This document shows, piece by piece, positions 1 to 64,000 of a stretch of DNA of 64,000 bases (position 1 is the first letter of the stretch; each line of letters starts with the position of its first letter). The stretch is taken from the NCBI GenBank assembly GCA_030248215.1, contig JASANG010003711.1, positions 248,001 to 312,000 of the forward strand. Reading direction: 5' to 3'. The notes below the pieces were generated by a model, which was given only the letters and a program-made list of their open reading frames with translations, ran no database searches and was not told where the DNA came from. Both the position numbers and the translations under genes were made by a program. The DNA is from Enoplolaimus lenunculus (taxonomy: Eukaryota).

Positions 1-1544
1 TACCAGTGTGCCGTAATGTGCCCAATAATGCGCCCATTCAAATCCGGTTCAAGATACAAGTTTTTTAAAACCTCACAACAGAAATTGCAAATAAAGGTTT
101 GATCCGTAACCCTCTGACTACGTACATGGAAGACGCTTTGAGAGCAAATGTTTCGAAATTAAGTGTAAGAACAATCAGTTCAGTTGGAGGAAACGGCGTG
201 TTTCGCGATGACCGTGTACTTGACGTACTTGACTATCCGCCAAATTATTTGTTATAAATCTTTGTTTAGTGTGGGACGCGGTGTCTGTTGAGGCACTTTA
301 CTCTCCCTTGTTTTTACTAAATTCCGCCCATGCAAACCCTCCTAAGCTTTTCTGGCCTTGAACTAAATATTTCGATTTATTATTGATTTTAAGTACTTAG
401 CTAGTGGTGATGACGAAATAGTCAGCACCACGTATTATGTTGTTTGTGTAATTGCATTAATAATCTTTGTTTTCGTGGACGCAAGTGTTATTGGCGCGGC
501 ACCTAATTATGCAAATTAGGCGGAGGTAGCCTGGCCTCCATAAATATATTATAATCGTTATATATTTTGAAGTTTATGATTTGCAGCTTCTTTTTCTGCA
601 ACAAGTTATATGGTACTGGTGTTTTTAAGTTATCGTTAGAGTTTTATGGTTTTTCATGGAATATGGGTTAGCTGATGGGTTCAGCGGATGATAGTGCGGG
701 TTGAACGTAAATGTCAATTAATCTTGGATCCCGTTTAACCAAGCATTAATCTAGTGGTTTCGCATTTCTCGCGGGTGCTGCGTTTTAGATATCAAGTATT
801 GTGCGTTTCGCTGCGCGCAGATTACGCCTTTGGGCAATACAGTAATCTACGTAACGTAGCGCGTAAGTAAAATTTCCTCCCCGTGTCGTTGCAAGCGAGT
901 AAGCAAACACAGTAATAACCGGAGATCGCGACCGTACCCTGCTCAGCACAAAGGTTTTCGGATTGCCTTGGTGTTGTCTCCTCATATCATAGCCGCAATT
1001 TCTGTACACACCCACACATCTACACGTTAAATAAAGCCAAATTTGATATTTAGTAAAATTATTTGCATTGTAATCATTGCACGCTGATTTTGTTGGTTTC
1101 TGATCAGAAGATCGCCGGACAAGTGGCCACTAGGCAGATAGGCCGACGGACAGAATTCCTTCTGGACCATAGGCCGTTTGGGCACAATTACTCGTACCTT
1201 TAAGTGAAACATTCATTGCTCAGATAATGTTGGTTTCCATGATGCACGGACTCAGCCCCTCGTGGAAGAATTTTGCCCCCTCCTGGAAAATTTTTTTGAC
1301 CCCATAGAACTTTCTAATCTTGCTTGTATGTCATCAAAATCCTTGTATGCTCCTGAAAAATTGTAGCCCCTACGGCCTGACGATGCATGTGTTGATACAA
1401 CCAACCAGTACTTATATATTCAAATAGCTCTTCGTGCATTACCGAGTCTTTGTTAGAGAGCCCATGGCGTAAGTCAACGACTGATCAGCATTACTATTTT
1501 TAACAAATAATAACAGTAAACGGATTAAAGCTAAATTAGTGTTT

Positions 1545-2050
1545 TTTGCCCAGGCGGCCTTTTTTGTCCAGACCGTCTCTTGTTTGGACGGCCTTTTGTC
1601 CAGACGGTTTTTGGTCCGGACGGCGTTTTGTCCCGGCGGGCTTTTATCCTGACGGCGTTTTGTCCAGGCGGGCTTTTATCCTGACGGCGTTTTGTCCAGG
1701 CGGGCTTTTATCCTGACGGCGTTTTGTCCAGGCGGGCTTTTATCCTGACGGCGTTTTGTCCAGGCGGGCTTTTATCCTGACGGCGTTTTGTCCAGGCGGG
1801 CTTTTATCCTGACGGCGTTTTGTCCAGGCGGGCTTTTATCCTGACGGCGTTTTGTCCAGGCGGGCTTTTATCCTGACGGCGTTTTGTCCAGGCGGGCTTT
1901 TATCCTGACGGCGTTTTGTCCCGGCGGGCTTTTATCCTGACGGCGTTTTGTCCCGGCGGGCTTTTATCCTGACGGCGTTTTGTCCAGGCAGTTTTTGTCC
2001 GGACGGCCTTTTGTGGAAGAAATCATTTATCCAAACGGTTTTGTGTCCGA
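1545..2050. repeat. 32-bp minisatellite (two related 16-mers), about 11 near-perfect copies with degenerate edges
   Basis: Unit GACGGCGTTTTGTCCAGGCGGGCTTTTATCCT; homogeneous from about 1619 to 1990. Confidence 0.95.
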
Positions 2051-2163
2051 ATATCGATTAGTAAGAGTGCTTATATGATGCTGTGACTACGATTTTTGCA
2101 TACTACTGTATATGAATTCAGAGGTTAATTTTTATGCAATATTAAAGAGTTAAGATGCTTAGT

Positions 2164-2540
2164 CAGTGGCGGATCGAGGATCTCAAAATGGGGGGGCCAA
2201 AATTCACAGGTAATAAACTTATTTTTGACCCATACTGTACTGACCCAAATAAGAGGGGGGTCCCCATTTTGAGTCCCAATTAATAGGAGTCCGTATTCCT
2301 AATAAGAATCCGTAAGCGGGTAGAGTCCTTATAAACCCTTGTTTAGAGTCCATAAATGTCTATTATCCCTAATTGTAGCGCATAAATGACTCCAGGGCCA
2401 AGGAACTTTAAAGCGTGCTTATACTATTGTGTATAAAACAGAGAAATAAAAAGCGTAGAACAGCAATTGACACTATATAATTTTTGTCGAGATGCTGTTG
2501 GGGGGCCACGGCCGGGGTGCCCCCCGTGGATCCGCCACTG
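2164..2540. mobile_element. hAT-type MITE family A (TIR CAGTGGCGGATC)
   Basis: TIRs CAGTGGCGGATC / GATCCGCCACTG; 8-bp TSD TGCTTAGT. Confidence 0.9.
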
Positions 2541-4810
2541 TGCTTAGTTTAGCTGGTGCTGTGCATTCTACCGTCAGAGTTTCCTGTTTTATTTATTTTA
2601 ATGTAGATTACCTTTGTATTCAGCTTTCTCGTTTTTATAAAATATTGATGGTTTCTCGTTCTATTATTAGCACTTTATTCAAATCAAATTGAATATTTGT
2701 ATAGTTGCCTAAATACTTATGACATTCCGACGTTGGGCAGGCATTTAATCACTCTTGCTGCCTATACAAACACCCGACTTCGACCATACTTTTGTGTGCT
2801 AAGTTAATAATAAACAGCCCATTGATGCGGCCTGTAGTAAGCAGCGAGACTACGAGTGTCGAGTAACGCGTCAACGGACGGCCGAAACAGTAGCTGTACT
2901 CTCAACGCAGTGGGGAGCGAGGTACCGTTGGGCAAAGATGTTGTAATGGAGCTTACTAACTGGCTGCACGAATGTTCTATAACAGCGCAGAGCTAATATT
3001 TTTTATTTTATCCGACTTAACACACGAGCTCGGATGCGAACGTTGTTAAAATAATTCGCATAACATGTATCTTTGATATTAAGTGTGACTGAGTGATGAG
3101 TTTAATGCGAACAAGGCATTTGCCTGAAAGGCAAATATGGTGACCGCGAGTCAAACGAACCAATGAAAACGTTGGAATTGAGTTTATCTCGAAACATTAA
3201 ATTCAGAAAAATTTAATACACATGCAGAAGGGAAAGATGATTTTTTTCTATATCTTACAAGCCGGGATTTACTTAAAATTGAACATTTGACCAATATTTG
3301 CATATTTGGGCTTCGCGTGAGCCTAAAATTAGTCTGCGCCCAAATATAGATTTTTGATACGGTCCTCGTTGATACCGACAACATTTTGCAATTTTTACAT
3401 TTTTCAAATAATCTTTGCTGGTCATAAATCGTTTTGTATATTAGCCTTACAGCAAAAATCAGTATAGTATAGAGTGCTGAAAATTGTACCCGAAGAACTT
3501 TCGTAGTGAGGCACAAATAGCATTTTTCTCAAGTATATATCACAATATCTAGATGGACTTTAAACAAAATATTTCTGTGGGTTGTCAACTGCATTTTGTT
3601 GTTCAAACGAAAGTCTTTTTGTTCATGCAAAGAATACGCATGCGGAGTTGGGTTAGATTGCAGTTTGAAAATTTATTTTAACAGTATATTTCTTTTGCAG
3701 TTTCGGTTTTTCTGATTATTCAAATTCATGACTTGGTATACTTCTTGCATGTCAAGTGGACATTAAAATCGCCCGCCCCCCCTACGGTCGCAAAACTGAC
3801 CATCGGTGTGGCCTGTAGTTAGTGAAGCTACGAGTAATGCTTCAACAGACGGCGATATCTGCAGTCGTACTCTCGGCGCAGTGTGTATCAAGGTGCTGTT
3901 GGGCTGAGTTACCATAGCAGAGCTGCTAATTGGCTGCACGAATGCCCATGACAGGATCGCCTCAGCTTCTTATATTGTTCGGTTTAGCATGCAAGCAAAT
4001 TTAAAATTTTCATCGTCAGCAAGGCCGAAACTAGTCGTCTTAAAAAGTTCAATAATTGTGAACTACAGAAATTAGTCGCAGTTATTCCTAGTTTCGTAGC
4101 ATGACAGGCCCGTGTAAAAAGGGCGCAATGAATTTCTACGGGACTGCCATCGACAAAGCTTAAGCTTTAGATATATTGTTTGCTTAGGCTTAGTCGTAGA
4201 TATTAGCTTATTCTTAGACTTACTCTTAGGAATAGGTTTAGGAATACGCTTATTCTACTGTTACGGCCCCGTTCTAAACATTGGTTCATCACATATTTGT
4301 TTGATAAGTACTGCGATCGAAAACAGCAGTCACCGCCCGAGGGCGGTAACGTGTTAAAAAGAACACTACAACTCAATGAAAAAATAGAACGGACTTTGAC
4401 CCTGTTCCTAAAACCTTGGGCGGAGTACCCCAGCGTCTATTTTGTCATATTTCATGTGTTTTAGCAATAGATATTAACTATGCGTTGTAATAGTTAGTGG
4501 AAGAAAATCTTTATCTTTAAATGGCAAAAAATGCTATTATTCGAGAAATCAATAAAGCATACAAAGCGATAAGCTTAAACATAATTAAGTATGACTCTTT
4601 GGTCGCGTCAAGCGTGTCTAATGTTGACTTTTTGCTGGATCTCATGGATCAAAGGACATGTGTGCAACAGGTATGTACGTGAGTTTCAGAACCGTACTGC
4701 AGCAATGGAGGTACCGGCGTCATCCGTACATCTTCGCCCCTCCCGTTCGAAAATTTATTTATAGGAGCTTTGCATTTGTACTTGTATCTGGGTACGCATT
4801 CGACATATGT

Positions 4811-5740
4811 ACTAGGTAAAAGTGCCCCTAGAAGGGACAGATTGTGATATGTTTCGCTTGAAGCATGTAAAAGAGTTTAAACAAGGATTAGTTAGACCAT
4901 AGATCAGTAGGTAATGCTTATAATATTAACTCCATAACTTCTATGAAAATAGTTGTCACCTATATCTTTGACGGCGGTCTTTCAGTGTTAACACGCATGC
5001 GGTCAGCGAAACAAGAAACACATGGGCCCGAGGGACATCACCTATCAGCTTAATTTTAGCCTTTGTTGGGTTTTACAATGTTCAGTTTATAAGTGATCTA
5101 ATCTAGCATTCTTCATTGGAAGAGGATATTTTTGAGTTTTAAAATATTATGTTTCTAAAACTTGATTAGTAAATATTTCAATATTGCAAGATTACAAATT
5201 GCGTCTATTGATTATCGAATAAAAAATGTCACGCATACGTGCTCGACTGTTTTAGCTATCTTTACCATGACAATTTGATGATGTGAAGTCCAGAAACTTT
5301 TCCAAATTGTGTTCTGTGCCGTGACATATTTAAGCTATTCATCAAGAAAATACAATTCAAACGTTGCTAAATATTTCAAAGAACATGTTCTGCTGGCGCT
5401 CAATTGAGATAACTTTTAAAAAGCAACTGACTGTTATACGAAAGGCATGTTGAGAGTTGTACTTTAGAACGCCTTGAAAACCCATAGTGTCAATTTATAG
5501 CTTAACAGATGAAAGTTCGTTGGGCCCATATGTTTCTTGTTCCACTGACCGCAAGCGTGTTAACACTGAAAGACAGCCGTCAAAGATATAGGTGACAACT
5601 ATTTTCATAGAAGTTATGGAGTTAATATTATAAGCATTACCTACTGATCTATGGTCTAACTAATCCTTGTTTAAACTCTTTTACATGCTTCAAGCGAAAC
5701 ATATCACAATCTGTCCCTTCTAGGGGCACTTTTACCTAGT
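4811..5740. mobile_element. Foldback-type element with TIRs of about 220 bp
   Basis: ACTAGGTAAAAGTGCCCCTAGAAGGGACAG... mirrored by ...CTGTCCCTTCTAGGGGCACTTTTACCTAGT; second copy at 60770-61787. Confidence 0.85.
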
Positions 5741-8700
5741 TTCTTTCTTTTACATGGGATACGGTGAGGCGTTATGCTAAGTCTACTCCTAAGCGTACAC
5801 TTGCTCCATTGCAATCCGCCAAAAAGCAGCCTTTTCTAAGCTATAATGCATGGGAGGTTACTACAAAATATTACTGTCTTAGAAATTTCAGTAGAACAAA
5901 CATCGCAGTGACACGTAATCTATAGCACGTTGTCATTAGCATCACACAATAATATCGACTAGCTATGGTAATTACATATTTGTAATACAATTTTTCGAAA
6001 AATTACAAAAATCAAACTTTTAATAACAACTTAAATGAGACGTTTAGCTGTCCAATTTGTGTATGGCGTCGAAGCGGCTAATTAGAATATTCTATGCGCA
6101 AGTTACCAAATGCCATCTCTGCTTTCCTGCAGAGAACATTCTGCAAAACTTTCAAAAAGCGTGCATCCTCGAGGCTTGAAACATATATTGAAAACACTAC
6201 CGTGTTTCAATGATAATGCGCATCAGACCTGCAGATTCAAATTTAATTCTAAGTCTGCGAATTGAAATTTTGTCTTGGATTTGAACTTTTTGATTTGAAT
6301 CACGTAAAGACAAATATGGTGGGAGGAAATACGGCACTCGTATGGTGGGATAATTATGGCATCCACGACCACGTGGGAACAATTTGGTGGGGAAAAATAC
6401 GAGAGCCACATGTGGTCAATGATACATCGCCGATGACACCTCTGTGGTTGTAGTTTACGACAGTTCGTCGCCCAACATCTTGTAGCTCGATAGTGCAATA
6501 AGCCTAAGCCTAACCGTACACGTAATCATATGGTTAAGCGCCAGCCTAACCATGCGAAGCGGTAGCCCCCCGCTCAAAAATTGTTTGAGAAAAGATTGCA
6601 ATGTCCTAGTTTTAAAATTTTTTACTCCAGTGCTGTTCATGCAATTTTGTTTAGATCGGTAGTGTCAACCAAGGGAACGGACTTTCATATCCGGACCGAC
6701 ACAAAACCCATATTTAGTATTGGTAGTTAACACTAAAACAGCGTATAGTTGTTATTCGGTCGCTTTGCTCGTGAGTTTTTCTTCACTATACGTTACGATT
6801 TTCTCCATTTGAAATTTCTGCATCCGCTACTGATTTGCGGGCAACAAATTGCCAAATCCACGAGATTTCGATTAACAAGTTGTCGGTCGAGCAGCTATCT
6901 GTCGACGATTTGTGGTACCGGTTGTGAAATATTCCACGATTTTTGTTGCGTAATTTTTAGGCTGACATAACAAAGTCGGCGATTGGTCAACTTGATTGTT
7001 TTAAACAGAAACTGGTGTATAAAATTGATTCGGAAATCAGCTACAAAATGGAAGTGATTGCAGGTGTTGCCAACGAGTTGATGCTTATTGCAGGTGAGAA
7101 TGATTGTTAGACATTTTTGTTAGTCTTTTTTCCCACGCAAACATCAAAAGCTTGCTAACAGCTGTTATTATATTTTTGTACAAAAGTTGTCACCCGGTAT
7201 CTCTTAACTGTTTTAGCGTTGTCACGGTTAATTTTTTCCCACGGGTGGTTTAAACCCACCGGTTGGTTTCACACTAACGGTTGATTTCACCACAACGGCT
7301 GGTTTTAACGTAACGGTTGGTTTCACCGTAGCGGTTTGTTTCACCGAAGCGCTTTCCGCTCAAACGTGAAGTTTAGCAGCAACGAAATATTTGTGATCAA
7401 GTATAGATGAAGTGTTTTGTGTGTAGACGTTTTGGCACTTCAGTATTGTCAGCATGGCGTTATTGTTTTCACTCGGCGCCGTCCGTCACCGGGCGGAACC
7501 GCACGCGAGTAAGCCGCATTACATTCTTTACGGCAACTGCCGGCGACGGATCACGCAGGATGACATTAAAATTTGTTAAAAAGTTTCGTCGATACCCTTA
7601 GGATTATGGAGCTACGTACGCCGTTCATCATCGATTTGTTAGCGTTTTAGGGGACATATCGTCGTCATATCTGAAGTGCGGCCGATTGATTCAAAAACAC
7701 GACAATGAACTCAATGATGAATGCTTATTCGAAAGTCATACCACGGCTCCGTCTATTTCGGATTTAATGGCGCAACTGGACGAAATATGCGTTTGGTATA
7801 CAACACGAACCGTTGATGTGTCGTCGAAGCTAACACGAGTGTCACCAGATGCTACAAATGAGCTGAGAAGTTTGCGACTGTTGTGGCGGATACCTTTCAA
7901 ATGGCGACAGAGATTAAAGCAGATGGAAACAGGCTTTGAAGCTGTGAAGCGGTACGCGGAAACATTGTGAATTGACGCTTTTGGATTCTGATAAATTTTA
8001 TCGGTTACAAACGTGTTCAGTGTCACCGTTCTGATGCTGGCGGCAGGACACAAAACGTAACTCATTTTGGTGCAAAATAATTTCTCCAATTCTGAATCTT
8101 TGTCGTTTGGTTGAGTGTTAATGTTTATAAAATTACATAAACGATGAATTTCCAATTGATTGTGGTGTACGCAACACACTGTAATATACTGTCACTGTGA
8201 AATATACACTCGTTGCTAGTACCAAAGACTTAGAGTTGCGCTATACTTTACACTGAGCCGAACGCCGGCGCGCGACGAGTATAGCGCAACCCTAAAGGAT
8301 GATTTAATTCGACTGGGGAAATAATCGTATATGTTATGATGGTGAGAATAATCATGCGGTGACAATAATCGTATACGGCTTCGGATACGGAGGCGAATAT
8401 AGTTCTCTGGGGTAGCAGTTATGGTCAACGTTTTGTGATCGTGTTGATTCCACGATAACAATTTAATCATGTCACCAATATAACGGAAAACCGCTGCAGC
8501 GACTGTTTGGTGGAGTGTGAGGACGCATTCTACTTCCGCACTCGAAAAAATTCGGCTTTCATACAAAGTTTAACTAATGTAAAGAACAGGGACGGAACAG
8601 TATTATAAGCTTATTTTTAAGCCTAAGCCTAAGCCAAGCAAAAAATTAAGCTAAAGCTTAAGCTTATTCTATGCTATTCTCACAGAACAACGTTCCGCCC

Positions 8701-9149
8701 CTGGTCTTTACATGGGCTCAAATTTTCAAAGTTGTGTTTTATTTCTACAAATTTTATAAATTATATGGTTTAGCGATGTTCACCCCCGTGGTTCGGTAGT
8801 CAGAAATACAAAAACGAGGTCTAATTCTCTCTCGCTTCTCTCGCATTATTATTTCGCCATATGATTCCAGCCATAAGCGTTCACGCGGAGGCACTGAGGC
8901 GAGCACTGTGTTTGCAAATATTCTTGACTGTTTTTCACCAACGGTTTCCATATTATATTTTCGTATGAACTTTCTGGAAAAATCGTTCTAGGACAATTTT
9001 TTCCCCGAAAAAACTGTCCCGCTGTCCCAACTGTCGCAACCCAGCTGTCCCTTTCTCCCAGCAGTCCCGTGGTCCCAACTGTCCCGCTGTTTCAACAGTC
9101 CCGTTGTCCCAACTGTTTCGCGGTTCGGATTGTCCCAACTGTCCCGAAT

Positions 9150-9990
9150 GCGAATTAGTTATTAGGTAACTATTCATTTATTGGTTTTGGAGGTTTGTAA
9201 ACAATTTATTCAGATTCCTCGCACTGAAATGATTCGTGAAATATTGCAAAAAACGCTTAATTTAGGCATCAATTATGCTTGTATGCAAATTATCTATTAG
9301 CTAACTACTCAATTATCGGTTTTAGACGTTTGTAAACAATTATTCAGAATCCTCGCACCCAAAAACATTCAGTAAACCCTAATAATTATTGAAATAATTT
9401 AAAAAGTCCTAATTTTGTCTAGTTAATTAAGCTGACATGCAAATTAGCTATTAGCTTACTATTGAGTTATCGGCTTTGGAGGTTTGTACACAATTTATTC
9501 AAATTCCTTGCACCTAAAACTATTCAGTTCTGAAAATATAATGATTTTAACCTTAATAATTAGTGAAGTGTTGTAAAAAGTCGTAATTTAGGCTTATAAA
9601 CTATGCTAATGTGCAAATTATCTGTTACCTAACTACTCAATTTTATCGGTTTTGGAGGTTTGTAAACAGCCTTTGCAGATTTCTCGCACCTAAGAATTCT
9701 TTAATGCTGAAATTAGACTGCTTATAACTGTAATAATTAGTAAAATAATGTAGAAAGTCGTAATTTAGGCTTAATTAATTATGCAAATTAGCCTGTAGCT
9801 AATAAACGGCTTAAAAGTTTAAACCCCAATGCAAGGTTAACACCATAGGATAATTGACATTCAAACAAAAAAAGTTTATCAAAATCTGTTCAGCCGTTCC
9901 TGAGATTCTTGTTAGACGGACGGACGGACATCCACCTTTCGACCCCAGAGTACAAAACATAAAACGCTTCGCGAAACTCCGAGCTTTGCT
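9150..9990 (-). mobile_element. Partial copy of the same HINE-like family with extra internal repeat units
   Basis: Reverse-complement similarity to 42440-43000 (GACGGACGGACGGACATCCACCTTTCGACCCC; repeated GGTTTTGGAGGTTTGTAAACA units). A short fragment is also at about 52800-52925. Confidence 0.75.
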
Positions 9991-11873
9991 GAAAGTTTCA
10001 CTTCTCTCAGTAACAATGCTTCAAAATCATGCAGTTCTACTTAGGGTACTGTTTGAGAAGATGTCTGGTCTATTAAGCATGGGAGAAATTCAACAAAGGA
10101 AAGAACTCCACGTTGACCGTTGTTGGAAAAATTATTGTGAGCGGGGATAAATTATACTCGTCTAATTCGTCCGGGGAGGGAGTGGGGGGTTGTGAAAGAA
10201 TTAAGCGGAAGAAAAAATTTTACGTCAGCGGGGGAAGAAGTAAACTAGTCTAATTCCTTTGGGGTGGCGAGAAAGAATTTTACCGTTACACCGATGGTTT
10301 GACGCAATTCATACTTATTCATCTTTTATTGAAACATCAGTTGGTGGTAATATATGTTAAAATGAAGGAAGTAAATTTTTGTTTGTCTGCGTATTTATGA
10401 AAAATAATACGAGAGCTATAGTATACTGTGTGAAGATTCACACATTGGGTTTCGTCTAATAAGTAGGAACTCAGGTCTGTGTATTGTTTCACCACTAAGA
10501 TAGGTGGAGCTGACGAAAAGAAATTATGGTTTTATACTTGGGTGAGAAATTACTGAACCAATTTCTTGATTATTTTTGTGAGTAAATTTAGTTTTTTCTG
10601 TGTTTATTGTTTGTAAAATTTAAAGCGGTTTGATTTTGGTCTTTTTTAATAGTTATTTAGTTACTGTAAGGATGATTTTTATAATTCACTTATGACGTTG
10701 AAAACATTTCATTTTTACATCCTGCTGGATGCTGTCATATAAGCTTGGTCCTGCGGTGGAGCTTGCGTATGCAAGAAAAGTAGCATAGTGTTCGAATGCT
10801 TCATGTTTTGAGTTTGAGATAATGTATAGGTATACTTAAGATCACGCTATACTTATGATGGCGTTATGCTTTTGATGAAGTCCGTCACCGTACGTCACTG
10901 TACGACAAAGGACGTGAATTTGTACATGGCATCGCATAACAATTCATGAAAACAACATTTTTAACTTGCTAACTTGCGGTGCCGGATTCCACCGCACGAC
11001 AAGCATAGCGCCACCCTTATGTATTACAAAATTATTATATCGCTTACAAAATGTATGTGCTAGCTGTTAACATGTACATGTTACCTTATAGTTGTTCCGT
11101 TTACAAAATAAGCAGCTTCGTTCGTTTGATGGAAAAACCTTCTAAATTGTCTTGTTTTTATTTTTAATCAAAAGAAATTAAAAAATTAATAGTAAATTAA
11201 GTGCGCTAATCTAGCGTCGAGCGCAAAAAATTACGCAATTCAACTCAGTGTGTCGCTTTGGACAGTAATTACATGAAAAAATTATAGATGTCTGAACTGT
11301 TAAAAGTACATTTTTGGTTTCGCAGTAGTCCATGTAAGATCGCAAAAAGTGAAAGTATTCAAGTCTTAGAAAATTAGAAAATTGAAATTTAATTGAAATC
11401 ATCAGGGGATGTTATTAGGAACCAAATCGGCATTGTGTTCAGATATATTAAGACCAGAGCGCGTTCTGAAGATTTGGATAAACATTACTTCTAGCAATGT
11501 AACAACCAAAACGTGTTCCAAAGTTTAAGCTTCCTCAGCGTAATTAACAAAAGTGTAAAAAAACGCTTAAGCCCAGGCAATAAAATAAGTCTAAAATTGA
11601 ACCTATTCGACTGCGGTCTTGTGAAAAAGTGGGGCACCGCTAAAAGTAACATGGCCTGACGTTTGTACGATTAAGCGTAAGTATATTTCAATGTGGTTCT
11701 TTCTTCTTGGAACGTAAAACGACTCATGTATATATAGTTCGAAGGAAGGGTGACATTCGATAGAATCTATGTTGCAGTGGTTTAAATCAGACGGAGACAA
11801 ACCAAATCAACTCAACTTCAGGTGACCAACGAGCTCGATTTGTACAGTTGTAGACACGATCAAAACCATGATA

Positions 11874-12541
11874 ACAGAATTGACACATGAAAACAGAATT
11901 GACACATGAAAACAGAATTGACACATGAAAACAGAATTGACACATGAAAACAGAATTGACACATGAAAACAGAATTGACACATGAAAACAGAATTGACAC
12001 ATGAAAACAGAATTGACACATGAAAACAGAATTGACACATGAAAACAGAATTGACACATGAAAACAGAATTGACACATGAAAACAGAATTGACACATGAA
12101 AACAGAATTGACACATGAAAACAGAATTGACACATGAAAACAGAATTGACACATGAAAACAGAATTGACACATGAAAACAGAATTGACACATGAAAACAG
12201 AATTGACACATGAAAACAGAATTGACACATGAAAACAGAATTGACACATGAAAACAGAATTGACACATGAAAACAGAATTGACACATGAAAACAGAATTG
12301 ACACATGAAAACAGAATTGACACATGAAAACAGAATTGACACATGAAAACAGAATTGACACATGAAAACAGAATTGACACATGAAAACAGAATTGACACA
12401 TGAAAACAGAATTGACACATGAAAACAGAATTGACACATGAAAACAGAATTGACACATGAAAACAGAATTGACACATGAAAACAGAATTGACACATGAAA
12501 ACAGAATTGACACATGAAAACAGAATTGACACAAGAAAACA
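11874..12541. repeat. 19-bp minisatellite, about 35 essentially identical copies
   Basis: Unit GACACATGAAAACAGAATT; produces the three spurious minus-strand repeat ORFs. Confidence 0.97.
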
Positions 12542-14295
12542 GTAACCGGGCGTCAAGAATTTTCAAGAAACAACAGCGGATGCACTCAAAATTTTCAAGA
12601 TTTTTGACGAACTTCATCACTTATTTCAAATCGAACTGTTCAACCATTTTTTCAACTATTACATCTGTTATGAAAAATGAGTGCTTTGTATGTGGTTTAC
12701 AACTGATTTAAGCAGGGTGCAACTAAAATAATGTAATATACTGACTGGAACCGGAACGTGAAAAATCCCGGAGCCTGAATGGGCAAATGAAGGCGTCTGT
12801 TGCTGTAAAATTCGTTTCTAGGCAATAAACTGTTTCAAGTGATATTACGTACAATTCTTTCAAAAATTGTGCATATCAAACCCAGAAAACGAACAAAACC
12901 TATCATCAACCGGCGATAGACGCTACACGAATTTGAAAATTTGGGCACAGATCTGAGTTCACGACAAAAACATTTAGGCGATGAAATGTTGAGAAACTCC
13001 AACGTACCTTTCTGTGTTCAGAGTCTACTGTATTTTAGATATTTTGGTGGTAAATTAATTTGTAACAGTATATTGTCTTTAATTAGACATTCATGACTTC
13101 TGTTGGTAAGTTGGTTTGATTTGGTTATTGAGTCAATTCTATCTAAAGAGCTAACTTCGCTTTTCTGAGAGATTTTATGTTTTTGAGGTTATTATTTGTC
13201 GACACTAACTATCTGATGGACAAGACTCAAAAAATTGGGCGTTTTAATTGCCCCCTGCCAGCCGGCGTTAGTTCAAAAATGGTCGGATTTTGAAAATTTT
13301 TTGCATATATGAGTTTTTCGTGACAAATTTTTTTAATCAAAAAAATTCGTAAATTATATATAATTCACTGAAGCTTGCCGAACTGAGTCGAATGGATTAT
13401 ATTTGCGATGGAATAACTGGTATGGTGCCGTCGTCAATCGTTGACAGCGCGAAATAAACTTTTTTTACCATAACTCGTAAAGCATTAGTTTGAAAGCGAC
13501 AAATTTTTTAGCAGCATTTTAACTCAACTCTGCACGCTGCGTCGAATGATATATAGTTTGACTAACATTTTGAAAAGAATATTTTACCGAAAGAAATCGA
13601 ATTTTTTGACAATTCCAATTTTAATGTGGAATGATTAGGAGAAATCAATTTTACACACAAACTTTCATGAACAAATTTAAATTGTTGCTTATTCATATTT
13701 ATTGCTTTTTTAGCTTGCAAAACGAACTTGCCGTTTGTTGGAACGATGCTGGTAAAACGTGATTTCTACTCAATTGGCGGTCGAAATTTTGAAATAAAAC
13801 CATGTTCTGGTATGTAACGTTGTTCATTTAGGTAATATTTTATAAGTTGGCAACCACGCAATCACATTTTCCTACTTCAGAAAAGTTTGATGTTTTTTAT
13901 TATACATTTGTATTAACGTTACTGTATGAAGATGTAAAAATTATTTCGTTTTATATTTGTTACATATTGTTATGTTTAGTAACTGTTCCAGCATTTTAGA
14001 ACATGGCCATAGTACTGATTAAATTTCAGGCGCGTAACGCTGAATTTAAGCTTATAAAATTTCTATTCTTCGGCTCACTGGGAATATAGTATTGTTTTTG
14101 GTTTCGCCTCATTTCGTACTGGTATCTGAAAATGGTTGCTTTGTGTCACTGTTAATTTACTTGTATGAATGGTATTTACCGTTCAAACCAACTTGTATAG
14201 CCTGTAAATTTGCGATTTTGTGCACTGCACGAATGGTAATGTTTTTTGCGATTATTTCAAGTGTTTGAATTTTAGTTTATATCAAAAGAGTGATA

Positions 14296-17200
14296 ATGCA
14301 ATCACGCTTGGAAAATGATGCAAAGTTGTCAGAAAATACAAGCAATGCCATCAAGAAGAAGCCAATCAAAAAGATTGATGCGTTGAAACGAAGTAAGTGT
14401 AATCTAAACTTTTATGTAAAACACTTCCAAAGGGTATAAAATTAACCAAAAATAAACAGGTTTTGTGTTTTTAAAAACGCATGGTTCATAATTGCTAATC
14501 TGATAGCGAAAACCTTCTCTCTAGGTTTTGAGGTTTGGACCAGGGAGATTCAGTGCAATATTTGATTCGTCTTTGAAACACCGTTCAAACGAGAAAGCTT
14601 TTACTGAAGTAACGTAGTTAAACGTATAATTTTGGGTCCAAAATACAAACCTTCATCGAAGTGGCATCTACATTTAATTCGTTGTGAAAAATACTTGCGA
14701 AATATACGTGTCTACAGTTGGGGTTGCGCTATGGTTGTCGTACGGCGCCGTTCGGCACCCGGACGGCGCCGTCGGTCACCATACGGTATGGTACGGGAGT
14801 AATTCGCGTACGATACCGCGTCGTGACGCACGGTGAGGGATGGCGCTGTACGGCTGACGGACGGCGCCGGTCGTTATCAAACAAAAGTATAGTGCTACCG
14901 GCTACACTTACATTTAGTCACCCCGGATTTCAAATTAGTGGAGGTTTGAAGAACAAGGAATGTGAATCATTCCAATGCTGCCAATGGCGGATCCACGGGG
15001 GCCCACCCCGGCCGTGGCCCTCCCAACAGCATCTCGACAAAAAGTATATAGTGTCAATTGCTGTTCTACGCTGTTCTGTTTTATACACAATAGTATAAGC
15101 ACGCTTTAAAGTTTCTTGGCCCTGGAGTCATTTATGCGCTACAATTAGGGATAATAGCCATTTATGGACTCTAAACAAGGCTTTAAGGACTCTACTTGCT
15201 TACGGATTCTTATTAGGGATACGGACTCGTATTAATTGGGACTCAAAATGGGGACCCCCTTCTTATTTGGGTCACTACAGTATGGGTCAAAAATAAGTTT
15301 ATTACCTGTGAAATTTTGGGCCCCCCTCCATTTTGAGATCCTGGATCCGCTACTGAATGCTGCTGTGGTAAACTGGTATATTTGCACCGTTGCTGAAAGT
15401 ATCTGGTAGCTTGCTGATAAGGACATTCAGAACCACAAAATAATTTTTGATTTAAACATTGGGTTGAGCCAAGGACCCAATAGGCATTCAAACTCACTAT
15501 CTACTGCAGTTGTTGAACACAAAATTGACACAGGAGTAGAGAACATGTGCAAAAAATGTGCTAAATTTTGAGCCACAGCATTCACTGGTTCCAAAGTTAC
15601 AAGACCTATCACCAACTGGTGATAGGTACTACACACATTTGAGAATACTGGCCTAAATCCTTAGCGCAGGCCCCACCGCCAAACGCGTGCAGCTAATTCA
15701 TGGTTTCTGTAAAGTAAATATTATCTTGCCTTTTTTTGTGCTGTGATACAACATTTTAAATCGGACAAGTATCATCGAACCATACTAAATGCTGCACCCA
15801 GGCATCTATGCTTGCTTAGTAATCCGATAGCCATTGAGAGCTTGAAAGTATCTAGTATTGATTAATTTTCCATATCTGTAGAAGCTTAATTTGTTTGTCA
15901 ACGTTGTATTTTGTTTTGCGAAAATATGCGTTGCGTGAGTTGCATTTACTCGTGCAATACATGTTTGGCTACAAATCTAGTTCTTTTTGTGTATTTTAGG
16001 TCGATCTACAACATTCACGCAAACCTCTGGAACTAAAACGGATTGCGCTACTGGTAAACTGCTGTATCATAAAGTTGTAAAATTTCGTCACCGCCCGAAA
16101 AATGGCCGTACAAGAGACCGAAGCAGACTAATTTGGCCGCAACGAAAATTAACTCGTCCACAATCGGCAAATCAGTTGGGTGATTCGCGCGCATCAAGTA
16201 TGTCGCAGATTACTTTGAGTTATTGTCGTGCTAAGCAGTTAGTTTGTAATGTTGTGCAGCGTCGTAACCTGGATTTTATTTGTACTGGGTATAACCTCAT
16301 CGGACTAGTTTTTGGGATAGACTGTAGCGAGCGAGCAAATTTTTTAATTCTAGGATTCGTATGGTTATTGTAATGCTTGTACAATGAAATTTTTCTCATC
16401 TTATCAGACGTTTCGCGAAGGGTTATATCTGTATTATGACCCTAGTAGTTTACGCCTCGGATATGTAGCCTTCAGAATGCTTCACATTATGCTCATGCTT
16501 TTGCTAATAATACTATTTGTATAATTTTGTGGTGTTGATATTAATTCAGCGCTAGTTACTGTTCATCGTAACAACAGCGAAAAAATCAATACTGAGTTTT
16601 TTAGAATTAGATGTATGTGGCGTTTTTTGCCTGAGATTGTTCTTAACGATGGATTTAATCATATTTTAGGCCACGTTGGTAGTTTACAATCAAACGGCTT
16701 TCCGTCTAATTGTATGGCACGTGATTTGGTCAGCAAAAGTACATCTGGTGTTAAGCCGCTCGTTTGTATCGAGGTCACAGGTAAGTTAAATCAGTTTTAA
16801 ACTTGGGCTATTTTTTATTGTTATGATTTCGAATGCAGCTCAGACTACAATGAGATGCGTTTTCTAGTCGTGTGTTTAGGATATATTGACAATTCTGGTG
16901 CGCTGTAGTGTCAACAAGTTTCATTGGTGCTAATTGGACTGTTGGAAGTTGTTTGCAAGTGTATTTAATTAGGGGATGCAACCGGAGTTTGGATCCCGGT
17001 TTGAAATACTCGGATATATACTCCAGTTCTATTTGGCAGTCTTTGGGCAATATGGGTCGCAGTTGAAAAATCCACTAACCGGTTGCGATAGATAATTTTG
17101 AATTCCGTGTGTACTCACACGACGCAATGTCAAGATTACTGAACTAATTGGTTAGGTACGCGACAATAATTGCACAAAAGCGAGTGTTGTATAATATTGT

Positions 17201-20200
17201 GCAGTATATTAACAGAGTATATTATTTTCATACATTCACTCGGAACCTCTGCAATTGCGGATCTCAAAACTTGTACAGAAGTAGGACAAATCAAATGCGA
17301 AAATTGTGCTGAATTTCGAACACATTATGTGCCGGTTCGAGTAGGGTTAACAGAAAAATGTGTTACGGTAGGGTTAACGCGAGACAAATTAAAATTTGTC
17401 GCGCGTTAACCTTACCATACGACACATATTGTGGCAGGTTTTAAAATTATTTGTCGCGCGTTAACTTTACCTTACGACACATTTTGTGGCAGGTTTTAAA
17501 ATTATATTGTGAACGGCGCATTATGTAATGTATCACCAACTGGTGAATAGGTGCGTCACACATTTGACAATACGGGCCACATTGCCAGAATAAAAATGTT
17601 TTTAGCTAATGAAGTAAGTGTAAGTACAATGTTGTACCGACTCAAACGAGCACTGATAATGATTAACGGATGTCGCAAAGGACGAAATTTGTTTTAGTCT
17701 ACGTGAACGCATCTTTGCGAAATATTTAATATCACATATGCAAATCTTTCTTCAGGTAAATCCACTACGCAATCACCTTGTGCAATAGATTACAATGAAA
17801 TCAAAGATAACACGAATATTGAGTGTGGGCTGTGTCATAAACCATTTATTGATGAAGATCTCTATCGAACGCATGTTGAACGCAGCGTAAGCATCAAACG
17901 CTTTTGTTTGATTTTGTTATCTTGTAGTCGTCGTAATCGTAACTAACGGTTTTAAGTATCTACTACTGATTTACAGTCACGGACAGAATTAGGCTTCCGC
18001 TTTTTCAAAATTAACATGCAGTGTCGTGCGGTAAATCAGGAGACAACGGCGGAAGCCCCTCCTTATGAGAAATTTTTGTTAAAAAATGCTAAGGTCCCTC
18101 CTACTTTACAAAGTTTTAGTTTTGTGCTGTTTATGCAATTTTGTTTACATCTGTTGTGTCTGCCGTTGGTTGGTTACATCTAAAAAATTTCGCCTGCGGC
18201 GCTATTTTTGTGTCCGCTGCAATACAAACTAGTCAGCATGGTTGCAGTATTTGCAACCGACACCAACATATTTCCGCAAAAATGTCTCAACGCAACTAGT
18301 AATGTTATTGAACCATAAAACAATGTATAAACTGAAACATTCAATGTTTTAGAACTACAAAGATTTAGTATTATTTATATTGCATACGTTTATACAATCA
18401 GGTGGAACAGTAAATACGTATGTGGGGCGTTCTAGCTATAATTATATAGATATTAAGGACAGAAAAAGGCGAATTCTATCACTACCTAAATCTCTGTTTC
18501 CACTAAATGGTTAATATGATATATTATCTTTACGTATTCCGAATGCAAACCAACATAAACTAAAATTCTGTCTTCGCATTTTCATGCATTTTATAAAAAA
18601 TGCGTAAGACTTTCGCTTTACTTCAATTCGAGGTTTCCTTCTTAATTCAGCCTTTGGTCGTTTCGGGGACACAATCGCTCGCAAACGCGATTTGAACTTC
18701 TCGCGGTTATTTTTCGCTATGGTTAGTACAATCTGGATATTTTTGCAAATTAGCGAATAAACCAGTTAAATCGTAAAGTGAATCGCTTGAACCCTTCCAT
18801 CATTACAAATGTGCAAAAATACTGTGTATGTGCGCCTCGATAAGGTTGGATATTTTTACAGCATATCAGTGACATATTGGTGTTTCGTTGCGGAGTAGTG
18901 ACGTGCGACGAAAGTTTCATACTCTTTGATAAGTTCTCGAAACATCTGGCTCAGCATATCTCAAATGACGCAAGAAACGATCGTTGCCCAAAAATCTGTG
19001 ACGGTTGTGGAAACGGTGTTAGGCCGGATTCGTCGAACACCAGTGGACTTCGACAAGTCGACGTGGCAACATCGATAAACGCAAGTTTTGTCAAGGATGG
19101 ACGCGTGCGAGATGCATCGGTTGTGGTCGAACGGCTGACGCAGCGGTACGTTTGTAATCAATTATTGTTGTAATTTAATTCAATTTCAAAATTTGGTCGT
19201 TATATCGTTATTTTGTTGAATTTGCTAAATCAGTGTTATAAATTGCGCAAATTGCTACTCAGGGCATTTTGCTAAACTAATATTAGAAAGCAATTTTGTG
19301 ATACTTCATACATGCTTGGTGCTTTTCTCACGAAACGGAATACTTTTTAAATGTTTTTTGTTGCCAACACTCAGGGTGCAACCGGAATTCCGGTTCCGGT
19401 TCCGGCATTTTTTCACCTTCCGGTTCCGGTTCCGGTAAATTTTTACCGGATTTAAAAATTCCGGTGTTATAATTTGGCCGTTTTCTTAACTTTGCTAATT
19501 TTTAAGAATCTCTTTTGAAAGCCACTTGTACTCCGAATATAAGCCATTGATGGTGGATTTCACTTCAGTCGACGACGAAAATCTAAAATACAACAAATAA
19601 AATAAATACCTATGTTCGACTAAGGTTGTTTCACAAATAATAGAGCAAAAAATACGATTAAAATGAAATTTTTGGTGATATGCATTTTTCACTTTCCGGT
19701 TCCGGTTGCGGTAAAATTTTCAAATTCCGGTTCCGGTTCCGGTAAATTGTAATTCCGGTTGCACCCTGCCAACACTGTTTTCCTGGCATGCTTATTTCGC
19801 TCGCAGGTTACAACGCAGACCAGAAAAGGTATGATAGTAGCAGGTTGTTTTGCTTGCAACGAAATGCCTCATGTACCATTTTGCGTTACGACAATGACAT
19901 GTTATTATTTTATTATTATTTTTAAGCATAATTGACGAATATGAGACATCTCGTATGAAAACGGATGAAACTGGTATAGCAGGCAGTAGCCTGAATTTCC
20001 GTAAGTGCGAAGTTTTTGGTGAAAGAAAGCGTACTAAATCTACACCGAAGAATACTGAAAAATATTGTCAGCAAAAATCAAGAAAACAAGGCTTGAGAAC
20101 GAGTCGAAAAGCGAAACCTAGCCAACGTCGGCCTTGTCTCAAAGATTTAAATCTGGACAGCATTGTTGAAGCCGCTGGCATAGACTCAGTTACCATGAGA

Positions 20201-21615
20201 AATGCATTGTCCAATGAATATGACCCAGTTATTCAAAATCAAGATTGTGTTGAATATAATACAGACGACAGCGACACTAATGTATCAAGCAGCAGCATCG
20301 CTCATGCTAACGTTATTTCTAGTCCGCAATGTAGTGGTACTGTGCAGGATATACCATCTAAGGAAGTGCCGGCTGCTACTGGGAATACATCGACAAGTCT
20401 AGAAAACGAGTTAGGTCATCAAACGGAAACAATAATTGATGGGAATAATCTCAAAGGCATTCAAAGCTCAGATCAAGACATAGTTTGTATTGATTTGGAC
20501 GATTCCGATGCAAGTGAATCAGTAGAAGTGGGCGCGCAGGCAAAGATAAACAAAGCAATGGATAACGACGTCAAATTTGCAACCAACCCAGTTTCTGCGT
20601 ATCAAATAATGAACCAGCCATGCGTTCCTGGTTTGCCGCAGATTTTGAGCAACTCAAGTTCTGGTTTTAAACTGCTAAACCAGGATGGCATTGTGCGCAA
20701 CATAACCGGACAGCATCAAAGGCAACAGCACCCGATATGCACCAGTCATCGACTTGCTACTATCACGAATCCGCCACTACGCCTCGGTCAAGTTTGTTCT
20801 AGTCAGTCAGTTTCGTTAACTTTGAATCGGCGGCGTCCTGGTTTGGTTTCACAGTCGCAATCGTATTGTTCACAATCGTCCTCGCCACTGCCTTCAATTA
20901 CAACTTTGTTAATGACACGAGTTGAGCGCAGGTAAGGTTGAATTTAAATCTTTTTTTATTTTTTACTTTGATGTATTTGTTGTTTTGTTTACTTTATCGG
21001 CGAGATGGGTCATTGTAAGAGCGATTACTCTACGCAGTGTGTACACTTCGCGGCTCATGTTAATTATATAGGCCTTGTCGTTGAGAGACTGGAAGTCTGA
21101 GTGAGATAAAGATTGACAAAGTTGGGCTTAGGCTGCGTGTAACTTTGAGCTTATAGATTTAGTCCCCCCTACCGTAAGTTGTATGATTCCCGCTTTCACG
21201 ATTCCAAGTAGTTACTAATATTTAGATTTAATCCCCCCTAACGTAAGTTGTATGATTCTCGCTTTCACGATTCCAAGTAGTTACATTTTTTAATATTTAC
21301 AGGCTTGATCAGATCAGATTTTCGTCCAACAACGGTATGAGGCAGCCTGCTGGAGATATCCGTCCACCACAGACCAATACTGCGAACGTTGGTGCACCTT
21401 CGTACACGTGGAGGACACGCGTTCATTTGGCTGCTACAGTTGCAGCCAGAAATTCGAGTCATGAGGGTGAACACTGTCAAATTGTCCGAAATATTGATTT
21501 GAAACAAACTGGCACAGGAAATGATGCTGTAAATACTGTAGAAGGCATGGACAACAACAATAATGATGCAATGTCGGAAGGCTCGTTGGAAATTGCAGAG
21601 GTTGATACTGTTTAG
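14296..21615 (+). CDS. C2H2 zinc-finger protein (two fingers plus a long low-complexity S/T/Q/D-rich C-terminus), about 664 aa, 7 coding exons
   Basis: Exons 14296-14392, 16000-16053, 16670-16780, 17756-17886, 18862-19145, 19927-20931 and 21303-21615 all have GT-AG boundaries and compatible phases (1995 nt). Finger 1, CGLCHKPFIDEDLYRTHVERS|H, is split by an intron. Finger 2 is CGVVTCDESFILFDKFSKHLAQH. The last two exons contain the 326-aa and 92-aa ORFs of the track. The first three exons are less certain. Confidence 0.75.
14982..15355. mobile_element. hAT-type MITE family A, inverted relative to 2164-2540
   Basis: Close reverse complement of 2164-2540; 8-bp TSD AATGCTGC; lies in intron 1 of the zinc-finger gene. 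Confidence 0.9.
19372..19768. mobile_element. hAT-type MITE family B (TIR CAGGGTGCAACCGGAA)
   Basis: TIR pair with subterminal TTCCGG repeats; 8-bp TSD CCAACACT. Confidence 0.9.
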
Positions 21616-23245
21616 GAGGTTACGGTTTACAATTATGTTTGTATTTTGCAATGTAGTGATACCATGTCGGCGGGTGGTTTTGTGGCAGGGGTAGATCGAC
21701 AAGTGTAAAGTATAAAAATTTTGAATGGAGAAATATACAATTTTGCTAACGTTTTTTCATTAAGCTTTTTTGGGGACCTCGAGGCAACTCATCTTCAGGG
21801 TTCTTTTGGGTCGTTGCAGGATATCGTATATAAAAAATATCCGATGCCCATCACTACCTAACGTGGTAGTTTAAAGATGTTATTTAATGCGTTTTAATAT
21901 GAAAACTCACCATTACCGGATGCAGGATAATCCGTTATTTGTAAACAGCGATAATCAATGAAACGCACAGTACTGCTTGCGTTGGTTATACATCAGTTTT
22001 GATCAAAATAGACGGTACAAAAACAGTCACTACGCACACCAACGCGTGAGAAAATAAATTTTGGCACATAATACCACTAAAACAATGTCGCTTCCGTTAA
22101 TAGGAAAACATGAACAACTAGTGCGTGGGAGTGAAACGCGCGGAACATCCTAATTTCAATTTATTCAAAAATGAAAGTTTTCAAAAACCATTGCGGGGTA
22201 TGGCCCCCTGCCCCCGCCCCTGGCTACGCCCTTGTTCCACAACGACGGGTAATATATCTTGCCATATCTACATAAAAAAATTACTGACTGGGAAGCTCAC
22301 TGTGAATCCGCACCTTGATTCCAGCGTTATACAAGCCGTAACCATTCTATACAAATGACTTTTTAATTTGGTATTTAGAAACTGGGTACGTATTATCAGC
22401 TTACCGGCCCTTGGACCGATATCTTTCGCGTATGCCCATAACCCGTATAGGAAACTGGTGATAAGGTTGGCTTCAATGATTCTGTATAAATGTTGTCATC
22501 ATGGGCCTCTTGGAATTGCATCCCCCCGACGTGGCAGCGTCACACTGGCCTGCATTGTGAGCCTCCTGTCGTGGTATTCTTATTAATTTATTGATATGAC
22601 CAAAATTCCCATTGTTTTTGTAAACTTCATAACGTTCTATTTGTATCAGTTTGCTGGTCAAAAGTCTTGCTGTGTTTAATAGTATTTCGTGATTTGTGTA
22701 TGCTTTATGCGCAGTGCATTATTTTTTTGTGATTGTGTTTATTTGCAAATTACACTTGATATCCGGGTACAAGCTTCATGGGTGGCAAATTTGTTAACAC
22801 GTCAAAAGCAGAAACGTATATCTATCACGTGTAGTGGCTGCAGAGTCAGTATTAAGATGTTTGGTCTTACTTGCCAAACGGTGCCGCCTCAAAAATGATT
22901 GCAAAAAAATTTATTCATGTTCGCTATCTGCCTTTGTGCATAAACGTGAAACACTTTAAACTTTCCTCAACAAATGTTTCAATTTCTCTCCGTGTTCTCA
23001 TTTTTGCCACAAAACTGTTAACCTTACCTTAATGCTCGAACAACAGACACACACAACAAAGATGTGTGTAACAATTTAATTGCACGTAAATTGTATGTGT
23101 TGTGCTTGTGTATGTGAAATTTTTTCGGGATTAGTGTTAACCCTACCTTAACGGCAGTCACAACGTGTTAGGGAAGGGTTAACAGATAAAGTGTCAAAGG
23201 TAGGGTTAACGAGTGGCCAATTTCAAATTTGCCACTCGTTAACCC

Positions 23246-23860
23246 TGTAAGCATGTGAGACATGCTTGTCCGTTATGTGCACATGCAATATAGTGCATTG
23301 CACTGTATGTATGCTGGTGGCAGCATACGGTCGACAAATATAGTCGACGAAAATGGTAGTTGGACAGGCGGGCTACGTGGCGCAGTGGTAGAGTGCTCGC
23401 TTAAGGATCCATAGGCTAAGAGTTCATTCCCCGCTCTAGCCCGCTTTTCCAGCTGCTTAGTTGAAAGGTCTGAAGTCCCGGTTCCTACCTTGACTGACAT
23501 GGGGGCCACGCCGTGAGCGCAATGGCAAACTGCCGCGCTATGAGCACGGTATCCAGTCGAAAATAGGATGGACGGTCAAGGGACGACCTTGTTGAGAATA
23601 AGGGCATGTAAGCATGTGAGACATGCTTGTCCGTTATGTGCACATGCAATATAGTGCATTGCACTGTATGTATGCTGGTGGCAGCATACGGTCGACAAAT
23701 ATAGTCGACGAAAATGGTAGTTGGACAGGCGGGCTACGTGGCGCAGTGGTAGAGTGCTCGCTTAAGGATCCATAGGCTAAGAGTTCATTCCCCGCTCTAG
23801 CCCGCTTTTCCAGCTGCTTAGTTGAAAGGTCTGAAGTCCCGGTTCCTACCTTGACTGACA
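23246..23860 (+). mobile_element. Non-autonomous miniature LTR retrotransposon (TRIM) with a tRNA-like sequence in each LTR
   Basis: Two apparently identical 254-bp direct repeats (23246-23499, 23607-23860), each TGT...ACA. The 107-bp internal region starts TGGGGGCCACG (PBS-like) and ends in purine-rich GAGAATAAGGGCA. 5-bp TSD AACCC on both sides. Confidence 0.92.
23368..23444 (+). ncRNA. tRNA-like Pol III cassette in the 5' LTR (second copy at 23729-23805)
   Basis: Closing stem GCGGGCTA/TAGCCCGC, A-box TGGCGCAGTGG, B-box-like GAGTTCATTCC, followed directly by TTTT. No convincing anticodon stem. Confidence 0.7.
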
Positions 23861-26800
23861 AACCCTACCCTAACACATTGTCTGTGCTCAAGCAACATTG
23901 TTTTATTGTGAACGGCACATAAATACAGAACAAAATCATAGTTTGGATTTGCAGTGTTCCCGTTGCACGCAAGTCACACATTACAAATTATTGACTGTGA
24001 CCGTCGTTTTGCCCGTTGATTTCTAACTTTGAGGGCCATTTTGAATGCTTTTTAATTGAAGAAAAACGTTCTCGAAAAGAGATTATGAACGATTTTGGAC
24101 AATACTGTGAAAATCCTTTTCAAAATTTTCAATTTTAACCGTATTCTCATGACCTAATTTTGCTACAGTTCCGGCTCCGACATAATTTCTTGATCTCTGG
24201 TTCACGGTTTTTCACCTCCGGTTGCACAATGCTTAAAAATAGTGTTCCCTGAACAGTTTAAACGGGTGCTATGACATTACGAATTATTAATATGTATATA
24301 CAATATCATTCATATCCATGCAAAATATGATTTATAGGTAAACATGTGTTTATAACCTTCATCTACCGTGTGAATTCTGCTATGATTGTTGTCATTCTAG
24401 TTTTCTAAATACATGGACAAGATATCTGTATTCTCACTTAAGTATTTACTCACTTATATATTATACTGAAGTAATTACTTAAGTTGCCGGCTTAAGTAAA
24501 TACTTGAATTTTCGAGGAAAACAAAATAAATGTCAAATGTCAGTCATTGTCGTAACAAGAGAGTAATAGTTTTGTTTTATATTACGGAGGCACCGTGAGT
24601 CTACAATTTCAATTACGCCAAAATGGGTATAGATGAACGGTTAATTTGTAATATATCAAGTTTAGTTAACGACGTAAGTATTTACTTAAGTGCGCTTTTA
24701 AAAACGACAAAATAGTTAAGTAACTATTTAACGCGTACATAAGTACTAGATCGTATTTAAGTAGGGTTTCAGAAACCCAGCCATTATCACCGTAAACATT
24801 ATGAGCAAGATTTGAAACTAAACAGTTGTAAAAATTGAGGAAATTTTATGAAAGTGGTTGCTGAACATTACTGTAAAACAATTTATATCCGTTAAAGCAG
24901 ACCAAAAGGTTACATTTATTATTTGTTGACTAAAAAGGTTAAACTGAAATACGAAGATGCGTATCGAAAGACATAGCTATCGTTTTCGATACACATTTGT
25001 GAAAAAATACCATATGTTGCCAGGGATAGTATGCTATGGAGAAAGAACATATATCTAAACTTTGGGTAGTTATTTCGATAACATGTCCTTTCAGTGCTAT
25101 TAAATTTTAGGTGCCGTAACGTGTTCGAGTAGAATTAAACGTTCCCGAAATAAAGTTTTGATTACGACTCTGCTTCTGAAACTGTGGCAGGAAGCCAAAA
25201 CAGAAGTTAAGACCTGTTCGACGGAATGCGCACGTCGCGATATCAAAACCCGATTAAAACCCGGAAAGGATTAGACTAAATAAAGTACTTATACTGAAAG
25301 TGAAAACATTTTTAGACCAGCCTCAAAGCTCAAATGATTTTCTAAAATTTTAAATTTTTAATACTTACCCCTCTAAAAGTGAAGGTGTGCAAAATTAAGT
25401 CTAGGTGTGCTGAATGCAGGACTGGTTATAACGGCGAATCAACGCCAATTATACTGGACATGAATTTCGAGGAGTTTTAAACAGGTGTTTGGAATTATTG
25501 TTCCACTGTAAGGTGTGCAAATTAATGTGCAAAATTAAGTTTAAGTGTGCAAGAGCACACTTTTTTTGCACAAAAAAACCCTGCCTCTAAAACTGAGTTT
25601 ATCGTGGATGACTTGCAATTTATGACACAATTAACCAGTATAATACAGCATGCGCTTGAAAATTTATTGCAGTGTAAGCTGTGTATAGTGTAAGCTATGC
25701 GTGTGCACCAATGTGGCTCGCGTAATGAGGCTAAGGAAAATATTTAAAAATGAGTTGGTTCAGGCATAACGCATTAAGGTTGATTTGTATTCTACCATTA
25801 TAAATGAATGTCTAAAATGTTGCAAGCGTAATGTTCGGCACCTTGTGATGTTTGTTATGCTTCGTCCACAATTATTTGCGTGCGCGCTGCGGGATTTTAG
25901 ATCGATCGTAGACGTCAGCGCTCAACGGTGTCTTTCTAATTTCAATATCCCACTTACATAAAACTACTATTTTTTATTTCGAAGCCGTAGATGGTTGCTC
26001 TTCGTAACTCAAGGCATTGGCTACAATTGCAGGTAGTTCAAAGCGAGGGGCTTAGTCGGTTGCCGTCATTCATAAATATAGCAGTTGTAGATGCTGAAAT
26101 GTTGCGCCACAGCGTGTACGCAATATATTTTAAATATGCTGCATAAAATGCCTGCCTACAGTGCTTACGAACTATAAACCTGCGGCCGTATTCTCAAATG
26201 TGTGTGGCATCGCAGTTGGTGATAGGTCTTGTAACTTTCGAACCAGCCAATGGTGAAGTATAAAATATTGCAGCAGTTCGTTAGTTTGAAAACCAACTGG
26301 TTATGAGTTCTATATACATTTTAAAATATGGGACCTAAGCCCAGAGTGCAGAGCGGAACTGAGTGATACCGGAATCGGAACAGGAAATTTATACTGGAAT
26401 CGGAACTGTAAATTGTCGGATACCTGTTCCAGAGTGCAAGTTAATCATGCTTCTATTATAATTTTCATGTCATATATTGTAAATGTGAGCTGAGAACTAA
26501 TATAAGCATCAGTTATCATTGTCAACATAAAACTGCAAACAAATTTCTCGCATAATTGCAATAATACAGGTAAGAAACAATGAAGAATTACGATACTGGA
26601 TGCATTTTGATCGGAATTGTAATCGAAATCAGAATTCTGGTTGCGCTTTGCATACCTAATCTTAAACCTAAGTCAAACCATATGCTCTGAACATAAGCTT
26701 AAAGTATTAAAGCCTAAACCTAAAACGTCATACTCTCTAAAGTCCCCCAGTGTTCTGTTTGCCAGTGGGCAGGTCCTGTAAACTCTGAACACTGTATTTG

Positions 26801-27010
26801 TGAGTTTCTTATTATTTTTGCCAAAGATTGATTTTGTATTGTTTTTGGTTGTTTTTATAAACGTTTTCATTAAAATGTGATTGAGTTTTGAATTAATTCA
26901 GAGCAGTATCGACTGTGTACAAGCAGGTGCTTATTTCAGGCTGAAATGTTCGCGAAATAGCGTTGCTTTTTTGTTCAACGTGCAGCAGACAATACAATAC
27001 AATCGGGAAC

Positions 27011-27847
27011 TGGACCCATGTTACTTTCAGGGGCGTCCCGTTTCCCAGCGGGACAGCAAGGGGTATGGTCCCCCCCAAACTCCAGGGTGGGGGAACTGGA
27101 ACTCGCGAGCTAAACGAGCGTGATGTAGCAAGATCGTTTGGTGCGGGGGTGCTTGGGAGCGGCTGGCAGCAACCCCTTATTTTGCTTAGTGCCTTTCGAA
27201 GTGCGGGAGGTGCAGGGGGCGGCAGTCCCCCTGATAAACTAAATCTCAACAATAAATATTTCTGTCCCGTTTACTGGTTTCCTGTGAAAACATTAGCTCC
27301 CCCATTTTCCCGTTTCCCGAAGAAAGCACACTCTTGCTGGGACGTCCACACTGGAGGCATTGAGGTTTCGAAACTAACCTTTCCCGTTTTCCCGTTTCCC
27401 AGCGAAAAATTGCAGCTGTCCCGTTTTCCCATTTGCCCGAAACAGGCCTGTTCCATTGTCCTGTTTTCTCAGTTAAATTTGCAGCTGTGTCTTTTTTTCC
27501 ATTTGCCCGAACATACGTGTCTCGTTTTCTCGTTTTCCTACCGGGAAACTGCTGCGGTCTGGTTTCTCATTTGCCCCAAACAAAGCTGTTCAGTATTCTG
27601 TGTTCATATAGAAAACTTGCAGCCGTCCCATTTTCCCATTTGCTCGAAACATGCATGTCCTATTATCCCGTTTTCCTAGCGAAAAATTGCAGCTGTCCCA
27701 ATTTCTTATTTATCCGAAACAAGGCCGTCCTATTTTTTCATCTGATCGTAATGCTTTCGGCAGAAGTATATGAATTTGCCCCGATTACACTACTGTGTCT
27801 TGCTGTCCCGCGGGAACACGGCCCGACCCTAAAAGTAACATTGGCCA
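27011..27847. mobile_element. Putative TIR element with internal degenerate GTCCC/TTTCCC repeats
   Basis: Left GGACCCATGTTACTTTCAGGGG..CAGCGGGACAGCAAG is mirrored imperfectly by CTTGCTGTCCCGCGGG..CCCTAAAAGTAACATTGGCC; internal units of about 60 bp. Confidence 0.6.
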
Positions 27848-30487
27848 GGAACTGTCTGTTTTCATCTAGATTTCGGCCTATGTAGAGGCGGAACGTTTTT
27901 CTGCGGAACTGCAATAGAGTAAACTTAAACTTTCGACTAATTTTTTGCTTAGGTTTAGGCTTAAATATTTAGCTCATTCTTACGCTTAGGCTTAAGTAAG
28001 CTTTTATCTTACTTTTAAGGATCTGTTCTATACATCGCCTAATGTTTTTGTAACTATTGATAGACCAAAAACAAAGCGGGAAAGTGAAACCACTATGTGT
28101 TTTCACTGGCAAAATGGGATAGGCTTGTTTCGAACAAAGGACGAGACAGGACAGCTACATATTTCGTAGGGAAGACATCCCTAAAAGTGACGTGGGCCAT
28201 AACTAGAACCTTTTAAGCTAAGTATAAGTATTGATAAATCTAACCAATTGCGTTGCAAAACTGCCTTACTGAAACGGCAACGTTATTGTAAAACGCATGC
28301 ACTTGCATGATTATACTTGAGTTTTGCACTGGTGTGCATAGGCAATGAAAAATGTTTTAACAGCTTCTTTAACTGTGTATAATGCGTGTTTACGTGCGAA
28401 AATTTAGTGAATGTTTCCATGATTTTTTTTAATATATAATTTACATATTTCATTATTTTTGGCTTAGGTCGTGGATGCTGTATATCCGTCTTAAAAGAAG
28501 TCAACTCAGTAATCCAATTTCGCTAAGGGTAGTGTTGATTTCGGTCTATTAAAACGAAGTTTACCGGAGCCGAAGCTGAAACTGGAACCAAAGTACAGAG
28601 ATGAAGCTAAATTAACTAATAAAAATAATGTTGAATTTGGTAAACAATAATCTGTAAGGAGTTGACAAAAGTTTTTTACACTTCACTTTTGAGAAACCTT
28701 TTTGAGACGGCCTCGGGGCCGCCTCTTTTAAAATTAGTTTAATTTCCGGGTATTTAATTTACAATGCCTTTTTCTTGAATATCTGAGCCAATGTTACTTT
28801 TAACGGCTTAACAGAATATTAGGCGTATTCCTAAGCCTAAGCCTAAGCCTAAGCGTTGCAAAATGTGTTCCTAAGCCTAAGCTGCATTATAGGCAACACA
28901 TTATAGTGAACACTGCGTCGTTTATTTTAATACACCAATTATTTATATTTTGGTAGGTACCCTTTGGGGCAGTGGGTTAGCTGTTCAATTTGCTACCATG
29001 TAGTATGAGTTCGAGTCTCGCTTGCAGCTTTGATACTTTATTGTTTTTTGGACTTGAATTCAATAATATTCAAGTTAAAAGAACGGCGACAATATTTTAA
29101 GAATCAAAATTTTTTATTTTAAATTAATCAAAAAATCAGGTTTATTTGTTCTTAAATCTGTAAAAACGTCTATTTTATTGATTTTGTGCAGAGCGAAGTT
29201 AACGAGAGGCTACTGAGTAATGACGTATCGGGTGTATTGAAAGTGTTACACCCTTTTAGCACTAGTCAACCAGATTTGTTTGCAATATCGGCCTAATCCG
29301 GCTTATTACGCCTAGGAATTTTAAATCTGTAACTACACTGAAAGTGTCATCTGATCGGAGTTTCTGCTTCCGTTAAATGCAAATCATGGTATAACTAATT
29401 CATACATGACATGCGTAGTGCCGTGTTTAATGTGTTGTAAGGGCTCCAAAATCCTAGCCCCCACCAAGGTTAATAAGCTTTCTCGCCGCCCATGTTTTTA
29501 AGTCCTTCGTCACGGTCCCGGCTAGGTTATCCGATATCCCAGCTGTGAAACAGAGCAATTTGTAAAGTATCAACCAGTGCTGCAGAGTAATCAAAAATCG
29601 AATACACTTACGCGGGAACGCAATACATAATGGCAGAAGAAAACTGGCGAACGAAGCCAAATGAGCGTAAATGAAGCAATGCTTACCTTGAATCGCATCG
29701 AAGGAGCTAAATTTTTTCAAATTTAGCTCGTTGGATTTGGGTGAACCCAATAGATGCCCAACCGTCATTTGGAGTAGGGAGGCGGCAGCGGCATCACTTT
29801 CCTTCCTGACGTGCTGACTGAAAAAATAACTAGTTCTTCGTAAAACAGCTTCGTTTTGTACCTTTTTAAGCAAACGTGTCATAGTGCGGGCAGTAACGGG
29901 TCGGCCTAGTGAAACATTGCACGTAGTGACGTGAGGGTCACACTGTCTGCCCTTAAGAAAGTAGAAACCAGGCTTATTTTCTGCGTTAAATCCGATATTA
30001 AAATATTGTAATAGACCCTTGGGTGTGATGTGCCCCATTTGGCGATCTCTGGGCGATAAGCACGACACTGAAAGATATGGACCCCGCCTCTGCGACCGTT
30101 TCAGGGGCTGCTTGTTAAAATTGCACCAAAACTAACCGCTGAAGGTCAACTTTGGATAAAAATATGAAAAATTATGTATACTGTAATAACCCGAATAAGA
30201 CATAGCCCCAAATTTTTACTGTACCCGGCTGCGATAACTGCATTAAGACTTCTCAAGTATTTTTACAAACGACGTGTCGTTGTTCATGAAGTTTGTTCCT
30301 AACTTAGACAAATTTTAGCTTTTTAAACGCCGAGATTTCATTATTAAAAACAGACATAAAACTAATTTTTGACATTATATTACAGTGTAACTGTGGTCGT
30401 TTTGGTGATCAATTTGAAAGTTTGGCCGTTTATTGCTACTTCGTCAACTTTAAGTACTAGTGAGGTGGTGTTAAACTAGAAATCACA

Positions 30488-33400
30488 ATGGACACTTCAA
30501 CAACAATGCCTACCGCAACTGCGGGATTTAGATGGTCCGACGTGAATGAACCTCATGCCGAACGAAGGAAACAAATTTTAAGTAAGCATCAATTATACGT
30601 GAACTAAATCATTTCCGCGTGTTTGGTTAGGGGATGTGGCCACAGCAACGGGTGAGACATATATAGTTTGTGGGCAAATAAGTTTCTCTCAGTTAACACA
30701 TATTTGTTTACTTTACGAACTAAAGTTGACATGCCATTAAAAGGTCAAATCACCTTGGTCTCCTATTTAGCTACGAACTTGTTTAGCAATAGGTGTGTAT
30801 TGCTTCAGTGTGTAGTCGTCCGGTTGTACTCTGCTATTAATGAATATGGATGGTTGTTTCCATTTGTGTTTGACTGAATTACAGAGCAGCATCCAGAGCT
30901 TCGACAATTGTTTGTTCGTGATCCGGCGTTTGTGTGGGTGTCGACTGCAATTACAACTACTATGATAGTTATCGGATACTTACTTCAAGGTATACAGTCC
31001 CGTCTCTAAGACATCAAGTAAAAAGTTTTCCGCCTAACAGAGTATCAAGTTTTTACCCTCGCCCCGATGATTTCTAGTACTCAAATGATCATGGTATGCA
31101 ATGAGACCTCCTGAAATTCCAATTTGTTTTCATTGGTGTCCGCCAGCCGTTGTCTGACCAAAATGGTCAGATTTTGAAAGTTTTTTGGCATATTTATGCT
31201 TCTCGTGATCTCTAATTGTTTCACATCAAAATTCGACTTTTTTTGCAAATTCGATTTTTATTCGGCCTCAATGAGTCAATGGCCCTGGATATAAACATTT
31301 TTTTGGTCAAAAAGTTAGACAGTACAAATAATTTGGTCTCAATTTGGCGACCTAAGTCGAATGGTGTTAGTTTTGGCCGCAGTGTGAGCATTAGTACACA
31401 AGTTAAACGGTTAAATAATTGTTTTATCCCTTTGCCAATGGTTTGGAAATGCGCGCAAATTTATATATAACATTATTCGTGCCTTGACTGGACTCTTAAA
31501 AATCGAAAAAATCAAATTTTTGTGTGAACTGGTCAGGAGAAGTTAATGAGAAACTCAAATATGCAAAAATTCTTGCAATACGATTGTTAAACGAAAAAGA
31601 ACCAAAATTTCAGCATTGTCCTGTCGCACACCATTTCCCTTTGAATATACTAGAAACCACCTCTAGGAGTACACGCCATTGCTTAATACCTTTAGATTAC
31701 TCAAGTCACTACTTAAGTAAATATATACTTAGCTTTGTAATGCAAAAACAAATAAAAGCCAAATGTGAGCCATTGTCATAACAACAAAGTGATAGTTTTG
31801 TTTTATATTTAAGAGTTATGCATCATTCAGGTTATACTGCGCTCGCCAATGTCAAATAATGTCCCACCATTTGAATAGCTAGCTAATTTGGGAACACTCT
31901 CTAAAAATAGTGTCCAAACTATTAGCTAGCTATACGAATGACCTACAAAACAAAGCGACCTGGCAAAAATAGTGTTTTAAAAATACCACCCTTTTAAAAT
32001 ACAGTGGATATTGTACGTCCAATGGTTAGAAACGGCAGAGTTTAAAATTTCTTATAATTTTTCAAATTTTGTCCCGGAAACTCAAATTTTGGCGGGAAAA
32101 TTCAAATTTTTGCGGTAAAATTCAATTTTTCTCGGGAAAACTTAAATTTTGGCGGGAAATTCAAATTTTGGCGGGAAAATTCAAATTTTTTGGGAAAAGT
32201 TAAATTTTGTTGGAAAATTCAAGTTTTGGCGGGAAAATTTAAATTTTGGCGGGAAAATTTAAATTTTGGCGCGAAATTCAAATTTTGGCGCGAAAAGTTA
32301 AATTTTGGTGGAAAATTCAAATTTTGGTGGGAAAATTTAAATTTTGGAGGGAAAACTTAAATTTTAGCGCGAAATTCAAATTTTGGCGCGAAATTCAAAT
32401 TTTGGTATGAAATTCAAATTTTGGCGGGAAAATTCAAATTTTGGCGGGAAACTTCAAAATTTAGCTTGAAAATTCAAATTTTGCCGATAAAACTCAAATT
32501 TTTCCGAAAAATTTCAAAATTTATGGTGCAAGAAATAACACATGGTCAAAATACCCTGCCATTTTCCGAACATGTCCTAAGAATAGACTGCAAAGAAACG
32601 ACATACTAGCTAAATAGTGTGAAAATAATTACTTGGTGCAAGAAATAGCTGTAATTTTATTGCTACTTTATAATAATGACGTGGACATTTTTTAACATTG
32701 GCGAGCGCAGCATAACCTGGATGGTGCATTATCATGAGTTTGCAATTTCATTGGCCAAGGTTAGTATGCTTGAACTGTTAATCTGTAATATATCAAAATT
32801 AGTCAGCAACTTATATAAGTATTTACTTAACATAAGTAAACTTTTAAAAACGCAAAGATTGTTAAGTTACATTACCACGTAGTTACGAACTACGTCGTAC
32901 TTAAATTGGATTTCAGGAACCCAGCCATTATGGACTAATTAGTAGTTTTGGACACTGTATTCATTTACGGATTCTAATTTAGAAACATATGGACTCTGTA
33001 TTCATTGACTGACTCAATTTAGGAAAACAGACTCCTTTTTACTCAGATTCAACATAGGAATCAGGGACTCTAAAATATTACCACCGTTTTATACGAGCAC
33101 TACTGAAGACTGGTAAAATGGTTGTTAACGGACAGACACTGCAGACAGGGTGCTGGCATGATCGCTGTTAAGGAGGTCCGCATCACAATTAACGTTCTCA
33201 GATCAACATCAGATCAGAGCATAGTTTCTTAGTTGTCGAAAAGGCTTTAACTATATGCTATTCTAAATATCTTTTCAACGCCTACGTTTTGCCTAACAGC
33301 ACTTTAGCAGTTAATTTACCACGGATGCCCTTTGCAACGTATAGTTAATGACATTGTATGGAGTTGGTATAACCTATGGTTTCCAGATCTAAAGAAAAAA

Positions 33401-36400
33401 TTGCAAAAAATATGGCTAAATTTTATACCAGTAGTATCACATTCATTATTTCCCTCCTTGTGCGACGAAACAATGTTTTCTCTTTGTTGAAAGCCGTTTT
33501 ACTATCTCTGTGTGATGAAACAAAGTGTTCCCTTAGATCAAGGGCGGCAGAAAGTCGCCTTGATTCGGATTTTCACCTGCACCAACCAGTGGCGGATTCA
33601 TGGGGGGGCCACCCCGGCCGTGGCCCCCCAACAGCATCTCGACAAAAATTATATAGAGTGTCAATTGCTGTTCTACGAAATAAATTGAAATCCATAACCG
33701 CTAATGCTAAAACATTTTCCGACAATAGCAGGCAGTTCCAACTCGTTCAAAACAGAAACGTATATTGCTGAAGCTGACTGGATTTTGCTTTTTCAAAACT
33801 GAATTGGCTTCCGAATCCGAGCCTTTAAATAATTGAACGAACGTAAGGAAGTCAATTTTATGGCAATAGTTCGTGGTTTGTGTGTGGGTCAAAAATAGTT
33901 TTATTACCTGTGAAATTTTGGCCCCCCCATTTTGAGATCCTGGATCCGCCACTGGCACCAACGTAATTGCTTTCGCTGACGCTGCCGACTTAACAAATCG
34001 ATCGACGTGTCAACTTACATATTTATAAATTATTTTTCTATTTAAAGTCTGAAAATGACTAAGCCGAGGTTGATTTAAGCCGCGCGTTACTAAATTTTAA
34101 AAAATTGAGTTTATACTGAGATAACATTTTACAGTTAAAAATTTGGTCCTATTATAGAACAGGGCCGGAGCAGTAGTATAAGCATTTTCCTCAGCCTAAG
34201 TCTAAGCCTAAGTCTAGCGTATGGATGAACATATTCTTAAGCCTGAACCTAAGCAAAAAATAGTCTAAAGCTTAAACTGACTCTATTCTTGCCCCTCCGA
34301 AAAACGATCCGGCCATGTTCTATACATGGGCCAAAATTTGTAATATTTTCGAATTGAACTTTTGTCAACTCCATTAACAAGATACGGTGAAAGAGATATA
34401 AAGTAAACGCATCAATTTCAGAAGCCGATTGGCCGCTGGTATTGATGTTGGGATATATTTACGGTGGAATGGTTGGAAATCAAGTTGTACTAATGGTCCA
34501 TGATGCTAATCACAACCAAGCGTTTGGCGTCAATCATGTGCTCCTTGTGAGTAGTTTTTGAAATTTAATTATAGCATTTAAGTTTGCTTTACGTATCGAA
34601 ATATTGTCCAATGCTTAGAACAGGGTCGTTACAGTAGTATAAGCATATTGCAAAGGCTAAGCCTAAGCATAAGCGTACGAATGAGCTTAAACCTACTTAA
34701 GCGTAAGGAAAAAATTAGCCTAAAGCTTAAGCATACTCTGTTGCAGTCTCACACAGAAAAACTTTCCGCCCCTGATGTTTACATGGACCGAAACGTTTAA
34801 GCTTTTTAACTGAACGATCTGTGGTTGATTAGTGGCCCAATTCAATATAGTACTGCACAAATTATTACGTTGGCTTTTAGTATTGCAAATTTCTTTGGTG
34901 TTGTTATTCACGGCAAACTTAAGGTGAAGATTTGTTCGTTGATGAAATGCCTCTGTATGTATTCGGCATAATTTTCGCTCCTTGCACACTTATCTCAACT
35001 ATGCTGGATGGTTAATGCGTAGACAAAGGCTAAGACAATAGATTATTCCTTGACATAAGTAGCATTGTTCTAAACCAAAACGTAGGTAAATGTGGGGGGA
35101 AGTGTACACAAGAGCTCAATATTCGTTAGACTTGATTTTTAACGTTTACACAGATGCAAAAAATAATGGCTGAAGACTGTACTGCATGGACAGAAATGGT
35201 TTGTTTATGACTCTAGTATACGACAGCATCCTTTGCCATCATGAGAAATAGTGTTGCGCATTGGGATTACGATAAATTATGAAAAGAGTCTATATTGACA
35301 TATTTCAGAACCGCTTGCATGAAATGTTTATTAATATGCCGTTTTTGACGCCATTCGCAACAAACAATGCTCTTACACACCATTTTCATCATATGTATTT
35401 AGGTATGACATGGATAGATAATTTTGACAATTTAACAAAATACGATAAAATTGGTCTGGTTTTGTGCCAATCTCGGCTGTTGTATATTTGCCCCATATTT
35501 ATACAATTAAGCTTTTTATGGTTAGGCTTAAGTTTAGGCAAGGGGTTCCGTAAACGTAAATTTATACTTAAAAATACTTACTAATTGAAAAGCTTTTCAT
35601 TAACCCTTTCTCACATGAATATGTTCAGTTTAATATGAGATGTATATAATTTCAAGGCAAGATGCGATCCCCAGTCTCTCGGATGGGTGGCGTTTACGAT
35701 GACCGCAACTTTAAGTGCCGGCACTTAAAACATAAAATTCCGGTTTAATGTTTTGCATTTCAATTGGTCACATTGCGGTCTTAAAGCAAACAATTTATCA
35801 TTCGTTTGTTGTAAATAAACTTATTGTAAGTTTCGAATTTAACTAAAGTTTAGTTATAAATTTAAATATTTTAGGTCAAAAACACATGGACCCGGACGTA
35901 CCCTTAGAGTTTGAAGGCCGGTTGTTCAACACACCACTAACAAAGTTACTTTGGTACGCCTTACTGCCGTGGTTGAACGTTGTTCGCATCGTCGATAAAG
36001 TCAAACACCAATCGAAAGTTACCAAGCGGGTATGTTTAAAGATTACGAATCTACGACAATTTGTCGCCCGACAGCTTACCGCCCAACAATGTCGTAAAGC
36101 CTATGAGCAAAATCTAAGCATAACCCTAAGCGTAATGCTAAGCCTAAGCGTAAGCATAATGCTTTCCGACGAATTGCGGAGTTGATGAAATTTCGAATTA
36201 CAAGTTGTCGGTCGGCGAGTTATCGGTCGACGAATTCTCCTGATACCGATATTATAGTGAGCACGGGCACCGGAAGCATTTGAGGAGTAATGGTTTCTAG
36301 CAGATTTAGAAAACATATTACATTCAGTTACTTATACCAAAGCAATGAGTTCTTGACTCGCTCGATATCTGAAAAAATTGTGACGTATGGAGAATGGAGA

Positions 36401-39400
36401 CAAGTTCCTTCCCACACTTTGTCCGATCATCCGGCGGAACCTGGACCAAATACCCCACCTGTTCTAATTGCTTTGGTGCCGCACTTGATAAATGTAACTA
36501 AAAAATTATGCAGAAAAGTGTGTGCTATCTAGCAACGATTTTAGATAAAAAACGACAATGTGCAGCATACGACCGGAGCTGAAAAATAACTTATATCAAT
36601 TAGTGCTGCCGAATATTGAAAAATTTTGCGGAGACCGGAAATTGCTGAATAATGGTACTGTATCTGCTATAGTCAATGAACAATAAATGCTGTTCTAAAA
36701 ACGTTTAACGTTTTTGCACAATTGTTTTTAAAACATTACCAGTTTGTCGAAACCTAAAACAGATACGCTCGAGATGTAAGCCCCTTGAAATTTGTAGGAG
36801 TGCGTTAAAACTGGGCACATAACCTTTGCGATATATGAAATCATGATTAGATCGCTGTCCGGCGTATGGCTGTTCTCGGACCGAGTTGTACATTGTTTCA
36901 GGCATTAATTGACCTTGAATACATGAATATTGCAGTTTGTGCAACATTTTTCATGTACATTTGTTCGTATTGGACATTGAAATCTGTTGTGTTTTTTATG
37001 TTGATTCCGTACTTTGGCACCAGTCCGTTTCATCCGTCTTCATATCACTATATATCAGATCATTATCAGTTTGATACAAGAACGGTATGTTAGAAGACCC
37101 TACTATGCTAGCTGCGTTTTGTTATGACCCGGATAAGAGACTGACTGATATTTATTTGGCCTCTCCAGATGGTATCCATTGATATTCAGTTACGGTCTGT
37201 TATTTATTTTTAACTCGTCCTTCGCCCTTCGGTATTGATATATTTGGTATTGCAATTATCCGTTGAATTAAACGTTTGTCTTGTATCAAAACCTTGAGCG
37301 ATAATGCAAGATTATACTTAAGAATGTACTTTCGAAACTTAAGTACGCTTTGAGGTTTCGAACTCAAATGTATCTGGTGTTGGAGTCATTTATGCATTAC
37401 AGTTTGGGGTTTTTAACATTTATGGACCATAATTAGGGTGTAGGGGCTCTATTCGCTTGAGGACTTTTGTTAGGAATGCGGGCTCCTATTGATTGGGACT
37501 CAAAATAGGGACGCCGTTCTTATTACCGCTTCTCATTCGGGTCATTACAGTACGCGAAATAATACACAATGCCTTTTGTTCATAAATGATTAAGCTTTTG
37601 CAAGCTCTTTTATGGGTCATCCAAGTTAGAATGCACGCACATTTGTAAAAAAATGTCCCTCCCTTTTGGGTGCCCACGTTGTCCATACCCACTCTCTTTA
37701 TACAGTGTCTGAGATATCAATATGTCATTGTCTGAACCTATAGACAATGAATATGCTCTAGGCATAAATATTTACTTGTCTTGACATCATTATCGGGAAC
37801 TGTCATTGTCCATAGTCCCTCGGAAGGGACTCAATTTTTTGCGTTAAATGATGCGTGCGTAATATGTGTGCACAGCGTGTGTTTTTAAATGTGTGCTCGT
37901 GCACTAAGGTAATGTCCTGACATCCTGCAGACAGCATGTATTTATCCAGAGTCCCTTCCGACAGAGTCTAAACAATTAACACTATCTAAGTACAGCTATG
38001 AAACTGTACCTTGCCTCCAGCTAGGATGTGCATTTTGATGTTGTTCCAAATGGAGTGGGTGGAACATTTATTACATCGGCGCGTGCATTTTAACGTGGAT
38101 GACCCATTATAGTCGAGCGCTAAAAGCGCATTTCATCATTAAGGCTGGAGTACAGGTCTCAGCTTGAAATGGATCTCATATGGAATGAAACATACATATT
38201 CATGTCAAAGCTTACACATCAGCCGACTAATCAACAGAACAGATGCAACATAAACGAGTTTTTTAAAATATAAATAATACAAATCGAGGCCTATGTAAAG
38301 AACATGGCCCGAACAGTAGTATATTAAGCAGATTACTAAGCCTAATCCTAAGCCTTTGCGTTAGGATGAGCCTTTTCCTAAGCATAAGTATAAGCCTAAG
38401 CCTAAGCAAAAAAGTTCGTCTAAAGCTTAAACTGACTCTATTACAGCACCGCCGGAAAACGATCCGACCCTGTTCTATACATCGGCCCAAACTGTTACAG
38501 CAACCCAATGAGGTCATTTGATCAAGATATTCAACGTTTAAATGTTGCACAGTCGGCTGCCCATGTTTCTTTATGGGGCATCTGGGTTTCTGGTGGGTCC
38601 ATAAAAAGTAGGTTTAGATTCTAGATTATATTTTTTTGCTATGCTTAGGCTTATTAAGACATTTTTGCAACGCTTACGCTTAGGCTTAGGCTTATACGCT
38701 TTAATCTACTGTTTCGCCCCTTAAAAGTAACATTGGCCGTCTCGTACGTGAGTAACTCACTCAATTATACCTCGTCGGCAACCCTAAATCGTCACGTTTC
38801 AGGAGCTTTATTCGTACTACGGATTGTTGAATTACATTACGTTCAATATTGGTTATCATGTCGAACATCATGATTTGCCGCAAGTGCCATGTGGATATTT
38901 ACCTTTGGTAAGTTTATTAGATCTCATTTTATTTGTGACAGGAGCATTTAGCTTGTGTTGATGTTTTTAAAAACATTGAGCTTATTTGGACATTCAAAGA
39001 GCCTTCAAAATATGATATATATTTTCAACATCAGGGCCGTATTTTGAAAAAATCTTCGTGATGATAAGCTGCTTTTATATGCTATTCAGCTTCGTGAACT
39101 TCAGCGCAGTCTGATTTGTATTAATATTTAGGTACGAAAAACGGCGCCTGAATTCTACACAAATATCGGAATACATAAGTCAGCGTTGGGTTGCGTTTGG
39201 AATTTTGTGTTCAACAGTTCAATGTCTCCATACTGCCGCGTGTTGCGAACAATGACTCGCTTACCACTGCCTAAGTTAAAACATGCATTGCCGAAGCTAT
39301 ATTTCGAAGTAAACGGGTTGTTAGCGAATGCAAACTTGGGCCCTCGACTTATAGCTAAGAGCGCCCGGTCAGGTTCAATAGATCAAACACGGAGTGACAA

Positions 39401-39443
39401 GGGGTGTGCAGTTACCTCCTCGGAGCTGACATTGATTAACTGA
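30488..39443 (+). CDS. DEGS1: Sphingolipid delta(4)-desaturase / C4-hydroxylase (DEGS1/DEGS2 family), about 390 aa, 8 exons
   Basis: Exons 30488-30581, 30885-30989, 34422-34546, 35309-35402, 35875-36029, 36902-37084, 38803-38907 and 39132-39443 are GT-AG with consistent phases (1173 nt). N-terminal [27 protein letters not shown] matches the DEGS lipid-desaturase N-domain. His boxes are HDANH, HHFHH and [18 protein letters not shown] and [24 protein letters not shown] are typical DEGS motifs. Confidence 0.92.
32060..32520. repeat. Degenerate 19-21-bp minisatellite
   Basis: Consensus about AAATTCAAATTTTGGCGGGAA, roughly 20 copies, in DEGS intron 2. Confidence 0.9.
33587..33954. mobile_element. 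hAT-type MITE family A with a different internal sequence
   Basis: Same TIRs; 8-bp TSD GCACCAAC; lies in DEGS intron 2. Confidence 0.9.
38288..38487. mobile_element. MITE carrying internal (GCCTAA/TTAGGC)n repeats, representative copy
   Basis: Imperfect TIR of consensus GGCCNATGTATAGAACAGGGCCGGA. Related copies at about 4107-4285, 8575-8718, 27874-28040, 34145-34332, 34615-34790, 59240-59364, 60422-60642 and 62555-62661. Confidence 0.8.
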
Positions 39444-39660
39444 GGCTTTATTGGCCAAAAGCATGACGATTTGTGTACGACAAATGCGGGCGATATTTGC
39501 TACATGGATACACAAATATATACTAAGTTTTCGGACGGGTATTTCAATAGCAATAAATCTGAGCTTGCTTACATGAAAAGTCTTGGTGATTATGAGCGAT
39601 ATAGGATACGTAAGTATCTCGAGTGGTGTACAAATAAACGAAAAATTAATTTATCTTGGG

Positions 39661-40068
39661 CAGGGTGCAACCGGAATTATAAAATACCGGAACCGAAATC
39701 GGAAAGTTATAAAAAAACCAGAACCGGAAAATAAAAAATATTTGTTACTGAAAAATTCATTTTTAAGCCTTTTATCGCTTTTTTAATGCTGTAAACATTC
39801 GATTTAGAATGCCAAAATTCTGAAACAAACGCAGTAGGTGGAAACATATTATGATGTGTGGCACAAATTGAAAATTTTTGCAATACACGCTAGGACAATT
39901 TTAGATAAAAGTTCGAATAATATGCCAATTTTCCTTAAATTTAACGAATGAGAAATAAACCGAAAATACCGGAAAATTCCGGTGAGAAAATACCGGTTTT
40001 CTTACAGGAACGGGATAGTGAAAATTACCGGATTTCCCTACCGGAACCGGAATTCCGGTTGCACCCTG
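39661..40068. mobile_element. hAT-type MITE family B
   Basis: TIR CAGGGTGCAACCGGAATT; 8-bp TSD ATCTTGGG; just downstream of the DEGS stop. Confidence 0.9.
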
Positions 40069-40354
40069 ATCTTGGGGTGTTTTCCTGATGTTAACAGTTA
40101 CACATCAAAACCTAAACCCCACCATTTTATAGTAGGTGTTCTTAAAACAATATAGCGATCGTAGCGGAACTAATTAAAGATTGCTGAACCATTAACTTTT
40201 AAGAATCACGGCATGGGATGAATGAAATAAACAACTCTATTCTTGGAATTTTTTTGCTTTTGTAGATTATACAAACAATAAGTGATGATACGAAGACATT
40301 AGCAACAAATGAAAAGCAAAAATGACGATTGATGATCAATCGTACCTAATCACA

Positions 40355-40564
40355 CACTGCAAAAAATGGTGAGTCAAATTAACTCTCTCCGAAATAGGCT
40401 CTACGGGACTACACAAACTGAGCCAAATTCGACTCCAATAGAATCAAATTTGACTCGCTAAATCGCACGTTTGACTGTGGCGGAGCCGAATTTTGACTGA
40501 GTTTGTGTAGTCCCGTAGAGCCTATTTCGGAGGGAGTCAATTTGACTCACCATTTTTTGCAGTG
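40355..40564. mobile_element. CACT..AGTG (CMC/CACTA-like) palindromic MITE
   Basis: TIRs of about 65 bp starting CACTGCAAAAAATGGTGAGTCAAATT; 2-bp TSD CA. Confidence 0.85.
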
Positions 40565-42235
40565 CATCCAGTCATCATTTTTTTATTACAATCATATGTC
40601 ACCAATTCATTCGTGTAATAAACTGGCCCGTATACATTTGAATGATTTACAACATGAACAGATATGACTGAGAAAAATGAATGTCGTTTTTTGTACTTAT
40701 TTCCAAAGCAAATGTTTTATTATATCAAACATTTTTAGACTGGTGCTATCCTGCTATCAATTGCAATGCAACTGAACGTCTGCTTCAGGATTCGGCAGAA
40801 AATCGACCTACGGCTCAGGCAGTTTTTACTCGAGGTTCAGGCAAATTGCGCGGGTATTTTTCCGCATTTATAAAAACTATGCTGTTCACTGAGGTTGGTT
40901 GTAATTTCAGAGCGATTCTGAAATTCAATTGCTCAGATTTCTGAAAAAGATAAGATTTTTTAAACTTTGCAGGTTATTGTTGACTTCCGAATCAAAACAT
41001 CAACATTGGTAGCGAATCTCGTTTCACCTCCGGTTTATATGCTCCAGCAAAATTTTTTAGCTCAGGTTTATTCCAACTGCGGTGCGCCCAGAATGCTACT
41101 ATTTGTATGTTTGGAAAATTTTCTACCGAAATTGTCTTAACCTGGAGGCACGGCTATGGTTGTGGACCTGGTAATCACAACCAGGAGCGCAGGACGTCAA
41201 GTTATGGGCAGCTGCAAAGCTGTCTGTATTTGCTCGAAAATAAACGTAACAGCTACATTATATTTACTACCATTCAAAAGCACAATTTTATATACTAACA
41301 CAAAATGAATTGCGCTTGTGTACTGTAAAATACGGGGGTTGAAGGTCTTGAAATACTTACACAATTCACATTTCTTACGTAAATCTTTGCTAAAAATCGG
41401 CAGAATTCCTAGTATCTTACTATTTTCCTTTATATCCTACACCTTTGACGAGATTATGTAAAATATTACTCTAGTTCTCAATAACATCAAACAAATTATA
41501 AATTTAGCGGAGGCAGGGCAGTTAATTTTTACTGAGCACTATTGTTTAATTTGTTAACCCTAAAACTAAACCATAGCCTAACTCCATGGCGATAGCGTCT
41601 GGAAGGGGTTCATTTTGTGGGACGGGGAATAAAATTATCAACTTTGACAGTAACGCACCAGCCAAATCAAGCACAAGGTGCTCCCGGCACCATCGTAGTC
41701 CGCATATCATGAAACAATATATACTGTTTTCGAACGGGCGATTACCGGTTTATCACACAATTATACATAGCAGAACAACACAGGACTAACAACTTTGCAT
41801 AACTGAATGGAAACAAAAGTTCATATCATACACAATAAAGCAAATAATTTATGTGTTCCAAATACACTTGAGCAGAATTTCCCCAAAAAATTGTTCAGAC
41901 TTACTGTTAATCACATGACATACCCTTAAATTTTATTGTCACCTCCAAAGCCTGTCGGCTTTAGATTTCACCTTGATGTGGTACAACTATTATGTTTAAT
42001 GTCATTACATAAAACCACCTGTTGTAACAGCGCCCGTCAGCAAAATTATGGAAAGTAACAGGTAATAGAAATTGCCACAACAGCATTTGAGTTGGGTTTA
42101 CAAATAAGCTAACCAACTGCTACGCGTACAGACATTATGTGAGTGCTAGTAATATTCATATTGAATGTGAACCATACATGAAGTAGCAACAATGTAGTAT
42201 GAACCTAACCGAAATGTTATCCAAAAGCATGAAAT

Positions 42236-43220
42236 CAGGGTGCAACGGGAAAATGAAAAAGGCATATCGAAAAATTTATTTTAATTTTTTTTCCAATATT
42301 ATTGGTGAAATTAACTTAGTTGAAGATAGGTATTCACTTATCTGCTGATTTTAGATTTTCATAACCTACAAAAGCGAACTCTACGTTTGATGGTTTGCTG
42401 TCGGCGATTGTCAAGGTTTATTGAGCGAAGCGAAACTCCGAGCGAAGCTCGGAGTTTCGCGAAGCGTTTTATGTTTTTCTTGGGGGTCGAAAGGTGGATG
42501 TCCGTCCGTCTGTCCGTCCGAAAAGAATCTCAGGAACGGCTGAACCAATTTTGATAAACTTTTTTTGTTTGAAAGCCAATTATCCTGGGGTGTTAACCTC
42601 GCATTGGGGTTTTAAAATTTTAAGCAGTTTTTTAGCTACAGGCTAATTTATATAATTAAGCCTAAATTATGACTTTCCACAATATTTCACTAATTATTAC
42701 AGTTAGAAGCAATCTAATTTAGCATTAAAGGGTTTTTTGGTGCGAGGAATCTGCGTAGACTGTTAACAAACCGCCAAAACCGATAATTGAGCAGTTGACT
42801 AATAGATAATTTGAATATTAGCAGTTTATAAGCCTTAATTAGAACTTTTTACAATATTTCACTAATTATTAAGATTAAAAGCTATATAATTTCAGCACTA
42901 CAGGGTTTTTAGGTGCGAGGAATCTGAGTAAATAGTTTACAAACCTCCAAAACCGATAACTGAATAGTTAGCTAACAACTAATTTGCATATTACCTTAAT
43001 TGCTTACGTGTGTTCGAGCTTCGCTCAATAAATGTAGTCCCACTACGACTGGTATATGATAAATGCCAATGAAATTTATTTAATATTTACCATCATTTTT
43101 TAGTAAAATATCTTAAATTAGACCGACTAAAATTTAATACCAGAATTTTTCATTCCGGTAAAAATTTAGCGGAATCGGAAGGTGAAAAAATGCCGGAACC
43201 GGAATTCCGGTTGCACGCTG
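42236..43220. mobile_element. hAT-type MITE family B (older) hosting a nested HINE
   Basis: CAGGGTGCAAC ... GTTGCACGCTG with near-TSD CATGAAAT/CATAAAAT. Confidence 0.8.
42417..43055 (+). mobile_element. Helentron-associated interspersed element (HINE / DINE-1-like)
   Basis: 15-bp subterminal inverted repeats TTTATTGAGCGAAGC (42417) / GCTTCGCTCAATAAA (43018-43032), 5' hairpin AACTCCGAGCGAAGCTCGGAGTT, GTCC-type microsatellite, internal repeats of about 180 bp, and 3' stem-loop GTAGT-CCC-ACTAC. Confidence 0.8.
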
Positions 43221-45616
43221 CATAAAATATATACTTACTAGAGCATAGATCCGGTTTCAATTTCGATTCACTGGTTTCGAAAACAACTTGATTGTTTTTA
43301 CGATAAGGTGTGATGGCTGATATCTGAGGTGGTTTCCGAATCGTAAGGCTTTGCTTATTCTAAAGCCTGTTTTCGAATAGTAGCGTTATTATAATCTATT
43401 ATGTGTTACGTATAGTAAAGCTCCAAACATCCACCACAGATTTTAAGTCCAGTGCAAATCATGTCGCTTCAAAGCCACAATTACGGTGTTTTGCGGTATT
43501 TAACAGGATGCAAACAAAATTCCGAATCTTGACACAATTGAAAATCACATGGTTTATAATTGTGTTAAACTGGACAAATCATCACTCATTATCAGATCAA
43601 TATTGTGTTTCATGCAATCGAAATCTTCGAAAACTTTGCTTTGCTTCAGTATAAGTCACATTTCATGCGATCACCAAATTCCTAGTTCCAGTTCTGACAA
43701 AACTTCAATTACAAGTTTGTTGTTCCAATTCCGCCACCGCTTTTGATCGGACATAGGTTTGCATGTGCGTATTACCGATCAAGTATACACATTTCAATTT
43801 GATAGTTCTACGTACATAACAAACAGAGTCCCCAAAGAGCTTGACGGTTGAACATAATTTTCTCCGCAACTGCCTTGCCGAATACGAGTAATAACATTAA
43901 CATTATATACGTGTATATTCAAAATTAATTAATACAATGCGAAAATTATGGTTCGAAAATCAATTTAATCACCTCATAGATAGGGTCCCAACAGACCCAA
44001 ACCTCTGACAATGGATAAATCAAAACACGTCAAACTCACTGAGGCTGAACAACAAATATATTGTATACGTAGAGAGTTTATCGTTCATTATGGTTTGGTA
44101 TGTCAAGCAAAACATACAAACGACTAAAACATTTTACAGATTACCTAAACGTCAACATATTATTTCCGTAGTTACGCAATCAAAATTTTCCCAGCGCAAC
44201 AACTACTGCCGTTAGAAAGTTTCATGTATTCGATTTGCTGAAACAAGTTTATATGACACCAAACCCGCTAAAATATAGTATAAAATTTAAAGCTTGGAGA
44301 ACCACACGTAAAACTTCCTGTGAATGTCGGATATCTCGACCGTGTTGTTTTATTTAATTGTTTTGGAAGCAGAAGCAACTTGTGAAGTTAGCATAAACGC
44401 AAATAATTAAGACGTATTACACAGGTAGCCACGGCAACACGACAACACTGGGTGGGTGAAATAACATAATAAATATTACATAGATTAGATTGTTATAAGA
44501 AACCATCGTTATACATGTCTCAACTTAACCAACTCTGCCAAACAATACTCATTTTATGTTAGAAAAAATTTGTAGCAAATACGTTGCGGACAAAAAATAT
44601 ACATTTCAATCGTTAAATTGTTAATCAAAGATGAAAATTACCGCCGCAACTTTACTACTATCAGACATAAACGCTTGCGGTCGGTTACAGTTAAAATATT
44701 GCCACATGCTAATCAAAACTAATACAATGCGATGTGTTAAAGTCTACAGAAAATTTTGTTATTCGAAGGATTGATAGCTTTCACCAATTTTGGCTGAAAA
44801 TTCATAACATGTACCAAAAATTGGCTGAAGAATCATAATTTAAAAAAATAAAACATCGTTGTGCATACATAACGAAAATTGTAGCAGAATCCTGAATTCG
44901 ACAAAAGATGGACTTAGGACCAGAGCCAAAATTTGCAAACAGCTTCCGAAAATGGCCTAGTCTGTTCAAACGAAATTTATTGGGATTTTCAAATTCGAAT
45001 CCGAAGAAGTGTAACGAAACTATGGTCATAAACACGGCTTCTGCAGAAACTAGATTAACGAGGGACAGTTACTGAAAACCAATGTTTCAAAATTTTAGTA
45101 AAAAGTGAGAAAGATACACATACTTCAATTTTAGTTTAGTTTCAGAATACTGCTGCAACAGAACAGCATTAGTTAAGAAATGTATATATATATAATTGAT
45201 TAATTTGATAGAAAATAGAAAAGATAAATTAAGACAAATGCTACTTAAATACACGCCTTTGACATTCACTGTACGGGCCAAGGATATTTATCATGACGCT
45301 GGTAATATTTTATTCTTTCAACATAAATAGATATTTCAATCAGTGTCGGTTTTTAAAATACACAGATCATCGGCATCTCGGTGAACCATAATCATCTGCG
45401 GATTTTTCAGAATACAACACACCGCATATAATTTGTTTTGATAAATTTCGCAGTGCGTATATCACAGTATTAATAAATTATTTAAATACTTTTCAGGAGC
45501 AAAATCGCCGATTGACAGGTAGCACATGTTGCATTAACGTTTTTGAAGTAAAGCGTTTAAACTTTTTCAGCAGTTTGAAAGTACCCTGGAAATACGAGGT
45601 ACACAGAACGTCCGTG

Positions 45617-48592
45617 TCACACGTCCATAGAGCATTCTTTCGAACCCGTTAAGGATGCAGTAGCAGCATTTGTCACACCTGCTGATAAGCTATCGTCTGC
45701 TTCTTCTGCCAACGCTGCTGCCTCTTCTTCCATTAGCCGTTTTGCAAGTTTGATGTGAGCTGCTTCGTTGTAATGCGCTTTGCGTTTCATTTCGAATGCT
45801 TTTTTCTTTTCTTAAACAAAAAAATAACCTGTTTTCATAAGTAATAAGTCTATTTTACAAAGCGCTAAGCACATTTTGATTCAAATCACAACAAAACAGA
45901 AATACTGTTAGCTTCAACGTTTCAAACTATTTATGACGGCTATGCAATAAATACACTTGAGCAGTACGTACTTATTTGTGAACTATGCAGACATAAAATT
46001 ACAAAGTTGGCATTTTAAATCATTGGGCTCACACAGATCACGTTTAAAGGAGCGGCAAATAAAAATTATTTCGAACACTATTTGGTTAAGCCACTAAATT
46101 TATTGCTGTTTTATAGCAATGAATAAACCATTTGTATAGCAAAGCATGTACGCATTTTACTTACGTTTTTGTTCGTCACTTTCATTTTCCTCGGTTTCAC
46201 TGTCAGAACCGCCAGCAAACTCTCGAGTATTATGTGCATGAGCTTCTTCTTGTGAAAGCCTGAACAAGTAAAAACATGATACAAATAATGTAAAGCCGGA
46301 AGAAATGAAAAGCGTTCGAAATCTTATCACTTTTTGCGAAAAAAGTATAACCTATTGGCAAAATTAAACACAGGGCAAATATTACAGAATAATAACTTAA
46401 GCAGCTAGCGGTTTAGTTTGGCATGGCATTTTGGTTCACCAGTTAAGTTCGCTAACAGTGATTTGCAGATGAGGACTAGTCGTGAAAACTCAAAAACAGG
46501 CCGCTCGTAATACGCCATCCAAAGAAACTATATTTTAACGGAACAACAGGAATTCAATTATTGACAGAAAAGGAACAGAAGCAAGAATATAAAATAATTA
46601 TCATCACCAACGCGATTATATCATTTTGATTAAATTCACAAAATCACACATCACCAAGGTATTGCAACCAGGAATGTGCGGTCTCGTTCAAAACCGAGAC
46701 CCGACAATCTAGACTGGTTGGTCTGGGTCTCGGTTATATGTTGACCGTTAAAATAAAATTTTTTCGTCCAAAAGTTTTTAATGTTTTTCGTACTTCTGTG
46801 TCATTCCAGCATAATAAAATGTTGAATATGCTCAAAATTTAGAATATTTAACACAAAAATTACCGCAAAATCTTATTTTTTCAACTGGAATTGTAATTCA
46901 CTATTCAGGCACATGGCCAGCCAATTGACAGTTTGATTACATATACGTACGTACCGCTTGCTAATTTCTTTGCAGTCAATTTTGGGTTTCCGCTCAGACA
47001 ACGATACACGACGAACACGTTCGCTTGGAGGATGGTCTTCAGCTTCGCTGTCACTTTGATAGTTAAACGGGGTCTTTGGTTCCTTAAACACAAAAATCTA
47101 AATCATTGTTCCAAATGAAAGTATTATGTAATTATGTAAGTATTTCTGTCACTTCAATATATCGTTGGCGGTTCCAGGATTTTTCTTGGGAGAAGGAGTG
47201 GTTGCGTGCTCTTATATTTTATTTTTGAAATTTTAGACTACATAATAAAATTGCAATTACTATATTCTTGTCCTAAAACTTTAACTTTGTGAAAAATTAC
47301 GGAGGGGGGCAAACGGCCTCCGGTCTTTTTGACAGCCCCAGATTTATACGTAATCTTGCATAAAAACGGCTTCACATAACTACAATTTGAGTGTTACCTG
47401 TGTCAATGTGCTCCAGAAATCGATATAGATACCCTGATTTTCCGATACCGGCACTGAGATATATATCGTTTCAATACTATCATCATTAAACTCACGTCAA
47501 TTTTCATATGTCCATACTCTTTGTCAACAGGATGCAATGTAGCCATAATATTCATTTCATCAAAATGAGCTCGATCATCTTTATTTGCAGCAGGAGCTTG
47601 ACCGCTGAAACGCAATGTTTATGTGCATAACGCATAATATGGATGGACAAATAACTAAGATTTTCTTTGTACCACTATATATAGGTGTACCGACAAATTC
47701 TTGTTGGTAGCAGATTGCTATGTATACGCACGTATAGCTGGACATTATATGCAATGATCAACAAACTGACAAGAAGCTTTGGACTAAATAACAATTAGCG
47801 TATTGAACCGGGAACAAAAAGAGTTTGAGGGTTTTCGCCTAGTAGGGTATCCATATCCATTATACAACTCGCAATTCCATTATACATCTATATAAGAGAT
47901 GCCTCAATATTAACACGTTATTTTCCGGCGCGTAACTGGGGCCAATTTTATATACAATCCTTAATTGACTAATTCTGGCCCCGGACTACCTCTTATATAT
48001 ACGTACGTAATAAATATTGCGTACCACTTGGTCAAACCGTTCGTTAGCCTCTTACTCACAAGTTGAAAGAATCCTCCGCGCAAGAATCATCATTTTTTGT
48101 ATATATTAATTCCAGTACAAAGCCTTAATTTGAACTGCGACCATTTGAATAATTACATTGAAATAGATCATTTTATTCCAGAAACTTTGTATACGTAATA
48201 GCCGGACAGGGAATTTTTGTTTTAAAAAAATCCAATAAGGACCCGGACTCGGATATTTTCAAGGTCAAAACCAGGACGTAGAAGTCTAAACCGGGATTCG
48301 TATGCAACTCTATTACCAAACAATCTATGCGTTAGGCATAAGCGGCTCATGCAATGCCTTACCCAGTGCTAATTTTACGTCCAGCCTGTTGTAAATCGTT
48401 ATTGCTGTGGTCTAGCGAAGAAGATGATTTGAGTATGCCTTTCTTTGGTCGTTTCTTTAATATTTCCGCGGCATGTTGCCGCACTTCTTCGGGCGGAACG
48501 ATATCTTCTTCATCTAGCTCTTCAGAAGTTCCTGGCTGATCACCACCGCTATGACATACTTCTACTGCAATATCCGGTTCGATAGTAGTCAT
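45617..48592 (-). CDS. PPP1R2: Protein phosphatase 1 regulatory subunit 2 (inhibitor-2), about 251 aa, 5 exons
   Basis: Exons 48592-48363, 47604-47496, 47082-46955, 46259-46165 and 45810-45617 are GT-AG with consistent phases (756 nt). Inhibitor-2 motifs: [36 protein letters not shown] (PxTP site) and [11 protein letters not shown]. Confidence 0.95.
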
Positions 48593-49694
48593 TATAATAC
48601 GTATAATACAGCTACCATATAAATTTCTATTACATAATCAAGTTGTCACATACATACTTCCGCCCAAGGCTAATAGGTATATATTTGAGCAATCTCTCTC
48701 CAATATCGAACCTGCTGAACAACTGACTAAGCTTATATTTCCAATATCTGTGGGCAAAATTCTCAACTTAGAGAACGATATACGCACGTACTAACCCGTG
48801 ACAAAGCGAGATTTTTAACATGTTAGAGGACAATAATTGCATTACATGTTATTGGAAAAAAAGAAAAAATTATTATTTTTAAAAATGCACAGTTCAATAA
48901 AGCATTTCCGACATATTGCAATCGTACGACCTGACCAACTTGTATCTCGTGGTTGTTCAACGATGCTGACAATTCAAACGCTCCGCAAGTCTGGCCTTTT
49001 TACTACTTAATATAGTCTGAAGTAGCTGACATTTTATACAGACAAATTGTGACTACATCTCATGCACCAAGGCCTGCAGCCACTGTGAACATGTTGATGT
49101 CATGCTGATACTGCACATCGGTTAAAACACTGATGCATATGTAGTGCCTTCATATGCAGCAGCAGGAAAACATGAAAGAACCAAGATACATGTGTATGGT
49201 TTAAGTACAGGTTGTTATAGGCATAAAAACAGAAAAACACAGCAGTTGAGTGCGAGACTGAGACAACTCACTTTCAGGGGAGGGGGCTAAACATTTTCAG
49301 AAGAGGTATAGGGGCATACAAGGGTTTCCGAAAAGTTACAAGCAAGGTTGAAAATTTTCCAGCGGGCAAAATTCTTCCAGGGGTTGTCAGAACTGCACGG
49401 TCGGGACGACACCTTTCCTCGAAGTACCGCGAATATACATGATTTTTTTCTCTAAATTTCACTGACAGAAATGTCTACGCCGGGGATGGCACCTCGGACC
49501 TCTCGCTCGCGAGACCAGTCAAGCGCGCTGCGCATTACAGTACCCGGTCAATGTTCTAATTTTCTCTAACGCTATATGTGCACTTGTATGTATGTTTTAT
49601 ATTACACGCATTATGCACATATGCTACATACACGTATGCAACAAGGGTGACCGGGAGCCCCCTCTAACTACGGCACGTATAGACCCGATATATA

Positions 49695-50102
49695 TGTAAG
49701 CATGTGAAACATGCTTGTCCGTTATGTGCACATGCAATATAATGCAGTGCACTGTATGTATGCTAGGTGTCAGCAGATGGTCGACACATATAGTCGACGA
49801 ATAATGCAGTTGGAGGCGGGCTGCGTAGCGTAATGGTAGAGTATGTGCTTAAGATCCCCGCTCCGGAGGTGCGCTTTTGCAGTTGCTTAGTAGAAATTGT
49901 GATTTCCCAGTTCCAACCTAGACTGACATGGGGGCTACGCCATGAGCGCAATGGTAAGTTGCCGCGCTTTGAACACGTTATCCAAAAGGTAGATTTTTCG
50001 CTTAAGGATTCGTATGCTGAGAGTTCGATCCCCGCTTAGAGGACCGCTTTTCCAGCTGCTTAGTTCAAAGGTCTAAAGTCCCGGTTCCTACCCAAACTGA
50101 CA
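49695..50102 (+). mobile_element. Older, internally deleted copy of the same tRNA-bearing TRIM
   Basis: Starts TGTAAGCATGTGAAACATGCTTGTCCG. LTR1 ends GACTGACA at 49928, then PBS TGGGGGCTACGCC. The truncated 3' LTR has B-box GAGTTCGATCC and ends CTGACA at 50102. Flanks are ATATA/ATACA (near-TSD). Confidence 0.85.
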
Positions 50103-51629
50103 ATACACTAGACAATGGGACGAGCAGTCAACAAACGACCAGGTTAACATTTGAGGGTTATAAGCAGTCATACAAAAATTAACTTCTCAATTTACATAGG
50201 TAATATCACCATCACGCAAGGTACTGCGTTGTGAATGCGAAGAGAAATGGCACTGTGTAATAAGTTTGGTAGACTAGGGTGCGACAGTTTTTCAGTTTTT
50301 GGTTCTTAGCAGCTGAAAATGAGGGACGCTCCCAATAGTTATGAACTCGTTCGACAGATTTTTCAGTCCAGCGCACTATCCACTAAGCCACGCCGCCTCA
50401 CAATTAAGTGCTCAGTTTTTCTGTTTTTATGCCTTATAAGAACCCCAACATTATACACATGTATCTTGGTTCTTCCATGTTTTACTGCTGCTGCAGCCCG
50501 CCAACTTACTAACCACGCATTTATAATAACTGACATACTGCAGGCAGCCTGTTGACTGAAACTGATCAATTGGCTCATGAGCATGCAACCTTTTGCGTCT
50601 TGTTTACAAAACTACTTCTGATTTTTATTAATTTCATACAATACAACGTACTAGCTATGTAAGGCAATATGTGCCACAACGTAATAGGTTAACATAGGTC
50701 ATGACGCCTGGGTTTCAGAGACATGACTTAAGTGGACCTCTTTTGACTGCAGTCAATATTGACCGAAAGTGCGAAGTGTCTTCTATTAAAGCTAGGAATT
50801 CGTCTTAAGTCATGTTTTTGCAAAGCTTCGATTGAGTTGTTGCAGAAAGATGAGTTTAATGGATCATCCACGTTAATGTTTCCTGGGATGTAAAAAATTG
50901 TCCATTCGCATAAATAGACTACGGTGCAAAACCGCACTGTATTATGAAACAAGGAGTAATGCAAAAGATGTGCTCTATCACAGTACAACTTGTCCTCAGT
51001 GTTTAGAAAGGATGTGGTTACAATAATCACACCATTTTTTACAAAGTGGAGAAATCGAAACACAATGAAAGCACACATATCTAACACATATTTGCAACAT
51101 ACATAAATTTAGACACTTTTATTTGTCTCCGTGGTTTTCAAATGATTTGAGGACACATCAAATATTTCACAAGCAAAGTGTGCCTTGAAGAAGTGGGACC
51201 CCCAAAAAGGAGATACATTTTTATCTCTGTGTAGATATTGCATACAAGAGGCTAGCGTAAGCCTAAAATTTTATACATGATCTAAATCTACGTTTGTTTA
51301 ATGCCTATTTATAAAGCCTCGGCTTAAGCCTTAGCCAATGCTATTTGCAATCTAATCTACGCTTATACCAAAGCCTGCACACAAAAAAGTATTTCAGAAT
51401 TTATTCAGAAAAGTGTTTTCTGCGGCAAATCTGAAAAGTTTTGCTGATATTTAAGACAATTTTTCTAAAAATAACTGGAAAACGTTTATTTTCAGACTTT
51501 ATTTCAAAACGTTTTCTGAAAAAATTTCTGTTATAACAGAAATACTTTTCAAGTGCACCTTGCTAATCATATTTCTCAAATGTAAGAAATTTTTTCTTAA
51601 ATAGCAGAAATATTATTTTGAGTGTGCAC

Positions 51630-51990
51630 CTTAAACCCCACCCTAAGCCGAAGCCCATGCCTATTAAACCTAAGCCTAAGTCCATGCAAAGATTTAGCCC
51701 AATAGACATTTAAGATTTAATCTATGCTTAGACCAATTACTAAAGCCTCAGCGTATAAGCCGAAACCATGCCTAAGCCTAAGCCTAAGCCTAGCCGTAGC
51801 CTAAGCTCAAAGCCTAAGTCTAAGACTAAGGCACCTGTAAAATGCATATCTAAACTTACACCAGATGTTACGGATAAACACCTAATTCTAAACATAAAAG
51901 CCTAAAGACGGAGACTTGCACATTCCTAAATTTGCATTTTGAGCCAAACGATTGCGTAATCCTAAATCTAAGTCTAAGCCTAAGTCCAAG
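51630..51990. repeat. Degenerate interstitial (GCCTAA)n telomere-like tract
   Basis: Runs such as CCTAAGCCTAAGCCTAAGCCTAGCC at about 51770-51830. Confidence 0.75.
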
Positions 51991-52576
51991 GAATTGCTTG
52001 CAATGAATTTTATTGAAATCACAAAATCCCAACATCCCTAAATCCCAAAATCCCACCACAAACAAAATCTTTTAAATTTTTTAGTTGGGACGGTGGATTT
52101 CCGGACGGCTTTTTGCAGTAAGAGAAGTAACTTGACCCACAAGCAGATTGCTTACAGCGTAAAACATACGAATCTAAAAACAGTTTAAATATGCAACTGC
52201 TTCAATAGTGTTGGGTATTCGGTTTAGAAGATTGCTACTGACTAATGAATACTTGCGTTGGTCACCTGAAATTGAATTGATTTGGGTTTTCTCTGATTCT
52301 GTTGCGTAGCGCATGTTAAAAATAAATAACAGTCCGTTACCGAATAACAGGGGGTACCCTCTGAAGAGGCCAAATAAATATCAGCCCCCTATTATTCTGT
52401 CCATGCAAATTATTCCAAAAAATTTTTTTACACAATAGCATTTCGGATATCCGGCAGATATCCGGATACACGTTTCTTTTCGGATACATATCCGGACATT
52501 TTTTCATATTTGGATATATAGATAATCCTGAGTTAAGCAGTAGGTACCATATAGAGCCCTTCACGAAAATTTTGCT

Positions 52577-52648
52577 GCGGAAGCGGTGGGGTTTGAACCC
52601 ACGTACGGATTACCGATCCGCTCCTCCAACCACCGAGCTACACAGCCA
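52577..52648 (-). pseudogene. tRNA-derived sequence (pseudo-tRNA or SINE head)
   Basis: Minus strand GGCTGTG-TAGCTCGGGTGG (A-box) ... GGGTTCAAACCCC (B-box/T-arm); acceptor stem does not pair. Confidence 0.55.
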
Positions 52649-55600
52649 TGTAAGCTTTTCGCTACAATGGCTCAATTTACGGTGAGTTTGGTTCTACAAA
52701 ATACGTATGTTAATACGCCGCGAATCCGTCTGTAGCTGGAGAGCGTCTCTCACAATTCCCAACCGGTACTGCTAAGTAATTTTAGTTAAGCAGTATCATG
52801 AGCGAGCCACAGTGTCTCGCGAAGCATTTGAAGTTGTGCAGTCGGGAGTCGAAAGGTGGACGTACGCCCATCCGTCTGCCTGTTCGGACCGCTGAACGGA
52901 TTTTGATAAATTTTTTTAAAATCTTATCATTGGGACGCTGCCGAACCACCAATGAGGCGCGCCACATAAAGTTGAGCGTAAATTTTACTTCCAAATCCTG
53001 ATGCAATGTGTTGGTTTCAAAATGTGAGAGTGGCTGACACACCGCCGCATTTCTTGAATCGCTTTTGGTGCAAAAGTGCAGTTTCTGTTATTGGTTCCTA
53101 TTTATCTTATATATTCAAGCTTAATGTTTATGTTTCGTGCGATGTTCTATAATCAAATCCTCAAATTCATATTCTACCCCCCACCTTAACGTGAATCTAT
53201 GTCAGCATTTTTCACAAACACGTATTTTTATGTCTGTCAGTCAAGCTTAAATCAACTAAAAAGCATATATATCTACTGTTTTCAAAGAAATACATACTTT
53301 AATTTTCACATTTTAACAAATTTTGTAAAATGTGAAAATGTGTGACTGCGCAAAACTGAAAAGCCAAATTCGTTTAATTAAAACTCACAAATATTTGCGA
53401 AAGTTTTAAAATTTCAATTTGGAAAAATATAAATTTTCTGTATTAAATATAAATCTTTAACCTACTGACACTGAAAAATAAAACCAACCCAATCTGTGTG
53501 CGAGTGTACGCAGTTGTAAATGTTTCAGCGCAGTACGAAAAAAATATATGCAACTGTTTTGTTTTTAGTTTTGATTCATCGCTTTCATTTTTGATAAAAT
53601 CTACAACTTTTATGCGAGTTTTTATTATTTTTGAGGCAAATTGGAGAATCTTCCGCCACTACGTCATGTAGTCGACACGAAAATCAGTTTCTGTGTTGAG
53701 TATTTTTTACACCGTGGACTTTTAACACACGAAGTAAAAGTTGTTTTGCCGGCTTCTGTTTCCAACACTTTCCCTAGTAAAACTTACTAGTCTGCCAGCT
53801 TTGCGCAATGCGCAAACGTTAGCGAAAGCATAAAAATTTCCATGCAAATTTTCTTTTCATAGAACAATCACGTGTATTTCCTAACAAATTATTGTAAACA
53901 AAGTAATGCTGGAAAGTTGCCCAAAATAACGTATCGGGGGGCTGTGAATAGTTCGTGATTTCGGCAACGGTTTGAAACCACCAACTCCGCGTTCAGGTCC
54001 GTATTCCAATGACGCTTATATCGCTCTGATTCAATAAATGCAGTCGTTTTCCTTTAAGTTCTAAGAGAGACTAGGCGGAGCCGGGGACTCCCTTAAGGTG
54101 TGGATTTAGGTTTGGTTTTAGGTTTGTTTCAGTTTTTAGGTTGAAATATATTTGAGTGTAGCACAGCCACCTACAGGGGCGTTCCAGCTTTAATATATAG
54201 ATTAAACTTTATAAGAATATAAGGCTGACCTCAAACGTAAGTCAACATTGTGGATTAATTATAACAATGAGTTTAAGCGAAAGACGAAGCCAAATTTTAA
54301 ACATAAAGTTATGCAAAAGTTGGGAAATTTCACAAAAATCGTTGGAAGATAGTGCACAAGAGAAATATTGGCTTCTGAGAAAGACGTAATTTTAAGGTTT
54401 TGCAAAGGATTGCGGTAAATAGAATTTAGGTATGATTCAAGGACATCCTAATTTAATAGTAACAACAAATCGCGTCAAAATTGTTTAATGTGACGACATT
54501 ATGTGAAATTAAATATATATTTATTGCTGTTCGCAATTCATATAGGCGACCAATCAATTTTATGTGAAGATGTAAGGATTTAATTTGCTGACAAATATTA
54601 GAAACAACCGCTAAACTTTTATTAATCAGTTATTCACTTAACAGGAACCTAAAAACATTTCAACAATTTGTATGAATTAAACCTTAACCTTGCACGCATT
54701 ATCATTTCATCAGGGTGTATCGAATAGTAAAAATAACGGGAACGTATAGCATGTAACGGAAAACGGATATTGAAGTATAATCATATCAAAAATGTTTTGC
54801 TTTTCAGCCAACACAATTGAGGCATGGAAATATTCACCTGACGTTCTAAAATGTTAAAGAAAACAGCGGATGCATCGAAATTTTTTAAAATATTAAATAA
54901 ATTTCGTAACTTTTATTTCATATCGAACAATTGCAGCATATCTGCAATAAAGAATTGTAAGTTATATACGTGATTTATAACTTACGCATAAAAATAACAG
55001 AATTTCCGATATTTCTAGAACAGAACCGGAAATGGACGCGAATTTATACAGGAAACTAAAACGGATATCCGGTAACACCGTGCACTTCAAGTATTCTGTA
55101 TTATAAGGTTCCATTTTATTTTAAAAATGGGGACTTGATTTTGGTTCAAATTCCATTGATGATACTGCTAGACATGTGCTTGGAATTTGTATACATACAG
55201 ATTCAGTTGCTAGTATTAAACTCAGCTATGCAATCATATGTTTTTAAAATATGTATATATAACCCGATACCTGATTAACCTCAAAATTCCTGCAAAAATT
55301 TGAACGAAATATTGACAAGAGCATTAGGCACAGGGAACAGTTTGTAAGCTTTAATATTCTTGCACGTAAACTTTAATTATGATTTAATATTTGACAATTT
55401 TAGGTTATACTTTCCGTTGTGTTGGTTCGCATTTAATGAAAACAATATGACATTTGTTCACAAAATATCTTAAAGCAGTGCAAGGTGTACGCGTGCTATA
55501 TATTTCTATCGAAGGCTATCATCAGCAGTGGAAACCTATTCCATGATTGCAGTTATAAATTCAAATAGATTTCTTTCTATAATAATTCTGCAAAATGCCA

Positions 55601-55858
55601 AACTAAACGTTTGAAATTATAAACCCAAGAAGCGGCAGCTTAACAAAACCTAACTTATGTTGCAAGTACAATTATGCAAAAAGACCCATGTTAACTAGGT
55701 ATAGCGGCCTACACACTGGGAGACTGTGACACTGGGAACTGCGACATTGGGACTCTGAGCGACTGATAAACTGGGCACTATGCCCCTGGAAGACTGGAAA
55801 ATGGCCAGCAGGCCTTATAGTTCACATGGTCCACAAAAGTAAACAATTTTAGGTAATC

Positions 55859-58649
55859 ATGGCAAGCGTTCGATGTGAAATAATTTTCATATTAATACTT
55901 ACTTATTTTAAATTAGTCGACAGCGTAAGCTATACAACGTTACCTCAGTCGTGGAATAATATTAAATGGTTGCTGGGCCAATGGTATTCGGATTACGATG
56001 GAAAAGTCCGTTGGCCTCAACTGCCAAGTGTTACGTACGGCGAGTACATCGAATTTGTACCAGCTGAAATATCGATTGAAAGCGGTGTTGCATTGATTAA
56101 AGTTACGTAAGTAACTGCGCTGTTCGTTTACGGAACAGACCGAAAATGGGGCAGCGGAGCCACGCATCGCTCAATTATATTTTTGCTCTCGTCTCAGGTT
56201 AACTCATTTTAAAAAGCGCAAGCTAAACTATTTGTATCATATGAATCGACTTTTTAGATTAACCAAACTATTAACTTATAGGTTACACTTAAATTGATTT
56301 TAAATCTTATCTACATGTTTATAGTTTAAGCTAAAGTTAGAAATGAATTTCGAGAAAAAACCGATACAATAGATTTTTGAAAAGGTTTCTTTAAGATCCG
56401 CATTTAAATAAAATATTCATGCGGAAACGGTTAAAATGCACTTTGGTAAATAGCAAACATGTTCCGAAATGCTTGTGAGTAGCAACCGATTCAAAATTTC
56501 AGGTCGTACTCATGGTCGCATTCAACCAAAGATCGGCTACTTGATACTCAAGGCTACTTGTATGTTGAGAAAGGCGGCAAAGCAACCCTGATAACAACTA
56601 TGAATAACGGTTAGAATTTAACTTTCTAAAGCCCTATTCGCACGACCAGGTCTTTACAATCCGAACTCGCAGTTGCAACTTGAACCAACAACTTCATGCT
56701 TCAAGTATTTGTAAAGAAATTATTTTCATTCTAAATTTTGACATAAAATCAAATGAATAATTTGCAGACGATTGCAAAATATAAATATCAAACGTAACCT
56801 ATATTATCATCAGTCCAGCCAATGAACATAAAATATTTCGGTTTGCAACGTTGTTCCAACATGTTAACGAACTTCTTTCTTATATTCATCAAGAATAAAT
56901 TGCTGCTGCAAGTTCTGCAGACGAATTTTTGAACAAAACTTGCAGCAACGAGTTGGTCGTAAAACCATTCACGCGTGAACATGGCTTTGCTCGAAATGTC
57001 CTGATTTTAAAACGCTATCAAATCCGACAATTTCTATCTCGAGCTCACTAGACGCAAAACAAGTACAGTCATCATAGCAGAAGCTTGTAAACAAATTTAA
57101 AATTTGAAATCCATCAGGTTCCTCGCATTCGTGAAGTACTCGACGGCAACGCTTCAGAATGAACAATTAAAGTTCGGATGCATGAAATTCAAGTGACTTG
57201 CAAATGTGTTCGAAACTGCGAATTAAATTTAGCAGCATGAATTCAAGTGAATTATTTGCAGCGGAGCAAATCTCACAGCTGTTTAGCGGCCGAACTTGGA
57301 TATACAACTTACATGAGTGAATAGGATTTAACTGTTTCAATTGTGAAAGGGGGCACAAAAGCATGGATGCGTAGGTGCTAAAATTCTATGAATCAACGTA
57401 AAATGTATTGAAATGCTGTAGCCTTAAGCACTCTAAACTTTTTGTGCAGTATGCCCCACCCACCCAAAGATAACTTTAATATTATTTTGAAATCGATCAT
57501 ATTAAGATCTTTTACTGAGGTAAGTCTTAACTGAATCAAAAACATTACGACTCTCGGCGGCTGTTAATTTGAGTCCAGAAAGCGCATGCCAAGAGTAGTA
57601 TATGTTTTTTAAAACAGTGGACACTACTGGCTTCGTTTAATCTCCCGCCCGATCGCTCAATTCTGACCTGAGTATAGACATTTTTGAAGATTAATCTACT
57701 CTACATCAAAGGCCACAGCGCATTCGCTTAAGAAACCCAATAATATATACAAAAAGTAGCCACCGTCTTGTGTTTCAGGATTCAGTACAATGGAAACTGG
57801 TAATGCAACTTATGCTTTGCTGAAAGTGCGTGCCAAAGAACTGGCTCGAATTAATATTGCACGTCAAATACCGGTAGAAGACGTGAGTGTTGGTTTATGT
57901 TTATTAATAATAGATTCTATAAAGTAAATTTCGTTGAATTCGCATACCTGAACATTAATTGGAAGAATTCATACTGTAGTGACCCGAATAAGAGGGGAGT
58001 AATAAGGCGGAGCATTTTTAGTCCTAATCAACAATAGAAGCCCAATTGGAATTTGGAAAATTTTGCATATTTAATCTTTTTCGTGACCTCCTCTAAGCAT
58101 TCCACGCCTATATTTGAATTTTAGAAAAATTCGACCTTCTAAAGTGCCGATTCTCAGCTCACAGCTAGAGACCCAGAAATATTTTTTGGTTAAAAAGTTA
58201 GACAAACTACCGCTGTTCAAAATACCTAGTAAATTAGTGCTTATTGATAAAACGTGTATATATAAGGTGACGAAAACAACATTTTCTTTTTGCTTTAACG
58301 GTACTCTAGACACGAATGTATGGCATTCCAGCTTTAATAATATATGTGCCGGAAAAGGTTAACTCCGAAAACGAGGTTAAATGGTTTTCAGCTTGAGCGT
58401 GAATTTCGACTGATTAATAACGAATACATGGAACAGTTGATCACAATGCGAACGGCTGAAAAACCAGCTAGCGGATTGCTAGAACACGCACGAATTTTAT
58501 ATAAAAAGATCATTGGTCCACCGCCTACTCCAACTACACCTGCACCTGCGCCAATTGTAGCCCCAGCACTAAGTGAAGACGCAGAAGCATCAGCGGAAGA
58601 ATCACTGGAAAATGCTGAAGAAAATCCGCGTCCTATTTACGAATATTAG
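55859..58649 (+). CDS. Nitrobindin / THAP4-like heme-binding beta-barrel protein with a putative signal peptide and Pro/acidic tail, about 238 aa, 4 exons
   Basis: Exons 55859-56106, 56503-56609, 57779-57882 and 58392-58649 are GT-AG with consistent phases (717 nt). Motifs WLLGQW..GKVRWP..YGEYIEF, GYL, NGFSTMETG, LARINIAR, REFRL..MEQLITM and EHARILYKK align by eye to the nitrobindin fold, including the heme-ligand His. TTTTAG acceptor ends 6 nt before the ATG. AATAAA lies at about 58981. Confidence 0.88.
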
Positions 58650-58657
58650 AATAAGAA

Positions 58658-58909
58658 CACTATAAATTTCAGTGAGTTGATTTTAACTCAGAATGAGTTG
58701 AATCACTCAATCTGAGTTAGGACTATCAGAACTCAGAATTTTTAGTTGATTCAATTTATTCTGAGTTAATTAACCAACGCACCGAGAGTAAACTCAACTC
58801 GTAGTGAGAATCAACTCAATTCAGTGTGAGTTAATGTTTACTGATATTAATTCAGAAATAATCAACTCGCTAGCTGAATTAATTAATCAACTCATTGGAA
58901 TTTACAGTG
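58658..58909. mobile_element. CACTA-like MITE in the 3' UTR of the nitrobindin gene
   Basis: CACTATAAATTTCAGTGAGTTGATT ... AATCAACTCATTGGAATTTACAGTG; 2-bp TSD AA; internal TGAGTT/AACTCA motifs. Confidence 0.75.
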
Positions 58910-60769
58910 AAATTTATAAAATTTTTTATTTTAGTTAAATTGTATTGTTTATTAAAATCGAGTTTATAAGTCTTATAGAAAATAAAGAGCTGTCTTCTCT
59001 CAGCTGTGTGTTGCATCCATTGTCAGTTGGCGATAGGTTTCCAATCAAATGAACTGTCGAAGCAAGTCATTTTTTAAAACCTGTAATGAAGTAGTGAAAA
59101 TCAAATGCGAAATATGTTTAATAAATTTGAAAGTTTTCCATATTTAGTTTCATTTTGTCTATAAGTGCATTAGAAAATTTCAGACAAAAACGTTAACCGC
59201 TACGTGAGAGTCGTTCGTAATGCGAGATCATGCAAAGATCAGGGGCGGAACGTTTTTGTGTGGGACTGCAATAGAATAAGTTTTAGACTATTTTTAGTTT
59301 AAGCTTATGCTTAGGAATATGCTTATGTAAACTGTTTGTTACGGGCCTGTTCTATACATTGGCCGTATGCGCAAGCAACGGAGAATCCAGAAATTTTTGA
59401 CAAGAAAGTGAGTATAGTCAAGCCAAACACGCAGTACCACAGGAAATGTCGCCGATACCAACCCTTGTGTCAAACAGGCTTCACTAGTCGGAATATATGT
59501 TATTGTCTTTGTAACCGATCGTCAATATTCTGTCTCCGAATGTGCAACTGTATCTGCTGTAGCTTCAAAAAGCTGCACAGCACATGCGTAAAGCTGGGGG
59601 CAACCGGATGTGAGAAATACCGCAGCCGATGCCGGAGCTGCAGGGCAACAAAATAACAAAATTTGCCGGAGTCGCAGGTGAGGCGAAAATCGGTTTCCAA
59701 AATGATGTTCTATATAATTTGCTATTAATTATAGTAAATATCTGTAGTGTTCTTTATATCTTTTGGTTTCAGGCTTACTTTTTCACAGATGTCGGAATTT
59801 TTCTTTAAAATTGTTCCAAAACTTACAACGACAGGAACCGGGCAAAAAACTTTGTAAAACTATGCGAAACTTCACTATCAAAATTGCAAGACACCCCGGC
59901 AGAAATTCTACTGGAGCCAGAAACGAATTTCTGCCGAAACCGGAAGCCGACCTCCGATTGAACTCAGGTATAAGGGCCTTTTATGTTGCATTTGTCCAAT
60001 CTGGTCTTTGTTGATCAGTGTTTATTTACCAAAAATCGCAGACACTTTTTTATAAAGTCAGAAGTGAATGTTTTTCGCCAAATAATATGTTCTCTAGATT
60101 TGGAAAAAAGCAAAATTATTGTTTACAGGTTGGTCGACGCAAAAAACCATATGCTTTGTATCATAAACTGTATTGCTTGACTACAAGAGGTGCATTATTT
60201 TAGGAATTTTGTTAGATTTGCAATAACCCGGGTCAACACAACAAAGTGTGAATTTGGTAATAAATAGTTCAGATTTTGTTTTTTGTTTCGTAGCGGTAGA
60301 AACGAGACGTTTTAAGAGTAAAAGCAATGTAAAGATCTTTTTCTGCATTACAATCTGTCTGGCTGATGCGTTTTTTGTTTGTAGGTTCTGAGACACGGCT
60401 TTTGTTAAACTATTTGGCCTATCCCGTGTACAGAACAGGGCCGGAACGGTTTCCAGTGGTGCTGTGATAGAGTCAGCTTAACCTTTAGTCTATTAATTTT
60501 TTGCCTAGGCTAAGACTTGCGCTTAGGCTTAATAGGCTTAGGAGTAGACACGTCCTTTACGCTTCGGCTTGTACTTAGGCTTAGGTTTAGGCTCTAGGAA
60601 TATGCCTATACTACTGTTCCGGCCCTGTTCTATACGTGGTCCAACTATTGGACGCTTATACTTTTATGTATATATATACGAATATTGTATATTGATGGGA
60701 TAACTGGAAACTACCTACCTAGTATCTAGCGTAACAATTCTATATTTGTCGTGTGCTATGGTAAATTGT

Positions 60770-61787
60770 ACTAGGTAAAAGTGCCCCTAGAAGGGACAGA
60801 TTGTGATATGTTTCGCTTGAAGCATGTAAAAGAGTTTAAACAAGGGTTAGTTAGACCATAGATCAGTAGGTAATGCTTATAATATTAGCTCCATAACTTC
60901 TATGAAAATAGTTGTCATCTATACCTTTGACGGCTGTCTTTCAGTGTTAACACGCTTGCGGTCAGTGAAACAAGAAACATATGGGCCCAGCGGACATCAC
61001 CTATCAGCATAATTTTAGCGTTTGTTGGGTTTTACAATGTTCCGTTTATAAGTCATCTATCTAGCATTCTTCATTGGAAGAGAATATTTTTTGAGTTTTA
61101 AAATATTTATGTTTCTAAAACTTGATTAGTAAATATTTCAATATTGCAAGATTACAAATTGCGTCTATTGATTATCGAATAAAAAATGTCACGCATACGT
61201 GCTCGACTATTTTACCTATCTTTACCATGACAATTTGATGATGTGAAGTCGAGAAACTTTTCCAAATTGTGTTCTGTGCCGTGACATATTTAAGATATTC
61301 ATCTAGAAAATACCATTCAAACGTTGAAAAATATTTCAAAGAACATGTTCTGCAGGCGCTCAATTGGGATAACTTTAGAAAGCAACTGACTATTATACGA
61401 AAGGCAAGTCGAGAGTTGTACTTTAGAACGCCTTGAAAACCCATAGTGTCGGTTTATAGCTTAACCGATGAAAGTTTGTTGGGCCCATATGTTTCTTGTT
61501 TCACTGACCGCAAGCGTGTTAACACTGAGAGACAGACGTCAAAGGTATAGATGACAACTATTTTCATAGAAGTTATGGAGCTAATATTATAAGCATTACC
61601 TACACTGCAAAAAATGGTGAGTCAAATTGACTCCCTCCGAAATAGGCTCTACGGGACTACACAAATTGAGTCAAATTAGACTACTGATCTATGGTCTAAC
61701 TAACCCTTGTTTAAACTCTTTTACATGCTTCAAGCGAAACATATCACAATCTGTCCCTTCTAGGGGCACTTTTACCTTTTACCTAGT
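60770..61787. mobile_element. Second copy of the long-TIR element, with a nested MITE fragment in its right TIR
   Basis: Highly similar to 4811-5740; insert at about 61603-61681. Confidence 0.85.
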
Positions 61788-62278
61788 TTCTTTCTTTTAC
61801 ATAGGATACGGTGAGCTTTTATGCTCAGACTACTCCTAAGCGTACGCCTAAGCAAAATATAAGTCTAAAGCGTACACTTGCTCCATTGCAACCCACCAAA
61901 AAGCAGCCTGTTCTAAGCTAATGCATGGGAGGTTATTACAAAATATTACTGTCTAGTTAGAAATTTCAGTAGAACCAACATCGCAAGGACACGTAATCTA
62001 TTGCACGGTGTCATTAGCATCACACAATAATATCGACTAGCTATGGTAATTTCATATTTGTAATACAATTTTTTCGAAAAATTACAAAAATTAAACTTTT
62101 AATAACAACTTAAATGAGACGTTTAGCTGTCCAATTTGTGCATGGTTTATAAGCGGGCTTTCCTGCAGAGAAGATTCTGCAAAACTTTCAAAAAGCGTGC
62201 ATTCTCGATGCTTGAAACATATATTGTAAACTCTATCGTGTTTCAATGATTTACAGTTTGTTATGCGAACAACAAAGC

Positions 62279-62452
62279 CAATGGCGGATCCATGGGGGGG
62301 CCACACCGGCCGTGGCCCCCCAACAGCATCTCGACAAAAATTTATATAGCAATTTTATGACAATAGTTCATGGTTTGTGTGCGGGTCAAAAGTAAGTTTA
62401 TTACCTGTGAAATTTTGGCCCCCCCCATTTTGAGATCCTGGATGCTCCACTG
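62279..62452. mobile_element. hAT-type MITE family A, short deletion derivative
   Basis: Same termini; 8-bp TSD AACAAAGC. Confidence 0.85.
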
Positions 62453-62940
62453 AACAAAGCTTTCTGAAACACCTGCTAAATCGTGGGGGTAATTGCATGC
62501 CACCATGTTGCATTTATTATTGGTACGAGTGACGCGTTTCATTAAGAATTGTAAGGTGCTTAGGCTTACGTTTAGGCTTAGGTTTTAGAAATATGCTTAT
62601 ACTACTGTTCCGGCCCTGTTCTATACATATTACTGTTCTGGCCCTGTTCTATACATGGGCCAACTATTCTATGTTTTTGCTTTTCTGTATATATCACTAT
62701 TGTATATTTATGTGATAACTGGAAACTACGTAGCTAGTATCTAATGTAACAATTCTATATTTGTCGTGAGCTATAGTAAATTAATGCACCGTTTGTTACG
62801 TAAACAATAAAGCTTTCTGAAACACCTGCTGAATCTTGTGGGTAATTGCACGCCATTATGTTGCATCTATTATTGATACGAGTGACGCATTTCATTAAGA
62901 ATTATGAGGTTGTTATGTTAGTGCGAAGTAGTCGAAACAA

Positions 62941-63015
62941 TTGGTCGGGGCTGGATTTAAACCAGCGACTTTTGATTAACGGGGCCAATGCTCTTACCAA
63001 CTGAGCTATCGCGGC
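62941..63015 (-). pseudogene. tRNA-derived sequence (pseudo-tRNA or SINE head)
   Basis: Minus strand GCCGCGA-TAGCTCAGTTGGTAAGAGC (D-arm/A-box) ... GCTGG-TTTAAAT-CCAGC (T-arm); acceptor and anticodon stems are degenerate. Confidence 0.6.
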
Positions 63016-64000
63016 TCTGCTTTAACAGTGGTGCTAGCTAATATATGCGTTGGTTTCGTTTTGTGAGCATAGCCAATCAGCGATCACCATGTCTCAGTAC
63101 CGAGTCGCGTACCACTGCGTCACGCAGCCTTGTGATCCGTCCAACTTAGATTGGAGAGGGAACGCAATATGGTGCTGTGTAATTCGCGTAGAACTATTGG
63201 ACTAGCCGGGTATTTTATCTGGGCCTCCTGCTTGTAAGGCAGACGTTTGAATCGTGACCTTTGTAGAACTGTTAGTAGTTTTTAATTGAGTTGCGGGAAA
63301 AACAGGCGTGTGGGCTGCGGGTGGCAACAAGTCGCAAGCTAAGATGTTTGACGGACGCTCTACCACTAACACATGTAGCCTGAGTCTCAAAGTGATTTTA
63401 TCGTCAATTATGTATGTCAGTAAGTGTGCTGCTGGCATACAGGCATTCTAGTACCAAGCATTTTATATTGCTTGTGCATTAGGGCAAATAATATACGCAA
63501 GTGTATTGTACACTTGCATCGCCCACGTTTAATCAGTGGCCTGTTCTTTTTTACTGTCTATCTAGTTTTGGATTGAATCCCATATACTGTTTTGTTAAAT
63601 TAATTTCTAAGTTCTGTTGCTAAAATGAGTTATTAGATGGTGGTGTTGTCTATATCTGTAAATATGCGCTGATGACTGTAATGTTCCGGAGTGCTGCATT
63701 GCATCAATTAAGGTGAGCATTGAGCATGAAAACAAGGGCCTGCGGTTGGGAACTTGAGAAACTTTCATTTCAAATCCAACATAAATGTGTGTTCAAGGTT
63801 TAAACAACCTCTGATAACTAAGTTGATCTGATGGGCACTGTTTTTGGGCATTGTAGTTCCTTTGATTCTTTTGCGAAAACTGTAACTTTTTGAAATCTTT
63901 CGCTTGTCTTTGCTAAAACTTTTCTAGTTATATATTTGATATATAATTGGTTTGTGATGAACCAATGTAGTCTGTAATTATAGTAGGCACAAGTGAATAC

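Follow-up and report, generated by a model that had tools for sequence, protein, structure and literature searches.

The 615-bp segment at positions 23246-23860 of the window, by which we mean the whole 64,000-nucleotide stretch of DNA analyzed here, is best explained, with a probability of about 0.68, as a recent insertion of a miniature LTR retrotransposon (TRIM) that codes for no protein and belongs to a high-copy family. In this interpretation each LTR carries a tRNA-like head, the element is likely transcribed by RNA polymerase III (Pol III), and the reverse transcriptase (RT) and integrase would be those of a helper element with a 5-base stagger. Elements of this kind were already described in 2024, and what is new is the 5-bp duplication in an animal TRIM with a tRNA-derived head, along with the probable nematode host.

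The element is composed of a core enclosed by two LTRs (254 + 107 + 254 bp; start-to-start offset, 361), which are 100% identical. When the flanks were compared, all five letters matched at k = 5 (AACCC), as compared to three of four at k = 4 and three of six at k = 6. The layout proposed in an earlier, sequence-only reading (AACCC, 254-bp LTR, 107-bp core, identical LTR, AACCC) is therefore borne out by the repeat and flank comparisons. Its assignment to the TRIMs likewise holds, given the TG..CA repeats, the length below 1 kb, the PBS and the LTR ends found throughout the family. The longest ATG-started frame in the element has 75 codons and the longest stop-free stretch 100 codons, revealing that it has no coding capacity. 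The coordinates of all features are collected in Table 1.

The insertion lies in a dispersed palindromic repeat of GTTAACC / GGTTAAC units (23010-23245 together with 23861-23885), of which a second copy is located at 17335-17500. Removal of the element had been claimed to restore the motif of this host sequence. The resulting empty-site reading, GTTAACCCTACC, is backed by the inverted pairs of the palindromic arm at 23197-23223, and also by the second copy of the host repeat, which reads GTTAACCTTACC near 17335-17420 without a gap. A host-repeat hairpin of ~22 bp is located directly to the left of the TRIM, and the host repeat is multi-copy in the sequencing runs described below.

Table 1. Features of the studied element, its relatives and other sequences in the window
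Feature	Position	Strand	Basis or remarks
Left target-site duplication, AACCC	23241..23245	+	flank comparison
5' LTR, 254 bp, TGT...ACA	23246..23499	+	direct repeat, 100%; family loose ends at 23246 and 23499
Predicted U3, four tandem hairpins	23246..23367	+	fold
tRNA-like head (predicted R), 8-bp closing stem	23368..23444	+	fold; tRNA positions 1-72 at 23371-23442
A box, TGGCGCAGTGG	23378..23388	+	motif search
B box, GTTCATTCC, non-consensus in studied copy; family majority GTTCGA	23422..23430	+	motif search, run depth
TTTT, predicted Pol III terminator	23445..23448	+	motif search
Predicted U5, 51 bp	23449..23499	+	family contigs: common to subfamilies with differing heads
Non-coding core, 107 bp, several predicted hairpins	23500..23606	+	fold z = -1.23, not significant
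Primer-binding site (PBS), TGGGGGCC, adjoins LTR end	23500..23507	+	tRNA-Pro 3' end, 7 nt complementary
Weak polypurine tract, GAGAATAAGGG, then CA, then 3' LTR	23594..23604	+	10/11 purines
3' LTR, same letters as 5' LTR; A box 23739, B box 23783, T4 23806-23809	23607..23860	+	
Right target-site duplication, AACCC	23861..23865	+	flank comparison; S1 contigs align from 23861 onward, not to the LTR end before it
Copy 2, decayed: 5' LTR with 21-bp deletion, PBS TGGGGGCT, core and 3' U3 deleted, 3' LTR end	49695..50102	+	
Old family relic: core end and most of one LTR	63281..63583	-	nhmmer E = 6.4e-10
Protein phosphatase inhibitor-2 (IPP-2) gene, at least 5 exons	45620-48600	-	Pfam
Fatty-acid or sphingolipid desaturase exons	35847-36185, 38788-38958	+	Pfam; 35847 by eye
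THAP4-like heme-binding protein exons	55853-56107, 58341-58649	+	Pfam; 58341 by eye
Weak C1orf109-like match	7602-7970	+	Pfam
19-bp minisatellite, 35.6 units, 99% identity	11867-12542		
Long inverted-repeat element, ~1 kb, twice, 92-95%	4808-5740 and 60767-61785		

The wider family was followed in three public DNA sequencing runs of one organism (X1, X2 and X3), which come from two samples of one study (X1 and X3 from sample S1, X2 from sample S2); they may derive from the same source as the window and lack independence at the level of the study. Upon alignment to 22700-23606 at 85% likeness, 8806, 3701 and 5501 run contigs fitted (X1, X2 and X3, respectively). Loose contig ends were found before 23246 (151, 94 and 159 contigs), part of them being core-to-LTR junctions, and behind 23499 (224, 131 and 219 contigs). 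The agreement among the loose letters was as low as 0.35-0.37, so that the flanks are unrelated between copies. In addition, many run contigs link the end of the core back to 23246. The summed depth rises from ~15 (X1) and 35-48 (X3) in the unique flank to 70,000-450,000 within the element; this sum is not a copy number, and its ratio to the single-copy depth ranges from ~150 to 14,000 according to the overlap correction. The studied element is one copy of a large family with sharp ends at the same LTR boundaries, and the pile of junction contigs at 23246 and 23499 bears out the premise that other copies share the TG..CA termini.

Two further copies lie in the window itself. The LTR parts of the decayed copy 2 are identical at 72 of 93 positions, and its flanks (ATATA / ATACA) match at four of five letters at k = 5 and at none of four at k = 4. 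Its B box reads GTTCGATCC at 50023, and Rfam reported no tRNA match on this copy. Since both a decayed copy and a relic are present in the same window, the family is old as well as recently mobile. The exact LTR-start pattern had 0 matches in metagenome and viral contigs. The exact LTR-PBS junction was found at 6 metagenome and 5 genome contig loci, all 11 of which match over just 19-28 nt and were taken as chance.

These observations also bear on the simplest alternative, in which the segment arose by local tandem duplication of a SINE or by misassembly. The perfect identity of the repeats would be expected in that case, and among the contigs listed none spans the whole stretch. However, the PBS adjoins the first repeat and a target duplication is present, while the 107-bp core occurs family-wide, joined back to the LTR start with sharp ends at TG and CA, and two further copies accompany the element in the window. 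The family junction contigs largely refute this explanation, to which we assign next to no probability.

The age of the insertion was assessed from the right flank, with the runs aligned to 23838-24500. In X1, a 696-nt contig with a depth of 15.6 matches 23861-24496 with 0 differences, and in X3 a 903-nt contig with a depth of 34.8 matches 23861-24500, also with 0 differences; neither aligns to the LTR end at 23838-23860. In the orientation of the records, these flank contigs, both at single-copy depth, extend upstream by another 59 letters, a stretch that on an empty allele would end at 23182. In the bin 23165-23195 of X1, a depth of 7.0 is expected under an empty allele and 6.7 was seen. The X2 depth over the flank is 2-4, which is too shallow to judge the empty site. 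We infer, firmly, that sample S1 contains an empty allele. Given that the right flank appears to continue into non-LTR sequence in S1, the insertion is likely young and still polymorphic at this site. The earlier assertion of a very recent insertion, which had relied on the identical LTRs, is thus strengthened by the inferred empty allele. One X2 contig fits up to 23872, that is, the LTR end plus ~12 flank letters, and then diverges; it perhaps represents another insertion into a like motif.

Within the element, the PBS and the purine tract are of unequal quality. In the family majority, as in copy 2, the PBS reads TGGGGGCT (T at 23507; 83-87% of family depth). It pairs perfectly with the 3'-terminal 8 nt of the tRNA-Pro shown in Fig. 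S2 of PMC10886601, from which the host tRNA-Pro may differ. The purine tract that had been noted before the 3' LTR is short and weak (GAGAATAAGGG, then CA). It is also variable among copies, the core/LTR junction variants of the family mostly ending in GGGCA or GGCA. Self-priming by the head was considered and rejected, as the longest perfect complement to the PBS 18-mer inside the element is just 6 nt.

Each LTR had been predicted to contain a tRNA-like Pol III unit of 77 nt, and the 8-bp closing stem, the A box, a relaxed B box and the TTTT are all found within or directly behind 23368-23444. The combination of an A box, a relaxed B box and a T4 at the spacing of a tRNA, a pattern composed after sight of the studied sequence, was absent from all 20,000 dinucleotide-shuffled LTRs and from all 60 shuffled windows. 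The real window contains it in both LTRs and in one more unit near 50390. The TTTT at 23445 and its twin at 23806 are the only plus-strand runs of at least three T in the element, while 0.86 T4 runs are expected per shuffle. The A box carries a G where the Helenus motif TRGCY has Y.

The resemblance to a tRNA as such is only partial. In a 111-nt query, Rfam RF00005 aligns end to end (model 1-71 of 71) at 23371-23442, but the score of 11.4 bits is far under the gathering score of 29 (E 7.4 over 4227 families), and ARAGORN with default settings found no tRNA in the whole window. In the Rfam alignment, the acceptor-like stem is preserved, as is most of the D stem; little remains intact of the anticodon and T stems. 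Rfam did not report the tRNA model on a 1.1-kb stretch, and ARAGORN at a 70% threshold returned solely a mis-registered call on the studied head. A functional tRNA is ruled out by the default ARAGORN result, the mis-registered call and the sub-threshold Rfam score. The head is, judging from its sequence, a set of promoter boxes without a working cloverleaf. A 5S origin of the Cassandra or Ajax type, with which the LTR had been compared, does not apply, for 5S rRNA had no Rfam match at E up to 10 in the studied element, LTRs included. Rfam matches to mir-128 and mir-3912 were dismissed as generic hairpins under their gathering scores.

The B box, at least, appears to be conserved among copies, its consensus form being the family majority. 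Among the 21 family differences listed inside the element, from a table with 18 further rows, none falls in the A box, GTTC or T4. G at 23426 accounts for 98.1-99.5% of the family depth and A at 23427 for 99.5-99.8%, giving a canonical GTTCGA B box (AGTTCGATCC). The studied copy has AGTTCATTCC instead, which fails the strict consensus. This GTTCAT form sits in both of its LTRs and makes up at most 0.2-0.5% of the family depth at 23427. The studied copy represents a minor subfamily in which the B box is of a rare type. Some run contigs match the first 25 nt of the LTR and again from 23439-23441 onward, and differ in between. One loose end (before 23440, 68 contigs, X3) shows a second head type, in which GTTCGA is kept and the neighboring letters differ. 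In X2, the depth of the core exceeds that of the 5' part of the LTR, which is not so in X1 and X3 and is consistent with other subfamily proportions in S2.

Other tRNA-like units occur in the window. On the minus strand at 50300-50400, a unit of A box, B box and T4 shares the letters behind its T run with the studied LTR and has no Rfam tRNA match. Its upstream part is found inverted at ~49014-49260, and the two arms enclose TRIM copy 2. A 117-bp unit at 62911-63027 (minus strand; TGTTA...TAACA) matches the Rfam tRNA model with 32 bits, over the gathering score. It is flanked by ACCAC / ACCTC (four of five letters at k = 5) and occurs just once in the window. It could represent either a tRNA pseudogene or the solo LTR of another tRNA-bearing TRIM family, unrelated to the studied one and with a TSD of 5 bp. 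An A-box-like fragment of a tRNA head was seen by eye at 63090-63135 (minus strand), between this unit and the family relic, and tRNA-derived repeats cluster, again by eye, around 62911-63583.

The region before the head is strongly structured in silico. The segment 23246-23360 folds into four hairpins with z = -4.24, none of 200 shuffles being equally stable. Among the family differences listed, the three within 23246-23348 (23298, 23316 and 23337) are all in predicted loops, while the U3 counterpart of copy 2 folds less well (z = -1.46). One may speculate that the four-hairpin U3 is a packaging signal. In a second prediction, for 23355-23457, the head is enclosed by a stem of ~20 bp in which the TTTT is paired to U3 sequence (z = -3.35; 1 of 200 shuffles as stable). 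In an RNA running from the head to the second T4, this stem is possible solely at the 3' LTR, and the pairing of the last 13 nt of U3 with the T4 region could favor termination there. It is a weak lead, because the matching region of copy 2 lacks the ~20-bp stem and folds otherwise (z = +0.66).

The same stem invites a different interpretation of the head. Retrozymes, which are likewise non-autonomous LTR elements, have a structured RNA, the hammerhead ribozyme, in their LTRs. By analogy, the head and its long flanking stem might be a processing signal of the RNase P or RNase Z type that frees unit-length RNA. We consider this very unlikely: while the enclosing stem speaks for it, the anticodon and T stems are largely broken, copy 2 does not preserve the fold, and neither the ribozyme families of Rfam nor the hammerhead core CTGANGA (both strands) was found in the studied element, which in this respect differs from retrozymes.

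In the transposition cycle that we propose for a Pol III-transcribed TRIM, TFIIIC would recognize both boxes of the 5' LTR, with transcription beginning near 23368-23371. The bulk of the RNAs would end at the first TTTT (~80 nt), while a minority would read through to the second TTTT (23806-23809), yielding an RNA of 442 nt (23368-23809). This RNA would bear the head at both ends as R, with the 51-nt U5 behind the first and ~120 nt of U3 before the second. The host tRNA-Pro would prime at the 8-nt PBS and the purine tract would prime the second strand. A helper would supply Gag, RT, RNase H and integrase, the last of which would place the TG..CA product into a target site and thereby duplicate 5 bp.

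Pol III use and read-through are predictions from the sequence. In favor of Pol III, the T runs lie only directly behind the heads, and GTTCGA is kept in the family and in the second head type. One report describes that human Pol III reads through canonical terminators in cells, and also that T4 terminates it very efficiently in vitro (PMC3141230); given the latter, read-through may be rare. The rare GTTCAT B box of the young studied copy counts against a simple Pol III model. Either a donor with a poor B box was nonetheless transcribed, or early strand transfer brought in the variant from the 3' LTR of the donor.

Alternatively, the head could be a passenger, left by an old SINE insertion in a TRIM that Pol II transcribes from the hairpin-rich U3 or from outside promoters. 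The youngest copy seen does have a non-consensus B box, the T4 in the 5' LTR would shorten most Pol III transcripts, and the U3 is strongly structured. However, GTTCGA is kept in 98-99% of the family depth and in a second head type, the T runs lie solely behind the heads, and no TATA box or poly(A) signal (AATAAA) occurs anywhere in the 615-bp element. We therefore regard a passenger head as unlikely and retain transcription by Pol III as the preferred reading.

The length of the target duplication bears on which helpers come into question. At one site, a 5-bp duplication beginning with A is indistinguishable from a 4-bp duplication plus an extra A, and both window copies begin with A. The element could accordingly be an ordinary animal Helenus with a 4-bp duplication (ACCC), an extra A behind the LTR and the usual Gypsy helper. 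The same letters would result, as the duplicated word starts with A at both 23861 and 50103; the majority letter behind 23499 is likewise A, and a TSD of 4 bp is given for each of the 113 animal Helenus families in which it was determined. On the other hand, no letters separate the CA end of the 5' LTR from the PBS, leaving an extra A without a template. The reference letter at 23500 is T, so that the first loose letter is never T, and in an AT-rich genome A would then be expected most often. Furthermore, the five-mer between the majority flanks is symmetric, whereas the four-mer TGAT is not. Together with the flanks of copy 2, which fit at k = 5 and not at k = 4, these points favor a duplication of 5 bp, the length first proposed, and make the 4-bp version quite improbable.

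The majority letters are ATGAT, ATGAT and AGGCT to the left of the element (X2, X3 and X1, respectively) and ATGAT, ATGCA and ATCAA to its right, both at a low agreement of ~0.35 in an AT-rich genome. The studied site, AACCC, fits this motif only partly. In Drosophila, the target motifs of LTR elements are described as palindromes, with 5 bp and the motif AWTAWNWTAWT for Pao and 4 bp for Gypsy (PMC3276498); just the central five letters of the Pao motif (the AWNWT core) fit the flanks of the TRIM family. BEL/Pao (Tas) elements are reported in almost all nematode genomes examined in one survey (PMC3118150).

Because the duplication is 5 bp and not the 4 bp of animal Helenus, the helper is likely a different element. 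Some Gypsy lineages also give 5-bp sites, and Copia is scarce in nematodes. We tentatively name BEL/Pao as the helper, at somewhat under even odds, followed closely by a Gypsy lineage with 5-bp sites, and then by Copia as an improbable candidate. The Pfam scan, which covered 164 reading-frame segments (the window has 303 segments of at least 55 aa), revealed no retrotransposon domains.

Helenus is defined as the TRIMs with tRNA-derived sequence in their LTRs (Kojima 2024, Biology 13:119, PMC10886601). The earlier use of this name, with 4-bp TSDs in animals, is confirmed by that definition and by Table S1, in which we counted 115 animal families, 113 with a 4-bp TSD and 2 n.d.; none of them pairs an animal host with 5 bp, in accordance with the suggestion that the combination is new. 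The fungal and plant Helenus families, and the nemertean Ajax, have a 5-bp TSD (PMC10886601). The studied element thus falls under the Helenus definition and appears to depart from the 4-bp TSD of the animal group. Nematodes are absent from the main text, Table 1 and Table S1 of that article. Literature searches on Helenus, TRIMp3 and nematode TRIMs, confined to open-access articles, revealed no such nematode element.

Like Helenus, the studied element is shorter than 1 kb, with 615 bp lying within the published range of 311-1263 bp. Each LTR contains tRNA-derived sequence with the two boxes but without a functional cloverleaf, and the element has a PBS, a weak candidate purine tract and TG..CA ends. 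Head and PBS lack complementarity, as in Helenus, and the predicted priming by tRNA-Pro is as in Helenus-1_TeGr. The published Helenus LTRs compared here have a like order of U3, tRNA-like part, often a T run, and a short U5 (PMC10886601). The differences are the 5-bp TSD in an animal, probably nematode, host, a weaker purine tract ending in GGGCA, and a majority B box of AGTTCGA as compared to GGTTC in Helenus. Six short motifs of the element, compared with the whole supplement of PMC10886601, gave scattered matches and the tRNA-Pro PBS of Helenus-1_TeGr and Gypsy-13_CGi. Outside the boxes and the PBS, this comparison by short motifs revealed no likeness in sequence.

Other known systems match less closely. 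Ajax, a nemertean TRIMp3, shares with the studied element the animal host, part of a Pol III promoter inside the LTR and the TSD of 5 bp (PMC10886601), but it has 5S rRNA boxes and tRNA-Leu priming, in contrast to the tRNA-type boxes and tRNA-Pro PBS found here. The plant TRIM Cassandra is described as having an internal Pol III promoter and terminator in each LTR, and as the only TRIMp3 with validated Pol III transcripts (PMC10886601, PMC7215508). It is 5S-derived and, according to the same sources, has a terminal redundancy of 18 bp, whereas that predicted for the studied element, with its tRNA head, is ~80 nt. For tRNA-headed TRIMs (Helenus), Pol III transcription was proposed, not validated (PMC10886601). 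The tRNA-derived SINEs (SINE2) resemble the element in the tRNA-like head, the A and B boxes and the decayed stems; unlike them, the element has LTRs, a PBS and a candidate purine tract, and lacks a tail and a TSD of variable length. As in the SINE/LTR hybrid that the sequence-only reading proposed, a SINE insertion is the putative origin of the head. A tRNA-like sequence is also carried by Cer7.

As for the host, the window contains 30 TTAGGC dimers (at most 1 mismatch), as compared to 0.23 expected, and 0 TTAGGG dimers; the repeats are interstitial, and a dispersed repeat family in the window bears TTAGGC runs. Among the nematodes whose telomere motif is determined, 64 of 67 are reported to have TTAGGC (PMC10760449). 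These repeats alone lead us to consider the host quite probably a nematode. The window further contains intron-rich eukaryotic genes (Pfam IPP-2, fatty-acid desaturase and THAP4-like exons), and TRIM copy 2 lies ~1.1 kb upstream of the first ATG of IPP-2. Protein comparisons pointed to no taxon: homologue searches with three single exons had no hits, while in the Atlas one exon had no usable hit and another matched generic IPP-2 clusters.

Taken further, the family might be an independent, still mobile nematode TRIM lineage that depends on BEL/Pao and swaps U3 and heads on a U5-core module, the pairing of U3 with TTTT perhaps strengthening the second terminator. We consider this extended scenario doubtful as a whole; if it is true, TRIMp3 would have BEL/Pao as a third superfamily of helpers, in addition to Gypsy and Copia. 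The 5-bp site breaks the published 4-bp pattern of animal Helenus and points to another helper, and the studied family would add a host phylum to Helenus. As a young, high-copy and apparently polymorphic family, it predicts a transcription start near 23368-23371 and RNAs of ~80 and ~440 nt with terminal U runs. In addition, families of this kind lead to inflated numbers of predicted tRNA genes and are a source of insertion markers.
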